DNA from: Escherichia coli
GTDB lineage: Bacteria; Pseudomonadota; Gammaproteobacteria; Enterobacterales; Enterobacteriaceae
Reading direction: 5' to 3' (one strand)
Length of the DNA stretch: 64,000 nucleotides
NCBI RefSeq assembly: GCF_050320075.1
Contig: NZ_CP190018.1
Shown: one piece after another, positions 1 to 64,000 of the stretch
How the letters are laid out: each line of letters opens with the position of its first letter
Position numbering within the stretch: the first letter of the stretch is position 1
Notes under the pieces: generated by a model
What the model was told of the DNA's origin: nothing
Databases searched by the model: none
What the model saw: the letters and a program-made list of their open reading frames with translations, nothing else
Translations under genes and position numbers: made by a program

Positions 1-877
<877 letters not shown>

Positions 878-979
878 TCACACTTTTTTGTCGTTAGCCA
901 GCAAGAGCCGTTTACTGTTAATCTGTCAGGGAGTGTCCTCCCTAACAGTAGCAGAGATCTGCTTTTACATATTTATGCA

Positions 980-1393
980 TTAACTGCCACGATAGGTTGA
1001 ATACCCATATTGGCTAAGTAATAAAGGCACATGATAATGCTCGTTCACTTTATTAATATGAAATTCAACGGGGATCTCAGGGAAGAAACTTTCAAGATTT
1101 TGTTTCTTGAAATAGTCCCCGGTTTTAAATACGACACGGTAATCGCCCGTAGTTGCAGTTTGCTCGGGCCACAGTGCCTTAATTCGTCCATCCTTATCTG
1201 TTTTGGCGGTATTAAGTTGTAACCAGCCGTTGTCCGCTTTCTTTTCAAGAGTGACTGTCACGTCGGCAGCGGGTTTTCCTGTTTGCTGGTTCAAAATGTG
1301 CACGCTAAGAATGTTTTGTTGTGCAGCATAGACCAAAGAAGGTAATGAAAATGCAGCCGTTACTACGGAGAGAACTAAATAACGCTTTAACAT
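980..1393 (-). CDS. hiuH: 5-hydroxyisourate hydrolase, transthyretin-like periplasmic protein
   Basis: 137-aa ORF with N-terminal signal peptide ([23 protein letters not shown]) and C-terminal YRGS motif typical of transthyretin-related proteins. Confidence 0.9.
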
Positions 1394-1525
1394 GTTTATA
1401 TCCTTGTCATGTGAATGAGTTTTGAGGATAGCGAAAAAGCGTCCAGGGTAACCTTACAGCAGCATTACAATTTTGTAATGAACCAGGCTGTTTCTATAAC
1501 ATATGATTTATGGCATATTATTTTC

Positions 1526-2197
1526 ATGAAGATTTTACTTATTGAAGATAATCAAAGGACCCAGGAGTGGGTAACGCAGGGGCTTTCCGAAGCGGGTTAT
1601 GTCATTGATGCCGTTTCTGATGGCAGAGATGGGCTTTATCTTGCGCTGAAGGATGATTATGCATTGATCATTCTGGATATTATGCTTCCGGGTATGGATG
1701 GCTGGCAGATCTTACAAACGTTAAGAACAGCAAAGCAAACCCCTGTTATTTGCCTTACTGCAAGGGATTCTGTCGATGACAGAGTCAGAGGGCTGGACAG
1801 TGGAGCAAATGATTATCTGGTAAAACCTTTTTCATTTTCTGAGTTGCTGGCAAGGGTTCGGGCACAATTAAGGCAACATCATGCTTTGAATTCAACATTA
1901 GAAATCAGTGGCTTAAGAATGGACTCTGTTAGTCAAAGTGTGAGCAGGGACAATATCAGTATTACACTGACGCGCAAGGAGTTTCAGTTACTTTGGCTAC
2001 TGGCCTCCAGAGCTGGCGAAATTATACCCAGAACGGTTATTGCGAGTGAAATTTGGGGAATCAACTTTGATAGTGATACCAATACGGTGGACGTCGCCAT
2101 TCGCAGGCTCCGCGCAAAAGTTGATGATCCTTTTCCTGAAAAGCTAATCGCCACAATCCGGGGGATGGGCTATTCATTCGTAGCGGTAAAAAAATAA
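1526..2197 (+). CDS. hprR: Two-component response regulator HprR (YedW), OmpR family
   Basis: Receiver domain start MKILLIEDN..., winged-helix C-terminus; ATG at 1526 in frame within ORF 1415..2197; the upstream extension is probably not translated. Confidence 0.88.
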   Translation: MKILLIEDNQRTQEWVTQGLSEAGYVIDAVSDGRDGLYLALKDDYALIILDIMLPGMDGWQILQTLRTAKQTPVICLTARDSVDDRVRGLDSGANDYLVKPFSFSELLARVRAQLRQHHALNSTLEISGLRMDSVSQSVSRDNISITLTRKEFQLLWLLASRAGEIIPRTVIASEIWGINFDSDTNTVDVAIRRLRAKVDDPFPEKLIATIRGMGYSFVAVKK

Positions 2198-3555
2198 TGA
2201 AAAGATTATCTATAACCGTCCGTTTAACCTTGCTTTTTATATTGGTGCTGTCTGTTGCTGGCGCTGGAATTGTCTGGACTCTCTATAATGGCCTGGCAAG
2301 TGAGTTGAAATGGCGCGATGATACAACACTCATTAACCGGACAGCGCAGATCAAGCAGTTGTTAATTGATGGGGTAAATCCAGATACGTTACCTGTGTAC
2401 TTTAACCGGATGATGGATGTTAGTCAGGATATCTTGATCATTCATGGTGATAGCATCAACAAAATTGTTAACCGGACGAATGTCAGTGATGACATGTTAA
2501 ATAACATACCTGCTACTGAGACAATCAGCGCAGCTGGCATTTACAGAAGCATTATTAATGATACAGAGATAGATGCTTTACGAATTAATATTGATGAAGT
2601 TTCGCCATCATTAACGGTTACTGTGGCTAAATTGGCTTCAGCCAGACATAACATGCTTGAACAGTATAAAATTAATAGCATTATAATTTGCATTGTCGCC
2701 ATTATACTTTGCTCAGTATTAAGTCCGCTGTTAATCAGAACGGGGTTACGAGAGATCAAAAAGTTGAGTGGTGTAACGGAAGCGCTGAATTATAACGATA
2801 ACCGGGAGCCTGTTGAGGTTAGCGCATTACCGAGAGAACTAAAACCTCTTGGGCAGGCGTTGAATAAAATGCACCAAGCCTTAGTCAAAGATTTTGAACG
2901 CCTAAGTCAATTTGCTGACGATCTCGCTCATGAACTTAGAACGCCAATTAATGCATTACTGGGTCAGAATCAGGTTACGCTCAGTCAAACCAGAAGTATC
3001 GCTGAATATCAAAAAACAATTGCCGGAAACATTGAAGAGCTGGAAAATATTTCGCGGTTAACAGAGAACATACTGTTTCTTGCCAGGGCAGATAAAAATA
3101 ATGTTTTGGTGAAACTGGACTCGCTTTCTCTCAATAAGGAAGTCGAAAATTTGTTGGACTATCTTGAATACCTTTCAGACGAGAAAGAGATTTGCTTTAA
3201 GGTCGAGTGCAATCAGCAAATCTTTGCGGATAAAATTTTACTACAACGAATGTTATCGAATCTTATTGTTAACGCTATTCGATATTCGCCAGAAAAATCG
3301 CGCATTCTTATAACCAGTTTTCTTGATACCAACGGCTCTCTTAATATTGATATCGCCAGCCCTGGTACGAAAATTAATGAGCCTGAAAAACTCTTCCGTA
3401 GATTTTGGCGCGGAGATAATTCGCGTCATTCCGTAGGTCAGGGACTTGGTCTTTCTTTAGTCAAAGCGATTGCCGAATTGCATGGGGGAAGTGCTACGTA
3501 TCACTATCTCAATAAGCTTAATGTGTTCCGGATTACGTTACCGCAAAGAAATTAA
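2197..3555 (+). CDS. hprS: Sensor histidine kinase HprS (YedV)
   Basis: 452-aa ORF with N-terminal TM segment, H-box (ELRTPINAL) and HATPase motifs; start overlaps hprR stop (ATGA-type coupling). Confidence 0.9.
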   Translation: MKRLSITVRLTLLFILVLSVAGAGIVWTLYNGLASELKWRDDTTLINRTAQIKQLLIDGVNPDTLPVYFNRMMDVSQDILIIHGDSINKIVNRTNVSDDMLNNIPATETISAAGIYRSIINDTEIDALRINIDEVSPSLTVTVAKLASARHNMLEQYKINSIIICIVAIILCSVLSPLLIRTGLREIKKLSGVTEALNYNDNREPVEVSALPRELKPLGQALNKMHQALVKDFERLSQFADDLAHELRTPINALLGQNQVTLSQTRSIAEYQKTIAGNIEELENISRLTENILFLARADKNNVLVKLDSLSLNKEVENLLDYLEYLSDEKEICFKVECNQQIFADKILLQRMLSNLIVNAIRYSPEKSRILITSFLDTNGSLNIDIASPGTKINEPEKLFRRFWRGDNSRHSVGQGLGLSLVKAIAELHGGSATYHYLNKLNVFRITLPQRN

Positions 3556-3587
3556 CATAGGGCTTCAGTACGCCATAAATTAACCGT

Positions 3588-3625
3588 GAAAAACGCAGCC
3601 ACGTCGTGAGTATTAACGTGGCTGC
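3588..3625 (-). terminator. Hairpin plus T-run on minus strand downstream of hchA
   Basis: Inverted repeat GCAGCCACG ... CGTGGCTGC at 3595..3625, followed on the minus strand by a TTTTT run. Confidence 0.5.
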
Positions 3626-3661
3626 GATTGATTATGCGCTTACATTACAATGTAACAGGGA

Positions 3662-4513
3662 TTAACTCGAGTAAGCGGCCAGCATTTCCTGCGCCGCCAG
3701 TTTACCCAACGCATTCGCTGCGAAAGGACTGTCGCCGGTGAGAACTTTACGGTCCTTATGTACTCGCCCGGTGATGTCGTCATTAATAATGTTCATGCAC
3801 ATTTTCTTCAGCTCTTCGCCGAAGTACCAGGTGAGATGACCCGGCATATAGCCTATCTCTGGCGTTTGTTTGTCTGCGGCGTCTGGGAATGCGCAAATGG
3901 AATAACCATTCAGTGGGTTATCGCCGTGGCGAAGTGCCAGAAAAGCCGCCGGACCGTGGCAAAGGGATATAACAAAACGGTCATTTTTGATTGCCCACTG
4001 TAAAGCGGCAGCCACGTCCTGGCTTTCTGGTAAACCAATAAGTGCGCCATGACCACCAGGAACAAAGATTGCTGCATATTCGCTGTCAGCGTTGAGGCTG
4101 GCGACAACATCCGCGAGTTTATTCGGATTGCGGAACAACGATTTATGCTGCTCAAAGAATGGCATTACTTTTTCATCTTTGTGTGGCATAGCCCAGTATT
4201 CAAACTTGGTCATCAGACCGGAAATGGTCGCCACTTCGAATTCGAAACCTGCAGCATGGAGATGATACAACGGCAGCAACGTTTCAATCGGATGGTTACC
4301 GGTCGAAAACAGTTTGCCGTTATCGGTCGGCAAATAACGTTCGTCCGCGGCGATCACCAGAATTTTATGTTTACCACGATAAGGTTTTGGGTAGTCCACG
4401 CCATCAAGATCAGAGACAGGACTAGTATATTGGCTAAGCGAATATTCTGAAGGGAAGAATGCATTATCTTCAGCAATATCGACCTGCGGATTTTTACTTG
4501 TTTGAACAGTCAT
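3662..4513 (-). CDS. hchA: Hsp31 glyoxalase / molecular chaperone (DJ-1/PfpI family)
   Basis: 283-aa ORF; conserved region ...FVISLCHGPAAFLALRHG... with the catalytic-cysteine context of Hsp31. Confidence 0.92.
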   Translation of the reverse strand: MTVQTSKNPQVDIAEDNAFFPSEYSLSQYTSPVSDLDGVDYPKPYRGKHKILVIAADERYLPTDNGKLFSTGNHPIETLLPLYHLHAAGFEFEVATISGLMTKFEYWAMPHKDEKVMPFFEQHKSLFRNPNKLADVVASLNADSEYAAIFVPGGHGALIGLPESQDVAAALQWAIKNDRFVISLCHGPAAFLALRHGDNPLNGYSICAFPDAADKQTPEIGYMPGHLTWYFGEELKKMCMNIINDDITGRVHKDRKVLTGDSPFAANALGKLAAQEMLAAYSS

Positions 4514-5023
4514 AGTGTATTCCTTATTGTTGCTTAGTTAGGGTAGTCACTATATTTGCGACTGAGCTGGTCGCTATTTTTAACCAGGCTGGAAAATTGA
4601 GTCAATATATCGAAAGCGGTAGTCGGCGGGTGTAAGTATGTAATGATGATGCTGCACTGGTGTTGAATATTATTCACGCCAAATTTTCCTTATTGAGCAA
4701 CGTCGTCGCAAGTGGCCTCAATGATTTTAGACCATTATCAGAGGTCCGGGGCGGCAGGGAGAGATTTAGTGCTGTGGAATATTGTGGTGCTGATGAATAT
4801 TTATATCCCGGATTGGTAGAGAAAAAGCTTTTTCCATGCACTTTTTTTGCAAATATTTCTGTATGGGAGGCGGTTTTGTTGCAGATTAATTCATAAAGAA
4901 ATGCATTTGGGTGTTGGCTGGAAGAGTCGCGGGTAGATGTTATTGTGCCAGCAGGGGCAGGGTAAGGTACTGTATCGATATGCTTTGGCAATTGCATGTG
5001 CCGCAGAGGGAGATGAAATGCCA

Positions 5024-5060
5024 ATAAAAAAGCCTGAGTTCGATGAGGGACGAACTCAGG
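5024..5060 (-). terminator. Rho-independent terminator of the yedS porin gene
   Basis: Perfect inverted repeat GCCTGAGTTCG / CGAACTCAGGC with an A6 tract on + strand (T6 on minus) directly downstream of the porin stop. Confidence 0.65.
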
Positions 5061-5104
5061 CTAGTGTTAACTTTTACAGTAACACGCCGCGGCGCGTTGG
5101 CTGA

Positions 5105-6298
5105 TTAGAACTGGTAGACTAAGCCCACAGCAACGATATCATCGGTAGCGATGCCGTTTGCTTTGTAGAAGTCGTCGTCGTTGTCCAGCAGGTTGATTTT
5201 GTAATCAACGTAGGTGGACATGTTTTTGTTGAAGTAGTAAGTCGCACCAATATCAACGTATTTAACCAGATCTTTATTGGTGTAACGTGGGTCGCCGTTG
5301 CCGTCATGAGCCCAACCACCTAAATCCTTACCTTTAGATTGCAGGTAAGCGATGGACGGGCGTAGGCCGAAGTCGAACTGATACTGAGCAACAACTTCAA
5401 AGTTTTGGGTTTTGTTCGCAATACCACCTCTGTCAATGTCGTTATTGTCTTTTCCGCTGCCATATGCAGTCATATTACGTGTTTCTGCATACATTGCCGC
5501 TAAATAGACATTATTCGCATCATATTTAGCACCGACTGTCCATGCTTCAGCTGTTTCACCACCAGCATATTTATTCGAGCGTTGCTCACCTAAACCAGTA
5601 GCACGTTGGTTATCAGTACGGTCAGAGTTTGAATATGCAGCCCCGAGGCTTAACCCGAAGTCAAAGTCATAGGAAGTGGACATACCGAAACCGTCACCAT
5701 TTTCTTTAGACAGTTTACGATTATTACCATTACCAGAACCTTCTTGATCCCAAAGCCCACCCGATCCTTCATTATTACCCTGATATTGCAGAGCAAAGTT
5801 CAGGCCATCGACCTGACCAAAGAAGCCATTGTTACGGTAGGTTGCAACACCATTAGCACGACCGTTCAGGAAGTTGTCGGCACCAGCATAGGTATCGCCA
5901 CCAAATTCTGGCAGCATATCGGTCCATGCTTCAATGTCATATACGACACCGTAGTTACGACCATAGTCGAAAGTACCATTCTGACCAAAGCCTAAACCTG
6001 CAAATGCCAGACGCGTTGCGGGATTACCTTTGTCGCTTTCAGGACCGTTTGCGCCAATGTTAAATTCCCACTGACCATAACCAGTGAATTGGTCAGCGAT
6101 CTGAGTTTCACCTTTGAAACCGATACGGGCATATGACATGTCGCCATCGCTGCCAGCATCATCAGAGAAGTAGTGCAGGCCCGCTACTTTTCCGTACAAA
6201 TCCAGTTTATTACCATCTTTATTATAGACTTCAGCCGCATTTGCTGCGCCAGCAACTAATAACGCCGGGACCAGCATTGCCAGAACTTTTCTTTTCAT
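5105..6298 (-). CDS. yedS: Outer-membrane general porin, OmpC/OmpF family (YedS), apparently intact
   Basis: Signal peptide [21 protein letters not shown], aromatic/Gly-rich beta-barrel repeats, C-terminal ...VGLVYQF; start taken at the MKRKVL Met (6298) inside the longer ORF 5105..6328. Confidence 0.85.
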
Positions 6299-6610
6299 TA
6301 TGTATTCCCTTGTGATTATAATCTTCATGAATATATCAATAAGTGCCGTTATCCAAAAAAAAGCACATTTGGATACTATTCTATGAAGTTCATTTTATTT
6401 TAAAGATTACATGTAACAAATATATTTAAAAGATTTCAAAATGTTTCTAATCTATTTAATATAATTCAGAATTATGAATTCTAAATATAAATATTCATGA
6501 AAATTATAAATGTATATCAATATGTTATGAGTTGAGCGGAAACATAGGGGGTATCAATGATTGTTGCGCCAAACGGCTGGTGTGATCACGCGCACATTAA
6601 TGAAGGCATA

Positions 6611-6701
6611 AAAAAAGCCGGCATCATGCCGGCCCAAAAAAAATAAACAAGACGATAAAAGGCTAATAACGGAAGCATCATGACACAGAATAATAAAAAG
6701 G
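6611..6701 (-). ncRNA. rseX: Candidate small RNA ending in an intrinsic terminator; position fits RseX, which I recall lying between yedR and yedS
   Basis: Hairpin GCCGGCATGATGCCGGC (6618..6634) flanked by T-runs on the minus strand, in the divergent yedR-yedS intergenic region. 3' end supported by sequence; 5' end placed by assumed ~90 nt length. Confidence 0.4.
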
Positions 6702-6872
6702 TATAATTGTAATCAGTGCTAATATATTGATTGAATGAATTAATAAAGCCGATATCAAAGATAAATAAAATCGCTCAAAACGATTTTTCCTGTATTCACT
6801 GCCGTTGCGCAAAAATTATCTATTTGTTCAAAAAATGATTGAGTCTTGACTGGCTCATCCAATGTGGAAAAA

Positions 6873-6888
6873 TGTGACTTTTATCACA
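6873..6888. promoter_or_regulatory. Consensus CRP-binding site (TGTGA-N6-TCACA)
   Basis: Sequence TGTGACTTTTATCACA read directly; perfect match to both CRP half-sites, upstream of or within the 5' region of yedR. Confidence 0.55.
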
Positions 6889-6926
6889 TAATAGTACTAA
6901 GTCTGAATTTTCCGGGTTATCTCAAA

Positions 6927-7229
6927 ATGGAATACGGTTCGACAAAGATGGAAGAGAGACTCTCTCGCAGCCCTGGCGGCAAATTGGCTTTGTGGGCTTT
7001 CTATACATGGTGTGGCTATTTCGTCTGGGCAATGGCGCGTTACATCTGGGTGATGAGCCGGATCCCTGATGCCCCGGTGTCGGGATTTGAAAGCGATTTA
7101 GGCTCTACCGCGGGAAAGTGGTTAGGGGCACTGGTCGGATTTTTATTTATGGCTCTGGTCGGGGCATTGTTAGGCAGCATTGCCTGGTATACCCGACCTC
7201 GTCCCGCACGTAGCAGACGCTATGAATAA
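6927..7229 (+). CDS. yedR: Small inner-membrane protein YedR
   Basis: ORF 6846..7229 with two predicted TM helices; start uncertain (TTG 6846, GTG 6864, ATG 6927 or ATG 6948). ATG 6927 chosen because the CRP-like site lies upstream of it. Confidence 0.6.
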   Translation: MEYGSTKMEERLSRSPGGKLALWAFYTWCGYFVWAMARYIWVMSRIPDAPVSGFESDLGSTAGKWLGALVGFLFMALVGALLGSIAWYTRPRPARSRRYE

Positions 7230-7268
7230 AAACTGCTAAGGTTGCGACTCTTTGGCAACGGAGCGCGT

Positions 7269-7964
7269 ATGGACTTACAACACTGGCAGACACAGTTCGA
7301 AAACTGGTTGAAAAACCATCATCAGCACCAGGACGCGGCCCATGACGTATGTCATTTTCGCCGCGTCTGGGCTACGGCACAGAAGCTGGCGGCAGATGAC
7401 GATGTCGATATGCTGGTGATTTTAACCGCCTGTTATTTTCACGATATTGTGAGCCTGGCGAAAAATCATCCGCAACGGCAGCGTTCTTCAATCCTGGCGG
7501 CAGAAGAGACGCGTCGCCTGCTCCGTGAAGAGTTCGTGCAATTTCCGGCGGAGAAAATCGAGGCCGTTTGTCATGCCATTGCCGCTCACAGTTTCAGCGC
7601 GCAAATCGCCCCCTTAACAACGGAAGCTAAAATCGTCCAGGATGCGGATCGGCTGGAAGCCCTGGGTGCGATTGGCCTGGCGCGCGTGTTTGCTGTTTCA
7701 GGGGCATTGGGCGTGGCGCTGTTTGATGGTGAAGATCCGTTCGCACAGCATCGCCCGCTTGATGATAAACGCTACGCGCTGGATCATTTCCAGACTAAGT
7801 TGCTGAAGCTACCGCAAACCATGCAAACCGCAAGAGGCAAGCAGCTGGCGCAGCACAACGCGCAATTTTTAGTCGAGTTTATGGCGAAGCTCAGTGCCGA
7901 ACTGGCGGGGGAGAATGAAGGTGTCGATCACAAGGTGATAGATGCGTTTTCACCCGCGGGCTGA
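7269..7964 (+). CDS. yedJ: HD-domain phosphohydrolase YedJ
   Basis: 231-aa product starting [13 protein letters not shown]...; HD motif (YFHDIV) and downstream [12 protein letters not shown]. Confidence 0.9.
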
Positions 7965-8030
7965 GCGCGTGGCCCTAAATGGCTGTAATTATGTTAACCT
8001 GTCGGCCATCTCAGATGGCCGGTTAAATCT

Positions 8031-9449
8031 ATGCAGGAAAATATATCAGTAACCGATTCATACAGCACCGGGAATGCCGCACAGGCAATGCTGGAGAAAC
8101 TGCTGCAAATTTATGATGCTAAAACGCTGGTGGCGCAGCTTAATGGTGTGGGTGAGAATCACTGGAGCGCGGCAATTTTAAAACGTGCGCTGGCGAATGA
8201 CTCGGCATGGCACCGTTTAAGTGAGAAAGAGTTCGCCCATCTGCAAACGTTGCTACCCAAACCACCGGCACATCATCCGCATTATGCGTTTCGCTTTATC
8301 GATCTGTTTGCCGGAATTGGCGGCATCCGTCGCGGTTTTGAATCGATTGGCGGACAGTGCGTGTTTACCAGCGAATGGAACAAACATGCGGTACGCACTT
8401 ATAAAGCCAATCATTATTGCGACCCGGCGACGCATCATTTTAATGAAGATATCCGCGACATCACCCTCAGCCATAAAGAAGGCGTGAGTGATGAGGCGGC
8501 GGCGGAACATATTCGTCAACACATTCCTGAACACGATGTATTACTGGCGGGTTTTCCTTGTCAGCCATTTTCGCTGGCTGGCGTATCGAAAAAGAACTCG
8601 CTCGGGCGGGCGCACGGTTTTGCCTGTGATACCCAGGGCACGCTGTTCTTTGATGTGGTGCGTATTATCGACGCGCGTCGACCGGCGATTTTTGTGCTCG
8701 AAAACGTCAAAAACCTGAAAAGCCACGACCAGGGTAAAACGTTCCGCATCATCATGCAGACGCTGGACGAACTGGGCTATGACGTGGCCGACGCAGACGA
8801 TAACGGGCCGGACGATCCGAAAATCATCGATGGCAAACATTTTCTGCCGCAGCACCGTGAACGCATCGTGCTGGTGGGTTTTCGTCGCGATCTGAATCTG
8901 AAAGCCGATTTTACTCTGCGTGATATCAGCAAATATTTCCCTGCACAGCGAGTGACGCTGGCGCAGCTGCTGGACCCGATGGTCGAGGCGAAATATATCC
9001 TGACGCCGGTACTGTGGAAGTACCTCTATCGATATGCGAAAAAACATCAGGCGCGCGGTAACGGCTTCGGTTATGGAATGGTTTATCCGAACAATCCGCA
9101 AAGCGTCACGCGTACGCTGTCTGCGCGTTATTACAAAGATGGCGCGGAAATTTTAATCGATCGCGGTTGGGATATGGCCACGGGTGAGAAAGACTTTGAC
9201 GATCCGCTGAATCAGCAACATCGCCCACGTCGGTTAACGCCTCGTGAATGCGCGCGTTTAATGGGGTTTGAAGCGCCGGGAGAAGCGAAATTCCGCATTC
9301 CGGTTTCGGACACTCAGGCCTATCGCCAGTTCGGTAACTCGGTGGTCGTACCGGTCTTTGCCGCGGTGGCAAAACTGCTTGAGCCAAAAATCAAACAGGC
9401 GGTGGCGTTGCGTCAGCAAGAGGCACAACATGGCCGACGTTCACGATAA
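8031..9449 (+). CDS. dcm: DNA-cytosine C5-methyltransferase Dcm
   Basis: 472 aa; motif I FAGIGG, catalytic PCQ motif ([11 protein letters not shown]), ENV motif (FVLENVKNL). Confidence 0.95.
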
Positions 9450-9900
9450 GGCCACTCGCAGCAAAAATATGCGCGCGATTGCTACGCGTGATACGGCGAT
9501 TGAGAAGCGCCTCGCCAGTCTGTTAACCGGGCAGGGCCTGGCATTTCGCGTTCAGGACGCGGATCTCCCCGGACGCCCGGATTTTGTCGTTGATGAATAT
9601 CGCTGCGTGATATTTACCCACGGCTGCTTCTGGCATCATCATCACTGCTATCTGTTTAAAGTGCCTGAGACACGAACCGAGTTCTGGCTGGAGAAGATAG
9701 GTAAAAATGTTGAGCGCGATCGCCGCGATATCAGTCGCTTGCAGGAACTCGGCTGGCGCGTATTGATTGTCTGGGAGTGCGCGTTACGTGGGCGCGAGAA
9801 GCTGAAGGATGAAGCGCTTACCGAGCGTCTGGAAGAGTGGATCTGCGGCGAAGGTGCCAGCGCGCAGATCGACACGCAGGGGATTCATTTACTCGCTTGA
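9430..9900 (+). CDS. vsr: Very-short-patch repair endonuclease Vsr
   Basis: 156-aa frame starting [22 protein letters not shown]..., overlapping the 3' end of dcm by 20 nt in another frame (the ORF-track upstream extension is ignored). Confidence 0.93.
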
Positions 9901-10809
9901 TGCGTCCTGAATAACTGGCGCAACTACGGGTTTTGCCGGGAAGAGATATTTTCCCAACGTGACCAGTACCACCGCGAAGACAATTACGCCGAGCGCCAGC
10001 CATTCAATCTTCGACAGCGTCTCTCCGCCCAGTCCCGTACCCAGCAAGACCGCGACCACCGGGTTAACGTAGGCGTAGCTGGTGGCGAGAGCCGGACTGA
10101 CGTTGCGGATTAAATACATATAAGCGTTAATGGCGATAATCGAACCAAACAGCGCCAGATAGCCGACCGCAAGGAAGCCTGAAAGGGAAGGGAGCGCCGT
10201 CAGTTTTTCACCTGCAATCATCGACGCGATCATTAACACCACGCCTGCTGCCAGCATCTCAATCGCACCCGCCATCATCCCTACAGGTAATGTAATGCGC
10301 GAGCCATAAACCGAGCCAAACGCCCAGCTAATCGAGCCGATTAAAATCAGAATCGCGCCCCACGGATTGCCGCTTAAATTTCCACCGCTATTGAGCATGA
10401 TGATTCCGGCAAGCCCAATGGCGATACCCACCCATTCCAGTTTGCGCGTTTTAATGCCAAATAGGCGGCTGAAGCACAAGGTAAAGAGAGGCACGGTTGC
10501 AACCACTACGGCGGCGATGCCGGAAGGAACATTTTGATGTTCGGCAACCGTTACCATGCCATTACCGACAGCCAGCAATAACAGGCCAATCAGCGCGGCA
10601 TTGAGCAGCGGACGTAGCGGGGGGAGTTTGTGTCCGCGCAGTAGCAAAAATGCCAGCAATAAAATACCGGCTGCCAGGAATCGCACGCCCGCCATCATTA
10701 ACGGCGGCCAGCTTTCCACGCCAATCCGAATGACAAAATAGGTTGAGCCCCAAATGATATACAACGCAAACAACGCGCCAAAAAGCGGTAACAACTGGCG
10801 GAAACGCAT
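9889..10809 (-). CDS. yedA: EamA/DMT-family inner-membrane transporter YedA
   Basis: 306-aa polytopic membrane ORF with duplicated EamA-like halves; 3' end overlaps the vsr 3' end by 12 nt (convergent). Confidence 0.9.
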   Translation of the reverse strand: MRFRQLLPLFGALFALYIIWGSTYFVIRIGVESWPPLMMAGVRFLAAGILLLAFLLLRGHKLPPLRPLLNAALIGLLLLAVGNGMVTVAEHQNVPSGIAAVVVATVPLFTLCFSRLFGIKTRKLEWVGIAIGLAGIIMLNSGGNLSGNPWGAILILIGSISWAFGSVYGSRITLPVGMMAGAIEMLAAGVVLMIASMIAGEKLTALPSLSGFLAVGYLALFGSIIAINAYMYLIRNVSPALATSYAYVNPVVAVLLGTGLGGETLSKIEWLALGVIVFAVVLVTLGKYLFPAKPVVAPVIQDASSE

Positions 10810-10981
10810 AATCCCTCACGGTGGAAATAAAAAGGTGGTTCATAGTAAACGTGAAAATCATTCTGCTGGCGAGAGATATAATTGCACTTGATTGTTAAAA
10901 AAATGTTGACCTGTGAAGCAAGTATCAGAGCTGCCGTTTTTGCTTCATACTTACACCCTTCAACAATAAAAATGAGAGGGA

Positions 10982-29254: not shown

Positions 29255-29734
29255 TCATGGCAATTCATTATTTTCGCATAGCGTCAATGACAAAAATCGA
29301 CTGTGTGGATCAAGTTGATAATCAGCAAACGGTTCGCAATCAACGAAACCATGCTTCAAATAAAGTTGATGGCAGGCCGTAAATCCAGCCTGTGTACCCG
29401 TTTCTAAGCTCAGGCGATGAAGGCATCTGTCATGGGCGACCTGCAAAATGTGGCGTAAAATCAGACTGGCGACACCTCGACGTAAATAATTTGGCGCGGT
29501 ACGCATTGATTTCAGTTCGCCATGTTTATCATCCAGCAACTTCAGCGCACCAATTCCTGCGAGTTGTTCGCCTTCCCATACTGACCAGAATGTCACTGTC
29601 GGGTTACGTAATTTTTGCACATCTAAAGCATGACTGCTTTCGGGGGGAGACTGCTGCAGCATGCCGGAAATATGGTAAGCCACTAATGCTTGCACTGCTG
29701 GATGGGTGAGATCATCTGTTTTAATCGTGAACAT
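29255..29734 (-). CDS. yedL: GNAT-family N-acetyltransferase YedL
   Basis: 159-aa ORF with acetyl-CoA binding motif region (RRGVASLILRHILQVA). Confidence 0.85.
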   Translation of the reverse strand: MFTIKTDDLTHPAVQALVAYHISGMLQQSPPESSHALDVQKLRNPTVTFWSVWEGEQLAGIGALKLLDDKHGELKSMRTAPNYLRRGVASLILRHILQVAHDRCLHRLSLETGTQAGFTACHQLYLKHGFVDCEPFADYQLDPHSRFLSLTLCENNELP

Positions 29735-29844
29735 AACGATTCCGCATTGGTGTTATTTTTGCAATATGCCAACAGGTAATGAAATCTTTGTCTAATAGAG
29801 ATTTCTTATGACGCAGTATTGTTGATCAATAATCTTCAGGCTTG

Positions 29845-30513
29845 TCAAACAGGTTGAATTAACGCCGCGCCCTGGTTTTTGACATTACCCACCGCGCGCG
29901 ATACCGGGTGCCAGGTGAACTGGTTTGCTGGCACACAGCCACTGGTAGCGATTTCTGAGGCTTCTTTACCGCCAATATCTTGCCGCATCCATTCCCGCGC
30001 AGCTTCTGGCGACAGTACCAGTGGGCGGCGGTCATGAATATCTACCAGACCCTGGTCTGCTGCTGCAGTGACAATCAAAAATCCTTCGGCTTCGTCACCG
30101 CGCTCGAACGGTGTGCTACCTATCGCGGCCAGAAAAACAGGTTGTCCATCAGCACGATAGATAAAATAAGGCTGCTTTTTGTCGCCTTCTTTTTTCCACT
30201 CAAACCAGCCATCGACAAAACAGATTGCCCGACCATGTTGCCAGAGCGGTTTAAACATGCGACTGGTTGCGGCAGTTTCTACGCGGGCGTTAATCAGCGG
30301 CGGTTTATCCCACCATCCGGGAGCATATCCCCAAAAAACCGGATCCAGATGAAGGTGTTCATCACGTTCACTGAGTAGAAGAACTTTGGTTCCCGGCGCG
30401 ACGTTGTATCTGCCAATGGGTTCGGGATCGTAGGGAATATCGCGTTCAATATCTTCCGCGAGAAGCGCAAGGTAATCTTCACGCGTTTGGGATTGGGCAA
30501 AGCGTCCACACAT
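29845..30513 (-). CDS. yedK: SOS-response-associated peptidase (SRAP) / abasic-site processing protein YedK
   Basis: 222 aa beginning MCGRFAQ (the catalytic Cys2 context characteristic of SRAP/HMCES proteins). Confidence 0.9.
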   Translation of the reverse strand: MCGRFAQSQTREDYLALLAEDIERDIPYDPEPIGRYNVAPGTKVLLLSERDEHLHLDPVFWGYAPGWWDKPPLINARVETAATSRMFKPLWQHGRAICFVDGWFEWKKEGDKKQPYFIYRADGQPVFLAAIGSTPFERGDEAEGFLIVTAAADQGLVDIHDRRPLVLSPEAAREWMRQDIGGKEASEIATSGCVPANQFTWHPVSRAVGNVKNQGAALIQPV

Positions 30514-30619
30514 AGCAACCTCCTGAGATCATACTGAAAAGAATAGGAGAGGGGGCGGGTAAAATCTATGTGTCAGAGGCAACGATGTTCCCGCTGTGGG
30601 CCACAGCGGGAATGAGGGA

Positions 30620-30853
30620 TTACTTCTGAATTAAATAACGAATGGTCGGCCCGTCTTGCTGAATATCCAGCACCGTATAGCCGTGATTACGCGCATCCAG
30701 TGGAATATTATTGATCGACTGCGGACAGTCGCTCACAACTTCCAGGATCTCACCTTTTTTTAATTGCGGCATCGCCTCAAGGGTTGCGACTGCCGGATAA
30801 GGGCAGGGTTCACCCACCATATCAAGGCGGTAATCAGGAACGATATTTTTCAT
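30620..30853 (-). CDS. yedF: TusA-like sulfurtransferase-fold protein YedF
   Basis: 77 aa with CPxP motif (GEPCPYPAV); translationally coupled to yedE. Confidence 0.9.
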   Translation of the reverse strand: MKNIVPDYRLDMVGEPCPYPAVATLEAMPQLKKGEILEVVSDCPQSINNIPLDARNHGYTVLDIQQDGPTIRYLIQK

Positions 30854-32055
30854 GCGATCTCCTTAGCAGTCTGCGGTGCCGCACGGCGGAAGAAGCGTTT
30901 TTCCCAGCCGATAATCAACATCAGCGCAGCAAACAACAGCAAATATGTCACCAGCAGGCCACCCATCGGACCAAAGGTTTTCAGTAGGTTGATTTTGTCC
31001 CAGTCGGTGGCCAGCGCCGGAGCGAAATCATCCCAGTAATACGCCAGAATCGTTGAGCCGATCACGTTGCCCAGACCGACCCACCAGTAGTGCACCTGGC
31101 CTTCTACCGCGCGGTACATCCAGCCGGTTTCGCAGCCGCCTGCCAGCACGATGCCAAAACCAAACAGTAAACCACCAATTACCGCGTTTGGTCCCGCCCA
31201 CATGATTTTGGGTTCAACGCCTAACTGCACGTAACTGAAGATCCCGATGGCACTCACCGCCATACCGATAATGATTGCTTTCGCCATATGGGTACGTCCG
31301 GTGATCCACATATCGCGGAACGCCGAAGTAAAGCAGATTTGCGCACGTTCAATCAGTAAACCAAAGCCGACGCCAAACAGCATTGCCAGCCCCAGTTTTG
31401 GTTGGTTCATCGCCGTCAGCAGTGCCCAGCCCAGCATGCCGAAAAAGACCAGCATCCCGAGACGAAAACGACGCCGCGCCTGATCCGGTTTTTGCGTCAG
31501 CGGTGAGGCGGCAGAAACTTTCTGCATTTTCACGGGAATACGGAAGATGGGCAGCAGGGTAAAGCGCGCGCCAAACCATGAACCAATGGCAGTGGCGATG
31601 GCAAAGAACCAGGCATGCAGCGAGAACTGAGGAATGCCGGTAAAGAACGCCGCCAGGTTACAGCCCATTGCCAGACGCGCGCCAAAACCAGCGATAATGC
31701 CGCCAATAATGGCTTGCATAATGCGGATACGGCTGCGTGGCATGCGTAGTTTGACATTGTTGGCCCACAGCGCTGCAGCAAAGCAGCCGCCAAACATACC
31801 GAGGATCATCATCCCGTCGATGCGGGTTAATGGCGATCCTTCCAGATGGATAATTTTAAAATAACCCCACTCTTCAGCATGGACGCCGAACAGCTGCAGG
31901 AGCTGACCGCCCCAACGGGTAAATTCACCCGTGACAGCCCAAAAGGTGCCAGTGATGCCAAAATAGTAAGTGGAGAGAATACCCGCCGCGATGACCGCAG
32001 GGATGGGCGCCCAGAATTTAATCAACCAGGCGTGTTTGAATTGCTGCCATGACAT
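30850..32055 (-). CDS. yedE: YeeE/YedE-family inner-membrane transporter (selenium/thiosulfate-related)
   Basis: 401-aa polytopic membrane ORF upstream of yedF. Confidence 0.9.
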   Translation of the reverse strand: MSWQQFKHAWLIKFWAPIPAVIAAGILSTYYFGITGTFWAVTGEFTRWGGQLLQLFGVHAEEWGYFKIIHLEGSPLTRIDGMMILGMFGGCFAAALWANNVKLRMPRSRIRIMQAIIGGIIAGFGARLAMGCNLAAFFTGIPQFSLHAWFFAIATAIGSWFGARFTLLPIFRIPVKMQKVSAASPLTQKPDQARRRFRLGMLVFFGMLGWALLTAMNQPKLGLAMLFGVGFGLLIERAQICFTSAFRDMWITGRTHMAKAIIIGMAVSAIGIFSYVQLGVEPKIMWAGPNAVIGGLLFGFGIVLAGGCETGWMYRAVEGQVHYWWVGLGNVIGSTILAYYWDDFAPALATDWDKINLLKTFGPMGGLLVTYLLLFAALMLIIGWEKRFFRRAAPQTAKEIA

Positions 32056-32238
32056 GAATGTAGCCTCTGAACTCAGAAGGTTTGAAACAGGAGTCGCGAA
32101 TCATACACCATGCAAATTTATTTTCGGGGTAATAATTCACAAAAATAATAGTTAGATCAAATTTCTCTCTGAACCTGGAAAGGCTGGCGACATCAGGGCT
32201 TTAATGCCACAATCCTCTTTTCTTCTCATGCAGGACGA

Positions 32239-32655
32239 ATGATGAAAAAACTCGCAATTGCAGGCGCGCTCATGTTGCTGGCGGGCTGTGCCGAAGTCGA
32301 AAACTATAACAATGTCGTGAAAACCCCCGCGCCGGACTGGCTGGCGGGCTACTGGCAGACCAAAGGGCCGCAACGTGCGCTGGTCAGTCCGGAAGCGATA
32401 GGCAGCCTGATTGTCACTAAAGAGGGCGATACTCTGGATTGCCGTCAGTGGCAGCGGGTGATTGCCGTGCCGGGCAAGTTGACATTGATGTCAGATGATC
32501 TCACTAACGTTACCGTAAAACGTGAGCTGTACGAGGTTGAGCGTGACGGTAACACCATTGAGTACGATGGTATGACGATGGAGCGTGTGGATCGCCCGAC
32601 GGCAGAGTGTGCCGCCGCGCTGGATAAAGCGCCGTTACCGACGCCACTGCCGTAA
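32239..32655 (+). CDS. yedD: Lipoprotein YedD
   Basis: Lipobox LLAGC in signal peptide (MMKKLAIAGALMLLAGC). Confidence 0.88.
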   Translation: MMKKLAIAGALMLLAGCAEVENYNNVVKTPAPDWLAGYWQTKGPQRALVSPEAIGSLIVTKEGDTLDCRQWQRVIAVPGKLTLMSDDLTNVTVKRELYEVERDGNTIEYDGMTMERVDRPTAECAAALDKAPLPTPLP

Positions 32656-32688
32656 TGAAATCTCCCCGGCTTGCCGCCGGGGATGAAT

Positions 32689-34176
32689 TTAAATCACCTC
32701 TTCGATAACCCACACGCTGACGCTGCCGCCGTTGCAAAAGAAGGTCGCTTCGCCGTTTTCGTCGGTCACAACGCTCTCTTGCCGATTCCCCAGAAAATCA
32801 CGCCAGGTTTTATTGCCGTAATTCTCTCCCAGATGAATGGTTTTTTCGCCATCATCCCCGTTTGACATAACCACCACGCAGCCGGGATATTCGTCGGTGC
32901 CACTGCGGCTAAAGGCAATGCAGTTCGGATGGTCGAAAAATAACGTCTGTACACCGTGGGCGAAACGCTGACGGGCGAGAATTAACTCATCAAGTTGTTC
33001 GATTATTGGCATATCTATCGGATAGGTTTGCCCGTCACCGCCAACATCTTCGTAATGCGCGCCATAGAGGTCCGGATAGAATACCGAAGGAACGCCATTT
33101 TCCCGCAACAAAATTAGAGCATACGCCAGCGGTTTAAACCACGGTTCGACCGGTGCTTCGAGGGCTTGCAACGGTTGGGTGTCGTGGTTGGCAACGAGTG
33201 TTACGGCGTGAAAAGGATCGGCTTCCACTAATGTACCCGTGAAAATCTGCGTCATGTCGTAGTCGCGCCCCATGCGCGATGCTTCATGGAATTTCATCTG
33301 CAGCGGTGCATCGAACAGCATGGTTTTGCCTTCCACCTGATCAATATACGTTTGCAGTTTATCGACTTCATGCGACCAGTATTCAGCCACAATAAATAGC
33401 GGCTTTGGTGCAACTTCTTGTACGTGTTCGATCCACTCTTTATAAAACCACGCCGGAATATGTTTGACCGCATCAAGACGAAAACCGTCGCATTGCGTTT
33501 GTTCCATCACCCAGCGCGCCCAGTATTTAATCTCTTCCGTCACGGCATGATTGCGGAAATCGATATTCTCGCCCATCAGATAATCGAAATTACCGAGTTC
33601 ATCATCAACCTGATCGTTCCAGCCTTCGCCGGTGTAGTCGTTAACAATTTTAAAAATGCCATCTTCATCAGGGTTTTCGATATGGTCGATACCGCTAAAA
33701 CATTTGAAATCCCAGATAAACTGCGAGTATTGCCCGGCACGGGCGGGGAAGGTGTAACGCGTCCAGCCTTCGCACTCAATGATTTCTTCGTCAATTTGCG
33801 TACGGTCATCAGCATTTACACGCTGCACGCGAATAGCTTCTTTTTCATCCGCGCCCATTTTGTGGTTGACTACCACGTCCAGCAGCACCGCAATGTCATT
33901 ACGTTTCAGAGCGTCAATGGCGGCCAGCAGTTGTGCTTTATCGCCATATTTAGTAGGGATGCTGCCTTTCTGATCAAACTCGCCTAAATCAAATAAATCA
34001 TAGGAGTCGTAGCCGACCGAATACCCGCCCGATGCGCCTTTATAGGCGGGCGGCAACCAGACCATATTGATACCAATATCATTAAAACCGTCGGCGCGCT
34101 CGGCCAGTTCAGGCCAGAGCTTACCGCCTTCCGGGTAATACCAGTGAAAACATTGTAACAGCGTGGGATTACGCAT
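32689..34176 (-). CDS. amyA: Cytoplasmic alpha-amylase AmyA (GH13)
   Basis: 495 aa; GH13 conserved regions ([28 protein letters not shown]). Confidence 0.93.
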
Positions 34177-34253
34177 TCTTCGACTCCATTCAAGGGGAAC
34201 ATTAGAAGCGTAGCCGTAATCGGATTATTCGCGAGCCATCGGCTCGTTAAGAT

Positions 34254-34619
34254 TCAAAAGAGGTTATCCTGCGGAGCCAGCACAAAGCCGCCCTGATCGC
34301 CATAGGCACTTAACACCGATTTTTGCATCGATGACTGACCGACCAGTTTCGCCAGTTCATCCATCCGAATCTGTAATAACTGCTTCACCTTGCTTTCGTT
34401 ATCGAGAATCAGGCGCAGCATCGGGCGGAGTTGCTCCTGCATCGTGGTGGACGGCTCAACCTCTTCAGTCAGGTGTGCAATCTCCTGCACCGCATTCACA
34501 TACGCCATTTCGCTGGCGATGAGTTCGTCCCACTGTTCTTCCGTTGCCAGGCGTAACATGAGCTGGCTTTTTTCGACGAGTTGTTGCCAGGCGAAATACA
34601 AATGCGGTGCGTGGTTCAT
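34254..34619 (-). CDS. fliT: Flagellar chaperone / anti-FlhDC factor FliT
   Basis: 121-aa ORF, last gene of fliDST. Confidence 0.9.
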
Positions 34620-35029
34620 CAGACTGGGTCCTGAATCAAAGAAGGGGAGAGTAACGACTCTTTCCAGGCATCGGCAATATTGCGCATTAATGCTTCCACT
34701 TCTTCGACTGCGGAGACATCGTTGCGTAAATTGGCTTGCAGCAAACGCCTGACCATATAGCTATAAAGAGCAATCAAGTTTTGGGTTAATTCGTCATTGC
34801 TCTCTTCATCAAGACTCACCCGCAGTCCGTTCTCAATAATGTTGATCGCTTTTGACAAAGAGACGCCTTTGCCTTGCTGATTGTTGTCCTGCATAAACAG
34901 GCGCGCTCTAACCAGTGCGCTCAGCACTCCATCAAATAGCATGGTGACCAGCTGCTGCTGGCTGGCGCTCATTACGGCGCTTTCGACGCCAATTTGTGCA
35001 TAGGCCTGGGTGCCTTTTGCCGCGTACAT
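34619..35029 (-). CDS. fliS: Flagellin-specific chaperone FliS
   Basis: 136-aa ORF; operon position. Confidence 0.92.
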
Positions 35030-35053
35030 GACCTGTCTCCCGATGAATATTGA

Positions 35054-36460
35054 TTACTTGGAATTACTGTTGTTTTCGAACTGCTGCGTTAAGTAGCTGC
35101 TGGTGCTGTTTAACGAGGTCATTAAAACGTCCAGTTGGGTAAATTGTTCTTTGTAGCGCGCGACCTGCGCATCAATGCGATCGCTGGCGGCGTTGTAGTC
35201 TTTAGTTAACTTATTCAGGGTCTTACTAACGCCATCGGTAGCGGCTTTAATAATGCCTGTTGTCGAAAGCCAACTGGTCAGGTTGCTGCCGATGGTGGTT
35301 GTGATGCCGGTTTTTTTACCATCGCCAACAATCAATGCACCTACGCCGCTGGCATCTTTTTTCAATGCAGCGGTGAGTTTGTCGGCATCCAGCTCCAGTT
35401 TGCCATCGCTGGGATCGGTCGTGATACCAATCTGCGCCAGCGTTTTATAGTTGGAAGAACTGACGGTATTACTCAGCATCGATTTCAACTGCGTCTGAAT
35501 CGTCCGCAGCGTGGAGTCGCCGAGCAGTGCGCCATTGCTAGAACTCTGGCTATCAGCTCCCGCATCTACGGCGGTGTATTTGGTCAGGCTGCTGAAGGTA
35601 TCTATTAGCGAGTTATAGGCATTCACCCAGTCTTTAATCGCCGTTTGCGCTTTGGAGGTGTCCTGAGTGATGGTTAGCGTCTGGTTGCCCGTGGTGACAT
35701 CGTTCAGGTTCAGGGTGATGTTTTCCAGCGCGTCGCTGATGGTGTTGCTGCTGTTCTCAATGGCGACGTTGTTGACCGTCAGCTGCGCATTCTGGGCGGC
35801 GACCGAGACCTCCATACCGTTGCTACTGGCACTGGCGTCATAGCCCATAAAACTTTGTAGCGCATCATCACCGCTAACCGAGAGCGTCATCGCATTATCA
35901 AGGCCGGTGTCATTCGATGTGACTGACAGACGATATTCACCGTTACCCACGTTAATGATGCTTGCGCTTACACCTGCTTTTGCGTTGTTGATGGCATCAC
36001 GGATCCCGCTTAACGACGAGTTAGCCGCGCTGATATCAATGGTGATCGGCTCTTTGTCGCCGCCTTGTTGAATGGTGAGTTTGCTGTCGCTGGTGGCGAT
36101 CGCCGTTTTCGTATCGTCTCTGGTGGTGCGCGTGGTCAGGGTTTGCGCCTGCGCCAGATGGGTGACGCTGATGGTGTATTTCCCGGCGATGGCGTTACCC
36201 GCAGTGGTGGCACTGAACGCGGTGGTGCTGCTGGTAGTGCTGGTGGCGGAAAAAAGATCGGCTTTAGACAATGCAGTATTGGCGGTCTGGAAAGTCGTCA
36301 GCGCGCTTTTCAGCGTACCGTAGGCGCTAAGTTTAGCGGTAAACGACGATTGCTGATTTGAAATAGGGGTTAGCGTCGCTTTTTGCGCGGCGGTGAGGCT
36401 ATCAAGGATTGAACTTAAATCCAGGCCTGACCCGACTCCCAGCGATGAAATACTTGCCAT
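35054..36460 (-). CDS. fliD: Flagellar filament cap protein FliD
   Basis: 468-aa ORF with conserved N/C coiled-coil termini. Confidence 0.93.
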   Translation of the reverse strand: MASISSLGVGSGLDLSSILDSLTAAQKATLTPISNQQSSFTAKLSAYGTLKSALTTFQTANTALSKADLFSATSTTSSTTAFSATTAGNAIAGKYTISVTHLAQAQTLTTRTTRDDTKTAIATSDSKLTIQQGGDKEPITIDISAANSSLSGIRDAINNAKAGVSASIINVGNGEYRLSVTSNDTGLDNAMTLSVSGDDALQSFMGYDASASSNGMEVSVAAQNAQLTVNNVAIENSSNTISDALENITLNLNDVTTGNQTLTITQDTSKAQTAIKDWVNAYNSLIDTFSSLTKYTAVDAGADSQSSSNGALLGDSTLRTIQTQLKSMLSNTVSSSNYKTLAQIGITTDPSDGKLELDADKLTAALKKDASGVGALIVGDGKKTGITTTIGSNLTSWLSTTGIIKAATDGVSKTLNKLTKDYNAASDRIDAQVARYKEQFTQLDVLMTSLNSTSSYLTQQFENNSNSK

Positions 36461-36503
36461 GCGATTTCCTTTTATCTTTCGACACGTAAAACGAATACCG
36501 GGG

Positions 36504-36530
36504 TTATCGGCCTGAATTGCGCAAAGTTTA
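36504..36530 (-). promoter_or_regulatory. Sigma-28 (FliA) class-3 promoter of fliD
   Basis: Minus-strand TAAA-N15-GCCGATAA read directly from sequence. Confidence 0.7.
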
Positions 36531-36622
36531 CGTTTAATTGTTTTTTTTAATAGCGGGAATAAGGGGCAGAGAAAAGAGTATTTCGGCGACTAACAAAAAA
36601 TGGCTGTTTGTGAAAAAAATTC

Positions 36623-36649
36623 TAAAGGTTGTTTTACGACAGACGATAA
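36623..36649 (+). promoter_or_regulatory. Sigma-28 (FliA) class-3 promoter of fliC
   Basis: TAAAGGTT-N11-GACGATAA upstream of the fliC start. Confidence 0.75.
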
Positions 36650-36725
36650 CAGGGTTGACGGCGATTGAGCCGACGGGTGGAAACCCAATACGTAATCAAC
36701 GACTTGCAATATAGGATAACGAATC

Positions 36726-38396
36726 ATGGCACAAGTCATTAATACCAACAGCCTCTCGCTGATCACTCAAAATAATATCAACAAGAACCAGTCTGCGCTG
36801 TCGAGTTCTATCGAGCGTCTGTCTTCTGGCTTGCGTATTAACAGCGCGAAGGATGACGCCGCAGGTCAGGCGATTGCTAACCGTTTTACTTCTAACATTA
36901 AAGGCCTGACTCAGGCTGCACGTAACGCCAACGACGGTATTTCTGTTGCACAGACCACTGAAGGCGCGCTGTCCGAAATCAACAACAACTTACAGCGTAT
37001 TCGTGAACTGACGGTTCAGGCGACGACCGGAACTAACTCCACCTCTGACCTGGACTCCATTCAGGACGAAATCAAATCCCGTCTTGATGAAATTGACCGC
37101 GTATCCGGCCAGACCCAGTTCAACGGCGTGAACGTACTGTCAAAAGATGGCTCGATGAAAATTCAGGTCGGCGCGAACGATGGTGAAACCATCACGATTG
37201 ATCTGAAAAAGATCGACTCTTCTACATTGAAGCTGACCGGTTTTAACGTGAATGGCGAAGGTGAAACAGCCAATACTGCTGCAACACTTAAAGATATGGT
37301 TGGTTTAAAACTCGATAATACGGGGGTCACTACAGCTGGAGTTAATAGATATATTGCTGACAAAGCCGTCGCAAGTAGCACGGATATTTTGAATGCGGTA
37401 GCTGGTGTTGATGGCAGTAAAGTTTCCACGGAGGCAGATGTTGGTTTTGGTGCGGCTGCCCCTGGTACGCCAGTGGAATATACTTATCATAAAGATACTA
37501 ACACATATACGGCTTCTGCTTCAGTTGATGCGACTCAACTGGCGGCATTCCTGAATCCTGAAGCGGGTGGTACCACTGCTGCAACAGTAAGTATTGGCAA
37601 CGGTACAACAGCTCAAGAGCAAAAAGTCATTATTGCTAAAGATGGTTCTTTAACTGCTGCTGATGACGGTGCCGCTCTCTATCTTGATACTAATGGTAAC
37701 TTAAGTAAAACTAACGCAGGCACTGATACTCAAGCTAAACTGTCTGACTTAATGGCAAACAATGCTAAGGCAAAAACAGTCATTACAACAGATAAAGGTA
37801 CATTTACTGCTAATACGACAAACGATGGTTTTGATGGGGTAGATATTTCTGTTGATGCTTCAACGTTTGCTAATGCCGTTAAAAATGAGACTTACACTGC
37901 AACTGTTGGTGTAACTTTACCAGCGACATATACAGTCAATAATGGCACTGCTGCATCAGCGTATTTAGTCGATGGAAAAGTGAGCCAAACTCCTGCCGAG
38001 TATTTTGCTCAAGCTGATGGCACTATTACTAGTGGTGAAAATGCGGCTACCAGTAAAGCTATCTATGTAAGTGCCAATGGTAACTTAACGACTAACACAA
38101 CGAGTGAATCTGAAGCGACTACCAACCCGCTGGCAGCATTGGATGACGCTATCGCGTCCATCGACAAATTCCGTTCATCCCTTGGTGCTATCCAGAACCG
38201 TCTGGATTCCGCGGTCACCAACCTGAACAACACCACTACCAACCTGTCCGAAGCGCAGTCCCGTATTCAGGACGCCGACTATGCGACCGAAGTGTCCAAC
38301 ATGTCGAAAGCGCAGATTATTCAGCAGGCCGGTAACTCCGTGCTGGCAAAAGCTAACCAGGTACCGCAGCAGGTTCTGTCTCTGCTGCAGGGTTAA
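36726..38396 (+). CDS. fliC: Flagellin FliC (556 aa; non-K-12 central domain)
   Basis: Conserved N-terminus [54 protein letters not shown] and C-terminus ...[13 protein letters not shown]; Thr/Ala/Gly-rich central region. Confidence 0.95.
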
Positions 38397-38434
38397 TCGT
38401 CGTAACCTGATTAACTGAGACTGACGGCAACGCC

Positions 38435-38545
<111 letters not shown>

Positions 38546-38715
38546 ATGGTAATTTGCCAGCAACGTGCTTCCCCGCCACCGGCGGGGTTTTTTCTGTCCG
38601 CAATTTACCGGTAACCCCCAAATAACCCCTCATTTCACCCACTAATCGTCCGATTAAAAACCCTGCAGAAACGGATAATCATGCCGATAACTCATATAAC
38701 GCAGGGCTGTTTATC

Positions 38716-39435
38716 GTGAATTCACTCTATACCGCTGAAGGTGTAATGGATAAACACTCGCTGTGGCAGCGTTATGTCCCGCTGGTGCGTCACGAAGCAT
38801 TGCGCCTGCAGGTTCGACTGCCCGCGAGCGTGGAACTTGACGATCTGCTACAGGCGGGCGGCATTGGGTTACTTAATGCCGTCGAACGCTATGACGCCCT
38901 ACAAGGAACGGCATTTACAACTTACGCAGTGCAGCGTATCCGTGGCGCTATGCTGGATGAACTTCGCAGCCGTGACTGGGTGCCGCGCAGCGTGCGACGC
39001 AACGCGCGTGAAGTGGCACAGGCAATAGGGCAACTGGAGCAGGAACTTGGCCGTAACGCCACGGAAACTGAGGTAGCGGAACGTTTAGGGATCGATATTG
39101 CCGATTATCGCCAAATGTTGCTCGACACCAATAACAGCCAGCTCTTCTCCTACGATGAGTGGCGCGAAGAGCACGGCGATAGCATTGAACTGGTTACTGA
39201 TGATCATCAGCGAGAAAACCCGCTACAACAGCTGCTGGACAGTAATCTGCGCCAGCGGGTGATGGAAGCTATCGAAACGTTGCCGGAGCGCGAAAAACTG
39301 GTATTAACCCTCTATTACCAGGAAGAGCTGAATCTCAAAGAGATTGGCGCGGTGCTGGAGGTCGGGGAATCGCGGGTCAGTCAGTTACACAGCCAGGCCA
39401 TTAAACGGTTACGCACTAAACTGGGTAAGTTATAA
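38716..39435 (+). CDS. fliA: Flagellar sigma factor sigma-28 (FliA)
   Basis: 239 aa, GTG start; sigma-70 family regions 2 and 4. Confidence 0.95.
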   Translation: MNSLYTAEGVMDKHSLWQRYVPLVRHEALRLQVRLPASVELDDLLQAGGIGLLNAVERYDALQGTAFTTYAVQRIRGAMLDELRSRDWVPRSVRRNAREVAQAIGQLEQELGRNATETEVAERLGIDIADYRQMLLDTNNSQLFSYDEWREEHGDSIELVTDDHQRENPLQQLLDSNLRQRVMEAIETLPEREKLVLTLYYQEELNLKEIGAVLEVGESRVSQLHSQAIKRLRTKLGKL

Positions 39436-39480
39436 CGTCAGTAAATGCCGCACTTTAATTTTGACTACCAGGAGTTCTTA

Positions 39481-40032
39481 ATGATGGTGCAGCACCTGAA
39501 AAGACGGCCATTAAGCCGCTATCTTAAAGACTTTAAACACAGCCAGACCCATTGCGCGCATTGCCGTAAATTACTCGACCGCATTACCCTCGTTCGCGAC
39601 GGCAAAATAGTGAATAAAATCGAGATTTCCCGCCTGGACATGCTGCTTGATGAAAATGGCTGGCAAGTGGAACAAAAATCATGGGCGGCATTGTGCCGAT
39701 TCTGCGGTGATTTACATTGCAAAACGCAGAGTGATTTTTTCGATATTATCGGCTTTAAGCAATTTCTTTTTGAGCAAACTGAAATGAGCCCAGGTACGGT
39801 GCGTGAATATGTCGTTCGTCTGCGCCGTTTGGGTAATCATCTACACGAGCAAAATATTTCCCTCGATCAGCTGCAGGATGGTTTCCTTGATGAAATCCTC
39901 GCCCCATGGCTGCCCACCACCAGCACCAACAATTACCGCATCGCGTTACGGAAGTATCAACACTATCAGCGTCAAACGCGTACCGGACTTGTGCAGAAAT
40001 CCTCCAGCCTGCCTGCTTCTGATATATATTAA
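39481..40032 (+). CDS. fliZ: Flagellar regulator FliZ
   Basis: 183-aa product MMVQHLKRRPLSRYLKDF... from internal ATG 39481. Confidence 0.9.
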   Translation: MMVQHLKRRPLSRYLKDFKHSQTHCAHCRKLLDRITLVRDGKIVNKIEISRLDMLLDENGWQVEQKSWAALCRFCGDLHCKTQSDFFDIIGFKQFLFEQTEMSPGTVREYVVRLRRLGNHLHEQNISLDQLQDGFLDEILAPWLPTTSTNNYRIALRKYQHYQRQTRTGLVQKSSSLPASDIY

Positions 40033-40119
40033 ATAAGAATAAGATGTAGCGGAGTTGTTTTTGTGTTTACAAACAATGGCTCTACACTGCAAACAGACAT
40101 AACAACATTCGGGGTGAAT

Positions 40120-42011
<1,892 letters not shown>

Positions 42012-42025
42012 CTCCGGAAACGCTC

Positions 42026-42694
42026 ATGCAAGAAAGTATACAACTGGTTATTGATTCCTTGCCGTTCCTGCTGAAAGGGGCTGGGTATACGCTGCAACTC
42101 AGTATCGGCGGCATGTTTTTTGGCTTACTGCTCGGGTTTATTCTCGCGCTGATGCGCCTTTCGCCAATCTGGCCCGTGCGCTGGCTGGCGCGTTTTTATA
42201 TCTCTATTTTTCGTGGTACGCCGCTCATCGCCCAACTGTTTATGATCTATTACGGCTTGCCGCAGTTTGGCATCGAACTAGATCCCATTCCGTCAGCAAT
42301 GATTGGTCTGTCGCTAAACACTGCCGCCTATGCTGCCGAAACGCTGCGCGCCGCCATTTCTTCTATTGATAAAGGTCAGTGGGAAGCTGCTGCCAGTATT
42401 GGTATGACGCCGTGGCAGACCATGCGTCGCGCGATTTTGCCACAGGCGGCGCGGGTGGCGTTGCCGCCGCTGTCGAACAGCTTTATCAGCCTGGTAAAAG
42501 ATACGTCGCTGGCCGCGACAATCCAGGTGCCGGAGCTGTTCCGTCAGGCGCAGTTGATTACCTCGCGTACGCTGGAGGTGTTCACCATGTACCTGGCGGC
42601 TTCGCTCATCTACTGGATCATGGCGACAGTATTATCGACGTTGCAGAACCATTTTGAGAATCAACTTAATCGCCAGGAGAGAGAACCAAAATGA
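42026..42694 (+). CDS. tcyL: L-cystine ABC transporter permease TcyL (YecS)
   Basis: 222-aa membrane protein with ABC permease EAA-like loop. Confidence 0.92.
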   Translation: MQESIQLVIDSLPFLLKGAGYTLQLSIGGMFFGLLLGFILALMRLSPIWPVRWLARFYISIFRGTPLIAQLFMIYYGLPQFGIELDPIPSAMIGLSLNTAAYAAETLRAAISSIDKGQWEAAASIGMTPWQTMRRAILPQAARVALPPLSNSFISLVKDTSLAATIQVPELFRQAQLITSRTLEVFTMYLAASLIYWIMATVLSTLQNHFENQLNRQEREPK

Positions 42695-43443
42695 GTGCCA
42701 TTGAAGTTAAGAACCTGGTGAAAAAATTCCACGGTCAGACGGTGCTGCACGGTATCGACCTTGAGGTGAAGCCTGGCGAAGTGGTGGCAATTATCGGGCC
42801 AAGTGGTTCCGGCAAAACCACGTTGCTACGCAGCATAAATCTGCTGGAACAACCGGAAGCGGGAACCATCACCGTTGGCGATATCACCATTGATACTGCA
42901 CGTTCATTAAGTCAGCAAAAATCGCTGATTCGCCAGTTGCGTCAGCACGTCGGGTTTGTCTTCCAGAACTTTAATTTGTTTCCGCATCGTACGGTGCTGG
43001 AAAACATTATTGAAGGGCCGGTGATCGTCAAAGGCGAACCGAAAGAAGAGGCCACGGCGCGCGCTCGCGAGCTGCTGGCGAAAGTTGGGCTGGAAGGTAA
43101 AGAAACCAGCTATCCACGTCGTTTGTCTGGCGGTCAACAGCAGCGTGTCGCGATTGCGCGAGCGCTGGCTATGCGTCCTGAGGTGATTTTGTTTGACGAG
43201 CCAACGTCGGCGCTGGATCCAGAGCTGGTGGGCGAAGTCCTGAACACCATCCGCCAGCTGGCGCAGGAAAAGCGCACGATGGTGATTGTGACGCACGAAA
43301 TGAGCTTTGCCCGGGATGTTGCGGACCGGGCGATCTTTATGGACCAGGGGCGGATAGTCGAGCAGGGGGCCGCAAAAGCGTTATTTGCCGATCCTCAGCA
43401 GCCTCGCACCCGCCAGTTCCTCGAGAAGTTTCTGCTGCAATAA
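42691..43443 (+). CDS. tcyN: L-cystine ABC transporter ATP-binding protein TcyN (YecC)
   Basis: Walker A GPSGSGKTT, signature LSGGQQQRVAIARAL, Walker B ILFDEPTSALD. Confidence 0.95.
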   Translation: MSAIEVKNLVKKFHGQTVLHGIDLEVKPGEVVAIIGPSGSGKTTLLRSINLLEQPEAGTITVGDITIDTARSLSQQKSLIRQLRQHVGFVFQNFNLFPHRTVLENIIEGPVIVKGEPKEEATARARELLAKVGLEGKETSYPRRLSGGQQQRVAIARALAMRPEVILFDEPTSALDPELVGEVLNTIRQLAQEKRTMVIVTHEMSFARDVADRAIFMDQGRIVEQGAAKALFADPQQPRTRQFLEKFLLQ

Positions 43444-43672
43444 TAAGAAAAAATCAGCCCCGACGATTCACCTGTCGGGGCGGGACGCCATTTCAAGCGT
43501 GATAAATCTGCTTAACAAATCAGCATAACTCATTAATAACATAAGAGAATGCGATGGCTTGCAAAAGTAATTCATTGCCTGAATAATATAAATTATATAT
43601 AAATCTTATTTATGTGATAGTTTGAATTATCATTATAAATGATACTCACTCTCAGGGGCGTTGCGGTTTACT

Positions 43673-44395
43673 ATGCAGGATACGGATTTTTTCAGCTGGC
43701 GTCGCACGATGCTGTTGCGTTTTCAGAGGATGGAGGCCGCAGAAGAGGTCTACCATGAAATAGAGCTTCAGGCTCAGCAGCTGGAGTACGATTACTATTC
43801 GTTATGTGTTCGCCACCCGGTACCATTCACGCGACCTAAAGTGGCTTTCTACACCAATTACCCTGAGGCTTGGGTTAGTTATTATCAGGCAAAAAACTTT
43901 CTCGCAATTGATCCTGTGCTGAACCCTGAAAACTTTAGTCAGGGCCATTTAATGTGGAATGATGACTTATTCAGCGAAGCACAGCCGTTATGGGAAGCCG
44001 CGCGCGCACATGGTTTACGCCGCGGTGTCACTCAGTATTTAATGCTGCCAAATCGGGCGCTGGGCTTTTTGTCCTTTTCCCGTTGCAGCACGCGCGAAAT
44101 ACCCATTCTTAGTGATGAACTGCAATTAAAAATGCAGTTACTGGTGCGAGAAAGTCTGATGGCTCTGATGCGTTTAAATGATGAAATAGTGATGACGCCA
44201 GAGATGAATTTCAGCAAGCGCGAAAAAGAAATTCTGAAATGGACGGCGGAAGGGAAGACATCAGCAGAGATAGCGATGATTTTGTCAATCTCTGAGAATA
44301 CGGTCAATTTCCATCAGAAAAACATGCAGAAAAAAATCAATGCACCAAATAAGACCCAGGTGGCCTGTTACGCGGCCGCTACTGGCTTAATTTGA
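43673..44395 (+). CDS. sdiA: LuxR-family quorum-sensing regulator SdiA
   Basis: 240-aa product MQDTDFFSWRRTMLLRFQ... with autoinducer-binding domain and C-terminal LuxR HTH. Confidence 0.94.
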   Translation: MQDTDFFSWRRTMLLRFQRMEAAEEVYHEIELQAQQLEYDYYSLCVRHPVPFTRPKVAFYTNYPEAWVSYYQAKNFLAIDPVLNPENFSQGHLMWNDDLFSEAQPLWEAARAHGLRRGVTQYLMLPNRALGFLSFSRCSTREIPILSDELQLKMQLLVRESLMALMRLNDEIVMTPEMNFSKREKEILKWTAEGKTSAEIAMILSISENTVNFHQKNMQKKINAPNKTQVACYAAATGLI

Positions 44396-44427
44396 TCGCT
44401 TTTCTTTCTGCGTGCCAGATGCAAAAA

Positions 44428-44460
44428 CCGGCTGAAAGGCACGCTCTCAGCCGGTTTTAT
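44428..44460. terminator. Bidirectional intrinsic terminator between convergent sdiA and yecF
   Basis: Hairpin CCGGCTGAAAGG...CTCAGCCGG with a T-run on the + strand. Confidence 0.5.
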
Positions 44461-44461
44461 A

Positions 44462-44686
44462 TTACTGACGGTAGGCTTGTTTAATTTGCTTAACCGTTTT
44501 GGAAAATACTGCAGCCTGGGTTTCGTCTTCGATCAGCGCAAGCTGTTTTTCCATCTTTAACATCACGCGGCCCGCGTCAGCTTGTCCCATCGCCTGCAGC
44601 ATCAGCGTCAGCATCGCTTTCAGGCAGGAGACTTCATTTGCCAGTTCTTGATTATTCTCGGCAGTAGAAAAATCAGGCGTACTCAT
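44462..44686 (-). CDS. yecF: Small protein YecF (DUF2594)
   Basis: 74-aa ORF; conserved position between sdiA and uvrY. Confidence 0.85.
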
Positions 44687-45144
44687 TTATTTTCCTCGTC
44701 ATGTTGCAATGAAAATTTGCGGTGAAAAATGTTAAGGCGGCGGAGTATACCATAAGCTTTGCTAAAAATAGCAGTGGTTGTTTTTTGAGCGTGATATCGG
44801 CAGTGCTATAAAATACGTTAATATAATGACCAATAAATATTTTTATCATGAATGTTTTTTGCCCGTATTGTTCGGGTTAATTAATGTTACATATTCAGCG
44901 GGCTGATTTTCATTTTTGCTGAATAAAGTCAATTTTTGTCACATTTCATCGCAGGGCTTACAGTGAAACGATCCCGGAAGCCGTTGGTGACGGGCGTGAC
45001 CATAACTGTGGACAATCGAATTTACAAAAACGAGAGAAAAATCGAATACCCACCATTTTTAACGTTTCAAAGTTGCAATAAAAACCGCTAATATACGAAT
45101 GACTAACTATCAGTAGCGTTATCCCTATTTCTGGAGATATTCCT

Positions 45145-45801
45145 TTGATCAACGTTCTACTTGTTGATGACCACGAACTGGTGCGCGCAGGGATACGACG
45201 CATTCTGGAAGATATAAAGGGTATAAAAGTCGTCGGTGAGGCATCGTGCGGTGAAGACGCCGTTAAGTGGTGCCGGGCAAATGCCGTTGACGTGGTGCTA
45301 ATGGACATGAGTATGCCGGGCATTGGCGGTCTTGAGGCGACGCGTAAAATCGCGCGTTCCACAGCTGATGTCAAAATCATCATGCTTACCGTCCATACAG
45401 AAAACCCTTTACCAGCGAAAGTCATGCAGGCCGGTGCTGCTGGCTACCTCAGCAAAGGCGCGGCTCCGCAGGAAGTCGTGAGTGCGATCCGTTCTGTCTA
45501 TTCAGGGCAGCGTTACATTGCTTCTGACATCGCTCAACAAATGGCGTTAAGCCAGATCGAACCAGAAAAAACAGAAAGCCCATTTGCCAGTTTGTCTGAA
45601 CGTGAATTGCAGATTATGCTGATGATCACCAAGGGCCAGAAGGTCAATGAGATCTCAGAACAGCTCAATCTCAGTCCGAAAACGGTGAACAGCTACCGCT
45701 ATCGTATGTTCAGTAAACTAAACATTCATGGCGATGTTGAGCTGACTCACCTGGCAATTCGCCATGGTCTGTGTAATGCGGAGACATTATCAAGTCAGTG
45801 A
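45145..45801 (+). CDS. uvrY: Response regulator UvrY (BarA/UvrY two-component system)
   Basis: 218 aa, TTG start; receiver domain [16 protein letters not shown]... plus LuxR-type HTH. Confidence 0.94.
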
Positions 45802-47630
45802 GTGATCAGTTTGACGCAAAAGCGTTTTTAAAAACCGTAACCAGCCAGCCAGGCGTTTATCGCATGTATGATGCTGGTGGTACGGTTATCTATGTCGGCA
45901 AAGCGAAAGACCTGAAAAAACGGCTTTCCAGCTATTTCCGTAGCAACCTCGCTTCGCGCAAAACCGAAGCGCTGGTCGCCCAGATCCAGCAAATTGATGT
46001 AACGGTTACTCATACAGAAACCGAAGCGCTGTTGCTGGAACACAACTACATCAAACTCTATCAGCCGCGTTACAACGTTTTGCTACGCGATGATAAATCT
46101 TATCCTTTTATCTTCCTGAGTGGCGATACCCACCCGCGTCTGGCGATGCATCGTGGTGCGAAGCATGCCAAAGGTGAATATTTCGGCCCGTTCCCGAATG
46201 GCTATGCCGTACGTGAAACACTGGCGCTACTGCAAAAGATATTCCCCATTCGCCAGTGCGAAAATAGTGTTTATCGCAATCGCTCGCGTCCGTGTCTGCA
46301 ATATCAGATAGGGCGCTGTCTGGGACCGTGCGTTGAAGGACTGGTGAGTGAAGAAGAATACGCTCAGCAGGTCGAGTATGTGCGCCTGTTTTTGTCTGGC
46401 AAAGATGATCAGGTGCTTACGCAACTCATTAGCCGTATGGAAACTGCCAGCCAGAATCTGGAGTTTGAAGAAGCGGCACGTATTCGCGACCAAATTCAGG
46501 CGGTGCGACGCGTCACCGAAAAACAGTTTGTGTCCAATACCGGCGACGACCTCGACGTTATTGGTGTGGCGTTCGATGCGGGCATGGCTTGTGTCCATGT
46601 ATTGTTCATTCGTCAGGGCAAAGTGCTCGGCAGCCGCAGCTATTTCCCGAAAGTGCCTGGCGGTACGGAACTGAGCGAGGTGGTAGAAACCTTCGTAGGT
46701 CAGTTCTATTTACAAGGCAGCCAGATGCGCACCTTACCGGGTGAGATCCTGCTCGATTTTAATCTTAGCGATAAAACGCTGCTCGCCGATTCCCTTTCAG
46801 AACTGGCGGGACGCAAGATTAATGTTCAAACCAAACCTCGCGGCGATCGGGCGCGTTATCTGAAACTCGCGCGCACCAATGCGGCGACGGCCTTAACCAG
46901 CAAACTTTCGCAGCAATCTACCGTTCACCAGCGACTGACCGCGCTTGCCAGCGTGTTGAAATTGCCGGAAGTGAAGCGGATGGAGTGCTTTGACATCAGC
47001 CATACCATGGGTGAACAAACCGTCGCTTCCTGTGTGGTGTTTGATGCTAACGGCCCGCTGCGTGCGGAGTATCGGCGCTATAACATTACTGGCATCACGC
47101 CGGGCGATGATTATGCGGCGATGAATCAGGTGCTGCGTCGGCGTTATGGTAAAGCCATCGACGACAGTAAGATCCCGGATGTGATCCTTATTGACGGCGG
47201 CAAAGGCCAGCTTGCGCAGGCGAAAAATGTCTTCGCCGAACTGGATGTCTCATGGGATAAAAATCATCCGCTGCTTCTTGGCGTTGCCAAAGGTGCAGAT
47301 AGGAAGGCAGGGTTGGAAACGCTGTTCTTTGAGCCGGAAGGTGAGGGATTCAGTTTGCCGCCAGATTCTCCCGCGCTGCATGTTATCCAGCATATTCGCG
47401 ATGAATCACACGATCACGCGATTGGCGGGCACCGTAAGAAACGGGCGAAGGTCAAAAATACCAGTTCCCTGGAAACCATTGAAGGCGTCGGGCCAAAACG
47501 TCGGCAAATGTTGTTGAAATATATGGGCGGTTTGCAAGGTTTACGTAACGCCAGCGTTGAGGATATTGCAAAAGTGCCGGGTATTTCGCAAGGTCTGGCA
47601 GAAAAGATCTTCTGGTCGTTGAAACATTGA
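45798..47630 (+). CDS. uvrC: Excinuclease ABC subunit C (UvrC)
   Basis: 610 aa; GIY-YIG motif (GVYRMYD...YVGKA), UvrBC domain, C-terminal HhH; start overlaps uvrY stop. Confidence 0.95.
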
Positions 47631-47686
47631 TGTCTCTGTAGCAACATAGGGGTAATCTTACTGACAACAGATAGTTACCCGTCATT

Positions 47687-48235
47687 ATGCAATTTAATAT
47701 CCCTACGTTGCTTACACTGTTCCGTGTCATCCTTATCCCATTCTTTGTATTGGTCTTTTATCTGCCTGTCACCTGGTCGCCGTTTGCCGCCGCGCTCATT
47801 TTCTGCGTCGCGGCGGTGACTGACTGGTTCGATGGTTTTCTGGCACGCCGCTGGAACCAGAGTACCCGGTTTGGTGCTTTCCTTGACCCTGTAGCAGATA
47901 AAGTTCTCGTGGCTATCGCCATGGTGCTGGTAACCGAGCATTATCACAGCTGGTGGGTGACCTTACCGGCAGCAACGATGATCGCCCGTGAAATTATTAT
48001 TTCTGCGCTACGCGAATGGATGGCGGAGTTGGGTAAACGCAGTAGCGTGGCTGTCTCCTGGATTGGGAAAGTGAAAACCACCGCCCAGATGGTGGCGCTG
48101 GCCTGGCTGCTGTGGCGTCCGAACATTTGGGTTGAGTACGCCGGTATTGCACTTTTCTTTGTGGCTGCGGTACTGACTCTGTGGTCAATGTTGCAATATT
48201 TGAGCGCTGCGCGTGCAGATTTGCTTGATCAGTGA
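47687..48235 (+). CDS. pgsA: CDP-diacylglycerol--glycerol-3-phosphate 3-phosphatidyltransferase PgsA
   Basis: 182 aa; CDP-alcohol phosphotransferase motif region ([10 protein letters not shown]...[10 protein letters not shown]). Confidence 0.94.
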
Positions 48236-48386
48236 TCGTTTCGGCGCAATTTTCAGCAAACGATCAAAAGTGGTGAAAAATATCGTTGACTCATCGCGCC
48301 AGGTAAGTAGAATGCAACGCATCGAACGGCGGCACTGATTGCCAGACGATAATAAAATCAAGTGATTAACTGATTGCTTGATGAAT

Positions 48387-48462
<76 letters not shown>

Positions 48463-48516
48463 GTTTAAAAGGCATCGGCGTCAAGCGGATGTCTGGCTGA
48501 AAGGCCTGAAGAATTT

Positions 48517-48590
48517 GGCGCGTTAACAAAGCGGTTATGTAGCGGATTGCAAATCCGTCTAGTCCGGTTCGACTCCGGAACGCGCCTCCA
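48517..48590 (+). tRNA. cysT: tRNA-Cys (anticodon GCA)
   Basis: 74-nt GGCGCGTTAACAAAGCGGTTATGTAGCGGATTGCAAATCCGTCTAGTCCGGTTCGACTCCGGAACGCGCCTCCA. Confidence 0.95.
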
Positions 48591-48602
48591 CTTTCTTCCC
48601 GA

Positions 48603-48689
48603 GCCCGGATGGTGGAATCGGTAGACACAAGGGATTTAAAATCCCTCGGCGTTCGCGCTGTGCGGGTTCAAGTCCCGCTCCGGGTACCA
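48603..48689 (+). tRNA. leuZ: tRNA-Leu (anticodon UAA), with long variable arm
   Basis: 87-nt GCCCGGATGGTGGAATCGGTAGACACAAGGGATTTAAAATCCC...GGTACCA. Confidence 0.95.
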
Positions 48690-48763
48690 TGGGAAAGATA
48701 AGAATAAAATCAAAGCAATAAGCAGTGTCGTGAAACCACCTTCGGGTGGTTTTTTTGTGCCTG
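48634..48763. repeat. Left direct repeat (attL-like): 3' part of leuZ plus its downstream terminator
   Basis: 130 bp identical, apart from one indel, to 52766..52896; covers the anticodon-loop-to-3'-end of tRNA-Leu and the hairpin AAACCACCTTCGGGTGGTTTTTTTGT. Confidence 0.85.
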
Positions 48764-48941
48764 AAATTCACGCCCTGTGCATATCCTGTGCTCACGGGGG
48801 GCAATGAGCTGCAATCTCAAGCCCGGCAATGCCGAATCGAACGTGTCGCCTCCAGCATAGAGAACCAGGCCGCTTTGCCTGTTTTCCGGTACTCTTCCGG
48901 GAAGGGGGGCCAGCTGAGCAAGCTATAATGCTCTGGCCACC

Positions 48942-49673
48942 CTAAGCACAAAGTTGCTTAATTCGTGCAATCACCTCATCTCTGTATTTCTGGTGTCCGC
49001 GCATAGCCCTTGGATGGGCTATCCTGAAACAGATTGTATGACCTGTTTTGAACTCCCATAGCTTCCCCGGAATGACTGAAGAAGTCTCATAGCCGCCTAG
49101 CTCAGTAAGCACCTGTTTTATGATGTAGTCTGTTCTCCGGGCTCCGGATGCAAAGATGGTGAAATCAGGCTCAAGGTGTTTAATTTGTACCGCCAGCAGT
49201 TTCAGCGAGGCTAATATGACTTCCTGCACTTCATTTTGAGGGCGATTGAGAGGGGGCAGTCCGTCGTAATCCCACGCCAGTAGATTGGCATACACGATAG
49301 CCTGAGGAGGAATATTAAGCTCCCGGGCCAGCCGGAAGTGATACTGCGTGAAGCGGCTACGTGATTTGTGGTTCGTGGTGCCATCATTTTGTGCCGGAAG
49401 ATGTTTCCTGTAACGATCTACAGCCTCTTCAACCACCTGCCCGATGGTGACGTCAGGTATAAGTCCCAGAACCCGTGATATCGTATTCTTACCATTCAGC
49501 GTATTCCAGCCAGCGGTTTCACGCCCAACCAGCATGATTTTTACCGGTGAGTGCCAGTATTCTTCAAAGGGCACGGGTAAAAAGACGCCTGAGTATTTAT
49601 CCTCATTCAGGTTAAATGACTGGGCGTCAACTTCCTGTAATATCCGTTTGTATGCGTCTAATAGTCTTTCCAT
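48942..49673 (-). CDS. Hypothetical protein, possible UDG-superfamily (DNA glycosylase-like) fold
   Basis: 243-aa ORF inside the islet; beta-strand plus Gly motif (VKIMLVGRETAGW) near the N-terminus and C-terminal HP motif (FRIAHPRAMRG), similar in position to UDG motifs 1 and 2. Weak, motif-level only. Confidence 0.35.
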   Translation of the reverse strand: MERLLDAYKRILQEVDAQSFNLNEDKYSGVFLPVPFEEYWHSPVKIMLVGRETAGWNTLNGKNTISRVLGLIPDVTIGQVVEEAVDRYRKHLPAQNDGTTNHKSRSRFTQYHFRLARELNIPPQAIVYANLLAWDYDGLPPLNRPQNEVQEVILASLKLLAVQIKHLEPDFTIFASGARRTDYIIKQVLTELGGYETSSVIPGKLWEFKTGHTICFRIAHPRAMRGHQKYRDEVIARIKQLCA

Positions 49674-49723
49674 TCTTCAATCCTGCCCCGTAATAAAAAT
49701 ACCTTCAGATATATATTATTTTC

Positions 49724-50440
49724 ATGATATCAATCAGATACATGAGGATAAATATGCAAAAATCCTTCCGATTCACCAATTCATCCATCAAAGCCCTTCC
49801 GGCAAACACAGATACCCGATCTACAGAGCTTGAGGTATCTGATACCGAAGTCATTGGCCTCAAATGCCTCTCAGGTCGAACGGGCAACAAACGTTTCCTC
49901 CTGCGCTACACATTCCACGGTACCAAAAAAAGTATCAGTATTGGCAGATTCCCTGAAATCGATGTGGGAACAGCCCGTCAGATAGCTCGTCGTCACAAGG
50001 AGGCGATTGCACTGGGAAATGACCCTAAGGCAGAGCGCGATAATTATCGGGCGATGCCAACGCTTAGTGAGTTTTTTCACCAGACCTATGTTCCGTTCAT
50101 CAAGCGCCATAAAAAGTCCTGGGATAAGGATGTTCAGCGTTTCACGCAATACATTGAACCTCGTCTGGGGAAGATACGTTACTGCGACCTTCAGGCCCGG
50201 GAAATCCAGCAGGTGCTTTTTGACATGCTTGAGGGCCGTATTCACGGCCAGCAGTATGCACCGTCTACCTGTAACAGGGCACTGGCTATTCTGAAAACCA
50301 TGGGCCGTTATGCGCTACGACAGGATGTCCTGGAGAAGAATGAAGCCGATAAGATCCCTTTGCTGAAGGAGAATAATCACCGGACGCGCTTTTTTGACGC
50401 TGATGAGATCAGGAGAATCCTTGATGCTGCGTCTCGATAA
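49724..50440 (+). pseudogene. Truncated tyrosine recombinase (P4-type integrase N-terminal arm-binding plus SAM-like region; catalytic domain absent)
   Basis: 238-aa ORF with integrase N-terminal signature (FTNSSIKALP..., GLKCLSGRTGNKRFLLRYTFHGTKKSISIGRFPEIDVGTARQIARRHKEA) but ending before the catalytic R..HxxR..Y domain; adjacent to a tRNA att site. Confidence 0.7.
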
Positions 50441-50454
50441 CCCAATAAAGCTGC

Positions 50455-50490
<36 letters not shown>

Positions 50491-50491
50491 C

Positions 50492-50535
<44 letters not shown>

Positions 50536-50655
50536 TTCTAAGGCTTGCTTTAATGCTAAGGCTAAATGATTTTGATATAGTAAGTTCATACTTAGCGGGC
50601 AGATGCCCACAGACATAGTACCGAAAATAAATCAGGTATTCTGCGAGATTTCAGT

Positions 50656-51984
50656 ATGAAAATAGCCAATATTAGACTTACGAATTTTAGATGTTTTGAC
50701 GAGTTTAGTGTTGATTTTGACCCAAGACTTACAGTTCTCATTGCTCGTAATGGTAGAGGGAAATCTACTCTGCTTGACGCGGTAGCATTAGCTTTAGGAC
50801 CATTTTTAACTCGTTTGCCAGGGATCAAAGGGCTAAGTTTCAAGAAAACCGATTTCCGGATCGACGAAAATGGAGACCAGCCGTCCTATATGCGAGTAAG
50901 TTGTACTAGTACAACGGGTATAACTTGGGATAGAACTGAGCGAAGAGATCTGACAAAAAAAACGTTAGGTAGCATCCCCCAAGGGGCAGCCCTTAAAGCC
51001 TTGAATGATTACGTCGATACGTTCATTGATTCTCACAATGAGAATAAACACTATACATTGCCAATTTTTGTTTATTACGGAACTGGGCGTGGAGTGTTTG
51101 ATATACCACTCAGAAAACGTGCATTTAACAAGCATTTTTCTCGATTTGAGGCCCTTGACGGTGCTCTTGAAAGCAAAACAAATTTCAAAAGATTTGTGCA
51201 ATATTTTTATTTTCTTGAAGAAAAAGAAAATAGATTACAGAAAGAGCAACGATCATTTGAAGTAGAAATCCCTGAATTAAGGGCAATACGCTTGGCTGTG
51301 GAAAAATTACTGCCAGAGTTTAGCAATATTCGCTCGGCAGTACCTGCTGGAATTATGGTCGATTGGTGTAAGCCTATTGGAAATGGTGAAACAACCATAC
51401 AAAAGCTAAGGATTGAACAACTTAGTGATGGCTATAGAACAACTTTAGCTATGGTTATGGATATTGCAGCAAGAATGGCAGAAGCTAACCCCTATTCGAG
51501 TGATCCTCTAAGTTCTGAGGGGATAATTCTCATTGATGAGGTAGATCTGCATCTGCATCCGGAATGGCAACGTGAGTTTCTCCCTAGATTAATCAACGTT
51601 TTCCCTCATCTTCAGTTCATAGTATCGACGCATTCACCATTTATCATCCAGTCTGTCAAAGAGGGGATGTTGGTCGATCTTGATAAAGATGACATTTCGG
51701 ATAGCCCCTCTTTGAATAAAGAACTCAGCATCGAAGATATTGCTGAGGGTGTAATGGGAATGGAAAAAGTTCAACGAAGTGAATTGTTTAACAAACAAGT
51801 CGCAGTTTCAGATAGATATTATCAGTTACTGAATGAAGGAAGAAGTGAAAGCGACCCAGAGGTAAGGAAGCTCTCCGCTGAGCTTGATAAATTGGAAGAG
51901 TTTTTTGGAGATAACCCAGCTTATGTAGCCTTACTTCGTGCTGAGCGCCGAAAAATAATGGGGACACAAGGAAGTAAACAATGA
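50656..51984 (+). CDS. ABC/AAA-type ATPase (AAA_15/AAA_21-like), candidate Septu PtuA
   Basis: 442 aa; Walker A LIARNGRGKSTLLDAV, Walker B/D-loop IILIDEVDLHLHP, H-loop-like FIVSTHSPFI; AT-rich; stop overlaps start of downstream HNH gene (ATGA). Confidence 0.7.
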   Translation: MKIANIRLTNFRCFDEFSVDFDPRLTVLIARNGRGKSTLLDAVALALGPFLTRLPGIKGLSFKKTDFRIDENGDQPSYMRVSCTSTTGITWDRTERRDLTKKTLGSIPQGAALKALNDYVDTFIDSHNENKHYTLPIFVYYGTGRGVFDIPLRKRAFNKHFSRFEALDGALESKTNFKRFVQYFYFLEEKENRLQKEQRSFEVEIPELRAIRLAVEKLLPEFSNIRSAVPAGIMVDWCKPIGNGETTIQKLRIEQLSDGYRTTLAMVMDIAARMAEANPYSSDPLSSEGIILIDEVDLHLHPEWQREFLPRLINVFPHLQFIVSTHSPFIIQSVKEGMLVDLDKDDISDSPSLNKELSIEDIAEGVMGMEKVQRSELFNKQVAVSDRYYQLLNEGRSESDPEVRKLSAELDKLEEFFGDNPAYVALLRAERRKIMGTQGSKQ

Positions 51985-52592
51985 GACCTGTAAATCGACC
52001 TCCATATAATGGAACTGTTTATGCAGATTATAAATCATTTTTACCTTCGCTATTAACTGCATATGGCGGATATTGTTCTTATTGTGAGCGGCCGGATAAG
52101 GTTGATGTGGAGCATGTTGTCCCAAAAACGCATGCACCACTTTTGATTACTGATTGGAACAATTTTTTACTGGGTTGCCCTCGCTGTAACCGAGATTTTA
52201 AAAAAAGTAAGAATACTCAACGTATAGGCTATGTTTGGCCAGATGTTGAGAATACATTTAATTTATTGACATACCATCCAGATGGTAGAGTAGAGCCTAA
52301 GCAGGGGCTGTCTGCCGGACTAACTGCGCAGGTACAGGCTACTATTGATTTGGTATGTCTTGATGATGGTAACCAAGTACAAAAAACTTTAAATCTTGGT
52401 AGAAGGAGATATTTTGGACTCGCGAATAAGGCCAAGACTCTTTATCTGAGTAATTTATTGAGTATTGATGAGGTCATGGATATGGCTCAGTTAGGATATT
52501 GGTCGATCTGGTATAATGTGTTTCAAGGTGTACCTGCTGTCCTTTCAGCTTTGGAGAATTCCTATCCTAATACCGCTATAAACCGCCCATGA
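51981..52592 (+). CDS. HNH endonuclease, candidate Septu PtuB
   Basis: 203 aa; HNH/zinc-finger motif CSYCERPDKVDVEHVVPK...NNFLLGCPRCNRDFK (C-x2-C ... H ... N ... C-x2-C); translationally coupled to the upstream ATPase. Confidence 0.7.
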   Translation: MRPVNRPPYNGTVYADYKSFLPSLLTAYGGYCSYCERPDKVDVEHVVPKTHAPLLITDWNNFLLGCPRCNRDFKKSKNTQRIGYVWPDVENTFNLLTYHPDGRVEPKQGLSAGLTAQVQATIDLVCLDDGNQVQKTLNLGRRRYFGLANKAKTLYLSNLLSIDEVMDMAQLGYWSIWYNVFQGVPAVLSALENSYPNTAINRP

Positions 52593-52765
52593 CATAGGTG
52601 AAATGAATTGGCTCAGGTGCGTACAAGGGGAAGACTTACCTGTGCAGCTTCTGTGTTCAACGTTATCCATGTCTATCTATTTACTGCCAATTACAGTAAA
52701 GTTGGTGGATAATTACAGCAAAGTGTTGCAATGGGTTGCTATGTAAATCATTGATCCTGCGTAGA

Positions 52766-52896
52766 ATTTAAAATCCCTCGGCGTTCGCGCTGTGCGGGTT
52801 CAAGTACCCGCTCCGGGTACCATGGGAAAGATAAGAATAAAATCAAAGCAATAAGCAGTGTCGTGAAACCACCTTCGGGTGGTTTTTTTGTGCCTG
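52766..52896. repeat. Right direct repeat (attR-like): partial copy of leuZ 3' part plus terminator
   Basis: 131-bp copy of 48634..48763 with a single-nucleotide insertion (CAAGTACCCGCT versus CAAGTCCCGCT); lacks the tRNA 5' half, so it is not a functional tRNA. Confidence 0.85.
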
Positions 52897-53017
52897 CAAC
52901 TTGTCGTTACACCCTCCTTAATTTTTAATCACCGGCAAAGCCACTCAAAAAGTATCTCTGTTACGGACCGACATGTAAGATAGGTGCTGGCGAGTTGAGA
53001 TCCACAAGGAAAAGCGT

Positions 53018-64000: not shown

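Follow-up and report, generated by a model that had tools for sequence, protein, structure and literature searches.

The gene yedS of Escherichia coli encodes a relative of the general porin OmpC, whose constriction zone we take to comprise a basic cluster (K16, R37, R74 and R124) together with the acidic residues D105 and E109 on loop 3. YedS is named in the title of a 2013 paper by Warner et al. (Antimicrob Agents Chemother 57:1935), which deals with a clinical isolate of E. coli resistant to carbapenems; the same paper is said to describe the small RNA MicF as a repressor of yedS. A later paper describes the mode of resistance as the combination of an active yedS porin gene and an inactivated marR (PMC4048246), and yedS appears to mediate carbapenem resistance according to another (PMC11267920). 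Overproduction of sigma-E lowers the level of the transcript labelled 'yedS (ompS1)' 2.5-fold in E. coli (PMC2731931), and in Salmonella the ompS mRNA is a target of the small RNA RybB (PMC1804206). Salmonella ompS1 is quiescent, silenced by H-NS and StpA with LeuO antagonising the silencing, and ompS1 mutants are attenuated in mice (PMC4264507). OmpS1 of Salmonella and YedS of E. coli are both minor OmpC-like porins, and both are among the omp transcripts repressed by sigma-E and RybB. Their putative orthology is suggested by a single source, the label 'yedS (ompS1)' in PMC2731931, and regulation of E. coli yedS by LeuO or OmpR would be an assumption carried over from Salmonella OmpS1. The small RNA gene rseX, the neighbour of yedS, is repressed by H-NS and StpA in E. 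coli (PMC8313858).

The window analysed here is a stretch of 64,000 nucleotides from E. coli (contig NZ_CP190018.1 of assembly GCF_050320075.1). It contains a porin gene in the gene order hprS, hchA, porin, rseX, drpB (yedR), yedJ and dcm, which is that of the K-12 yedS locus and is identical in E. coli Ec-U3. The gene of the Hfq-binding small RNA rseX lies directly upstream of yedS, both on the minus strand, just where K-12 has it, and is provided with a terminator of its own. The coordinates of these and other features are collected in Table 1.

Table 1. Features of the yedS locus and of other parts of the window (position 1 is the first nucleotide of the 64,000).
Feature	Coordinates	Strand	Remarks
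hchA	3662-4513	minus	neighbour of yedS
intrinsic terminator of yedS	5031..5062	minus	12-bp stem, then TTTTTATT
yedS CDS	5105..6298	minus	397 codons plus stop; general porin, OmpC subfamily
variable, mature-protein part of yedS	~5130-6230
signal-peptide coding part	6236..6298	minus	21 aa; cleavage between ANA and AE, inferred from OmpC alignment
predicted RybB 5' seed pairing site	6278..6295	minus	mRNA +4 to +21, codons 2-7
Shine-Dalgarno-like AAGGGAA	6305..6311	minus	6 nt before ATG; read from sequence
AT-rich upstream regulatory region	6299..6609	minus	311 nt; 27% GC against 49% for the window
sigma-70-like matches (two, weak)	6485..6458; 6419..6392	minus	just 9/12 consensus; not functional evidence
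rseX small RNA	6610..6699	minus	Rfam RF01401, 95.1 bits (gathering score 50)
terminator of rseX	6635..6615
drpB	6846-7229	plus	followed by yedJ and dcm
DsrA small RNA gene	15038-15124	plus	Rfam, 102.5 bits
central fliC	37216-38127
leuZ islet	48767-52765		4.1 kb
direct repeats flanking the islet	48634-48766; 52766-52899		~133 bp

A preliminary description of this DNA, made by inspection of the sequence, had claimed for the porin an uninterrupted frame of 397 amino acids with a signal peptide and a C-terminal aromatic residue, followed by a clean intrinsic terminator, and all of these features withstood closer analysis. Translation of the 1194 nt of the coding sequence, which begins MKRKVLAML and ends VGLVYQF, meets no internal stop codon. 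In the list of open reading frames the minus-strand frame extends over 5105..6328, with the internal ATG at 6298 giving the 397-aa protein, and the coding sequence annotated in Ec-U3 is 100% identical, with matching start and end in RefSeq (WP_106475183.1). The upstream ATG at 6328, which would give a protein of 407 aa, was rejected as the start, because the ribosome binding site, the OmpC-like signal peptide and the RefSeq start all favour 6298. The signal peptide, as called from the alignment, is near-identical to that of K-12 OmpC, and the C-terminal residue is Phe, the aromatic assembly signal of porins. The GC-rich terminator hairpin lies 42 nt past the stop codon, and its predicted fold (-23.4 kcal/mol, z = -6.6) was equalled in stability by none of 200 shuffled sequences.

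The membership of the OmpC/OmpF family proposed in the same description is equally well founded. Residues 27-397 match Pfam Porin_1 (PF00267; E 7.6e-143, 476.4 bits against a cutoff of 23.7), and the protein scores 546.8 bits with the NCBIfam OmpC subfamily model NF007841 (cutoff 484) while remaining under the cutoffs of the NCBIfam OmpF and PhoE equivalogs. The closest solved structures are OmpK37 of Klebsiella (E 6.5e-147), and next OmpK36 and OmpC. YedS has in common with these three proteins the fold family, the eyelet residues (6/6 conserved at the positions aligned to OmpC K16, R37, R74, R124, D105 and E109) and the PEFGGD motif of loop 3, here present as PEFGGDTY. High similarity to solved porins, OmpK37 above all, makes a trimeric 16-stranded beta-barrel very likely for YedS; the strands of an AlphaFold2 model computed from an alignment of 17 sequences follow a pattern that would suit a barrel, but the mean pLDDT of the model is 49. 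Mature YedS is some 30 residues longer than mature OmpC (376 against 346), and the extra length lies in segments which face gaps in OmpC and OmpK37, between the predicted strands of this low-confidence model.

The score above the NF007841 cutoff, and the product name 'porin OmpC' given to the gene by PGAP, might suggest that the gene is either ompC or a copy recently duplicated from it. Hardly any credence can be given to this identification, which was rejected: YedS is just 61% identical in amino acid sequence to K-12 OmpC, and its gene has hchA on one side and rseX/drpB on the other, which is the yedS locus, and does not lie beside micF and rcsD. NF007841 is in any case a subfamily model and not an equivalog, and genomes have a median of three separate porin matches, with the true ompC elsewhere among them. 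OmpC and YedS differ in chromosomal locus and in regulation.

It had been stated in the preliminary description that yedS is broken in K-12, and this proved accurate. The gene is annotated in MG1655 as a pseudogene (b4496, formerly b1964-b1966), and alignment with the window gene places two lesions in it: codon 162 reads TAG in place of CAG, and 1 nt is deleted at nucleotide 666 of the window gene. The window copy is free of both. Nucleotide identity between the window gene and the K-12 pseudogene is 89.8%, against 94.9% over the 3.57-kb locus as a whole.

An intact copy of yedS is nevertheless the common state in E. coli, and for that reason its presence here is not remarkable. When the 3.57-kb locus was used as a megablast query, it was found in 5,425 of 5,426 complete E. 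coli genomes, with a 'porin' annotated between drpB and hchA in nearly all rows; the window allele itself, at an identity of at least 99%, occurs in 60 of the 5,426, and identical or near-identical copies in other genomes are annotated as an intact CDS. Sixteen non-K-12 loci (L004-L019) were picked so as to be spread down the megablast ranking. An open frame is present in 14 of them, and the two exceptions (L007 and L019) are both from O157:H7 and have one frameshift in common, a 1-nt deletion near nt 605. The distribution of the individual lesions was assessed by counting exact matches to 61-nt probes centred on each of them among the 5,426 genomes. The probe for the K-12 stop codon matched 357 genomes and that for the K-12 frameshift 371, and among the matches listed these are K-12-derived or other laboratory strains. 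The probe for the O157:H7 frameshift matched 298 genomes, and the strains listed are O157:H7 and related ones. Insertion sequences interrupt yedS in four of 60 rows spread over the megablast output. In the two O157:H7 loci, the adjacent cell-division gene drpB is annotated as frameshifted along with yedS (positions 1-281 and 932-2118).

Loss of the frame is thus confined to particular lineages, and it is K-12 that departs from the rule. This makes K-12 a poor reference for the yedS locus, at which the porin gene is open in most natural E. coli. The YedS of the clinical isolate of Warner et al. (2013) is reportedly encoded at the same locus, is the same kind of protein and is likewise intact in a strain other than K-12. 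The observation of an intact yedS in the window is accordingly correct but ordinary; yedS is an accessory porin gene that has already been described.

It is for the extreme diversity of its alleles that the locus is notable, rather than for the intactness of any one copy. At least four allele classes can be told apart in the part of yedS that encodes the mature protein, with 51-71% amino acid identity between classes, a divergence about as great as that of OmpC from OmpF. Class A contains the window allele together with those of K-12 and O157, which are 82-99% identical in amino acid sequence, and was found in 1,661 genomes; class B (the type of loci L010 and L011; 69-71% identity to A) in 366; class C (the UTI89 and ATCC 11775 type; 52-55% to A) in 1,627; and class D (the type of L015 and L018; 51-53% to A) in 1,140, all out of 5,426 and counted at a megablast coverage of at least 80%. 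Across the classes the encoded proteins range in length from 352 to 404 aa. The flanks of the variable segment are 97-100% identical; they take in the upstream region together with the 5' UTR and the first ~70 nt of the coding sequence, and those ~70 nt are the same in all allele classes sampled. Between the boundaries nucleotide identity falls abruptly to 41-77%. The 5' boundary follows closely on the signal peptide, and the 3' boundary is equally sharp, identity resuming some 25 nt ahead of the stop codon. Class A is itself mosaic: compared with K-12, both ends of the window gene are 97-100% identical, while the central 400 nt are just 57-85% identical. The variable stretches are probably surface loops, since they coincide with the gaps in OmpC and OmpK37 and with the inter-strand segments of the low-confidence model.

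The allele classes are treated unevenly by automated annotation. PGAP labels class A and class B alleles 'ompC: porin OmpC' and those of classes C and D plain 'porin', and neither class C nor class D reaches any NCBIfam porin cutoff. As a result, a second ompC seems to be present in genomes, and automated calls of porin loss in resistance genomics could be misled.

The great divergence of the centre of the gene, far above the genome average, might alternatively be taken to mean that yedS is not native to the chromosome and arrived on a prophage or island, as with nmpC/lc. The AT-rich surroundings are of the kind typical of acquired DNA bound by H-NS, and a possible Salmonella origin has been raised for rseX on account of its closeness to yedS (PMC8313858). 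Such an origin is nonetheless very improbable, and the proposal was rejected on account of the conserved flanks and the lack of mobility genes. In all genomes sampled the flanks are 97-100% identical; yedS is bordered by neither an integrase nor an IS or repeat; and a porin gene occupies this position in almost all of the 5,426 genomes. The pattern points instead to allelic exchange in a resident gene, and not to the insertion of an element.

The sequence pattern of the allele classes is solid. It has the look of alleles being replaced through recombination, with diversifying or balancing selection at work, as in surface antigens. It is tempting to go further and to suggest, as a tentative proposal to which we give rather less than even odds, that the yedS locus is a porin 'cassette' site under balancing or diversifying selection, in which a gene-sized segment for the mature porin is swapped between an invariant promoter region, 5' UTR, RybB site and signal peptide. 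On such a reading the window allele would be the class-A, long-loop state of the polymorphism. If the proposal is correct, and if phages, colicins or host immunity are the driving force, then phage host range would depend in part on the allele class, a determinant so far unrecognised, and the residual permeability of E. coli to antibiotics could be affected by it as well. An incomplete search of the literature that mentions yedS found no description of this polymorphism, and the allele-class structure could merit a population-genetic study.

The first 16 nt of RybB, a sigma-E-dependent small RNA, were taken from K-12 and matched with yedS mRNA from -80 to +40 using RNAduplex, and the best duplex (-17.2 kcal/mol, z = -3.97) was equalled by none of 200 shuffles. 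In ompC, a published RybB target that served as the positive control, the same script returned a site at -50..-41 with -17.4 kcal/mol. The site in yedS represents a predicted potential for pairing. The surrounding stretch of yedS mRNA, from -40 to +40 (6258-6338), shows no difference among 15 of the 16 loci and a single SNP in the remaining one, across all allele classes. A comparable comparison for MicF, admittedly crude (MicF nt 1-35 against mRNA -80..+30), gave a best duplex of -8.7 kcal/mol with the yedS leader, weaker than the shuffled mean (z = +1.15); since this is no better than shuffled sequence, a direct MicF site in the yedS leader is not claimed.

Silencing of the upstream region by H-NS is likely, given its GC content of 27% and the analogy with Salmonella ompS1 and with rseX. 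The same low GC content, together with the RybB pairing site, suggests that the expression of yedS is probably weak or conditional. Antibodies to recombinant YedS were found in just 1 of 141 healthy people (PMC11242715), a rarity that fits either low expression or a mismatch between alleles.

These indications might be pressed further, to the view that yedS is intact yet cryptic: so tightly silenced that it has no part in the permeability or phage sensitivity of this strain, its frame simply not yet decayed. The quiescence of Salmonella ompS1 (PMC4264507), the AT-rich upstream region, the repression of rseX next door by H-NS and StpA (PMC8313858) and the scarcity of anti-YedS antibodies in people (PMC11242715) are all in keeping with this, as is the independent decay of the gene in K-12, by a stop codon and a frameshift, and in O157:H7, by a frameshift, as well as by IS elements in four of 60 records. 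On the other hand, the frame is open in 14 of 16 natural loci in spite of 30-50% amino acid divergence between classes, and neutral decay would not keep so many of them open. The pore residues are conserved, an active yedS is credited with a role in resistance in PMC4048246, which cites Warner et al., and the attenuation in mice of Salmonella ompS1 mutants (PMC4264507) again argues for a function. A wholly cryptic yedS is consequently possible, but on balance doubtful.

There is little doubt that the window gene is an intact yedS allele that specifies an exported, trimeric porin, one that is probably expressed weakly or conditionally. By homology with described porins, YedS would be exported by way of its Sec signal peptide and inserted into the outer membrane by the Bam machinery, which would recognise the C-terminal aromatic signal. 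The trimeric 16-stranded barrel would then allow the diffusion of small hydrophilic solutes, among them beta-lactams, including carbapenems. Silencing of the H-NS type and the small RNAs of envelope stress (RybB as predicted above, and MicF reportedly) may keep YedS at a low level. That the intact protein functions as a porin we infer from its sequence, and the term 'functional' is used with this restriction because related porins are quiescent.

YedS would matter most where OmpC and OmpF have been lost, as a residual route for the entry of carbapenems. In the strain studied here, carbapenems and other small hydrophilic drugs might still enter by way of the intact YedS if both major porins were to be lost, and YedS may also act as a receptor for phages or colicins. 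The relevance of an intact YedS to carbapenem susceptibility, which had been put forward in the preliminary description, is already in print (Warner et al. 2013, cited in PMC4048246 and PMC11267920). The status of yedS is useful for interpreting resistance that arises from porin loss, and this point too is to be found in the literature.

Several features elsewhere in the window deserve mention. At the tRNA-Leu gene leuZ an islet has been inserted that is absent from K-12 and is flanked by direct repeats. It contains a truncated integrase, of which the Arm DNA-binding domain alone is present, and an ORF of 243 aa that has no family match, as well as a Septu anti-phage system consisting of PtuA (E 2e-190) and the HNH protein PtuB (E 6e-61). 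The comparison with K-12 covered the window outside positions 1-348 and 12349-16351, and the gaps in its coverage are not evidence of an insertion. In its central part, fliC finds no counterpart in K-12 fliC by megablast, a sign that the flagellar H-antigen is of another type. The gene for the small RNA DsrA is present in its expected place near rcsA.

Follow-up and report, generated by a model that had tools for sequence, protein, structure and literature searches.

The window, that is, the whole 64,000-nucleotide stretch of Escherichia coli DNA analyzed in this study, carries the small RNA gene rseX on its minus strand, between an intact yedS-type porin gene and drpB. Over 631 nt, this region of the window is 100% identical to strains such as WP8-S18-ESBL-07. 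The features of the locus are as follows, with the basis of the assignments in brackets.

5105..6298, minus strand: yedS-type OmpC-family porin gene, intact, 397 aa, with a signal peptide (NCBIfam NF007841, porin OmpC subfamily, 546.8 bits vs a cutoff of 484)
6610..6699, minus strand: rseX small RNA gene, 90 nt (RF01401 full-model match; K-12 b4603 alignment)
6610..6616, minus strand: U7 tail, 3' end of the terminator (sequence; invariant in the cross-species alignment)
6615..6635, minus strand: Rho-independent terminator hairpin, core GCCGGCA-UGA-UGCCGGC at 6617-6633 (terminator scan, fold, conservation)
6636..6647, minus strand: U-rich tract UUUAUUUUUUUU, RNA nt 53-64, directly 5' of the terminator hairpin (sequence)
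6649..6675, minus strand: predicted target-pairing region, RNA nt 25-51, CUUCCGUUAUUAGCCUUUUAUCGUCUU (accessibility-corrected duplexes; conservation)
6662..6686, minus strand: weak 5' stem-loop spanning RNA nt 14-38, its loop (nt 24-28) variable (Rfam consensus structure line)
6706..6711, minus strand: -10 box TACAAT, its last T 7 nt before 6699, the annotated 5' end
6730-6735, minus strand: candidate -35 TTCAAT, weak, with an 18-bp spacer to the -10 box
6927..7229, plus strand: drpB (formerly yedR), divergent from rseX (NCBIfam NF038392 DrpB, 151.6 bits; annotated in K-12 and in the identical genome)

An RNA position p corresponds to window position 6700 - p. The gene order porin (-), rseX (-), drpB (+) is the same as in K-12 and in the identical annotated genome, in which PGAP labels the porin gene 'porin OmpC'. 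The porin gene shares the strand of rseX and lies 311 nt farther downstream. A reading made from the letters alone (hereafter, the sequence-only reading) had described the genes on either side of the hairpin as divergent, and the porin gene at 5105-6298 (-) and drpB/yedR at 6927-7229 (+) are indeed so arranged.

When the entire window was searched against Rfam 15 with gathering thresholds applied, RF01401 (rseX) was placed at 6610-6699 (-). The hit scored 95.1 bits (gathering score, 50; E 1e-11) and spanned the full model, positions 1-94 of 94. At the same site, STnc430 (22.4 bits vs gathering 47) and RyhB (20.9 bits vs gathering 55) were rejected as sub-threshold, and both matched the terminator hairpin alone. 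The curated MG1655 record lists the ncRNA rseX (b4603) at 2033649-2033739, 91 nt in length, with drpB (formerly yedR) and yedS as neighbors. When K-12 rseX was aligned to the window, 89 of the 91 gene columns were identical, and the gene with its flanks showed 99% identity. Within rseX, the only substitution is A to T and falls in the U-rich tract, at nt 57 here and nt 58 in K-12, and the T-run of the tail has 7 T here vs 8 T in K-12, resulting in an RNA of 90 nt vs 91 nt. The gene in the window and K-12 RseX (b4603; RF01401) are the same gene in the same position and orientation, with the same terminator and -10 box. In contrast, the adjoining yedS is a pseudogene in K-12 and intact in the window, which indicates that the window derives from a non-K-12 E. 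coli. Collectively, the results establish that 6610-6699 (-) is rseX, an sRNA gene already known. The sequence-only reading had proposed that a short minus-strand transcript ends at the hairpin and is RseX adjoining yedS, and the RF01401 match and the b4603 alignment both support this proposal. Its coordinates, 6611-6701, were off by 1 and 2 nt, so that its guessed 5' boundary lay within 2 nt of the annotated one, and the known RseX, aligned as that reading had suggested, matched these same bases rather than aligning elsewhere or not at all. Elsewhere in the window, Rfam matches include DsrA at 15038-15124 (+), with 102.5 bits, and three tRNA genes at 48387-48686 (+), a placement that fits the K-12 map region at ~2.02-2.04 Mb.

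As observed on the plus strand, positions 6610-6643 read AAAAAAA, then GCCGGCATCATGCCGGC, CC and AAAAAAAA, and the minus-strand reading of the same interval is UUUUUUUU-GG-GCCGGCAUGAUGCCGGC-UUUUUUU. A 17-nt perfect palindrome occupies 6617-6633; on the minus strand, it reads GGGCCGGCAUGAUGCCGGC and is followed by U7 (6616-6610). The perfect stem at 6617-6633 has 7 bp and a loop of 3 nt, and two G-U pairs extend it to 9 bp (6615-6635). Thus, the perfect hairpin between A/T tracts that had been noted earlier, with the minus-strand reading GCCGGCATGATGCCGGC, is present at 6617-6633, and so is the U-run that was said to follow it on the minus strand. On the plus strand, the hairpin is followed 3' by CC and an A-run with no U-run, and it is therefore a terminator for the minus strand only. 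Moreover, a terminator scan of 6250-6950 found exactly one site, namely this hairpin (9 pairs, 6 of them G-C, loop 3), where dinucleotide shuffles expect 0.2 +/- 0.5. In the centroid fold of the 90-nt RNA, the hairpin is the sole element, at -14.6 kcal/mol (ViennaRNA), and the stability of the whole-RNA fold is unremarkable (z -1.35).

Within the RNA, the hairpin spans nt 65-85, and the U-tail spans nt 84-90. The usual Hfq-binding arrangement in enterobacterial sRNAs comprises a U-rich tract followed by a hairpin and a U-tail at the 3' end, and we infer that these three elements form the Hfq-binding module of RseX. The general sRNA model, together with the published Hfq dependence of RseX, leads us to expect the U7 tail to be the site for the Hfq proximal face. 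The 5' stem-loop of the Rfam consensus differs from the minimum-free-energy structure computed with ViennaRNA. Two adjacent start triplets, AUG AUG, occur at RNA nt 19-24; as read from the sequence, a Shine-Dalgarno is absent, and no stop codon occurs before the transcript end. A mechanical 44-aa ORF at 6678-6812 (-) has its start upstream of the rseX promoter. The rseX promoter itself scores below the threshold of the consensus scan, and its -35 is weak. Facing drpB on the plus strand, a strong sigma-70-like site, ATGACA-16-TATAAT, lies at 6680-6707 and agrees with 11 of the 12 consensus positions. Its -35 lies within rseX, and its -10 (6702-6707) overlaps the rseX -10 (6706-6711) by 2 bp. 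This site may be the drpB promoter, placed back-to-back with the rseX promoter, with the two starts ~15 bp apart.

Previous reports describe RseX as a 91-nt RNA that downregulates OmpA and OmpC (PMC7648144). Its computational prediction, in 2002, relied on a sigma-70 consensus combined with a Rho-independent terminator (PMC8313858). Douchin et al. 2006, as cited in PMC8313858, isolated it as a multicopy suppressor of RseP essentiality, found its repression of ompA and ompC to be Hfq-dependent, and obtained 5' RACE results indicating that K-12 RseX is a primary transcript from a sigma-70 promoter. More recently, native RseX was undetectable until hns was deleted, and it was more abundant in an hns stpA strain, with species of ~91 nt and ~75 nt (PMC8313858). 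The same study added fimB and ihfB as further targets, based on gel shifts, lead-acetate probing and reporter assays, and stated that the RseX site on ompA was never mapped (PMC8313858). In Salmonella under envelope stress, the RseX signal was absent (PMC1804206).

Based on these reports and on the anatomy of the gene, the following mechanism can be proposed, in which Hfq dependence, targets and H-NS silencing are taken from the literature and the exact pairing nucleotides are predicted. Transcription from the sigma-70 promoter (-10 TACAAT, 6711-6706) would start at 6699 and would be stopped by the GC-rich hairpin and U7 (6635-6610), yielding a ~90-nt primary transcript. The Hfq-binding module would consist of the 3' U-tail together with the U-rich tract that precedes the hairpin. 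The conserved single-stranded body (~nt 25-51) would pair with the ompA and ompC mRNAs at their Shine-Dalgarno and start regions, thereby blocking translation and destabilizing both mRNAs. Because the outer-membrane protein load would be lowered in this way, RseP, a protease of the sigma-E pathway, would become dispensable in cells carrying multicopy RseX. In wild-type cells, rseX would normally be silent because the AT-rich intergenic DNA of yedS-rseX-drpB is repressed by H-NS and StpA. The GC content of the intergenic region is 27-34%, vs ~50% in the neighboring genes, which fits the reported H-NS silencing.

The pairing step was examined with the RseX of the window and the start regions of K-12 ompA and ompC (-50 to +30), using windowed duplex energies together with opening energies, and dinucleotide shuffles of RseX nt 1-64 served as the control. 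The porin gene of the window was treated alongside. The duplexes obtained were as follows.

ompA: RseX 37-51 with -23..-7; duplex -17.5, total -9.3 kcal/mol; z -0.13, 47% of shuffles as good
ompC, contiguous 14 bp with 3 G-U: RseX 29-44 with -14..+1; duplex -16.3, total -8.3 kcal/mol
ompC, best total: RseX 25-43 with -28..-9; duplex -16.2, total -8.7 kcal/mol; z -0.12, 41% of shuffles as good
yedS-type porin of the window: RseX 10-30 with -11..+11; duplex -10.8, total -4.2 kcal/mol; worse than 96% of shuffles

All listed ompA and ompC duplexes cover the Shine-Dalgarno sequence. However, they are no better than those formed by dinucleotide-shuffled RseX, an outcome explained by the U-richness of the RNA and the purine-rich character of the start regions. 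The complementarity to ompA and ompC that the sequence-only reading had suggested looking for is thus present over both ribosome-binding sites and indistinguishable from shuffled controls. Since shuffles do equally well, this complementarity is compatible with the known function and is not independent evidence for it. For the start of the neighboring yedS-type porin gene, the duplex test against shuffles gave no sign of targeting. An unrestricted RNAduplex run of RseX nt 1-64 against long 5' regions was set aside, as it produced implausible duplexes of 50-60 nt that were no better than shuffles.

The distribution of the gene was then compared across genomes. The 151-nt segment of promoter plus gene is present in 4879 of 5426 complete E. 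coli genomes, mostly at 95-99% identity, while ~516 of the 5426 (about 10%) lack rseX and drpB together, in agreement with a report of secondary loss of the locus (PMC3318445). In a pattern scan of one genome per species, rseX was found in E. albertii, E. whittamii, two further Escherichia lineages and Citrobacter amalonaticus. These copies outside E. coli score 70.9-95.2 bits, all above the Rfam gathering score. The Citrobacter amalonaticus homolog (L007 1944-2040, +) has 70.9 bits and keeps the order yedJ-drpB-rseX-OmpC-family porin, so that the gene is not confined to Escherichia and Shigella, and this argues that it is older than an E. coli-specific acquisition. All 11 sequences compared, which come from E. 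coli, four further Escherichia lineages and Citrobacter amalonaticus, keep the terminator stem; in Citrobacter, one pair has changed in a compensatory manner from G-C to A-U. Hardly any change is seen in the core CUGUGUCAUGAU...CCGUUAUUAGCCUUUUAUCGUCUUGUUUAU or in the terminator, whereas variation is free in the loop at nt 24-28 and in the DNA that precedes the promoter; within the pairing region, the core CCGUUAUUAGCCUUUUAUCGUCUU is close to invariant between E. coli and Citrobacter. This combination of a conserved core and terminator with diverging flanks argues for an RNA under purifying selection. Covariation in the terminator amounts to the one compensatory pair, a value that the shuffle control reaches in 43 of 500 runs, the family being too narrow. 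In the 5' stem, the pairs are invariant except for single unpaired exceptions (in Citrobacter, a G-to-U change gives a U-U mismatch), and covariation there is neutral.

Several individual genomes show altered loci. In E. coli MLI104K2, which lacks rseX and drpB (L014 5684-7089), the hchA-yedJ interval is ~1.4 kb long, unannotated, and shows only fragmentary homology to the window, and both hchA and yedJ carry frameshifts. The rseX of E. coli P276M (L011 2542-2625) lacks 7 nt of the conserved GCCUUUUAUCGU core, carries 2 inserted nt close to its 5' end and is altered in the -10 region. This deleted allele is unique among the 5426 complete genomes and is probably an inactivated copy. In the same strain, the adjoining porin gene is shorter too (1059 nt). 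E. coli ECO11 (L015 1945-2712) carries an IS1B insertion with a 9-bp target duplication, AATGAATTA, equivalent to window 6734-6742, that is, at -35 to -43 of the rseX promoter. This site coincides with an H-NS occupancy peak at -42 to -32 of the rseX promoter (PMC8313858). In a second genome, H95, IS1A lies between the porin gene and drpB. Judged by position, such an IS1 insertion could de-silence rseX, or it could sever drpB from the upstream promoter-like site.

Alternative readings of the locus were weighed against these observations. That rseX is a cryptic relic, permanently silenced by H-NS and StpA and decaying in the species, with a hairpin that has no current physiological role, is in our judgment distinctly unlikely. 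Native RseX has never been detected in wild-type cells of E. coli or Salmonella (PMC8313858, PMC1804206), ~10% of complete E. coli genomes are without the locus, with secondary loss reported (PMC3318445), one strain has a 7-nt deletion in the conserved core, and IS1 has inserted into the promoter region, all of which would suit a decaying gene. In contrast, the near-invariance of the core and terminator between Citrobacter and E. coli, set against the free divergence of the surrounding intergenic DNA, argues for purifying selection, and cells that lack hns produce RseX, which acts on its targets (PMC8313858).

The hairpin might instead act as an attenuator within a long yedS leader, such that transcription either stops at 6610 or reads through 311 nt, but we consider this very improbable. 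The conserved shared orientation is its sole positive support: in every lineage examined, Citrobacter included, the porin gene adjoins rseX and shares its strand. Promoter-like sites in the 311-nt spacer are at chance level (6 vs 4.5 expected, from the scan of the whole 6250-6950 interval), which would also be in keeping with a shared transcript. However, the 9-bp GC-rich stem with U7 is a strong terminator, an anti-terminator alternative is not seen in the fold, and rseX is intact in K-12 despite the yedS pseudogene. Finally, although A/T-flanked palindromes do occur in AT-rich intergenic DNA and PGAP marks no feature at the site in RefSeq, the idea that the palindrome is a chance or structural element (an orphan terminator or a repeat) with no transcript of its own is effectively refuted, as it is excluded by the Rfam match, which spans all 94 model positions and reaches beyond the hairpin, and by identity to the bases of an experimentally studied gene, with only 0.2 such sites expected by chance in the terminator scan.

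Collectively, we regard it as very probable that rseX in this strain is a trans-acting Hfq-dependent sRNA gene with its own promoter and terminator, which silences ompA and ompC and is repressed by H-NS and StpA. For this account, the present analysis supplies the gene identity, boundaries, terminator, -10 box, synteny and conservation.

RseX resembles MicF (by ompC) and MicC (by ompN) in being a short Hfq-dependent RNA beside a porin gene that represses other porin mRNAs at the ribosome-binding site. In K-12, MicF adjoins ompC; micC lies beside ompN. In contrast, neither has sequence similarity to RseX; rseX is co-directional with its porin gene, whereas MicF and MicC diverge from theirs; and RseX is silenced by H-NS rather than being under OmpR or stress regulators. 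The targets of RseX also overlap with those of the sigma-E-dependent MicA and RybB (ompA and ompC, respectively), and overexpression of MicA, RybB or RseX each relieves the need for sigma-E pathway activity (PMC8313858). However, RseX is outside the sigma-E regulon and is undetectable under envelope stress (PMC1804206).

The feature is thus already known, RseX having been predicted in 2002, characterized in 2006 and revisited in 2021, and as a discovery it carries little weight; its value lies in annotation hygiene. PGAP annotates no rseX in the listed RefSeq E. coli genomes despite the Rfam family and the MG1655 annotation, and this is a systematic gap. Because rseX is unannotated in essentially all RefSeq E. 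coli, scans of raw sequence keep rediscovering the gene.

The intact yedS beside rseX makes this strain a better background than K-12 for the native role of RseX. One tentative and, in our estimation, rather unlikely proposal is that rseX and the yedS-type porin gene form one H-NS-silenced 'porin-swap' module, co-inherited since before the Escherichia-Citrobacter split; once desilenced, YedS would be made while RseX would clear OmpA and OmpC from the membrane. The micF/ompC pair offers a plausible analogy, and RseX would spare its neighbor, given that its pairing with the yedS start is poorer than that of nearly all shuffled RNAs. A search of the available literature on YedS regulation found nothing further. 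This proposal would be testable only where yedS is intact, as in this strain and not in K-12, and, if true, it would fill a gap that has existed since 2006, namely the native role of RseX.

Follow-up and report, generated by a model that had tools for sequence, protein, structure and literature searches.

A perfect CRP site upstream of drpB (yedR) in Escherichia coli overlaps two mapped core promoters in a repressor arrangement

At the 5' end of the yedR reading frame of Escherichia coli lies a palindrome that reads as an ideal CRP site, and the locus raises the question of whether these bases encode protein, recruit RNA polymerase or exclude it, and for which of the neighbouring genes. The window, that is, the whole stretch of 64,000 nucleotides that was analysed (NCBI RefSeq assembly GCF_050320075.1, contig NZ_CP190018.1), carries the locus in the order hchA, porin (yedS, ompC-like), rseX, yedR, yedJ, dcm and vsr. 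yedR is now named drpB, and a 100%-identical RefSeq record describes it as 'drpB, cell division protein DrpB' with 93 aa at 6948-7229. The longest possible yedR ORF opens at TTG 6846 (127 aa) and contains in-frame GTG 6864, ATG 6927 and ATG 6948. An earlier note on this DNA, made from the letters alone, had correctly placed the site inside that ORF and upstream of ATG 6927, and had proposed either that ATG 6927 is the true start or that the site marks catabolite control of the divergent yedR/yedS(rseX) promoters, leaving the sign of such control open.

As read from the sequence, the core TGTGACTTTTATCACA (with its flanks, aaaTGTGActtttaTCACAtaa) agrees with both CRP half-sites, TGTGA-N6-TCACA, at 10 of 10 positions, with a 6-bp spacer within a 16-bp palindromic core centred at 6880.5. 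The extended 22-bp site occupies 6870-6891, and its aaa/taa flanks match the 22-bp CRP consensus in part. The perfect match that the earlier note had pointed out is also a rare one, the window containing 2 perfect cores against 0.08 expected from 100 dinucleotide-preserving shuffles, none of which (0/100) reached two copies. Binding has been measured in vitro by Footprint-seq (PMC12871828, a 2026 preprint), in which purified CRP bound taTGTGAtaaaagTCACAttt, the exact reverse complement of the 21-mer at window 6871-6891, with an estimated Kd of about 1.9 nM. Table 1 of that preprint tags the site, at K-12 position 2033477, as '(yedR)', meaning intragenic, and counts it among the few novel high-affinity intragenic CRP sites. 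The label arose because the superseded 121-aa yedR gene model was used; with the drpB model corrected, the site falls between genes and over the promoter. CRP ChIP-seq in ETEC H10407 gave a high-confidence peak in the yedR upstream region, centred at 2210222, with the perfect site (centred at 2210126.5) 95 bp away and a weaker one (2210418.5) 197 bp away. Since the peak centre falls between the two sites, which are 292 bp apart, the in vivo assignment to 6873-6888 is ambiguous, and the authors of the ETEC dataset gave the motif assignment to the weaker site, not to the perfect core.

Published work on K-12 can be carried over to the window directly, as window 6840-6935 is base-for-base identical to K-12 and window position x equals 2040348 minus the K-12 coordinate. 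Using stop-codon scanning, Met-to-Ala mutants and western blots of a chromosomal DrpB-GFP fusion, which migrated as the M22 form, Yahashiri et al. 2020 (PMC7648144) showed that DrpB is translated from 'ATG-22' and not from the annotated GTG-1; by exact alignment to K-12 these codons are window 6927 and window 6864, respectively. A construct beginning at GTG-1 was expressed without inducer and constructs beginning at ATG-22 or ATG-29 were not, which placed the drpB promoter between 6864 and 6927 (PMC7648144). The same study noted that ATG-22 is not preceded by a Shine-Dalgarno sequence. Annotation of the drpB start is discordant, K-12 RefSeq giving ATG-22 (100 aa) and PGAP giving ATG-29 (6948, 93 aa) in other strains, and ATG-29 is the annotated start in all other genera (93 aa or shorter). 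A comparison of homologues found the M29-equivalent ATG conserved almost everywhere and the M22 ATG confined to Escherichia and some Citrobacter. Because ATG-29 is the sole start conserved outside Escherichia and Citrobacter, the 7-residue extension MEYGSTK looks like an addition of the Escherichia lineage. The M29 form of DrpB is functional.

Transcription start sites were taken from SMRT-Cappable-seq of K-12, in which TSSs were clustered within 5 bp. Supplementary Data 2 of that study (PMC6131387) gives reverse-strand TSSs at NC_000913.3 2033469 and 2033449, which correspond to window 6879 and 6899 by verified coordinate transfer. Transcripts from 2033469 cover yedR-yedJ-dcm-vsr in full-length reads, and both TSSs were detected in glucose-minimal and in rich media (PMC6131387). 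A consensus promoter scan carried out before the TSS data were seen had found two plus-strand promoters, P1 and P2 (Table 1), and the mapped starts, 6 and 7 nt after the P1 and P2 -10 hexamers, agree with the positions predicted by the scan. The P1 start base is a T; with 5-bp clustering its +1 could shift by a few bases, leaving the overlap with the CRP site unchanged. From either TSS the native mRNA begins 3' of TTG 6846 and GTG 6864; it lacks both codons, which are thereby excluded as native starts. The TSS mapping that the earlier note had asked for is available in the published capped-RNA data, with starts at 6879 and 6899.

Counted from these starts, the CRP core runs from -6 to +10 on P1, with its centre at +2.5, and from -26 to -11 on P2, with its centre at -18.5. 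The first T of the CRP site is the last T of the P1 -10 hexamer and the final CA of the site begins the P2 -10, so that core promoter elements of P1 and of P2 are both overlapped. Since CRP and RNA polymerase cannot share this DNA, the arrangement is that of an operator. This geometry agrees with the direction of control that has been published: in Li et al. 2021 (PMC8085971), yedRJ appears among the 'novel and validated' operons of the Crp regulon under 'Crp repression', on the basis of transcriptomes from different carbon sources and a crp-null strain, of expression trends, and of a yedRJ promoter fragment positive in EMSA. Detection of both TSSs in glucose-minimal and rich media, where cAMP is low, is compatible with repression, of which it is no test.

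Table 1. Positions of the CRP site, promoters and genes in the window
Feature	Position	Strand	Basis
P1 -35 TTGACT, 16-bp spacer to P1 -10	6846..6851	+	consensus scan; weakly conserved T/CT at the same offset in other genera
P1 extended -10 TGgAAAAAT, hexamer AAAAAT 6868-6873	6865..6873	+	consensus scan and conservation
P1 TSS (K-12 NC_000913.3 2033469, reverse strand)	6879	+	SMRT-Cappable-seq
P2 -35-like TGGAAA, 16-bp spacer	6865..6870	+	consensus scan
P2 -10 CATAAT	6887..6892	+	consensus scan
P2 TSS (K-12 2033449, reverse strand)	6899	+	SMRT-Cappable-seq
CRP-cAMP binding site core TGTGACTTTTATCACA	6873..6888	no strand	sequence, shuffles, Footprint-seq and conservation
drpB (yedR) CDS, 100 aa from ATG-22	6927..7229	+	PMC7648144; K-12 RefSeq 2033119-2033421
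yedJ (HD phosphohydrolase), co-transcribed with drpB	7270..7964	+	annotation, SMRT-Cappable-seq; synteny
dcm, reached by full-length P1 transcripts; vsr next	8031..9449	+	annotation, SMRT-Cappable-seq
rseX sRNA, neighbour outside the CRP element	6610..6699	-	Rfam RF01401, 95.1 bits

For a comparison across species, DrpB homologues were collected, 16 diverse ones were aligned, and 68 loci were taken from species-representative genomes of Escherichia, Citrobacter, Klebsiella, Raoultella, Kluyvera, Enterobacter, Lelliottia, Leclercia, Trabulsiella, Pseudocitrobacter, Atlantibacter, Salmonella enterica subsp. arizonae and diarizonae, Kosakonia, Phytobacter, Silvania and Intestinirhabdus. The conserved GKLALW motif allowed 65 of the 68 loci to be anchored, and a stretch of 75 nt upstream of drpB was scored in each. 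A core matching at least 9 of 10 positions was present in 61 of 65 species loci, and a perfect one in 48 of 65, at an almost constant distance upstream of drpB; in the remainder of these loci, matches of at least 9 of 10 occurred at 10 of 317,831 positions, equivalent to 0.0024 per 75 nt. Information content reached 2.0 bits at 8 of the 10 half-site positions (1.8 at the third base of TGTGA and 1.0 at the last base of TCACA). It fell to 0.2-0.6 bits across the N6 spacer, and most flanking columns had about 0-0.3 bits. Across species, purifying selection thus acts on the half-sites and spares the spacer, and half-sites that are fixed around a free spacer indicate selection on a protein-binding palindrome rather than on codons. 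Of 5426 complete E. coli genomes, 4908 match the 85 bp that surround the site at 95% identity or more. Variants in the Escherichia clade keep both half-sites and have altered spacers, such as TGTGATATTTATCACA and TGTGACTTTCATCACA.

The full site is absent from four of the 65 species loci (L032, L042, L061 and L064), the species being Leclercia adecarboxylata NCTC13032, Enterobacteriaceae bacterium 89, Enterobacter sp. Bisph1 and Kosakonia cowanii. One of these loci, L032, retains the left half-site only (TGTGATTTATTGCCGG), which suggests a recent loss. A natural operator-less variant was also found in E. coli S1-CAM-01-C (L073, 1700-1870), where an IS3-family element abuts drpB at about window 6890; this strain has lost the porin, rseX, P1 and both CRP sites, and has the hybrid gattCAATagtac in place of the P2 -10.

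Conservation of the flanks is uneven. Upstream of the core, A-4, T-3, A-2 and A-1 carry 1.3, 0.8, 1.3 and 1.5 bits, the downstream flank carries 0.4-0.7 bits, and the majority T at -3 suits TATAAT and not the AAA preferred in the flank of a CRP site. A -10-like hexamer ending on the first T of TGTGA was found in 51 of 61 species (TATAAT in 22, AAAAAT in 12 and TATGAT in 5), and at any other offset in at most 17 of 61. This asymmetry of the flanks speaks for a -10 hexamer fused with the CRP core, so that the conserved unit is the P1 -10 joined to the CRP site, which contains the TSS. At the offset of the P2 -10 only 9 of 61 species have a -10-like hexamer, and P2 is accordingly a largely Escherichia-specific addition. 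Further upstream, a 'CT' 27-28 nt before the CRP site (window 6845-6846) carries 0.6-0.7 bits across genera (L003-L070); we read it as a putative weak P1 -35, and it could also belong to the site of another factor. In 17 of 61 species the CRP spacer itself contains a -10-like hexamer (offset +6), which is a perfect -10, TGTGATTATAATCACA, in several Citrobacter (L009-L011, L048 and L055); none of the mapped E. coli TSSs matches this element.

Which gene the site serves can be judged from its neighbours. Most genera share the arrangement porin(-) followed by drpB-yedJ-dcm(+), and downstream synteny (yedJ) is kept in nearly all loci. In Lelliottia, Silvania and Kosakonia another gene takes the place of the upstream porin/rseX, with the distance between CRP site and drpB unchanged, and Kosakonia is also without dcm downstream. 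The porin side has a CRP-like site of its own, TGTGATCACGCGCACA (9/10), at 6581-6596, between the rseX terminator (6610-6635) and the porin gene. Its K-12 variant, TGTGATCAGGCGCACA, is listed for 'yedS' with a Kd of 4.9 nM (PMC12871828), its offset is the same in Escherichia species (L003-L008), and its H10407 version is the one that received the ETEC ChIP-seq motif assignment. The yedS/ompC-like porin gene, at 5105-6298 on the minus strand, is intact here (RefSeq 'porin OmpC', 397 aa), and K-12 yedS is a pseudogene. Taken together, a separate porin-side CRP site and the persistence of the perfect site next to drpB make the latter a drpB promoter element and not a shared divergent element.

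Perfect-consensus CRP sites mostly serve activation in E. coli, and on this ground the palindrome might be expected to recruit RNA polymerase to a downstream drpB promoter of class II (centre at -41.5) or class I (-61.5 or further). There would be space for it, as the site centre and the conserved ATG are 47-69 nt apart in other genera, enough for a class II TSS with a short leader, and a start codon without a Shine-Dalgarno sequence, such as ATG-22, might suit a very short leader. However, the TSSs map to 6879 and 6899 and not near 6922 or 6942, so that the site centre is at none of -41.5, -61.5, -71.5, -82.5 or -92.5 from the two mapped starts; E. coli has no -10-like hexamer at 6909-6916; offsets +36 to +44 hold no conserved -10 (0-4 of 61 loci per offset); and yedRJ is called Crp-repressed on the published expression data (PMC8085971). 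Class I and class II geometries were rejected because of the TSS positions and because no conserved -10 stands at the spacing they require, and we consider activation of drpB from this site improbable. Control directed to the other side, at the rseX and/or the yedS/ompC-like porin promoter, or exerted by an element that the divergent pair shares, is suggested by the position of the site within the 620-bp porin-drpB region, which also contains rseX and is covered by the CRP ChIP-seq peak. However, the site centre precedes the rseX 5' end (6699) by some 181 nt and is some 580 nt away from the porin ATG, there is no conserved minus-strand -10 (plus-strand ATTATA) upstream of the site, the porin has its own CRP site, and the perfect site stays beside drpB in genera that lack the upstream porin and rseX, the latter being detectable only in Escherichia, some Citrobacter and Salmonella. 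Control of rseX from 6873-6888 was rejected on distance and synteny, and the divergent-side reading as a whole is very unlikely. The proposal of the earlier note of a control shared by yedR and yedS(rseX) is therefore retained for yedR and finds no support for rseX and yedS.

Many CRP-bound sites have no measured transcriptional effect, and a decoy or chromosome-architecture role has been proposed for many CRP targets; CRP could likewise bind tightly here with no regulatory consequence. Near-perfect conservation at a fixed position in more than 15 genera, amid randomised neighbouring bases, speaks against such a role, as do the overlap with two mapped core promoters and the Crp-dependent expression change published for yedRJ (PMC8085971), and we give it an equally small chance. 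The remaining reading, that the palindrome is incidental to residues 4-8 of a 121-aa YedR isoform (or 10-14 of a 127-aa one), could appeal to the E. coli frame being open from TTG 6846 and to the finding that, with upstream transcription on a plasmid, GTG-1 can initiate a functional 121-aa protein (PMC7648144). Native transcription starts downstream of both 6846 and 6864, though, the chromosomal fusion protein migrates as the M22 form, in most other genera, which still keep the palindrome, the frame is interrupted by stop codons between CRP site and ATG, and the pattern of fixed half-sites and free spacer is that of protein binding. For the 121/127-aa N-terminus, then, neither native transcription, nor translation, nor a conserved frame was found, and this coding reading is effectively refuted.

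We conclude that 6873-6888 is a real, conserved and functional CRP repressor site. Our preferred reading, to which we give a probability of about 0.8, is that the palindrome is a high-affinity cAMP-CRP operator embedded in the core promoter of drpB-yedJ(-dcm-vsr), where it occludes RNA polymerase at P1 and P2. CRP at 6873-6888 most likely blocks drpB transcription, and we infer that this repression is direct and works by occlusion. In this mechanism the non-coding palindrome would serve as operator for two sigma-70 promoters firing within 20 bp of each other. At high cAMP, as with a poor carbon source or slow growth, CRP would occupy the site and sterically exclude RNA polymerase from P1 and P2, and drpB-yedJ transcription would fall; in glucose or rich medium the site would be empty and both promoters could fire. 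The ancestral, conserved unit would be the P1 -10 fused to the CRP site, with P2 added in the Escherichia lineage. As for the alternatives of the earlier note, both halves stand and the 'either/or' between them does not, the two readings being complementary: ATG 6927 is the true start, given the start mapping in PMC7648144, the position of both TSSs downstream of 6846/6864 and the closure of the frame in most genera, and catabolite control of yedR is supported by the Kd of about 1.9 nM, the EMSA and 'Crp repression' call for yedRJ and the phylogenetic conservation. The evidence says that the sign of this control is repression.

Essentially, the finding was already known, as binding, regulatory call, TSSs and start codon have all been published, and what we add on geometry and phylogenetic footprint is incremental. 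Published experiments supply the start codon, the promoter interval, the TSSs, CRP binding in vitro and the Crp-dependent decrease of expression; the present analysis adds the operator geometry over both promoters, the conservation, and the evidence that the site is linked to drpB. The general view of CRP action is unchanged by an ordinary repressor arrangement that is unusually clean and well conserved. DrpB is a recently recognised accessory protein of the divisome and a multicopy activator of the Rcs pathway, and its native regulation is said to be little known (PMC11709261), a question to which the conserved CRP operator offers a concrete, testable answer. There is also a lesson for annotation, in that the 121-aa yedR model put promoter and operator inside a 'gene' and still propagates in the Footprint-seq table, and the mismatch between PGAP and K-12 RefSeq starts (93 and 100 aa) persists.

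More tentatively, the fusion of -10 and CRP site might be an ancient Enterobacteriaceae module that ties the level of DrpB, and maybe Dcm methylation and Vsr repair through read-through, to cAMP, an idea that we regard as speculative. If it were true, CRP, as a direct repressor, would couple cell division and the balance of mutation avoidance to carbon supply and growth rate, and dcm/vsr dosage would possibly be in part cAMP-dependent. SMRT-Cappable-seq found further TSSs at K-12 2033099 (yedJ-dcm-vsr) and 2032340 (dcm-vsr) (PMC6131387), the former corresponding to window 7249, an internal TSS in the 40-bp drpB-yedJ spacer. Because of these internal starts, any control of dcm/vsr by CRP at the drpB promoter would be only partial. 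Acid stress provides another connection, as yedR ranks within the 20 strongest inductions at pH 4.4 relative to pH 7.6, with a log2FC of 5.3 for RNA and 6.35 for Ribo-seq, and azuC, ybiJ and yhcN are co-induced with it (PMC10746267, Table 3). All four genes have high-affinity CRP sites (Footprint-seq Table 1; the azuC site is in the window), and relief of CRP repression is a possible cause of their co-induction.

Several known systems help to place the drpB site. The only other perfect core in the 64 kb, TGTGATTTGCATCACA, at 56579-56594, lies between azuC and yecR, about 85 nt before the azuC start codon (56678), and is presumably the CRP site of the azuC/AzuCR promoter. azuC (AzuCR/IsrB) is reported to be CRP-repressed. 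Like the drpB site, its core is just upstream of a gene for a small membrane protein, and azuC shares with yedR a place among the top acid-induced genes (PMC10746267); it is nevertheless another gene, and its protein is unrelated to DrpB.

With the class I and class II promoters lac, galP1 and melR, the drpB site shares the protein and the motif, and its match to the consensus is comparable or better; unlike theirs, its centres are at +2.5 and -18.5 rather than -41.5, -61.5 or -71.5, and no conserved -10 stands at activator spacing. Occlusion by CRP has its textbook example at cyaA P2, where the site covers the -10/+1 region, and gal P2 is likewise blocked by CRP bound for gal P1. The drpB site resembles these two in that TGTGA-N6-TCACA overlaps the -10 and the TSS, that CRP alone would suffice with no co-repressor site needed, and that lower transcription at high cAMP is predicted. 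It differs from them in that a single site lies over two close promoters, that the core is perfect (10/10), which is unusual for repressor sites, and that conservation across Enterobacteriaceae extends to the fused -10. A further difference is the target, which is a cell-division/HD-phosphohydrolase(/dcm-vsr) operon and not cAMP or carbon metabolism.

Follow-up and report, generated by a model that had tools for sequence, protein, structure and literature searches.

Overlapping gene ends in the dcm-vsr-yedA locus of an Escherichia coli chromosome

The locus described here is, in our reading, the dcm-vsr module of the E. coli chromosome with yedA as its convergent neighbour; vsr would be translationally coupled to dcm, and the overlap with yedA would be incidental. 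We assign this reading a probability of roughly 0.88. The arrangement is already known, and its layout is ordinary and the same as in the reference strain. The main value of the analysis is one of quality control, showing that the window, i.e., the whole 64-kb stretch of DNA that was analysed, consists of unremarkable core chromosome of E. coli and that this strain carries an intact repair module. The comparative results refine a known system in small ways and are no discoveries. As textbook biology has it, the linkage of methylase and nuclease protects CCWGG sites from becoming C-to-T hotspots.

Organization and integrity of the locus

On the plus strand, dcm (8031-9449; 472 amino acids, ATG to TAA) encodes a C-5 cytosine DNA methyltransferase and is followed by vsr (9430-9900; 156 amino acids, ATG to TGA), which encodes the endonuclease of very-short-patch (VSP) repair acting on T:G mismatches. 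The gene yedA (9889-10809; 306 amino acids), coding for an exporter of the EamA/DMT family, is located on the minus strand and converges on vsr. Two further plus-strand genes, drpB (yedR; 6948-7229) and yedJ (7269-7964, with an HD domain), are annotated by RefSeq in the closest strain and in K-12 and represent the upstream members of the dcm-vsr transcription unit.

The initial annotation had placed the start of vsr 20 nt inside the 3' end of dcm in a different frame, which direct reading of the sequence bore out to the base. The vsr ATG is located at 9430-9432 and the dcm TAA at 9447-9449, and with (9430-8031) mod 3 = 1 vsr is read in the +1 frame. The resulting dual-coding segment of 20 nt (9430-9449, plus strand) specifies the last six Dcm codons and the stop (..GRRSR*) and, in the +1 frame, the Vsr residues M-A-D-V-H-D-K, the conserved Vsr codons Asp6-Lys7 (GAT-AAG) supplying the dcm stop. 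The sequence AAGAGG within dcm (9418-9423, plus strand), which precedes the vsr ATG by 6 nt, resembles a Shine-Dalgarno (SD) site and probably serves vsr as such. Purine-rich equivalents occur at the same position in Citrobacter, Enterobacter and Superficieibacter.

At the other end of the gene, the last 12 nt of vsr were likewise found to overlap the 3' end of yedA, as had been claimed. The segment 9889-9900, common to both strands, comprises the last three codons and the stop of each gene: the vsr TGA occupies 9898-9900, and the yedA TAA is the complement of 9889-9891. The term "nested", which had been applied to these overlaps, is a misnomer, as there are two terminal overlaps, one at either end of vsr.

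Comparison with MG1655 identified no internal stops and no frameshifts in dcm, vsr and yedA, also not within the overlapping frames relative to the reference proteins, and lengths and start and stop codons were those of K-12. The locus is, therefore, intact, as initially proposed. Gene order, strands, lengths, the 20-nt and 12-nt overlaps and the junctions all correspond to dcm (b1961), vsr (b1960) and yedA (b1959) of K-12 MG1655, and the stretches of 61 nt and 51 nt around the junctions are identical. The differences are allelic only, with nucleotide identities of 97.3-97.9% in the three genes and five, three and no substitutions in Dcm, Vsr and YedA, respectively. RefSeq uses the gene names dcm, vsr and yedA and gives identical overlaps in K-12, in the closest strain, WP4-S17-ESBL-08 (100% identical over 3.1 kb), and in two E. 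coli genomes with divergent junctions. An Rfam scan of the whole window identified no RNA family within 7,000-11,000, and elsewhere only rseX, DsrA and three tRNAs.

Dcm and Vsr retain their functional residues

The dcm product matched the Pfam families PF00145 (DNA_methylase; 261 bits vs. a cut-off of 22, E=2e-77) and PF18284 (DNA_meth_N; 72.6 bits vs. 25) as well as TIGR00675 (351 bits). The whole-protein profile NF007772 of NCBIfam matched residues 1-469 with 950 bits, above its curated cut-off of 710, which assigns the protein to the Dcm / PRK10458 subfamily of C-5 methyltransferases. All catalytic motifs were found, namely DLFAGIGG at 93, GFPCQPFS at 176 (with Cys177), LENVKNL at 224, QHRER at 274 and FGNSVV at 435, which we take to be motifs I (FxGxG, AdoMet binding), IV (PCQ, catalytic Cys), VI (ENV), VIII (QxRxR) and X (GNSV). 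With 467 of 472 residues identical to K-12 Dcm (substitutions V30A, M220I, E256D, E301K and C302Y), the enzyme is expected to methylate the second C of CCWGG, a site that occurs 145 times in the window. A bias between CCWGG and CTWGG pentamers was considered as a footprint of VSP repair and dropped as uninformative, since observed/expected ratios under a third-order Markov model of the 64 kb were about 0.72 for both. The tetramer CTAG is depleted in the window (34 observed vs. 99 expected), a depletion that is well known.

Vsr was recognized by PF03852 (134 bits vs. a cut-off of 27) and TIGR00632 (183 bits vs. 97.85), and matched the solved structure of E. coli Vsr (1CW0 chain A) in 152 of 155 residues with three substitutions (E=3e-104). 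Its only differences from K-12 Vsr are S45D, A80E and T126K, none of which affects a catalytic, zinc-binding or intercalating residue. All 13 functional residues that we presume for Vsr were found at the expected positions: D51, T63, H64 and H69 (catalytic), C66, H71, C73 and C117 (zinc ligands), and M14, I17, F67, W68 and W86 (DNA-intercalating); the list reportedly goes back to the structures of Tsutakawa et al. 1999. An upstream start at TTG 9268, where the open reading frame of vsr begins, was rejected, as both profiles (Pfam and TIGR) and the 1CW0 chain start with the residue that follows the ATG at 9430; E. albertii, in addition, has no other candidate start, and the head of Vsr is conserved from the Met at 9430. 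Nicking 5' of the T in C(T/G)WGG mismatches is established in the literature for the K-12 protein and is to be expected of the present allele.

Expression of vsr is probably coupled to dcm

As the literature describes the module, Dcm methylates the inner cytosine of CCWGG, and deamination of 5-methylcytosine gives rise to T:G mismatches. Vsr makes a nick on the 5' side of the mispaired T, and resynthesis of a short patch then restores the C. Published work describes dcm and vsr as co-transcribed in one operon (PMC12907096), and SMRT-Cappable-seq has placed yedR-yedJ-dcm-vsr on a single operon (PMC6131387). PMC4444293, which cites Dar & Bhagwat 1993, states that dcm partially overlaps vsr and that vsr activity is also lost in dcm-6, a nonsense mutation at codon 45 of dcm. 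The literature thus supports both the transcription of the two genes together, from a promoter that precedes dcm, and the dependence of vsr translation on that of dcm, and the classic coupling of methylase and mismatch endonuclease invoked in the initial annotation agrees with it.

The nuclease gene would, accordingly to this literature, possess no transcription unit of its own and be read from the drpB-yedJ-dcm-vsr mRNA. Since the last dcm codons contain the vsr ATG, in the +1 frame, and its GAGG-type SD site, initiation at vsr may be delivered or enabled by ribosomes that translate dcm or terminate on it, i.e., translational coupling. Such coupling would tie the nuclease to the methylase that makes its substrate and would hold it at a lower level. 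A low and tied level of Vsr would matter because Vsr in excess or without its partner is mutagenic or damaging: excess Vsr competes with MutH for MutL (PMC2715241), and a Vsr-like protein of Caulobacter provokes an SOS response and a loss of fitness in the absence of its methylase (PMC12907096). VSP repair differs by growth phase (PMC12907096, PMC2715241), and therefore regulation beyond simple coupling is likely to occur.

The 20-nt overlap is conserved among enterics and may be set by Vsr codons

Loci encoding Vsr were collected with a motif internal to vsr, yielding a sample of 119 loci that is unbiased with respect to the junctions. A same-strand C5-methylase reading frame ending at most 400 nt from the vsr start was present in 39 of them. 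In 26 of these 39 pairs the two genes overlapped and in seven more they were no more than 16 nt apart, which points to selection for tight juxtaposition. The overlaps fell into classes of 20 nt (six loci, enteric), 14 nt (one), 8 nt (13), 4 nt (two) and 1 nt (four), the classes outside the enterics carrying some uncertainty as vsr start codons are best guesses there. Besides E. coli, the 20-nt overlap was found in E. albertii, Citrobacter werkmanii, Enterobacter cloacae and two further Enterobacter genomes. The 8-nt class, which occurs in Dcm-like pairs of several phyla, reads NTG-(G/C)CT-GA and has the same register as the 20-nt class but is four codons shorter.

These patterns suggest that the length of the overlap is set by the conserved N-terminal codons of Vsr. 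In many Dcm-like pairs the methylase stop is a TGA arising from the Vsr codons Ala2-Asp3 (NTG-GCT-GA), resulting in 8 nt. In enterics, Ala2 is encoded by GCC, GCA or GCG (ACG, Thr, in one Enterobacter genome) instead of GCT, and because of this dcm would run on for four more codons to a TAA, resulting in 20 nt. Judged from the sequences, the 20-nt overlap may thus be the widespread 8-nt overlap extended by four codons. The additional Dcm residues are located outside the catalytic domain and are poorly conserved: the methylase domains of Pfam and TIGR reach to residues 448-450 of 472, and in the enteric comparison the tails of Dcm vary between genera while the head of Vsr is conserved.

If the position of the stop is dictated by Vsr codons, the overlap might be a neutral by-product of the first in-frame stop, with spacing or the SD site alone being sufficient and no coupling function involved. 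In line with this, the overlap-encoded residues of Dcm are not conserved, and Shimwellia Dcm, which ends in ..AVALR*, lacks them altogether. In addition, dcm and vsr do not overlap in Enterobacter sp. Ag1 (gap of 12 nt) and Shimwellia (gap of 13 nt), and the overlap is therefore not indispensable. Overlaps are also common in the window, 15 of 50 co-directional and two of 12 convergent neighbours overlapping, e.g., otsB/otsA by 26 nt, yecF/yecU by 14 nt and the convergent pair dgcQ/yedP by 4 nt. These counts are taken from the annotation of WP4-S17-ESBL-08 and are approximate for the window, since alignment fails in the porin and fliC segments; the notion that the window stems from that same strain was, for the same reason, wrong outside the dcm region. 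Overlap per se is statistically unremarkable here, and what exceeds chance is the 20-nt geometry conserved across genera. However, an explanation without coupling is difficult to reconcile with the loss of vsr activity upon a dcm nonsense mutation far upstream (PMC4444293) and with the frequent overlap or close spacing of methylase and vsr among the adjacent pairs. The by-product explanation disputes the need for the overlap rather than the coupling and is, to this extent, partly compatible with a coupled module; as a full alternative we regard it as unlikely.

A predicted hairpin over the vsr start

Folding of the E. coli mRNA predicted a hairpin at 9399-9459 (plus strand) around the SD site and AUG of vsr and the stop codon of dcm, with a minimum free energy (MFE) of -28.2 kcal/mol and z = -2.7, two of 200 shuffled sequences folding as well. 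Such a structure might sequester the SD site and AUG, gate translation of Vsr and account for the way VSP repair depends on growth phase. Its basal helix can be formed by 7-9 of nine aligned sequences. However, the hairpin was not recovered as MFE structure in E. albertii (z = -0.6), Citrobacter or Enterobacter, and covariation did not rise above controls (81.2% paired cells vs. 80.5% in shuffles, 147 of 500 shuffles reaching the observed score). The conserved arms coincide with conserved codons (QAV and KATR). The idea that the dcm/vsr junction holds a conserved RNA structure was thus rejected, and a gating function of the predicted hairpin appears very unlikely. We give slightly less credence still to an E. 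coli-specific version, in which the hairpin, its 3' arm extending across the dcm stop, would act as a post-transcriptional switch that is opened only by ribosomes finishing dcm and keeps Vsr low during growth and raised in stationary phase despite an mRNA common with dcm.

The overlap of vsr and yedA is probably incidental

The yedA product is 100% identical to K-12 YedA at the amino-acid level, contains two EamA domains (PF00892, two stretches, E=5e-43) and matched the equivalog NF008432, "drug/metabolite exporter YedA", with 513 bits vs. a cut-off of 270, the profile ending at residue 291 of 306. In 11 enteric genomes the overlap of vsr and yedA measured 12, 12, 9, 9, 11, 26, 29, 29, 48, 0 and 0 nt, and the length of Vsr ranged from 155 to 173 amino acids. 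The 12 nt found here would, hence, represent two variable C-terminal tails meeting without a spacer rather than a conserved functional element, and the overlap is probably incidental.

Convergent overlap could also act as a regulatory device, by read-through antisense RNA or transcriptional interference on the opposite gene. An intergenic spacer is absent in all 11 enteric genomes, and E. coli is known to possess long antisense-containing operons (PMC6131387). Furthermore, no terminator-like hairpin was found at or just past either stop, the only nearby candidate (9488-9472, minus strand) being located about 400 nt into antisense vsr. Against such a role, neither length nor sequence of the overlap is conserved among enterics, and within E. 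coli the 3' junction is the more variable one, with less than 95% identity in 411 genomes compared to none for the 5' junction. A second convergent overlap in the window, dgcQ/yedP, indicates a common layout. A consensus scan of 7000-12300, with counts compared to shuffles, gave terminator-like sites that are no commoner than by chance (8 vs. 6.5) and three promoter-like sites vs. 5.3, with none at either junction, and was considered uninformative as evidence. Taken together, a regulatory function of the vsr/yedA overlap is very unlikely.

Expression of vsr from an independent promoter within dcm, which would render the overlap irrelevant to expression, is highly improbable: orphan vsr genes in Enterobacter sp. 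Bisph1 and Tatumella are in its favor, and Bisph1, which has vsr with its own SD site and no dcm, shows that Vsr expression is possible in nature without dcm, but Bisph1 vsr follows yedJ by 12 nt and hence still resides within the operon, the scan identified no sigma-70-like promoter inside dcm and no such site near 9430 (weak evidence in itself), and the literature describes one operon (PMC6131387, PMC12907096) and polarity of dcm-6 on vsr (PMC4444293).

Related systems

Among the closest known systems outside the enterics are Dcm/EcoRII-like pairs with the 8-nt NTG-GCT-GA overlap, e.g., in Novosphingobium (L007), Spirulina (L012), Chlorobium (L121) and Bradyrhizobium (L067 and L090). As in E. 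coli, a methylase gene precedes vsr on the same strand, the vsr start is in the same register and the head of Vsr reads M/L-A-D-V/I. In contrast to E. coli, the overlap is 8 instead of 20 nt, the methylase ends on a TGA within Vsr codons 2-3 and not on a TAA within codons 6-7, and the genes around the pair are others, yedA being absent.

The EcoRII methylase - Vsr - EcoRII-C module of Burkholderia phage KL3 (PMC3091744) similarly has the methylase directly upstream of and overlapping vsr, and CCWGG specificity and the logic of VSP repair are alike. It differs in that methylase and vsr overlap by 1 nt (35142/35142) and that a restriction endonuclease gene follows vsr with a 4-nt overlap (PMC3091744), KL3 harboring a phage restriction-modification module and E. 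coli a solitary chromosomal methylase. In Caulobacter crescentus, a solitary cytosine methylase, ScmA, is functionally paired with a Vsr-like nuclease, VsrA, as in E. coli (PMC12907096). Unlike in E. coli, the two genes are unlinked, at near-opposite chromosomal positions, and for this reason there is neither overlap nor coupling (PMC12907096).

Distribution within E. coli

The 3.1-kb locus was present, at a query coverage of at least 80%, in 5,352 of 5,426 complete E. coli genomes (about 99%). The dcm/vsr junction (71 nt) was found in 5,319 genomes, with an identity of at least 99% in 3,274 of them. The allele group of the present strain is a minority, as 34 of 5,367 matching genomes were at least 99% identical over the 3.1 kb.

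Geometry and integrity of the dcm-vsr-yedA locus

The segment 7800-11200 was read directly and by ORF listing, and the overlap arithmetic was re-checked by script. The cytosine-5 methyltransferase gene dcm occupies 8031-9449 on the plus strand (472-aa ORF, stop TAA at 9447-9449). vsr, encoding the T:G mismatch endonuclease of very-short-patch (VSP) repair, lies on the same strand in the +1 frame, from its annotated ATG at 9430 to a TGA ending at 9900, and the putative exporter gene yedA is convergent (9889-10809, minus strand, 306-aa ORF; its TAA is the complement of 9889-9891). The 20 nt at 9430-9449 (plus strand) encode Dcm ..H-G-R-R-S-R-stop in one frame and Vsr M-A-D-V-H-D-K in the other. 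On opposite strands, vsr and yedA each have their final three codons and stop within the 12 nt at 9889-9900. The coordinates and both overlap lengths in the initial annotation were thus exactly right; its term "nested" does not hold, as no gene lies inside another and vsr is instead clipped at both ends.

A 3.1-kb query covering the locus found a match in 5,367 of 5,426 complete E. coli genomes, with at least 80% coverage in 5,352, and the order yedJ-dcm-vsr-yedA-yedI was annotated in every match listed; 59 of the 5,426 genomes lacked any match. The closest strain, WP4-S17-ESBL-08, is 100% identical to the query, and the RefSeq annotations of this strain and of K-12 MG1655 likewise contain the 20-nt and 12-nt overlaps. 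The five genes yedJ to yedI agree with those of K-12 in length, start codon and stop codon, no internal stops were found in them, and the stretches spanning the two junctions (61 and 51 nt) are identical. Amino-acid changes amount to five in Dcm, three in Vsr and none in YedA. The claim that the locus is intact therefore withstood the search for frameshifts and stops against the K-12 proteins. The annotated overlap geometry was also unchanged in two E. coli genomes picked for divergent junction sequences.

The three products have all family features that can be checked from sequence. Dcm matches the DNA_methylase and DNA_meth_N profiles and contains methylase motifs I, IV, VI, VIII and X; Vsr matches the Vsr family profile, differs from the crystal-structure chain 1CW0 by three substitutions and retains 13 of 13 catalytic, zinc-binding and intercalating residues; and YedA contains two EamA repeats. 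The NCBIfam models NF007772, TIGR00632 and NF008432 (the YedA equivalog) all scored well over their cut-offs. The locus is K-12 b1961-b1960-b1959 save for allelic substitutions, and its arrangement is already known.

The dcm/vsr overlap is conserved

As annotated in the closest strain, 15 of 50 co-directional gene pairs across this stretch overlap (1 nt in four pairs, 4 nt in six, 8 nt in two, and 14, 20 and 26 nt in one each), as do two of 12 convergent pairs, vsr/yedA by 12 nt and dgcQ/yedP, tail to tail, by 4 nt (14022-14025). The 26-nt otsB/otsA overlap (about 63024-63049) exceeds that of dcm/vsr, and yecF/yecU share 14 nt (about 44673-44686); past 38 kb, window coordinates are offset by about 15 nt from those of the closest strain. 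As overlaps are this common, the existence of one is unremarkable, and the meaningful part of the dcm/vsr overlap is its conservation.

One genome per species was scanned for the Vsr motif HGCFWHxHxC, which yielded at least 120 loci and, because the motif is internal to Vsr, left the junctions unbiased; Vsr, C5-methylase and YedA ORFs at these loci were identified with phmmer. Among the matches listed, 39 of 119 Vsr loci had a same-strand methylase ORF ending less than 400 nt from the vsr start. Many scanned loci are partial and non-enteric vsr start codons are best guesses, so that the number of loci without an adjacent methylase is an upper bound. In about twenty other loci among these matches the methylase lies downstream of vsr. 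Methylase and vsr overlap in 26 of the 39 listed pairs, and the other 13 have gaps of 4-287 nt. The overlap measures 20 nt in six loci (the window, E. albertii, Citrobacter werkmanii, Enterobacter cloacae and two more Enterobacter), 14 nt in one (Superficieibacter) and, among the matches listed, 8 nt in 13, 4 nt in two and 1 nt in four.

The 8-nt class (vsr starts of loci L004, L007, L012, L016, L023, L034, L044, L067, L090, L105, L118, L120 and L121) comprises Dcm-like methylases from several phyla (E about 1e-100 against Dcm) and represents a layout related to that of the window. Its sequence is NTG-(G/C)CT-GA, so that Vsr codons 2-3 supply the methylase TGA, and its register is that of the 20-nt overlap. 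In E. coli, Ala2 of Vsr is GCC; the TGA is therefore lost and dcm extends four more codons, so that 20 nt equals 8 nt plus four codons, and in the enteric 20-nt class Vsr codons Asp6-Lys7 (GAT-AAG) form the dcm TAA. From these sequences we infer that the enteric 20-nt state is derived. In two enterics with Vsr Ser6, Enterobacter sp. Ag1 and Shimwellia, the dcm stop lies 12-13 nt upstream of vsr.

The Dcm tails encoded by the overlap vary by genus (..HGRRSR, ..NGGRSQ, ..NDGCAR, ..SGGRSR, ..SGGRP), fall past the end of the methylase domain (residues 448-450) and are missing from the Dcm of Shimwellia. As the Vsr head is conserved between genera, the Vsr frame dominates constraint on the dual-coding segment. 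A variant within these 20 nt occurs in E. coli KH_005 (locus L125, 271-279), with ATGGTCGAC in place of ATGGCCGAC; this leaves the Dcm residue as it was (GGC to GGT) and replaces Ala by Val at Vsr residue 2. In E. coli CM13 (locus L127, 1718-2240), dcm is absent but for its last 72 nt, kept ahead of an intact vsr. This looks like an engineered deletion made to spare the overlapping vsr start; the host is given as 'not applicable'.

Two further related systems differ in layout. In the EcoRII-methylase/Vsr/EcoRII-C module of phage KL3 the overlaps measure 1 and 4 nt (PMC3091744), and the genes of the Caulobacter pair ScmA/VsrA are unlinked (PMC12907096).

Probable translational coupling of vsr to dcm

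Translational coupling is the best-supported model for vsr expression. Ribosomes completing dcm at 9449 would expose the vsr start, 17 nt upstream; alternatively, ribosomes ending there may re-initiate at this start. A putative Shine-Dalgarno (SD) site of the GAGG type, AAGAGG, lies within dcm at 9418-9423 (plus strand), 6 nt ahead of the vsr ATG, and a consensus scan found no promoter-like site within dcm. A Dcm-Vsr fusion protein was reportedly excluded by Dar and Bhagwat in 1993.

The initial annotation had called the overlap a classic methylase/mismatch-endonuclease coupling, and the literature supports this reading: dcm overlaps part of vsr (PMC4444293), and a passage of the same paper states that dcm-6, a nonsense mutation at codon 45, abolishes vsr activity too (PMC4444293, citing Dar & Bhagwat 1993). 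The two genes are co-transcribed (PMC12907096), in an operon including yedR/drpB and yedJ (PMC6131387). VSP repair corrects T:G mismatches arising by deamination of the 5-methylcytosine made by Dcm (PMC4444293) and is active mainly in stationary phase, and surplus Vsr is mutagenic, as Vsr and MutH compete for MutL (PMC2715241).

RNAfold predicted a hairpin at 9399-9459 (-28.2 kcal/mol, z = -2.7) spanning the SD site and AUG of vsr together with the dcm stop. Its arms consist of conserved codons. In E. albertii, Citrobacter and Enterobacter the corresponding 91-nt segment gave other folds, whose z-scores were unremarkable; in a nine-sequence alignment 81.2% of cells were paired, against 80.5% in shuffles, and the covariation score was matched or beaten by 147 of 500 shuffles. 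For want of comparative support the hairpin was rejected as a conserved element. It may exist in E. coli, and that it would gate the translation of Vsr according to growth phase is very improbable.

Natural orphan vsr genes also occur. Enterobacter sp. Bisph1 (locus L042, 2770-4888) has the order yedJ-vsr-yedA, and a tblastn search for dcm gave no hit; vsr starts 12 nt past the yedJ stop with its own GGGAG SD site. Tatumella morbirosei (locus L111, vsr at 4547-5044) lacks dcm, yedJ and yedA within about 7 kb. Such orphans are curious, since Vsr is reported to do harm when its methylase is absent: the Caulobacter Vsr-like nuclease without its methylase causes an SOS response and fitness loss (PMC12907096).

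The vsr/yedA junction

Among the matches listed, 11 of 12 enteric-type loci have a yedA convergent with vsr, and a spacer between the two is absent in all 11. E. coli and E. albertii both have an overlap of 12 nt, two Citrobacter one of 9 nt and Superficieibacter one of 11 nt. Four Enterobacter have overlaps of 26, 29, 29 and 48 nt, and in Shimwellia and Enterobacter sp. Ag1 the stops abut, giving 0 nt. Neither overlap length nor overlap sequence is conserved. Vsr ranges from 155 to 173 aa across the enteric-type loci compared, and the YedA equivalog profile stops at residue 291 of 306. Within E. coli, identity over 71 nt falls below 95% in 411 genomes at the 3' junction and in none at the 5' junction. 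We read this overlap as probably two drifting C-terminal tails that meet, with no functional element. No terminator-like hairpin was found at the vsr or yedA stop, and terminator-like counts in the region did not exceed those of shuffles. One terminator-like candidate, at 9472-9488 on the minus (yedA) strand, comprises a hairpin and a T-run (CGCGTAGCAATCGCGCG CATATTTTTG); it falls about 400 nt beyond the yedA stop, within antisense vsr. Conserved Vsr codons, Lys12-Asn13, account for its T-run, and such sites are regionally not above chance.

Other features of the window

Compared with WP4-S17-ESBL-08, otherwise 99% identical, only 5120-5792 and 37249-38118 remained unaligned. The former is part of a porin gene (intact in WP4-S17-ESBL-08; its K-12 counterpart, yedS, is a pseudogene) and the latter the middle of fliC, the flagellin gene; the two represent alleles of surface antigens. 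Rfam identified the small RNAs DsrA at 15038-15124 (plus strand, 102 bits) and rseX at 6610-6699 (minus strand, 95 bits), the latter just upstream of drpB. Directly after a tRNA-Gly/Cys/Leu cluster lies an islet of about 4 kb (48634-52896). A direct repeat of 131 bp, which starts within tRNA-Leu, bounds it on both sides (48634-48763 and 52766-52896; 99.2% identity). The islet carries a hypothetical gene (48942-49673, minus strand, 243 aa), a fragment of an integrase (49724-50440) and the two genes of a Septu type I defence pair, which overlap by 4 nt: PtuA (50656-51984; PADLOC PtuA1, E=2e-190) and PtuB, an HNH nuclease (51981-52592; PtuB1, E=6e-61).

Follow-up and report, generated by a model that had tools for sequence, protein, structure and literature searches.

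The core of the flagellar filament is made by the D0/D1 coiled-coil regions of flagellin, which correspond to its conserved termini. The described flagellins most like the one analyzed here belong to the H18 type, for which EAEC 042 is the O44:H18 prototype, with flagellar genes that, according to its genome paper, encode the H18 serotype (PMC2808357). MS14384, a strain of ST963, was typed in silico as OgN12:H18 with SeroTypeFinder (PMC10024524), and CE2050, which carries the same allele, is the ST963 reference genome (PMC9429958); the main text of the latter paper gives no serotype. More distant are the H6 and H7 flagellins, in which three outer domains, D2-D4, pair into an outer sheath (PMC8931119), and the H48 flagellin of K-12 (b1923; PDB 8CXM), which has the locus, promoter, 3′ untranslated region (UTR) and conserved termini in common with the gene described here, whereas its central part is unrelated in sequence.

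The window, that is, the whole stretch of 64,000 nucleotides of Escherichia coli DNA that was analyzed, contains a complete fliC gene. We consider it highly probable that this is a normal chromosomal H18-type flagellin gene, in a strain within or near the ST963/ST38-related lineage, and that its allele has been subject to exchange by recombination.

The fliC locus

The genes and regulatory elements around fliC are as follows:

34254–34619, minus strand: fliT (open reading frame, ORF; annotation of the identical MS14384 sequence)
34619–35029, minus strand: fliS (ORF; annotation of the identical MS14384 sequence)
35054–36460, minus strand: fliD, filament cap, 468 aa (ORF; annotation of the identical MS14384 sequence)
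36504–36530, minus strand: predicted divergent sigma-28-type promoter for fliDST, TAAACTTT-N11-GCCGATAA (pattern match with one mismatch)
36623–36649, plus strand: predicted sigma-28 (FliA) class-3 promoter of fliC, TAAAGGTT-N11-GACGATAA (exact pattern match)
36726–38396, plus strand: fliC, flagellin, 556 aa, H18-type allele (uninterrupted ORF; Pfam; allele identity)
38397–38597, plus strand: fliC 3′ UTR, putative counterpart of the K-12 small RNA FliX (K-12 alignment; terminator scan)
38716–39435, plus strand: fliA, the sigma-28 factor driving fliC, with fliZ next (ORF; MS14384 annotation)

The gene order, with amyA, fliT, fliS and fliD on the minus strand and fliC, fliA, fliZ, tcyJ and dcyD on the plus strand, is that of K-12 on the opposite strand and represents the standard E. 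coli arrangement. Pfam identifies Flagellin_N (PF00669) at aa 5–140 of FliC (E = 2.9e-46), Flagellin_C (PF00700) at aa 470–554 (E = 1.4e-31) and, between them, the enterobacterial domain “FliC” (PF12445) at aa 344–460, and the protein matches many solved filament structures over its full length. The window gene belongs to the FliC/FljB family: Flagellin_N and Flagellin_C surround a variable insert, and the gene lies in a fliD-fliC-fliA locus behind a sigma-28 class-3 promoter.

For the sigma-28 promoter pattern, 0.01 chance matches are expected in the whole window, and the sequence between fliD and fliC shares 99.2% identity with K-12. Downstream of the gene, the terminator scan found an intrinsic terminator, with the stem at 38571–38587 followed by a T-run, about 175 nt after the fliC stop codon. 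The 3′ UTR together with the fliC-fliA spacer shows a mean column identity of 98% to K-12, in the annotation of which fliX is located directly downstream of fliC. An Rfam scan of the 33–43 kb portion at the gathering threshold produced no match, so that the assignment of a FliX-like 3′ UTR derives solely from the K-12 alignment. The fliC promoter, the terminator and the neighboring fli genes are intact.

The central region of FliC

Three parts of fliC are readily discernible:

36726–37220, plus strand: conserved 5′ part, aa 1–165, N-terminal D0/D1 filament-core helices (identity to K-12 and H6; Flagellin_N)
37221–38123, plus strand: variable central region, aa ~166–466, predicted surface-exposed outer domains and H antigen determinant (low identity to K-12 and H15, 56% aa identity to H6; dip in GC content)
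38124–38396, plus strand: conserved 3′ part, aa 467–556, C-terminal D1/D0 helices (identity to K-12; Flagellin_C)

The earlier note described a 556-aa FliC with a long central segment rich in Thr, Ala, Asn and Gly between conserved termini, placed the part that differs from K-12 at 37250–38100 and concluded that the strain has a non-K-12 H type. All of this agrees with our comparison to the K-12 protein, which comprises 498 aa and is therefore 58 aa shorter. In blocks of 20 aa, the identity to K-12 FliC is 85–100% for aa 1–160, drops to 45% for aa 161–180 and to 5–35% per block for aa 181–460, and rises again to 65% for aa 461–480 and 95–100% from aa 481 onward. At the nucleotide level, identity to K-12 amounts to 97–99% in the flanking genes and 90–91% at the conserved fliC ends (89.7% for the 5′ part), against 41% for 37221–38123; this last value, like the amino acid identity of about 20% for the same region, comes from a forced alignment. 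Identity of the central region to K-12 H48, which the earlier note had named as the observation that would speak against its reading, was thus looked for and is not what we find: the center cannot be aligned with its K-12 counterpart and is accordingly not H48. The interval 37250–38100 corresponds to aa 175–459 and is completely contained in the variable block, which is slightly wider (~37221–38123); compared with the H15 allele, the limit of the block reaches 38179, with less than 75% nucleotide identity across 37221–38179. Thr, Ala, Asn and Gly make up 51% of aa 175–459 compared to 35% of the N-terminal part (Ala 16.8%, Thr 16.5%, Gly 9.5%, Asn 8.1%, and in addition Val 8.1%), and the GC content is 0.39–0.44 in 37500–38100 compared to about 0.50 in the flanks.

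The nearest solved structures are the cryo-EM chains of the flagellin of EPEC O127:H6, 7SQJ (E = 4e-235) and 7SN7 (E = 7e-234), both of which align with the window FliC end to end. The overall amino acid identity to this flagellin is 75%, with 97.6% and 95.6% in the N- and C-terminal parts, respectively (about 97% for D0/D1), and 56% in the center, where several short insertions and deletions separate the two proteins, which represent different H types. Given that the match to H6 extends across the whole center, three outer domains are implied for the window FliC as well, and the H18 center should possess an H6-like three-domain D2-D4 architecture. The trait that defines the sheath-forming class of H6 and H7 flagellins is the pairing of outer domains, and the likeness of the window protein to this class is one of sequence alone. 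An AlphaFold2 model built from an alignment of 6 sequences was poor (pLDDT 60, pTM 0.40), which leaves homology to H6 as the sole basis of the proposed outer-domain architecture. A Foldseek search with this low-confidence model returned 7SN7 at the top, followed by 7SN4, with a TM score of only 0.35, so its agreement with the sequence search carries no independent weight.

H18 alleles, H15 sisters and the stretch around fliC

A megablast search with the fliC allele against 5426 complete E. coli genomes detected fliC-like sequences in 5373 of them, at least 80% coverage of the allele in 218, and at least 99% identity in only 15; in 14 of these 15, the allele is identical, whereas about 200 genomes carry forms of 554 or 552 aa instead. 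One of the genomes with a 554-aa H18 allele, NCTC9112, has a fliD annotated as frameshifted (L003 1328-2735), so that this strain may be non-flagellated despite its intact fliC.

The H18 genotype follows from two comparisons. A 7.7 kb segment around fliC is identical to that of MS14384, as confirmed by a base-by-base check, and the byte-identical allele of that strain was called H18 by SeroTypeFinder, which links the window to a curated database indirectly (PMC10024524). EAEC 042, the best match outside the window’s own clade over 15 kb, carries in the same fliD-fliA locus a flagellin of 554 aa that is similar to the window FliC over its full length: the identity is 96.6% for nucleotides of the whole gene, 97.1% for nucleotides of the center and 98% for amino acids, and 042 is serologically H18. 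With one in-silico-typed genome and one serotyped strain as a strong proxy, the window fliC is, at the level of genotype, a variant of fliC-H18. The suggestion of the earlier note that the region may help strain typing is borne out by the identity to the H18-typed MS14384 allele, the similarity to 042 and the small number of genomes with close matches. A literature search yielded no serotype information for the nearest strains, including YZLc1-3, Ec-U3 and LH85-a.

The 11 amino acid differences between the window FliC and that of 042 include a 2-residue insertion in the former at aa 367–368 and, in the center, T322D/N323T, K348N, Q421K and the replacement of K in 042 by NDG at 366–368. Because 8 residues and the 2-aa insertion are located in or next to the exposed region, some epitopes of the 556-aa variant may differ from those of 042. 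Relative to other H18 alleles, the window gene shows clusters of differences at 36926–37125 and 37726–37925. The 5′ end of fliC diverges from 042 by 4.6%, more than the center, for which the divergence is 2.9%, and this points to a mosaic structure within the gene.

The earlier note also called the central region a typical hot spot of horizontal exchange, and genomes that have the same flanks as the window and another flagellin gene provide support for this. In the segments 7000–23500 and 45000–64000, the window is 99.8–100% identical to two sets of genomes. The first is the H18 clade; the second, which includes LH85-a, 144, Z142-2/4/7, 19A14 and KGu016 and contributes none of the fliC matches of at least 99%, has the same chromosomal backbone and gene order as the window, together with a fliC of 562 aa (WP_021561320.1). 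The center of the 562-aa gene is 98.4% identical to that of a genome labeled “O166:H15” and the stretch around it shares 98.9% identity with a genome labeled “O7:H15”, which identifies this allele as H15.

We aligned the 23500–45000 segment of the window with LH85-a and counted the differences, which delimits the following feature:

32770–43507, no strand assigned: putative homologous-recombination stretch of ~10.7 kb, from amyA to tcyN (alignment of the window with LH85-a; flank identities)

Only 2 differences were found in 23500–32769 and 2 in 43508–45000, that is, 4 in 10.8 kb (0.04%), so that the sisters are 99.96% identical outside the stretch. Inside it, the non-fliC sequence of about 9 kb contains ~107 differences (~1.2%), and the center of fliC is fully replaced. 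The confinement of the differences to ~10.7 kb around fliC bears the mark of one import by homologous recombination, and the near-identical genomes, the bounded stretch that includes fliC and the raised density of substitutions in the co-transferred flanks are what is expected of an H-antigen switch. Judging by this pattern, a single import of ~10.7 kb switched the H antigen within the lineage and produced the H15 and H18 sisters, in either direction. The search for a donor on the H18 side (window 30000–45000) gave a best match of 98.7% outside the window’s own clade, and the search with the H15 stretch one of 98.9% outside its own clade.

The best match for each of the segments 7000–23500, 30000–45000 and 45000–64000 is to YZLc1-3 and Ec-U3. 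The window differs from MS14384 at 8 positions over 24–64 kb and diverges from it by 1–3% over 1–24 kb, which places a second recombination boundary near 23–24 kb (fliI/fliH), within fliE-fliR, and shows that the window does not come from MS14384, although the two are identical around fliC. The most divergent spot is a gene at ~5119–6300, annotated as “porin” in MS14384, where 5119–5793 cannot be aligned and more than 100 differences occur in 6–7 kb; this gene looks like another hot spot of surface-protein replacement. Between fliE and yedL, an integrase fragment (27719–27817) and a frameshifted DUF5503 gene (28003–29117), both defined by the annotation of the nearly identical MS14384 sequence, appear to be what is left of a small insertion after decay. 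At tRNA-Leu(taa), where the Gly-Cys-Leu tRNA cluster (48387–48689) ends, there is an islet of ~4.2 kb (48634–52896) flanked by a 131-bp direct repeat (48634–48763 and 52766–52896, with one indel). The islet contains a hypothetical gene for 243 aa (48942–49673, minus strand), a truncated integrase (~49.7–50.4 kb) and a Septu-type anti-phage pair, namely the ATPase PtuA (50656–51984, PADLOC E = 2e-190) and the HNH nuclease PtuB (51981–52592, E = 6e-61).

Proposed mechanism, alternatives and meaning

The mechanism we favor can be outlined as follows. Transcription of fliC would be initiated at the class-3 promoter by FliA (sigma-28) and ended at the intrinsic terminator. In the filament, the D0/D1 terminal helices would build the core and carry the determinants of export and polymerization as well as the surface recognized by TLR5, and the central insert of ~300 aa, presumably forming outer domains that are homologs of H6 D2-D4, would decorate the filament surface and constitute the H antigen. 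Homologous recombination within the conserved flanks would exchange entire fliC alleles among E. coli lineages, possibly driven by selection through immunity or phages, and such swaps would explain why the center is unlike that of K-12 H48.

Surface antigens are under diversifying selection, and the difference from K-12 could in principle have arisen by divergence in place, with such selection acting on the center, instead of horizontal exchange; that most of the ~47 nucleotide differences from other H18 alleles must be synonymous, given the few amino acid changes, would fit as well. We find this origin hardly credible because the center is unalignable not only with H48 but also with H15, because the 5′ end of the gene is more divergent from 042 than the center, as in a mosaic, and because sisters that are almost identical elsewhere differ within a sharply bounded stretch, including its housekeeping genes (~1.2%), a pattern that point mutation cannot account for. 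We also think it very unlikely that the 556-aa allele, through its substitutions and the 2-aa insertion, represents an antigenically distinct or new H type or an H18 sub-factor. The differences from 042, those at positions 322–323, 348, 366–368 and 421 of the center among them, and the rarity of the variant compared to the 554- and 552-aa forms are compatible with a type of its own, but recognized H types diverge far more (as illustrated by the 56% amino acid identity between the H18 and H6 centers) than the window FliC does from 042, and SeroTypeFinder assigned the identical allele to H18.

A further possibility, compatible with allele exchange in a normal H18-type gene, is that fliC is present but silent, or the strain non-motile, in which case H18 would describe only the genotype, with an H- phenotype. 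In E. coli, it is common for isolates to be non-motile although fliC is intact, which speaks for this possibility; we nevertheless regard it as unlikely, given that the fliC ORF, its sigma-28 promoter and terminator, fliA, fliZ and fliDST are all intact in the window and that fliE-fliR is annotated as intact in the related MS14384, to which the window is near-identical from ~24 kb onward and 1–3% divergent before that point. Retaining the H18-type gene with recombinational exchange as the preferred explanation, one can tentatively go further and propose that the 556-aa form (15 of 5426 genomes) is a clade-restricted H18 sub-variant with a mosaic 5′ end and an outer-domain 2-aa insertion, antigenically or structurally distinguishable from classical H18, whose filament would bear an H6-like outer-domain sheath with effects on TLR5 signaling and on swimming through viscous media; we consider this extended proposal unlikely.

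None of these findings goes beyond established biology, and 14 public complete genomes already contain the exact allele. They supply the H component of the serotype as an H18 genotype, and H18 combined with exact matches to genomes of the ST963 type places the window in a known extraintestinal, ESBL/AmpC-associated lineage related to ST38. The pair of near-identical chromosomes with H18 and H15 would represent a textbook case of antigen switching by a recombination import of ~10 kb, and the H15/H18 stretch could serve as a marker for typing of sub-lineages.

What the first reader, a model, noticed from the sequence alone, without database searches (positions are those of the whole stretch)
48942..49673. 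Orphan 243-aa ORF in the islet with UDG-superfamily-like motifs
Divergently oriented to the integrase fragment, this ORF has no obvious family by inspection. It carries a hydrophobic strand followed by a Gly-rich turn (KIMLVGRETAGW) and a C-terminal His-Pro motif (ICFRIAHPRAMRGHQ), arranged like motif 1 and motif 2 of uracil-DNA-glycosylase superfamily proteins. DNA glycosylases acting on modified phage DNA have been described as antiviral defences, so this could be an independent single-gene defence or an accessory partner of the ATPase/HNH pair. This is a weak, motif-level inference.
Basis: inference. Interest (0 to 1): 0.6.

Follow-up and report, generated by a model that had tools for sequence, protein, structure and literature searches.

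The report
Pipolin-end uracil-DNA-glycosylase-like gene
The 243-residue ORF is a real, conserved gene for a divergent uracil-DNA-glycosylase-fold enzyme that pipolin papers already list as the "UDG" next to the tRNA-Leu attachment site; here it survives in a decayed pipolin carrying a Septu defence system, and it may be an untested antiviral base-excision enzyme.

Summary
The ORF at 48942-49673 (-) is real. It is 243 aa, starts at ATG, and carries both quoted motifs.

It is not an orphan. It has 180 homologue clusters at 90% identity and 515 at 50% identity, with dN/dS of 0.12-0.18.

The fold call holds:
- The AF2 model is confident (pLDDT 89.7).
- A 141-sequence profile has one significant PDB hit, the S. 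tokodaii family-4 UDG (E = 2.3e-5). It aligns N130 with N82 and H220-P221 with motif B.
- 9 of 141 relatives hit Pfam UDG.

It is not a canonical family-4 enzyme: it has only two Cys (no Fe-S cluster), and motif A is GRETAG rather than GE[AG]PG. It has no detectable sequence similarity to Brig1.

The islet (48767-52765) is bounded by ~133-bp repeats of the leuZ 3' half. This is the published E. coli pipolin site, where a "type-4 UDG" next to a XerC-like recombinase occurs in 95% of pipolins. Here piPolB is gone, the integrase is a fragment, and Septu is cargo.

The gene travels with the att/integrase end, not with Septu: 535 genomes carry the gene, and 40 carry this exact islet. Outside pipolins the family sits beside other defence genes.

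An antiviral glycosylase role is the best inference, but it is untested.

The parts
48942..49673 (-). 243-aa UDG-superfamily (family-4-related, Fe-S-less) protein, the pipolin 'UDG' gene. Candidate active-site residues are G50-R51-E52, W56, F108, N130, H220-P221.
   Evidence: ORF. Model. Fold matches. Profile hit to 4ZBX. Pfam UDG in relatives. Residue conservation. Purifying selection.
48634..48766 (+). Left direct repeat (att). It holds the 3' half of the functional leuZ tRNA, the 3'ETS-leuZ sequence and the terminator.
   Evidence: K-12 alignment breakpoints. Repeat families D1/D2 at 98-99% identity. K-12 annotation.
52766..52899 (+). Right direct repeat (att): a second copy of the leuZ 3' half, 3'ETS and terminator. 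It marks the distal end of the islet.
48603..48689 (+). tRNA-Leu(UAA) leuZ, the integration target. It is the last gene of the glyW-cysT-leuZ cluster.
   Evidence: ARAGORN. The published pipolin site is 'tRNA-Leu between pgsA and yecA' (PMC11551731).
49754..50464 (+). 5' fragment of the XerC/IntS-type tyrosine recombinase (residues 1-237 of 399). The catalytic domain is missing.
   Evidence: tblastn against the full-length integrase of strain PK5. RefSeq note 'missing C-terminus'. NCBIfam XerC N-terminal matches.
49674..49753 (.). 80-bp divergent intergenic region between the UDG-like gene and the integrase fragment. An AGGA lies 7 nt before the ATG. The promoter is presumed to be here but was not detected.
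   Evidence: Sequence. The consensus promoter scan found nothing.
50656..51984 (+). Septu PtuA ATPase. It is cargo of the islet, not a partner of the UDG-like gene.
   Evidence: PADLOC PDLC00267, E = 2.1e-190.
51981..52592 (+). Septu PtuB HNH nuclease (cargo).
   Evidence: PADLOC PDLC00315, E = 6.1e-61.

Best explanation
The ORF encodes a monofunctional DNA glycosylase of the UDG superfamily. It derives from the family-4 lineage but has lost the Fe-S cluster and gained a ~45-residue insertion after motif A.

It is the conserved tRNA-proximal 'UDG' gene of enterobacterial pipolins. The islet in this window is a decayed pipolin: the att repeats are kept, the integrase is truncated, piPolB is lost, and Septu is cargo.

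Proposed mechanism (inferred):
- The enzyme scans DNA and flips a pyrimidine into a pocket built from the G50-x-E52 loop, W56, F108, N130 and H220-P221.
- The retained Asn suggests a uracil- or thymine-type base, possibly a phage-specific dU or hypermodified dT derivative.
- It hydrolyses the N-glycosidic bond. Clustered abasic sites in invading DNA then block replication or are nicked by host AP endonucleases.
- In Enterobacterales it acts as a single gene. In marine Gammaproteobacteria the same enzyme works with, or is fused to, a 109-aa partner domain.

Shown here: the gene, the fold, homology to family-4 UDG, conserved pocket residues, pipolin identity, and the defence-island neighbourhoods. 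Inferred: catalytic activity, the substrate, and the antiviral role.
For: Fold and homology:
- AF2 gives pLDDT 89.7 and pTM 0.89.
- All top-50 Foldseek hits are UDG-family, with 4ZBY best.
- The A2 profile has one significant PDB hit, 4ZBX, at E = 2.3e-5. It aligns N130 with N82 and HP with motif B.
- hhalign against family 4 gives probability 81%, and KIMLVG aligns with KLMIVGE.
- PF03167 matches 9 of 141 relatives at E <= 1e-3 and 54 at E <= 0.1.

Pocket residues: G50 is invariant, and E52, W56, F108, N130, H220 and P221 are kept in >= 90% of sequences down to ~23% identity.

Pipolin identity:
- ~133-bp att repeats flank the islet.
- The order leuZ | UDG | int | orfA | orfB | DUF2787 ... piPolB is seen in Enterobacter, Citrobacter and Buttiauxella and in E. 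coli O145:H28.
- The literature reports a 'type-4 UDG' in 95% of E. coli pipolins, with HHpred best hit Q96YD0, the S. tokodaii UDG, at the site 'tRNA-Leu between pgsA and yecA'.

Function independent of piPolB:
- The gene is in 535 E. coli genomes, while piPolB at >= 80% coverage is in 287.
- An intact solo copy sits beside the tRNA cluster in Atlantibacter, with no integrase or polymerase nearby.
- dN/dS is 0.12-0.18.

Defence neighbourhoods in unrelated genomes: Septu; Mrr plus Type I RM; PDC-S02 plus PDC-S26, Azaca plus PDC-S36, and PDC-S48 plus PDC-S02; PDC-S26, mad3-like and HEC-04; Tn7-like cargo.

Precedent: the UDG-superfamily enzymes Brig1, Brig2 and Brig3 are proven antiviral glycosylases (PMC11078745; 10.1101/2025.10.29.685425; 10.64898/2026.02.25.707755).
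Against: - There is no biochemical or phage-challenge evidence for this family, here or in the searched literature.
- PADLOC v2, NCBIfam and Pfam give no direct hit for the protein itself.
- Motif A differs from every characterised UDG family: GRETAG, with the Glu one position off the family-4 register. Catalytic competence is therefore assumed, not shown.
- The gene is a core-end gene present in 95% of E. coli pipolins. That would also fit a role in maintaining the element.
- 4 of 10 extra loci probed had no PADLOC hit among their immediate neighbours.
- The simple scan found no sigma-70-like promoter upstream.
- Pseudogenised copies are common.
Confidence: 0.5

Rival explanations
1. It is an element-maintenance repair enzyme. 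On this reading it is a family-4-like uracil, or damaged-base, glycosylase that serves pipolin replication. It would clean the element's DNA, and the abasic sites it creates would be tolerated by piPolB, the element's translesion-capable primer-independent polymerase. It would have no direct antiviral role.
For: - The gene is present in 95% of E. coli pipolins, at the conserved core end next to the recombinase.
- Pipolin papers list UDGs among DNA-replication-associated genes (PMC5695915).
- Its closest solved relatives are genuine uracil-repair enzymes.
- It retains the Asn, Phe and His-Pro typical of uracil pockets.
Against: - The family is widespread outside pipolins, with no piPolB within 8-10 kb: Proteus, Pectobacterium, Marinobacter, Stutzerimonas, Pseudoalteromonas Tn7-like cargo, and plasmids.
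- It is kept intact in decayed elements that lack piPolB and a working integrase, as in this window and as a solo copy in Atlantibacter.
- More E. coli genomes carry it (535) than carry piPolB at >= 80% coverage (287).
- From general knowledge of E. coli, the host already has Ung and Mug.
Confidence: 0.25
2. It is a non-catalytic UDG-fold protein. It would be a DNA- or modified-base-binding sensor or a polymerase accessory, comparable to vaccinia D4 in the E9-A20-D4 holoenzyme, the UDG-like domains fused to phage PolA, or the inactivated EndoIII sensor domain of END nucleases.
For: - Motif A is non-canonical, and no acidic or Asn catalytic residue sits in the exact family-1, -2 or -3 positions.
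- The gene co-occurs with a family-B polymerase in pipolins.
Against: - Strong conservation of exactly the pocket-forming positions (G50, E52, F108, N130, H220-P221) across sequences of ~23% identity is what an active enzyme would show.
- The protein occurs as a stand-alone gene, with no consistent effector or polymerase next to it.
Confidence: 0.12
3. It is an accessory third component of the adjacent Septu (PtuA/PtuB) system.
For: The only evidence is physical proximity in this islet.
Against: - It is separated from PtuAB by an integrase pseudogene and is transcribed in the opposite direction.
- The same gene-plus-integrase pair carries other cargo in other strains.
- Only 40 of 535 gene-positive E. 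coli genomes have this Septu arrangement.
- No homologous locus outside E. coli had PtuA/PtuB next to it.
Confidence: 0.03

Closest known systems
Pipolin 'type-4 UDG' of E. coli pipolins (Flament-Simon et al. 2020, PMC7385651; Mateo-Caceres et al. 2024, PMC11551731)
   Same: This is the same gene by position and homology.
- It lies between the tRNA-Leu att repeat and the XerC-like recombinase.
- The published HHpred best hit is Q96YD0, the S. tokodaii UDG. That is the same protein as my only significant PDB hit, 4ZBX.
- It occurs with piPolB in related loci.
   Different: In this window the element has lost piPolB and the integrase catalytic domain. The published annotation as 'type 4' rests on remote homology only. 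No activity or role has been reported.
Family-4 uracil-DNA glycosylases (T. maritima 1L9G, T. thermophilus 1UI0, S. tokodaii 4ZBX/4ZBY)
   Same: - Strand beta-1 ends in V-G followed by a Glu-containing loop.
- An Asn closes strand beta-2 (N130 ~ N82).
- A PP-x-NR-P stretch follows.
- Motif B is H-P.
   Different: - It has only two cysteines, so the [4Fe-4S] cluster of family 4 cannot form.
- Motif A is GRETAG(W), not GE[AG]PG.
- There is a ~45-residue insertion (about residues 58-105) between motif A and the conserved Phe.
- The loop after the Asn is longer.
- Identity is 13-16%.
Brig1 (alpha-glucosyl-5hmC DNA glycosylase, Hossain et al. 2024, PMC11078745)
   Same: - Both are divergent UDG-superfamily proteins of ~250 aa.
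- Both are single genes in defence islands.
   Different: - There is no detectable sequence relationship (hhalign probability 0.2%).
- Brig1 has an Asn-type motif A (GLNPG), uses E147 on the base's Watson-Crick face, and lacks the H-P motif B.
- This protein has Glu-type GRETAG, N130 and HP.
Brig3 with BapA (5hmC glycosylase plus ASCH-type deglucosylase, 10.64898/2026.02.25.707755)
   Same: - Both are UDG-superfamily defence glycosylases of similar size.
- Brig3 is encoded in an overlapping two-gene operon with a small accessory protein. Marine members of this family likewise have an overlapping 109-aa partner.
   Different: - Brig3 uses N50-P51-S52, E55, D127 and N225. These do not match the residues conserved here.
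- BapA is an ASCH beta-barrel. The partner here is an alpha/beta domain with no ASCH match.
- The E. coli gene has no partner at all.
Brig2 (UDG-like glycosylase against thymidine-hypermodified Pseudomonas phages, 10.1101/2025.10.29.685425)
   Same: - It is a UDG-fold, single-gene defence spread on mobile elements across Proteobacteria.
- A thymine- or uracil-type substrate would fit the Asn retained here.
   Different: Identity or non-identity of the two families could not be tested. The Brig2 sequence and accession lists are truncated in the held supplements.

Membership tests
UDG superfamily (Pfam PF03167 / SCOP UDG-like fold) | Four-stranded parallel beta-sheet alpha/beta core shared by UDG families 1-6 | tested here: met
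   [not shown]
UDG superfamily (Pfam PF03167 / SCOP UDG-like fold) | Sequence-level homology to established members | tested here: met
   The A2 profile hits 4ZBX at E = 2.3e-5 as its only significant PDB hit. PF03167 matches 9 of 141 relatives at E <= 1e-3. The window protein alone gives no Pfam hit.
UDG superfamily (Pfam PF03167 / SCOP UDG-like fold) | Motif A after strand beta-1 and motif B (H-P-x) after the last core strand | tested here: met
   VGRETAGW follows E46-50 and AHPR follows E213-218. They align with VGEGPG and FHPA of family 4.
UDG superfamily (Pfam PF03167 / SCOP UDG-like fold) | N-glycosidic bond hydrolysis on DNA | not testable with these tools
   This needs a biochemical assay.
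Family-4 UDG (UdgA type) | Four conserved Cys ligating a [4Fe-4S] cluster | tested here: not met
   The protein has only two Cys (C215, C242). No Cys is conserved across the broad family.
Family-4 UDG (UdgA type) | Motif A G-E-[AG]-P-G | tested here: not met
   The motif is G50-R-E-T-A-G55. The Glu is shifted by one position and there is no Pro.
Family-4 UDG (UdgA type) | Asn at the end of beta-2 (N80 in Tth, N82 in Sto) and motif B H-P-[AS] | tested here: met
   N130 aligns with N82 and H220-P221 aligns with H-P of 4ZBX.
Brig1 family | Detectable homology to Brig1, with the GLNPG motif and the Y121/E147 pocket | tested here: not met
   hhalign of the family profile against Brig1 gives probability 0.2%. 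The Brig1 sequence came from the paper's supplement.
Brig2 family | Sequence homology to Brig2 | not testable with these tools
   The sequence and accessions are not held. The E. coli accessions were not found in the truncated tables.
Enterobacterial pipolin (the element) | Integration at the tRNA-Leu gene between pgsA and yecA, flanked by att-like direct repeats | tested here: met
   ~133-bp repeats lie at 48634-48766 and 52766-52899. The site is as published.
Enterobacterial pipolin (the element) | piPolB gene, the hallmark of the element | tested here: not met
   There is no piPolB in the window. It is present in syntenic loci L018, L025, L026, L030 and L031. The window therefore holds a pipolin remnant, not a pipolin.
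Enterobacterial pipolin (the element) | XerC/IntS-type recombinase next to the UDG at the tRNA-proximal end | tested here: met
   The integrase fragment is 96.6% identical to residues 1-237 of the full-length integrase that sits next to the same gene elsewhere.
Septu (as an accessory gene) | Consistent co-occurrence with PtuA/PtuB | tested here: not met
   Only 40 of 535 gene-positive E. coli genomes have this arrangement. None of the non-E. coli loci do.

The most novel reading that the evidence does not exclude
This would be a further, independently evolved lineage of antiviral DNA glycosylases within the UDG superfamily. It would derive from Fe-S-containing family-4 repair enzymes, with a Glu-type motif A, rather than from the Asn-type lineages that gave Brig1 and Brig3.

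Its substrate would be a uracil- or thymine-type phage base. In marine bacteria it would work with, or be fused to, a dedicated 109-aa partner domain of new fold and unknown role, perhaps an inhibitor or a specificity module. In Enterobacterales the solo enzyme would have become the resident 'guard' gene at the attachment end of pipolins, kept by the host even after the element dies.
Probability: 0.35. Interest if true: 0.6.

Novelty: new member of a known kind. Interest (0 to 1): 0.45.

Why it matters
If the enzyme is active against phage DNA, three things follow:
- It would add a family-4-derived lineage to the small set of proven defensive glycosylases (Brig1, Brig2, Brig3 and the Dag families).
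- It would give a function to the most conserved non-recombinase, non-polymerase gene of E. coli pipolins.
- It would explain why about 10% of E. coli genomes keep this gene beside leuZ even when the rest of the element has decayed.

The conserved Asn suggests a specificity for dU or modified dT, which differs from the cytosine-directed Brig1 and Brig3. This could be tested on enterobacterial phages with hypermodified thymidine.

If the enzyme is only a repair UDG, the finding is ordinary.

Tried and rejected
Searches that gave nothing:
- Direct scans of the protein against Pfam, NCBIfam and PADLOC gave no hit. PHROGs matched only phrog_29550, a family of unknown function.
- phmmer against PDB gave nothing. 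The close-family profile A1 against PDB gave only noise at E > 1. The broader profile A2 was needed to reach 4ZBX.
- tblastn against 50,697 phage records gave no match, so this is not a gene of sequenced phages.
- No paper mentions the E. coli protein accession, and none tests a pipolin UDG.

Comparisons that were negative or blocked:
- Comparison with Brig1 was negative.
- Brig2 and Brig3 sequences could not be obtained from the held texts.
- The search for related loci with A2 failed for lack of a conserved stretch, so I used A1 instead.

Inconclusive results:
- The promoter scan found no sigma-70-like site near the gene.

Rejected readings:
- An apparent piPolB hit in the window (50145-50228) is an artefact. 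In O145:H28 the polymerase ORF's 3' end runs antisense into the integrase fragment.
- A Septu accessory role, on co-occurrence grounds.
- Canonical family-4 UDG membership, because there are no Fe-S cysteines and motif A is altered.

Full report
**1. Observation**

The window is E. coli chromosome. It reads tcyN-sdiA-yecF-uvrY-uvrC-pgsA, then the glyW-cysT-leuZ tRNA cluster, then yecA-tyrP.

An ATG-initiated ORF of 243 aa lies at 48942-49673 on the minus strand. Both quoted peptides are present, at residues 45-56 and 213-227. Upstream and divergent, 80 bp away, is a fragment of a tyrosine recombinase. It matches residues 1-237 of a 399-aa integrase at window 49754-50464.

The ORF is a real gene:
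- All homologues begin at the same Met.
- Pairwise dN/dS is 0.14 against another E. coli allele, 0.12 against Atlantibacter, 0.18 against Pectobacterium and 0.16 between two marine members.

'Orphan' is wrong:
- There are 180 homologue clusters at 90% identity across Enterobacterales and marine Gammaproteobacteria.
- A profile search of 1.84 billion representatives finds 515 clusters at E <= 1e-3.
- The protein matches phrog_29550, of unknown function, at E = 1.7e-172.
- 535 of 5426 complete E. coli genomes carry the gene.

**2. Fold and family**

Direct searches with the single protein gave no family assignment. Pfam, NCBIfam, PADLOC and PDB were empty, and PHROGs matched only a family of unknown function.

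An AlphaFold2 model built on 56 homologues is confident, with pLDDT 89.7 and pTM 0.89.
- Foldseek against PDB returns only UDG-superfamily structures in the top 50. The best is S. tokodaii family-4 UDG 4ZBY at E = 1e-5.

Sequence-level support came after widening the family.
- A 141-sequence alignment reaching ~23% identity has one significant hit in PDB, 4ZBX, at E = 2.3e-5. That hit aligns the query's '...YAN' with 'FITN82' and 'AHPR' with 'YHPA'.
- hhalign against four family-4/UdgX sequences gives 81% probability. When extended, it aligns KIMLVG with KLMIVGE.
- Pfam UDG (PF03167) matches 9 of the 141 relatives at E <= 1e-3 and 54 at E <= 0.1.

Across this broad family G50 is invariant. E52, W56, F108, N130, H220 and P221 are kept in at least 90% of sequences. 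These are the positions that form the base pocket in family-4 enzymes. The mapping of F108 to the stacking Phe is my inference.

**3. Not a canonical family-4 enzyme, and not Brig1**

- The protein has only two cysteines, so the family-4 [4Fe-4S] cluster cannot form.
- Motif A is GRETAG(W) rather than GE[AG]PG.
- About 45 residues (58-105, two helices and a lower-confidence loop) are inserted between motif A and the conserved Phe.
- Brig1, whose sequence I took from the paper's supplement, has an Asn-type motif A (GLNPG) and no H-P motif B. It shows no relationship to this family (hhalign probability 0.2%).
- Brig3's published catalytic residues (N50-P51-S52, E55, D127, N225) also do not match.
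- Brig2 could not be compared, because its sequence is not in the held material.

**4. The islet is a decayed pipolin and the ORF is its 'UDG'**

Aligning K-12 across the site shows that 130 bp of K-12 sequence match twice, at 48634-48763 and 52766-52895. The repeat finder gives 98-99% identical copies spanning 48634-48766 and 52766-52899. Each copy contains the 3' half of leuZ, the 3'ETS-leuZ sequence and the terminator.

The ORF therefore lies inside a 4.1-kb islet: att | ORF(-) | int fragment | PtuA | PtuB | att. PtuA and PtuB are a strong Septu match.

The literature identifies this exact place:
- 'tRNA-Leu between pgsA and yecA' is the E. coli pipolin integration site (PMC11551731).
- E. 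coli pipolins are flanked by att-like direct repeats.
- Their Table S3 lists this UDG in 87 of 92 (95%) pipolins, with HHpred best hit Q96YD0. That is the S. tokodaii UDG, the same protein as my 4ZBX hit.

Related loci confirm it:
- E. coli O145:H28 has the same ORF and integrase fragment followed by a DNA polymerase gene.
- Strain PK5 has it (frameshifted there) next to a full integrase and DUF2787.
- Enterobacter, Citrobacter koseri and two Buttiauxella species show the order tRNA-Leu | UDG | int | orfA | orfB | DUF2787 ... piPolB.

The window has no piPolB. It holds a pipolin remnant with Septu as surviving cargo. This exact arrangement occurs in 40 E. coli genomes.

**5. Evidence on function**

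*Independence from Septu.* The gene travels with the att/integrase end and the cargo varies.

*Independence from piPolB.*
- 535 E. coli genomes have the gene, and 287 have piPolB at >= 80% coverage.
- Atlantibacter hermannii keeps an intact solo copy beside the tRNA cluster, with no integrase or polymerase nearby.
- Most non-enterobacterial loci have no polymerase nearby.

*Neighbourhoods.*
- Proteus: Mrr plus a Type I RM system.
- Pectobacterium: PDC-S02 (Mrr-like) and PDC-S26.
- Marinobacter: a complete Azaca system upstream and PDC-S36 downstream.
- A metagenomic fusion protein: followed by two DEDDh exonucleases and an Mrr-like gene.
- Pseudoalteromonas: cargo of a Tn7-like element.
- Other loci: PDC-S26, a mad3-like ATPase, HEC-04, and a WYL-domain gene.
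- Four of ten additional loci had no PADLOC hit among their immediate neighbours.
- The family is also on 12 plasmids of diverse Proteobacteria and is absent from sequenced phages.

*Precedent.* Three UDG-superfamily enzymes (Brig1, Brig2, Brig3) defend bacteria by excising phage-specific bases.

*Decay.* Pseudogenes and fragments are frequent, as is usual for accessory defence genes.

**6. Partner domain (not in the window)**

In marine and environmental Gammaproteobacteria, a 109-aa ORF overlaps the start of the glycosylase gene. This holds in 15 of 47 species-representative loci and in none from Enterobacterales.

The partner is fused to the glycosylase in P0072 and P0123, and probably in four more distant proteins. 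This gene-fusion evidence suggests the two act together.

**7. Most likely mechanism**

I commit to a monofunctional glycosylase. It flips a uracil- or thymine-type base, possibly phage-modified, into the G50/E52/W56/F108/N130/H220 pocket and cleaves the glycosidic bond. The resulting abasic sites poison replication of the invading DNA.

My confidence that the protein has a UDG fold and is the pipolin UDG is above 0.9. My confidence that it is an antiviral glycosylase is about 0.5. The remainder is split as follows:
- an element-maintenance repair UDG, 0.25;
- a non-catalytic UDG-fold binder or polymerase accessory, 0.12;
- a Septu accessory, 0.03.

**8. Novelty and verdict**

The fold assignment is not new. 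Pipolin papers have called this gene a type-4 UDG since 2017-2020, and the 2024 pipolin paper loosely suggested that glycosylases in pipolins might be defensive.

What this analysis adds:
- The gene is not a canonical family-4 enzyme and shows no sequence similarity to Brig1.
- It forms a large family of its own, with a conserved pocket.
- The family has a partner domain outside Enterobacterales.
- The gene persists without piPolB.
- The family's neighbours are defence genes in many unrelated genomes.

Functionally, it is best filed as a probable new member of the known kind 'UDG-superfamily defence glycosylases', pending experiment. Interest is moderate, at 0.45.

Noticed in passing
window 52766-52899 (copy of 48634-48766): The right att repeat duplicates the 3' half of leuZ and also the whole 3'ETS-leuZ sRNA-sponge sequence and its terminator. 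The native copy is at about 48690-48756 and the second copy at about 52823-52889. I did not examine whether the second copy is ever transcribed.
   Followed up: partly
[not shown]
   Followed up: yes
window 50656-52592: There is a complete Septu system. PtuA matches PADLOC at E = 2e-190 and PtuB at E = 6e-61. It is the only cargo left in the islet. The exact islet is present in 40 of 5426 complete E. coli genomes.
   Followed up: partly
L062:8944-9993 (Alteromonas indica): A 349-aa WYL-domain protein gene overlaps the start of the glycosylase homologue by 11 bp. The pipolin literature also lists WYL proteins as pipolin core genes.
   Followed up: no
L020:429-3701 (metagenome contig): A fused partner-glycosylase gene is followed in the same direction by two DEDDh (RNase T-like) exonuclease genes and an Mrr-like nuclease gene. 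This could be a multi-gene unit that processes abasic sites.
   Followed up: partly
L017:5992-6731; L061:9992-10780; L066:1-192; L068:9983-10325: The gene is often degraded. It is frameshifted in E. coli PK5, split over three frames in Proteus penneri, and reduced to C-terminal fragments beside tRNA-Leu in Citrobacter amalonaticus and Atlantibacter sp. RC6.
   Followed up: partly
L018:7195-7283 and window 50145-50228: In E. coli O145:H28 the annotated piPolB ORF ends with 28 codons read antisense through the integrase fragment. This marks a deletion junction. It produces a spurious 'piPolB' tblastn hit inside every copy of the integrase gene, including the one in the window.
   Followed up: yes
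L004:1101-7504 (Marinobacter): A full Azaca system (ZacA, ZacB and ZacC, E values down to 8e-280) lies immediately upstream of the partner-glycosylase pair. A HIT-family gene and a PDC-S36/NOV_C gene lie downstream.
   Followed up: partly
window 49674-49753: The consensus scan found no sigma-70-like promoter in the 80-bp divergent region or anywhere in 48600-50000. The expectation from shuffles was 2.0. How the gene is transcribed remains unknown.
   Followed up: no

Follow-up and report, generated by a model that had tools for sequence, protein, structure and literature searches.

In P4-type islands, the integrase gene is placed just downstream of a tRNA gene and transcribed away from it, and repeats of the tRNA 3' end flank the element. 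The integrase of P4 itself (P4 Int; leuX) carries an N-terminal arm-binding domain, Arm-DNA-bind_3, formerly DUF4102. At leuZ of Escherichia coli, a 26-kb associated island was listed as Island 9 for the APEC O78 strain 789 in 2015 (PMC4313913). Two further systems are close to the locus analyzed here: the type I Septu system, which pairs the ATPase PtuA with the HNH nuclease PtuB, and the integrase pseudogenes of "anchored" or degenerate islands and cryptic prophages, in which a recombinase is lost in association with an insertion sequence (IS) while att repeats and useful cargo are kept.

The locus lies in a 64-kb stretch of E. coli chromosome (the window, i.e., the whole stretch of DNA analyzed) that covers the uvrC-pgsA-glyW-cysT-leuZ/yecA region, with yecA and tyrP further on. 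At the empty site of strain K-12, the 67-nt 3'ETS-leuZ sRNA comes directly after leuZ and precedes yecA. In the window, the extra DNA between leuZ and yecA is a 4.0-kb islet at 48764-52765 that includes an integrase-like open reading frame (ORF), a divergent gene (orf243), and a Septu gene pair (table 1). With a probability of about 0.9, we regard the ORF as a pseudogene, the 5' 59% of a leuZ-island tyrosine integrase reduced by ordinary island decay. That the gene is a pseudogene was already known from RefSeq, which describes it as "incomplete; missing C-terminus" and labels it partial in 40 genomes out of 5,426 complete ones; the nonsense codon, the stub of an ISEc31-like element, and the joint between the two are added here.

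Table 1. Features of the leuZ islet and of related islands. Coordinates are those of the window unless a prefix names another locus.
Feature	Position	Strand	Content and evidence
leuZ, tRNA-Leu(UAA)	48603..48689	+	integration target; last gene of glyW-cysT-leuZ; ARAGORN, Rfam tRNA, K-12 empty-site annotation
attL, left direct repeat	48634..48763	+	last 56 nt of leuZ, then the entire 67-nt 3'ETS-leuZ sRNA and terminator (48690-48756)
Left arm of islet	48764..48941	.	non-coding, G+C-rich (59%); ~95% identical to other leuZ islands (alignment with ET350, L008)
orf243	48942..49673	-	island gene divergent from int; predicted uracil-DNA-glycosylase-superfamily fold
int pseudogene ORF	49754..50440	+	228 codons plus TAA; limited to the arm-binding and probable core-binding regions
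Integrase remnant past the stop	50441..50465	+	~25 nt, codons 230-237, PNKAAGGL; BLAST end points 50460-50465
ISEc31-like IS3-family remnant	50455..50535	+	~80 bp from the right end of a 1,258-bp element, with the final 24 codons of the transposase and a right terminal repeat whose last bases are ...CA
ptuA upstream (promoter) region, native	50536..50655	+	120 bp; homologous to the region upstream of Pectobacterium ptuA
ptuA, Septu ATPase	50656..51984	+	442 aa; PADLOC PtuA E 2.1e-190; Pfam AAA_23, AAA_15, AAA_21
ptuB, Septu HNH nuclease	51981..52592	+	203 aa; PADLOC PtuB E 6.1e-61; Pfam HNH
Right arm of islet	52622..52765	.	~85% identical to right ends of other leuZ islands (alignment with ET350); right arm in all 173 bp
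attR, right direct repeat	52766..52896	+	partial leuZ 3' half with one extra A; second exact 3'ETS-leuZ copy (52823-52889)
Island-borne 3'ETS-leuZ variants	L013:440-505, L014:439-504, L001:14013-14078, L012:18939-19004		four islands with intact integrase
Inner module of larger leuZ islands	L012:26906-32947, L016:6204-12233, L004:6463-12452		PolB-like gene, small HTH/AlpA gene, second tyrosine recombinase

Comparison with Described Systems

The islet resembles P4-type islands in the placing and orientation of int and in its flanking repeats, and the ORF has the same N-terminal domain as P4 Int and is colinear with residues 29-195 of that protein. Identity between P4 Int and leuZ integrases is 23-25%, with the intact leuZ protein colinear at 25% over 362 amino acids (E 2e-8), whereas the whole catalytic domain is missing from the ORF in the window. 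Judged by domain order (arm-binding, core-binding, catalytic), "P4-type" is a fair label for the architecture, although the kinship is distant. Unlike the P4 type, leuZ islands have a conserved gene with a predicted uracil-DNA-glycosylase (UDG) fold between att and int, and their att repeat, at ~130 bp, is longer than usual, as it runs on through the 3'ETS-leuZ sRNA.

With the island of strain 789, the islet shares the integration site, orf243, the integrase family (96% nucleotide identity), and both arms. In contrast to that 26-kb island, it is only 4 kb in size, has Septu as its sole cargo, and combines a dead integrase with an IS stub. We see no substantial difference from the integrase pseudogenes of anchored islands and cryptic prophages.

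The Integration Site

Both direct repeats (~130 bp each; repeat search, find_repeats families D1 and D2) are intact, and 48690-48756 is an exact match to the 3'ETS-leuZ of K-12. The att repeat of leuZ islands thus spans an entire regulatory sRNA (K-12 b4759), and both copies in the window are exactly of the K-12 type. Four islands with an intact integrase have an island-borne variant behind leuZ (e.g., TGGGAAACATCAGAAT--AATC..., with a 2-nt deletion and two to five substitutions), the native 3'ETS-leuZ being displaced to attR. This raises the possibility that integration of a leuZ island may swap the host's allele of the sRNA. Over 48300-53100, Rfam at its E-value threshold returned three tRNAs and nothing else.

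In two assemblies (L008:1-8111 and L009:1-8111), leuZ is separated from the islet by a P2-like prophage, which has a 333-aa integrase as well as a Phage_GPA replication gene. The prophage meets the leuZ repeat precisely where the repeat begins (TTTAAAATCCC...; junction aligned to window position 48634), implying that the leuZ site is still in use and can be occupied in tandem.

The Integrase Is Truncated

The ORF was first read as 49724-50440 on the plus strand. Its true start is the ATG at 49754, which follows a GAGGA Shine-Dalgarno sequence by 5 nt and is the start in all intact homologues and in RefSeq. With the start so corrected, the sequence-only reading was right that the ORF has the N-terminal signature of a P4-type integrase and ends before the catalytic domain: Arm-DNA-bind_3 (PF13356) matches residues 17-106 (E 1.1e-14, 54.7 bits against a cut-off of 27), and residues 121-227 match N-terminal regions of XerC/XerD, with the alignment to P4 Int reaching residue 195. 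Phage_int_M is a weak match at 19 bits, under its cut-off of 27. In the Pfam search of the ORF, Phage_integrase (PF00589), the domain with the R-K-H-R-H-Y residues, was absent. Intact leuZ integrases are 400-405 aa and have this domain at residues 213-377.

One rival reading, in whose favor nothing was found, is that a frameshift or a faulty assembly has moved the catalytic domain to another frame. The tblastn queries were an intact 400-aa homologue and, separately, the C-terminal 175 aa of the same protein. In all six frames of the 64 kb (word size 2, E up to 1000), the search aligned residues 1-237 to 49754-50464 at 98.3% amino-acid identity and found no catalytic-domain remnant. There was no other match in the window above chance level (best E 0.29 or worse). 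Forty independent complete assemblies have the same sequence, as do thousands of drafts. A displaced domain is therefore already refuted, its probability being practically nil, and the lesion is a deletion rather than a frameshift. The search also bears out the claim that the DNA between the stop codon and the ATPase gene encodes no C-terminal part of an integrase, apart from ~25 nt (codons 230-237) that precede box I.

Nor is the ORF a complete member of a short protein family of its own, an option that the earlier reading had left standing. It is colinear with residues 1-237 of leuZ integrases at 98% identity, and we found no ~230-aa homologues ending at the same point besides this one identical allele; its relatives are 400-405 aa or are cut elsewhere.

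Two Lesions and an Insertion Sequence Joint

Comparison with leuZ islands that keep int, as had been proposed, revealed a nonsense codon in addition to the loss of the 3' part. In a codon alignment, codon 229 is TAA in the window (50438-50440) and encodes Tyr in four intact alleles (TAC, TAC, TAT, and TAC). Integrase homology continues past this stop and ends at ~50465, 10 codons before the catalytic Arg247 and just short of box I (LLLTGTRKSE); Arg247 was assigned by reading the motif and not by a tool.

The integrase sequence runs into the right end of an ISEc31-like element. Positions 50455-50535 are 100% identical to the right end of ISEc31 and to L003 and L015, and >2,000 genomes carry the segment where IS3-family transposase genes have their 3' end. 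A full ISEc31-like copy in strain P19_598 (L023) is 1,258 bp long, with imperfect terminal inverted repeats (TGTAGTGG...). The element in the window is a remnant, lacking the left repeat and a complete orfAB transposase and retaining the right repeat and 24 codons. As possible sources of the stub, IS3-family copies in L001 and L022 were rejected: neither matches it, and the L022 element is a different member of the family.

The 215-bp gap between the int stop and ptuA (50441-50655) is accounted for by the ~25 nt of integrase, the ~80-bp ISEc31-like end, and the 120 bp upstream of ptuA. The int and IS segments overlap in CGGAGGGCTGA (50455-50465), which the insertion sequence matches at 11 of 11 positions and intact integrases at 10 of 11. 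The single mismatch, an A at 50458, is specific to the window, so the crossover used a common stretch of either 3 or 11 nt. Because the joint is internal to the insertion sequence, it was not made by the transposase. On the other side, the intact outer end of the insertion sequence (...CA, 50535) adjoins native ptuA upstream DNA; homology to Pectobacterium begins right at this end, which identifies the spacer at 50536-50655 as ptuAB's own upstream DNA. As judged from these alignments, the structure is the scar of a deletion or illegitimate recombination beside an insertion sequence. The joint is resolved to within ~10 bp and makes a textbook case of IS-associated integrase loss.

These boundaries also bear on the proposal that the defense cassette was inserted into, or replaced, the 3' part of int. 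A mobile cassette inserting directly into int, splitting it or displacing its 3' part, would fit the lower G+C of the spacer and ptuAB (38-40%, against 50% in int), and ptuAB is a mobile two-gene module found in other contexts in Pectobacterium. But no 3' piece of the integrase lies downstream of the cassette, the joint is with DNA internal to an insertion sequence and not with a cassette end, and the right arm beside attR belongs to the leuZ island family, which places the cassette inside an island as cargo. Direct insertion is thus very unlikely, and of the original proposal only replacement, through a deletion beside the insertion sequence, stands.

Integrase Loss Across the leuZ Island Family

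Homologues of int are at leuZ in 443 of 5,426 complete E. coli genomes (~8%), most of them annotated as full-length (400-405 aa), and intact relatives of the integrase are in ~7% of E. coli genomes. Megablast detected the N-terminal part in 443 genomes and the C-terminal one in 368; the latter is more divergent, so that some copies may have escaped the search and the difference is to be read with caution. Islands with an intact int are 17-28 kb in size and have in common orf243, int, and the left and right arms. Their cargo varies and includes type I restriction-modification, DUF262, SIR2, Hhe, and PD-(D/E)XK and Mrr-type nucleases. Larger islands also hold an inner module (table 1) that, from its gene content, looks like a nested mobile element.

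The same integrase has been lost in other strains by different routes. It was truncated by a plain deletion at nt 477 in PapRG-06-5 and by an IS5 at nt 822 with loss of the downstream DNA in EC21Z-063, and it is interrupted by a simple IS3-family insertion (~nt 1027), with the 3' piece left in place, in CV839-06. Counting the window, E. coli has lost a working leuZ integrase in at least four independent events.

The retained fragment could have been put to a new use, as an expressed DNA-binding protein on the arm sites, as a dominant-negative blocker at leuZ, or by having the int promoter drive ptuAB. A good Shine-Dalgarno sequence and the start codon are kept, the two DNA-binding regions appear whole, and the islet still has its conserved left and right arms. 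In addition, int and ptuAB are co-oriented, a simple scan found no terminator in 50066-51502, and the allele is invariant in 40 complete genomes. This invariance is uninformative, however, since the whole 4-kb islet differs by 0-1 SNP among copies. The changes specific to the window include two amino-acid replacements and the stop codon, short homologues are absent outside this allele, and the scan found no promoter-like site upstream. The varied points at which other lineages cut the gene are those expected of random decay. Reuse of the fragment is therefore very unlikely. In its fuller form, in which the 228-aa protein is expressed and useful and, on the islet arms or the leuZ att site, blocks excision or tandem integration by related integrases, or in which ptuAB is under the old int promoter, we consider it quite unlikely. 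If true, it would mean that the front end of a recombinase was domesticated as a regulator of a defense locus.

Cargo and Arms of the Islet

PtuA and the adjacent PtuB are both full-length matches to the PADLOC Septu models, and the ATG of ptuB overlaps the stop codon of ptuA by 4 bp (ATGA). The pair is like type I Septu in both proteins and in its operon-like gene overlap, with no unusual feature seen; its anti-phage role here is predicted from the genes. In otherwise identical islets, the 3' end of ptuB was struck by insertion sequences twice, independently. In isolate NRZ105019, an IS3-family element (L022:3499-4808) with a 3-bp target duplication is inserted at the equivalent of window 52531-52533; its end sequence looks IS629-like. 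In the other, an IS1 is in the 3' end of the gene (L010:11921-12687). In some strains, silencing of this nuclease gene may be favored.

The product of orf243 matches phrog_29550 and has no match in Pfam, NCBIfam, or PADLOC. Its AlphaFold2 model has a pLDDT of 88.8, and the top Foldseek matches of the model are family-4 UDG, UdgX, SMUG1, and TDG (E 2e-5). A sequence-profile search against PDB sequences gave no match, leaving the fold search alone informative. The gene adjoins int in every leuZ island examined and has homologues across Gammaproteobacteria at 50-95% identity. A role for orf243 as part of the recombination module was dropped, as an Arm-DNA-bind_3 integrase is not a consistent neighbor of its homologues in Stutzerimonas and Pectobacterium. 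The UDG-fold enzymes Brig1, Brig2, and Brig3 act as anti-phage effectors. Because of this precedent, the predicted fold makes orf243 a candidate defense glycosylase.

In the conserved right arm, the motif AATTACAG(T/C)AAAGT occurs twice in tandem, ~29 bp apart (window 52679-52722), and it does so in ET350 as well. It may be an arm-type integrase binding site, a candidate suggested by its sequence and placement. A search for candidate arm sites found no 9-mer common to the left arm, the region upstream of int, and the right arm. About 180 genomes match the cassette query in the right arm alone, at the same chromosomal site.

Origin and Spread of the Islet

These features suggest a history in which an ancestral, larger leuZ island would have had an insertion sequence and Septu as cargo at its right end, with the ISEc31-like element just upstream of ptuA-ptuB. 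By a deletion or illegitimate recombination, int would then have been fused to the ISEc31-like element ~80 bp short of that element's right end, with loss of int from codon 238 on and of all its catalytic residues. The change of Tyr229 (TAC) to TAA is a separate lesion. In this lineage, the island is now down to 4 kb. Since both arms are kept, Septu is best read as surviving right-end cargo. Among 12 window-specific substitutions in the int fragment, 9 are synonymous, 2 replace an amino acid, and 1 creates the stop. This predominance of synonymous changes suggests a distinct allele that diverged while functional and died recently.

The presumed ancestor, in which an intact int would be followed by a complete ISEc31-ptuAB, was not found among 5,426 complete E. 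coli genomes by megablast of the cassette, which returned the 40 truncated copies only; a look-up of the exact PtuA protein gave seven distinct places, all with the truncated int. The nearest relatives of PtuA are in Pectobacterium (84-85% amino-acid identity), in unrelated contexts. Consequently, a one-step deletion in situ and the import of an IS-stub-Septu fragment by illegitimate and homologous recombination are both compatible with the data.

Of the 5,426 complete genomes, 40 have an exact copy of the 4,351-bp region, always at leuZ, and thousands of assemblies are indexed as encoding the identical PtuA protein. Two of the 40 islet-bearing strains are of ST963, MS14384 being one of the ST963 carriers (PMC9429958, PMC10024524). 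In L006 and L010, the islet and its right flank are identical to the window, whereas the left flank differs at 68 positions between 40.7 and 48.5 kb (40677-48472). The last difference, at 48472, places a breakpoint of homologous recombination at the glyW-cysT-leuZ cluster. That an identical islet is on two left-flank haplotypes implies that it still travels by homologous recombination and is not genetically frozen.

It is a reasonable reading of these sequences that the islet, as the earlier reading had proposed, is immobilized, with no recombinase of its own, yet both of its att repeats are intact and intact relatives of its integrase exist in E. coli. The shrunken islet would then have lost self-excision and would be maintained by vertical inheritance and by homologous recombination in the flanking DNA.

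Implications

The islet can serve as a worked example of island anchoring and in curation of the leuZ hotspot, and it carries little weight beyond annotation. The presence of 3'ETS-leuZ inside the att repeat and the UDG-fold gene at the left end of the island are likelier to repay follow-up than the int fragment. What the islet documents, nearly to the base pair, is how a tRNA-linked defense island was whittled to a fixed 4-kb Septu islet by an insertion sequence event probably followed by deletion at a short common stretch, plus a nonsense mutation.

Follow-up and report, generated by a model that had tools for sequence, protein, structure and literature searches.

A probable stand-alone Septu type I anti-phage system carried by a leuZ islet of Escherichia coli

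Two overlapping genes within the window, the whole stretch of 64,000 nucleotides of Escherichia coli DNA analyzed here, very probably form a stand-alone Septu type I anti-phage system, with ptuA and ptuB co-transcribed, coupled and carried as cargo of an islet at the tRNA gene leuZ. We observed directly the gene structure, the membership of both proteins in their families, the intact catalytic motifs, the fold of PtuB, the conserved pairing of the two genes and their mobile context. The cassette is a further member of an already known system, one that PADLOC and other standard tools would flag automatically; the RefSeq annotation gives neither gene a Septu name. The locus comprises the following features:

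48387-48689: cluster of tRNA-Gly, tRNA-Cys and tRNA-Leu(taa) genes, from the tRNA search
48603..48689, plus strand: tRNA-Leu(taa) gene leuZ, the last gene of glyW-cysT-leuZ (ARAGORN and Rfam tRNA; identical locus in RefSeq)
48634..48766, unstranded: left direct repeat, consisting of the 3' 56 nt of leuZ and 77 nt downstream including the terminator hairpin (repeat families D1 and D2)
48942..49673, minus strand: conserved islet backbone gene of 243 aa, with a uracil-DNA-glycosylase-superfamily fold, outside Septu
49724..50440, plus strand: N-terminal fragment of a tyrosine integrase, a pseudogene of 238 codons with the catalytic C-terminus absent and weak XerC/XerD matches
50455..50540, unstranded: end remnant, ~85 nt, of ISEc31 (IS3 family), with Megablast matching ISEc31 copies in over 1000 genomes
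50573..50581, plus strand: candidate extended -10 element TGATATAGT, ~75 nt upstream of ptuA, proposed from reading the sequence
50656..51984, plus strand: ptuA, an ORF with an ATG start, 442 aa, Septu type I ATPase of the ABC/SMC type
51981..52592, plus strand: ptuB, an ORF with an ATG start, 203 aa, Septu type I nuclease of the HNH type whose C-terminal domain is helical
52766..52899, unstranded: right direct repeat, a partial leuZ 3' end plus terminator, which forms the right boundary of the islet (repeat search)

The ORF list gives exactly the two reading frames described in the initial annotation. Both lie on the same strand and are joined by a 4-nt ATGA overlap, through which ptuB appears to be translationally coupled to ptuA. 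PtuA carries a Walker A motif (GRGKST, residues 33-38, with Lys36), an ABC signature (LSDGYR, residues 256-261), a Walker B motif (IILIDEV, residues 290-296, with Asp294 and Glu295), the sequence LHLHP at residues 298-302 and the sequence STHSP at residues 324-328, in which His326 is the H-loop histidine. PtuB has zinc-type motifs (C32-x2-C35, and C66-x2-C69 followed by N70) and HNH-type residues (E44-H45 and W59-N-N61). Every motif that had been named for the two proteins was found and proved invariant among homologues. In an alignment of 16 diverse homologues, K36, LSDG (256-259), D294/E295 and H326 of PtuA did not vary; nor did C32, C35, E44, H45, N61, C66, C69 and N70 of PtuB in an alignment of diverse homologues, and the invariance of the catalytic residues extended to a PtuA/PtuB pair from a Bacillus plasmid. 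Because of this invariance, the motifs are not chance matches. The parts expected to mediate interaction, residues 354-442 of PtuA and the helical domain of PtuB (helices 136-192), are also present. The AT-richness remarked on earlier was borne out, with a GC content of 0.40 in ptuA and ptuB versus 0.49 across the window.

Profile searches placed both proteins in the Septu families from end to end, in agreement with the PtuA/PtuB-like identity first proposed. PtuA matched the PADLOC PtuA1 model PDLC00267 with E=2e-190 over residues 1-432 (profile positions 1-430 of 438), and PtuB matched the PtuB1 model PDLC00315 with E=6e-61 over residues 1-200. The Pfam families expected for the pair were recovered as well, AAA_15 and AAA_21 (together with AAA_23) for the 442-aa protein and HNH (E=6.5e-6) for the 203-aa protein. 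The impression that the ATPase is short for a PtuA turned out to be mistaken: its homologues typically have 430-445 aa and the best PADLOC profile has 438 positions, and it is the PtuA proteins associated with retrons that reach about 550 aa. When the PDB was searched by sequence, 8ee4, the Septu PtuA of E. coli, was the top match of PtuA (residues 1-353, E=5e-43), and the PtuAs of type I-A retrons ranked after it. A profile of the PtuB family detected both the retron I-A PtuBs (E=2e-15 to 5e-12) and the Septu PtuB 8ee7 (E=7e-10), the latter via the C-terminal region that follows the HNH domain. An AlphaFold (AF2) model of PtuB, with a pLDDT of 96, had significant matches in the PDB to nine PtuB chains only, the top TM-score being 0.73, to 8eea_G ('E. 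coli Septu (PtuAB) complex').

The placement of the cassette in a tRNA-Leu islet was upheld by the tRNA genes, by the direct repeat and by a reconstruction of the empty site. The islet is 4.1 kb long and is flanked by an att-type duplication of ~134 nt of the leuZ 3' end, with yecA (at 53018) beyond the right copy. Collapsing the repeat in silico gave a contiguous match to K-12 MG1655 and to 3792 of the 5426 complete E. coli genomes, and in genomes with an occupied site the match on the yecA side begins exactly at the equivalent of position 48634. The integration target of the islet is leuZ. The integrase fragment bears the RefSeq note 'missing C-terminus', and an intact integrase of ~400 aa is present in other E. 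coli. The ISEc31 remnant, which matches the end of the ISEc31 transposase gene, separates the integrase fragment from the cassette, ~115 nt upstream of ptuA. We conclude that the islet has been immobilized since its arrival by an IS-associated truncation of the integrase. Sister islets at the same leuZ site carry other defense cargo, including Hhe and DUF262 pairs; a literature search on the leuZ integrase and defense found nothing relevant among the papers listed.

The 243-aa protein encoded between leuZ and the integrase fragment gave no match in Pfam, PADLOC, NCBIfam or PDB sequence and profile searches. Fold comparison found the alpha/beta fold of uracil-DNA glycosylases (UDG), with no Brig1 entry among the matches listed. 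The invariant residues of the protein, G50-R-E-T-x-G55-W-N-T and A219-H-P-R222, sit where we would presume UDG motifs A and B to be. About 8% of the complete genomes of E. coli keep this gene beside the integrase.

The cassette is carried by 40 of the 5426 complete E. coli genomes (0.7%), and all of these copies are chromosomal. They are at least 99.9% identical to one another, so that within the species uninterrupted frames are poor evidence of selection. A PtuB-type partner was found directly downstream of ptuA in six contexts (E. coli, Pectobacterium, a JGI genome, Proteus, Vibrio and Ferrimonas); the homologue in the JGI genome is 84% identical, and the Ferrimonas pair is a divergent form. 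The flanks of the pairs are unrelated among those genomes, and in Vibrio the vicinity includes SieB, SIR2 and KAP NTPase genes. In tblastn searches with the PtuA sublineage, no plasmid homologue reached 60% identity, the best being a Bacillus one at 36%, and all homologues in phage records were below 37%. The sublineage represented by PDLC00267/PDLC00315 is widespread in Gammaproteobacteria. A literature search on WP_001595859, a protein of the cassette, found no paper.

Could the cassette be what remains of a type I-A retron, an orphaned PtuAB effector of the Ec78/Eco7 type left behind when the RT and ncRNA were lost? In pairwise sequence comparison the PtuBs of I-A retrons (E=3.5e-7) are nearer to its PtuB than 8ee7 of the stand-alone type is (E=0.96, not significant), the PtuA and PtuB models of NCBIfam exist only as retron Ec78 ones and both match the cassette, and an IS-associated deletion occurred immediately upstream of it. 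The NCBIfam matches, however, fall far below the equivalog cutoffs (240.1 versus 500 bits for PtuA with NF041760, 46.7 versus 150 bits for PtuB with NF041761), and the one to NF041760 is limited to PtuA residues 195-421. The retron models of PADLOC, ATPase_I-A (E=1.7e-74) and HNH_I-A (E=1.2e-12), match much worse than PtuA1 and PtuB1. In the alignment with 22bu_B, a PtuA of the retron type, residue 5 of PtuA falls on residue 69, and since the alignment starts there the retron-specific N-terminal extension is absent from the PtuA of the cassette (PMC12819146). Four ORFs of at least 200 aa are found in the islet, none of them an RT, and the Pectobacterium, Proteus and Vibrio orthologues have no adjacent RT. 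Rfam returned the three tRNAs only, two matches to STnc130 at the duplicated terminator, below threshold (E=0.84), being taken as chance. We rejected a retron origin on the lack of an RT ORF, the lack in Rfam of structured RNAs besides tRNAs and the NCBIfam scores, and regard it as highly unlikely. It is likewise highly improbable that the genes form a repair pair like RecF, RecN or SbcC, or an addiction module that stabilizes the islet, rather than an anti-phage system. ATPase-nuclease pairs can be toxic, retron PtuAB being a toxin (PMC12819146), and the N-terminal P-loop region of PtuA is like that of RecF, Rad50, SbcC and SMC. These matches nevertheless span residues 1 to ~50-67 only, at 14-39 bits against cutoffs of at least 172 bits; RecF, Rad50, SbcC and SMC match the first ~45-50 residues around the P-loop, so the strong non-defense homology against which the initial annotation had cautioned was not seen. 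Full-length matches were exclusively to Septu models, the pair is accessory in E. coli (0.7% of genomes), AT-rich and found in varied contexts, and phage defense has been demonstrated for members of the Septu family (PMC13096335; PMC12819146). Weak matches to AriA (E=1.7e-25), MAD3, OLD and GajA could point to another ATPase-nuclease defense family, such as PARIS AriAB, Gabija, an OLD-family nuclease or a MADS component, but they are confined to the ABC ATPase head that these proteins have in common, mostly residues 1-45 or 272-354. Neither a Toprim nor a DUF4435 protein accompanies the ATPase, whose partner is of the HNH type, and AriA comes only 25th in the PADLOC ranking for the ATPase, after 23 PtuA models and the retron model ATPase_I-A; we consider such an assignment extremely unlikely.

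A Septu system may also have fallen silent. That the genes are an inactive relic in this host, intact only because the islet is recent and deprived of their promoter by the IS-associated deletion, seems to us improbable. The truncated integrase and the ISEc31 end 115 nt upstream of ptuA would fit such a history, as would the near-identity of the 40 copies, which leaves no time for decay, and the IS3 element that already interrupts the cassette in one genome. Moreover, a strict scan for sigma-70 promoters and terminators upstream of ptuA found no convincing promoter, with fewer sites than in shuffled sequences, and did not call TGATATAGT. Against this, the extended -10-like TGATATAGT survives in the ~115 nt that separate the ATG from the IS remnant, 39 of the 40 copies are uninterrupted, and, cloned together with 300-bp flanks, other Septu systems of E. 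coli function from their own promoter (PMC13096335). The upstream regions of ptuA here and of its Pectobacterium orthologue have the block AATGATTTTG(A/C)TATAGT in common. Because TGATATAGT is conserved with the Pectobacterium orthologue despite otherwise unrelated flanks, the comparison suggests that the ptuAB module may have kept its own promoter.

The stand-alone Septu system that we favor can be compared with several characterized relatives. The PtuAB complex of E. coli ATCC 25922 (8ee4, 8ee7, 8eea) is a DNA-nicking enzyme that ATP inhibits and that assembles into an inflammasome-like hexamer (PMC12819146); its target is reported to be DNA, the genomic DNA of phages in particular (PMC11555353). 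Like the cassette, it has a two-gene layout of ATPase and HNH protein with no RT. Residue 1 of our PtuA aligns with residue 1 of 8ee4, and after the LSDG signature neither protein has Gln, the position being Tyr260 in the cassette and Leu in ATCC 25922 (PMC12819146). In contrast, the two PtuA proteins are about 31% identical over 352 aligned columns, their lengths differ (442 versus 465 aa for PtuA, 203 versus 243 aa for PtuB, cassette first), and the best PADLOC PtuA subfamily is PDLC00267 for the cassette and PDLC00310/00278 for ATCC 25922. The solved ATCC 25922 complex is a hexamer with a 6:2 PtuA:PtuB stoichiometry.

Septu Ec-B88, the 'Septu I' from clinical strains of E. coli (PMC13096335; bioRxiv 10.1101/2022.08.21.504612), shares with the cassette the host species, the ptuA-ptuB order, the Walker A Lys, the Walker B Asp/Glu and the HNH His. 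It requires its Walker A/B and HNH residues, cleaves tRNA-Tyr in the variable loop, behaves as an abortive infection system and protects against Demerecviridae and some T-even phages (PMC13096335). Ec-B88 is the best functional precedent for the cassette. Compared by residue numbering alone, however (K36/D294/H299 in PtuA and H45/N61 in PtuB of the cassette, versus K43/D316/H321 and H75/N91 in Ec-B88), the cassette belongs to a different protein lineage, and because of this difference the trigger and substrate of Ec-B88 are not confidently transferable to it. The cassette represents a Septu I sublineage distinct from the experimentally studied E. coli systems; the earlier suggestion of a divergent subtype holds in that sense, but not with regard to the length of the ATPase, which is normal. 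The PtuAB proteins of type I-A retrons (Ec78/Eco7, Ec83) have an ATPase core and an HNH nuclease homologous to those of the cassette, but the cassette has no RT, ncRNA or msDNA, the retron PtuA has an extra N-terminal extension of ~65 residues, and PtuA of the cassette, without it, is about 110 aa shorter. Conversely, pairs on plasmids of the Bacillus cereus group (e.g., B. mycoides p419) show full-length homology of both proteins across phyla, with the same gene order and gene overlap; PtuA is 36% identical over 98% of its length, and PtuB, which is longer in Bacillus (235 aa), is 29% identical (E=5e-22).

Homology with characterized Septu and retron PtuAB allows a mechanism to be proposed. 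PtuA would self-assemble by way of both the ATPase heads and the C-terminal extension, and the assembly would grip PtuB via the helical C-terminal domain of the latter. [quoted passage not shown] The nuclease activity of PtuB would be kept silent by the nucleotide state of PtuA until a phage cue lifts this restraint; the infected cell would then be arrested and phage production blocked. Expression, oligomeric state, trigger, substrate and an anti-phage phenotype may each be expected of the cassette by this analogy. Two separate proposals strike us as not very likely: that the trigger or substrate of the sublineage differs from both known Septu modes, i.e., ATP-gated DNA nicking and cleavage of the tRNA-Tyr variable loop, and that the 243-aa gene encodes a Brig-type anti-phage glycosylase. 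If it did, the backbone of the leuZ islet would itself be a defense gene.

The locus shows a tRNA-linked integrative islet serving as an exchangeable slot for defense genes, later fixed by IS-associated decay. For the family, two conflicting PtuAB substrates, DNA and tRNA-Tyr, are presently in the field, and a third lineage from E. coli itself, compact (442 + 203 aa) and easily cloned, would help to find the determinants of substrate and trigger by comparison. For the organism, the cassette enlarges the defense repertoire of E. coli by a rare and distinct variant of Septu I.

Judged from sequence, the two-gene cassette is a bona fide Septu type I cassette of a separate sublineage, lying within a decayed leuZ islet. 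The ORF listing returned both genes where the initial annotation had placed them, the ATGA overlap between them is present in the sequence, and a motif scan located every ATPase and HNH motif that had been named:

50656..51984, + strand: ptuA, 442 aa
51981..52592, + strand: ptuB, 203 aa
PtuA residues 33-38: Walker A, GRGKST, with Lys36
PtuA residues 256-261: ABC signature, LSDGYR
PtuA residues 290-296: Walker B, IILIDEV, with Asp294/Glu295
PtuA residues 298-302: LHLHP
PtuA residues 324-328: STHSP
PtuB: C32xxC35, E44-H45, N61 and C66xxC69-N70

In alignments, the PtuA motif residues were invariant in 16 PtuA-like proteins, including a Bacillus plasmid homologue, and those of PtuB in 34 PtuB-like proteins, with the PtuB of the Bacillus plasmid compared separately from this set. 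The segment is also AT-rich, as had been noted (GC of 0.40 for the cassette vs 0.49 for the window).

PtuA matched the PADLOC-DB Septu type I model PtuA1 PDLC00267 end to end (E=2e-190, 631 bits), and PtuB did so with the type I model PtuB1 PDLC00315 (E=6e-61). The Pfam checks proposed earlier gave AAA_23, AAA_21 and AAA_15 in the 442-aa protein and HNH in the 203-aa protein. Against solved structures, PtuA scored best with 8ee4, an E. coli Septu PtuA (E=5e-43 over residues 1-353), and the retron I-A PtuAs ranked next. As a single sequence PtuB found retron I-A PtuBs (E=3.5e-7), and its family profile also reached the Septu PtuB 8ee7 (E=7e-10) via the region after the HNH domain. Moreover, an AlphaFold2 model of PtuB (pLDDT 96.1) had only nine significant PDB matches, all of them PtuB chains; 8eea_G ('E. 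coli Septu (PtuAB) complex') gave the best TM-score, 0.73. The end-to-end PADLOC matches and the PtuB-chain fold matches bear out the proposed Septu PtuA/PtuB-like architecture.

Two other identities were considered. As a repair protein of the RecF, Rad50, SbcC, RecN or SMC type, PtuA was rejected: the matches cover its first ~45-50 residues, the longest (to one Rad50 model) running to residue 67, and fall far under the cutoffs. As effectors of an Ec78-type retron, both proteins scored below the NCBIfam equivalog cutoffs (PtuA, 240 bits vs 500; PtuB, 46.7 bits vs 150), and the PADLOC retron-specific models scored much below the Septu models. Alignment with stand-alone PtuA starts at residue 1, whereas retron-type PtuA aligned only from its residue 69; thus, PtuA lacks the retron-type N-terminal extension, which contacts the RT and the ncRNA (PMC12819146). 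Neither the ORF listing nor the RefSeq annotation of the islet contains an RT ORF, and an Rfam scan of the islet region returned three tRNAs only, with no retron ncRNA match. We take the cassette to be stand-alone, without retron linkage.

PtuA is ~31% identical to its counterpart in the stand-alone Septu of E. coli ATCC 25922, which fits PADLOC PDLC00310/00278 best (461/451 bits) vs 243 bits for PDLC00267. Two groups have tested Septu I systems in E. coli, and in these the Walker A Lys is K43, the Walker B Asp is D316 and the PtuB His is H75, the corresponding residues here being K36, D294 and H45. The low identity, the other PADLOC subfamily and the residue numbering place the cassette in a separate Septu sublineage, for which we found no experimental test in the literature. 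Thus, of the earlier suggestion of a divergent subtype with an ATPase on the short side, the divergence stands but the shortness does not: among 2766 homologues scored, the close ones are 430-445 aa long and the best-matching PADLOC profile has 438 positions, so that 442 aa is a normal length.

The ATCC 25922 PtuAB forms an inflammasome-like hexamer that nicks DNA and whose nuclease is inhibited by ATP (PMC12819146), and its reported target is DNA, phage genomic DNA in particular (PMC11555353). Ec-B88, another tested E. coli Septu, gives an abortive-infection-like outcome from which phages escape via extra tRNA-Tyr supply (PMC13096335), and tested Septu systems need both the ATPase and the HNH residues (Ec-B88: PMC13096335). 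Directly after LSDG, retron PtuA, which hydrolyses ATP, has Gln, and the non-hydrolysing stand-alone PtuA has Leu (PMC12819146); the residue here is Tyr260, an exact likeness to neither. Sequence places PtuB nearer the tRNA-cutting proteins of retrons and fold score places it nearer its ATCC 25922 counterpart, neither difference being decisive. By homology, a PtuA oligomer would restrain PtuB, and a phage cue would free the HNH nuclease from this restraint.

The tRNA-Leu islet was also recovered, with tRNA-Leu(taa) and a bracketing repeat; the features before the cassette, in order, are:

48387-48689: tRNA-Gly, tRNA-Cys and tRNA-Leu(taa)
48634-48766 and 52766-52899: ~134-nt direct repeat, duplicating the last 56 nt of leuZ and the downstream terminator
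48942-49673, - strand: 243-aa ORF, 'hypothetical protein', adjoining the islet integrase
from 49724: integrase fragment, 238 codons (RefSeq, 'missing C-terminus')
after the integrase fragment, to 50540: ~85-nt remnant of an ISEc31 end

The att-type duplication is unusually long, reaching 77 nt past the leuZ 3' end. Its terminator hairpin gave identical sub-threshold Rfam matches to STnc130 at 48733-48761 and 52866-52894 on the - strand (26 bits vs a gathering score of 55, E=0.84), which we treated as chance. Once the repeat was collapsed to a single copy, the sequence matched contiguously in 3792 of the 5426 complete E. coli genomes, and it recreated the layout of K-12 MG1655 (98.6% identity), to which the cassette is foreign, as had been claimed. 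The leuZ site appears to be occupied by something in the ~30% of genomes without a contiguous empty-site match; in those sampled, the yecA-side match begins exactly at the first base of the repeat, the sign of an occupied site. The arrangement suggests that an IS-associated deletion took the integrase C-terminus and any cargo between the integrase and ptuAB. The islet has probably been shortened and, because its integrase is truncated, would no longer excise by itself.

The 243-aa protein had no match in Pfam, PADLOC, NCBIfam or PDB sequence searches. It matches phrog_29550, and its family comprises 180 matches, with several gammaproteobacterial genera among the 120 listed. Foldseek with its AlphaFold model (pLDDT 88) found the uracil-DNA-glycosylase superfamily with probability 1.0 and modest TM-scores, and we confidently predict a fold of this superfamily. 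The invariant family motifs GRETxGWNT (50-58, from G50) and AHPR (219-222, H220) presumably lie where the two UDG motifs are expected. Known UDG-like anti-phage glycosylases are Brig1 (PMC11078745), Brig2 (bioRxiv 10.1101/2025.10.29.685425) and Brig3. The protein may be an anti-phage glycosylase of the Brig type, or it may belong to the biology of the islet itself.

The pair recurs in unrelated settings, with a ptuB-type gene immediately downstream of ptuA each time. In Pectobacterium (PtuA 85% identical) the two genes overlap by 4 nt and lie between unrelated housekeeping genes; in a JGI genome (84%) they are part of an island with CbtA/CbeA. The pair lies between a Ribonuc_L-PSP family gene and pyrI/pyrB (PyrI and OTCase domains) in Proteus mirabilis (73%), and beside TraH/TraG and SieB, SIR2 and KAP NTPase genes in Vibrio splendidus (63%). 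At a Ferrimonas balearica locus (L004, 1857-8153), a PtuA homologue (50-52%) follows hsdM and hsdS in a type I restriction-modification operon; its divergent 255-aa partner has no Pfam hit, but hhalign aligned it with the PtuB profile (probability 96%, E=4e-9). A 347-aa HNH_2 protein also follows these two. A Bacillus mycoides plasmid pair shows 36% (PtuA) and 29% (PtuB) identity. The ptuAB pair is thus a mobile module. Also, the block AATGATTTTG(A/C)TATAGT 5' of ptuA is common to E. coli and Pectobacterium, the flanks being otherwise unrelated; the conserved block, AATGATTTTGnTATAGT, lies at 50550-50581 in the window and ~4925-4950 in the Pectobacterium locus L005. Within it, an extended -10-like TGnTATAGT, read at 50573-50581, was not called by a strict promoter scan upstream of ptuA; it is likely the module's own extended -10 promoter, carried along when the module moves.

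Of the 5426 complete E. coli genomes, 40 carry the cassette, always on the chromosome and at least 99.9% identical, under the RefSeq names 'AAA family ATPase' and 'HNH endonuclease' only; searches of plasmids and phage records turned up no close copy. One of the 40 is split by a ~1.3-kb IS3-family transposase (NZ_OZ501674.1, 2202642-2206155), so inactivation of the system does occur. The Septu cassette is callable by standard defence-finder tools. The 243-aa gene with an intact ~400-aa integrase occupies leuZ in 432 complete E. coli genomes. In two sampled examples (locus positions ~9000-19700), the cargo was DUF2787, two DUF262 proteins and the anti-phage protein Hhe (L007, NZ_CP050040.1), or DUF2787, DUF726, an HTH regulator and other genes (L006, NZ_AP027676.1). 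The islets at leuZ thus form a family whose cargo is interchangeable and in part defensive, and the site behaves as an exchangeable defence slot.
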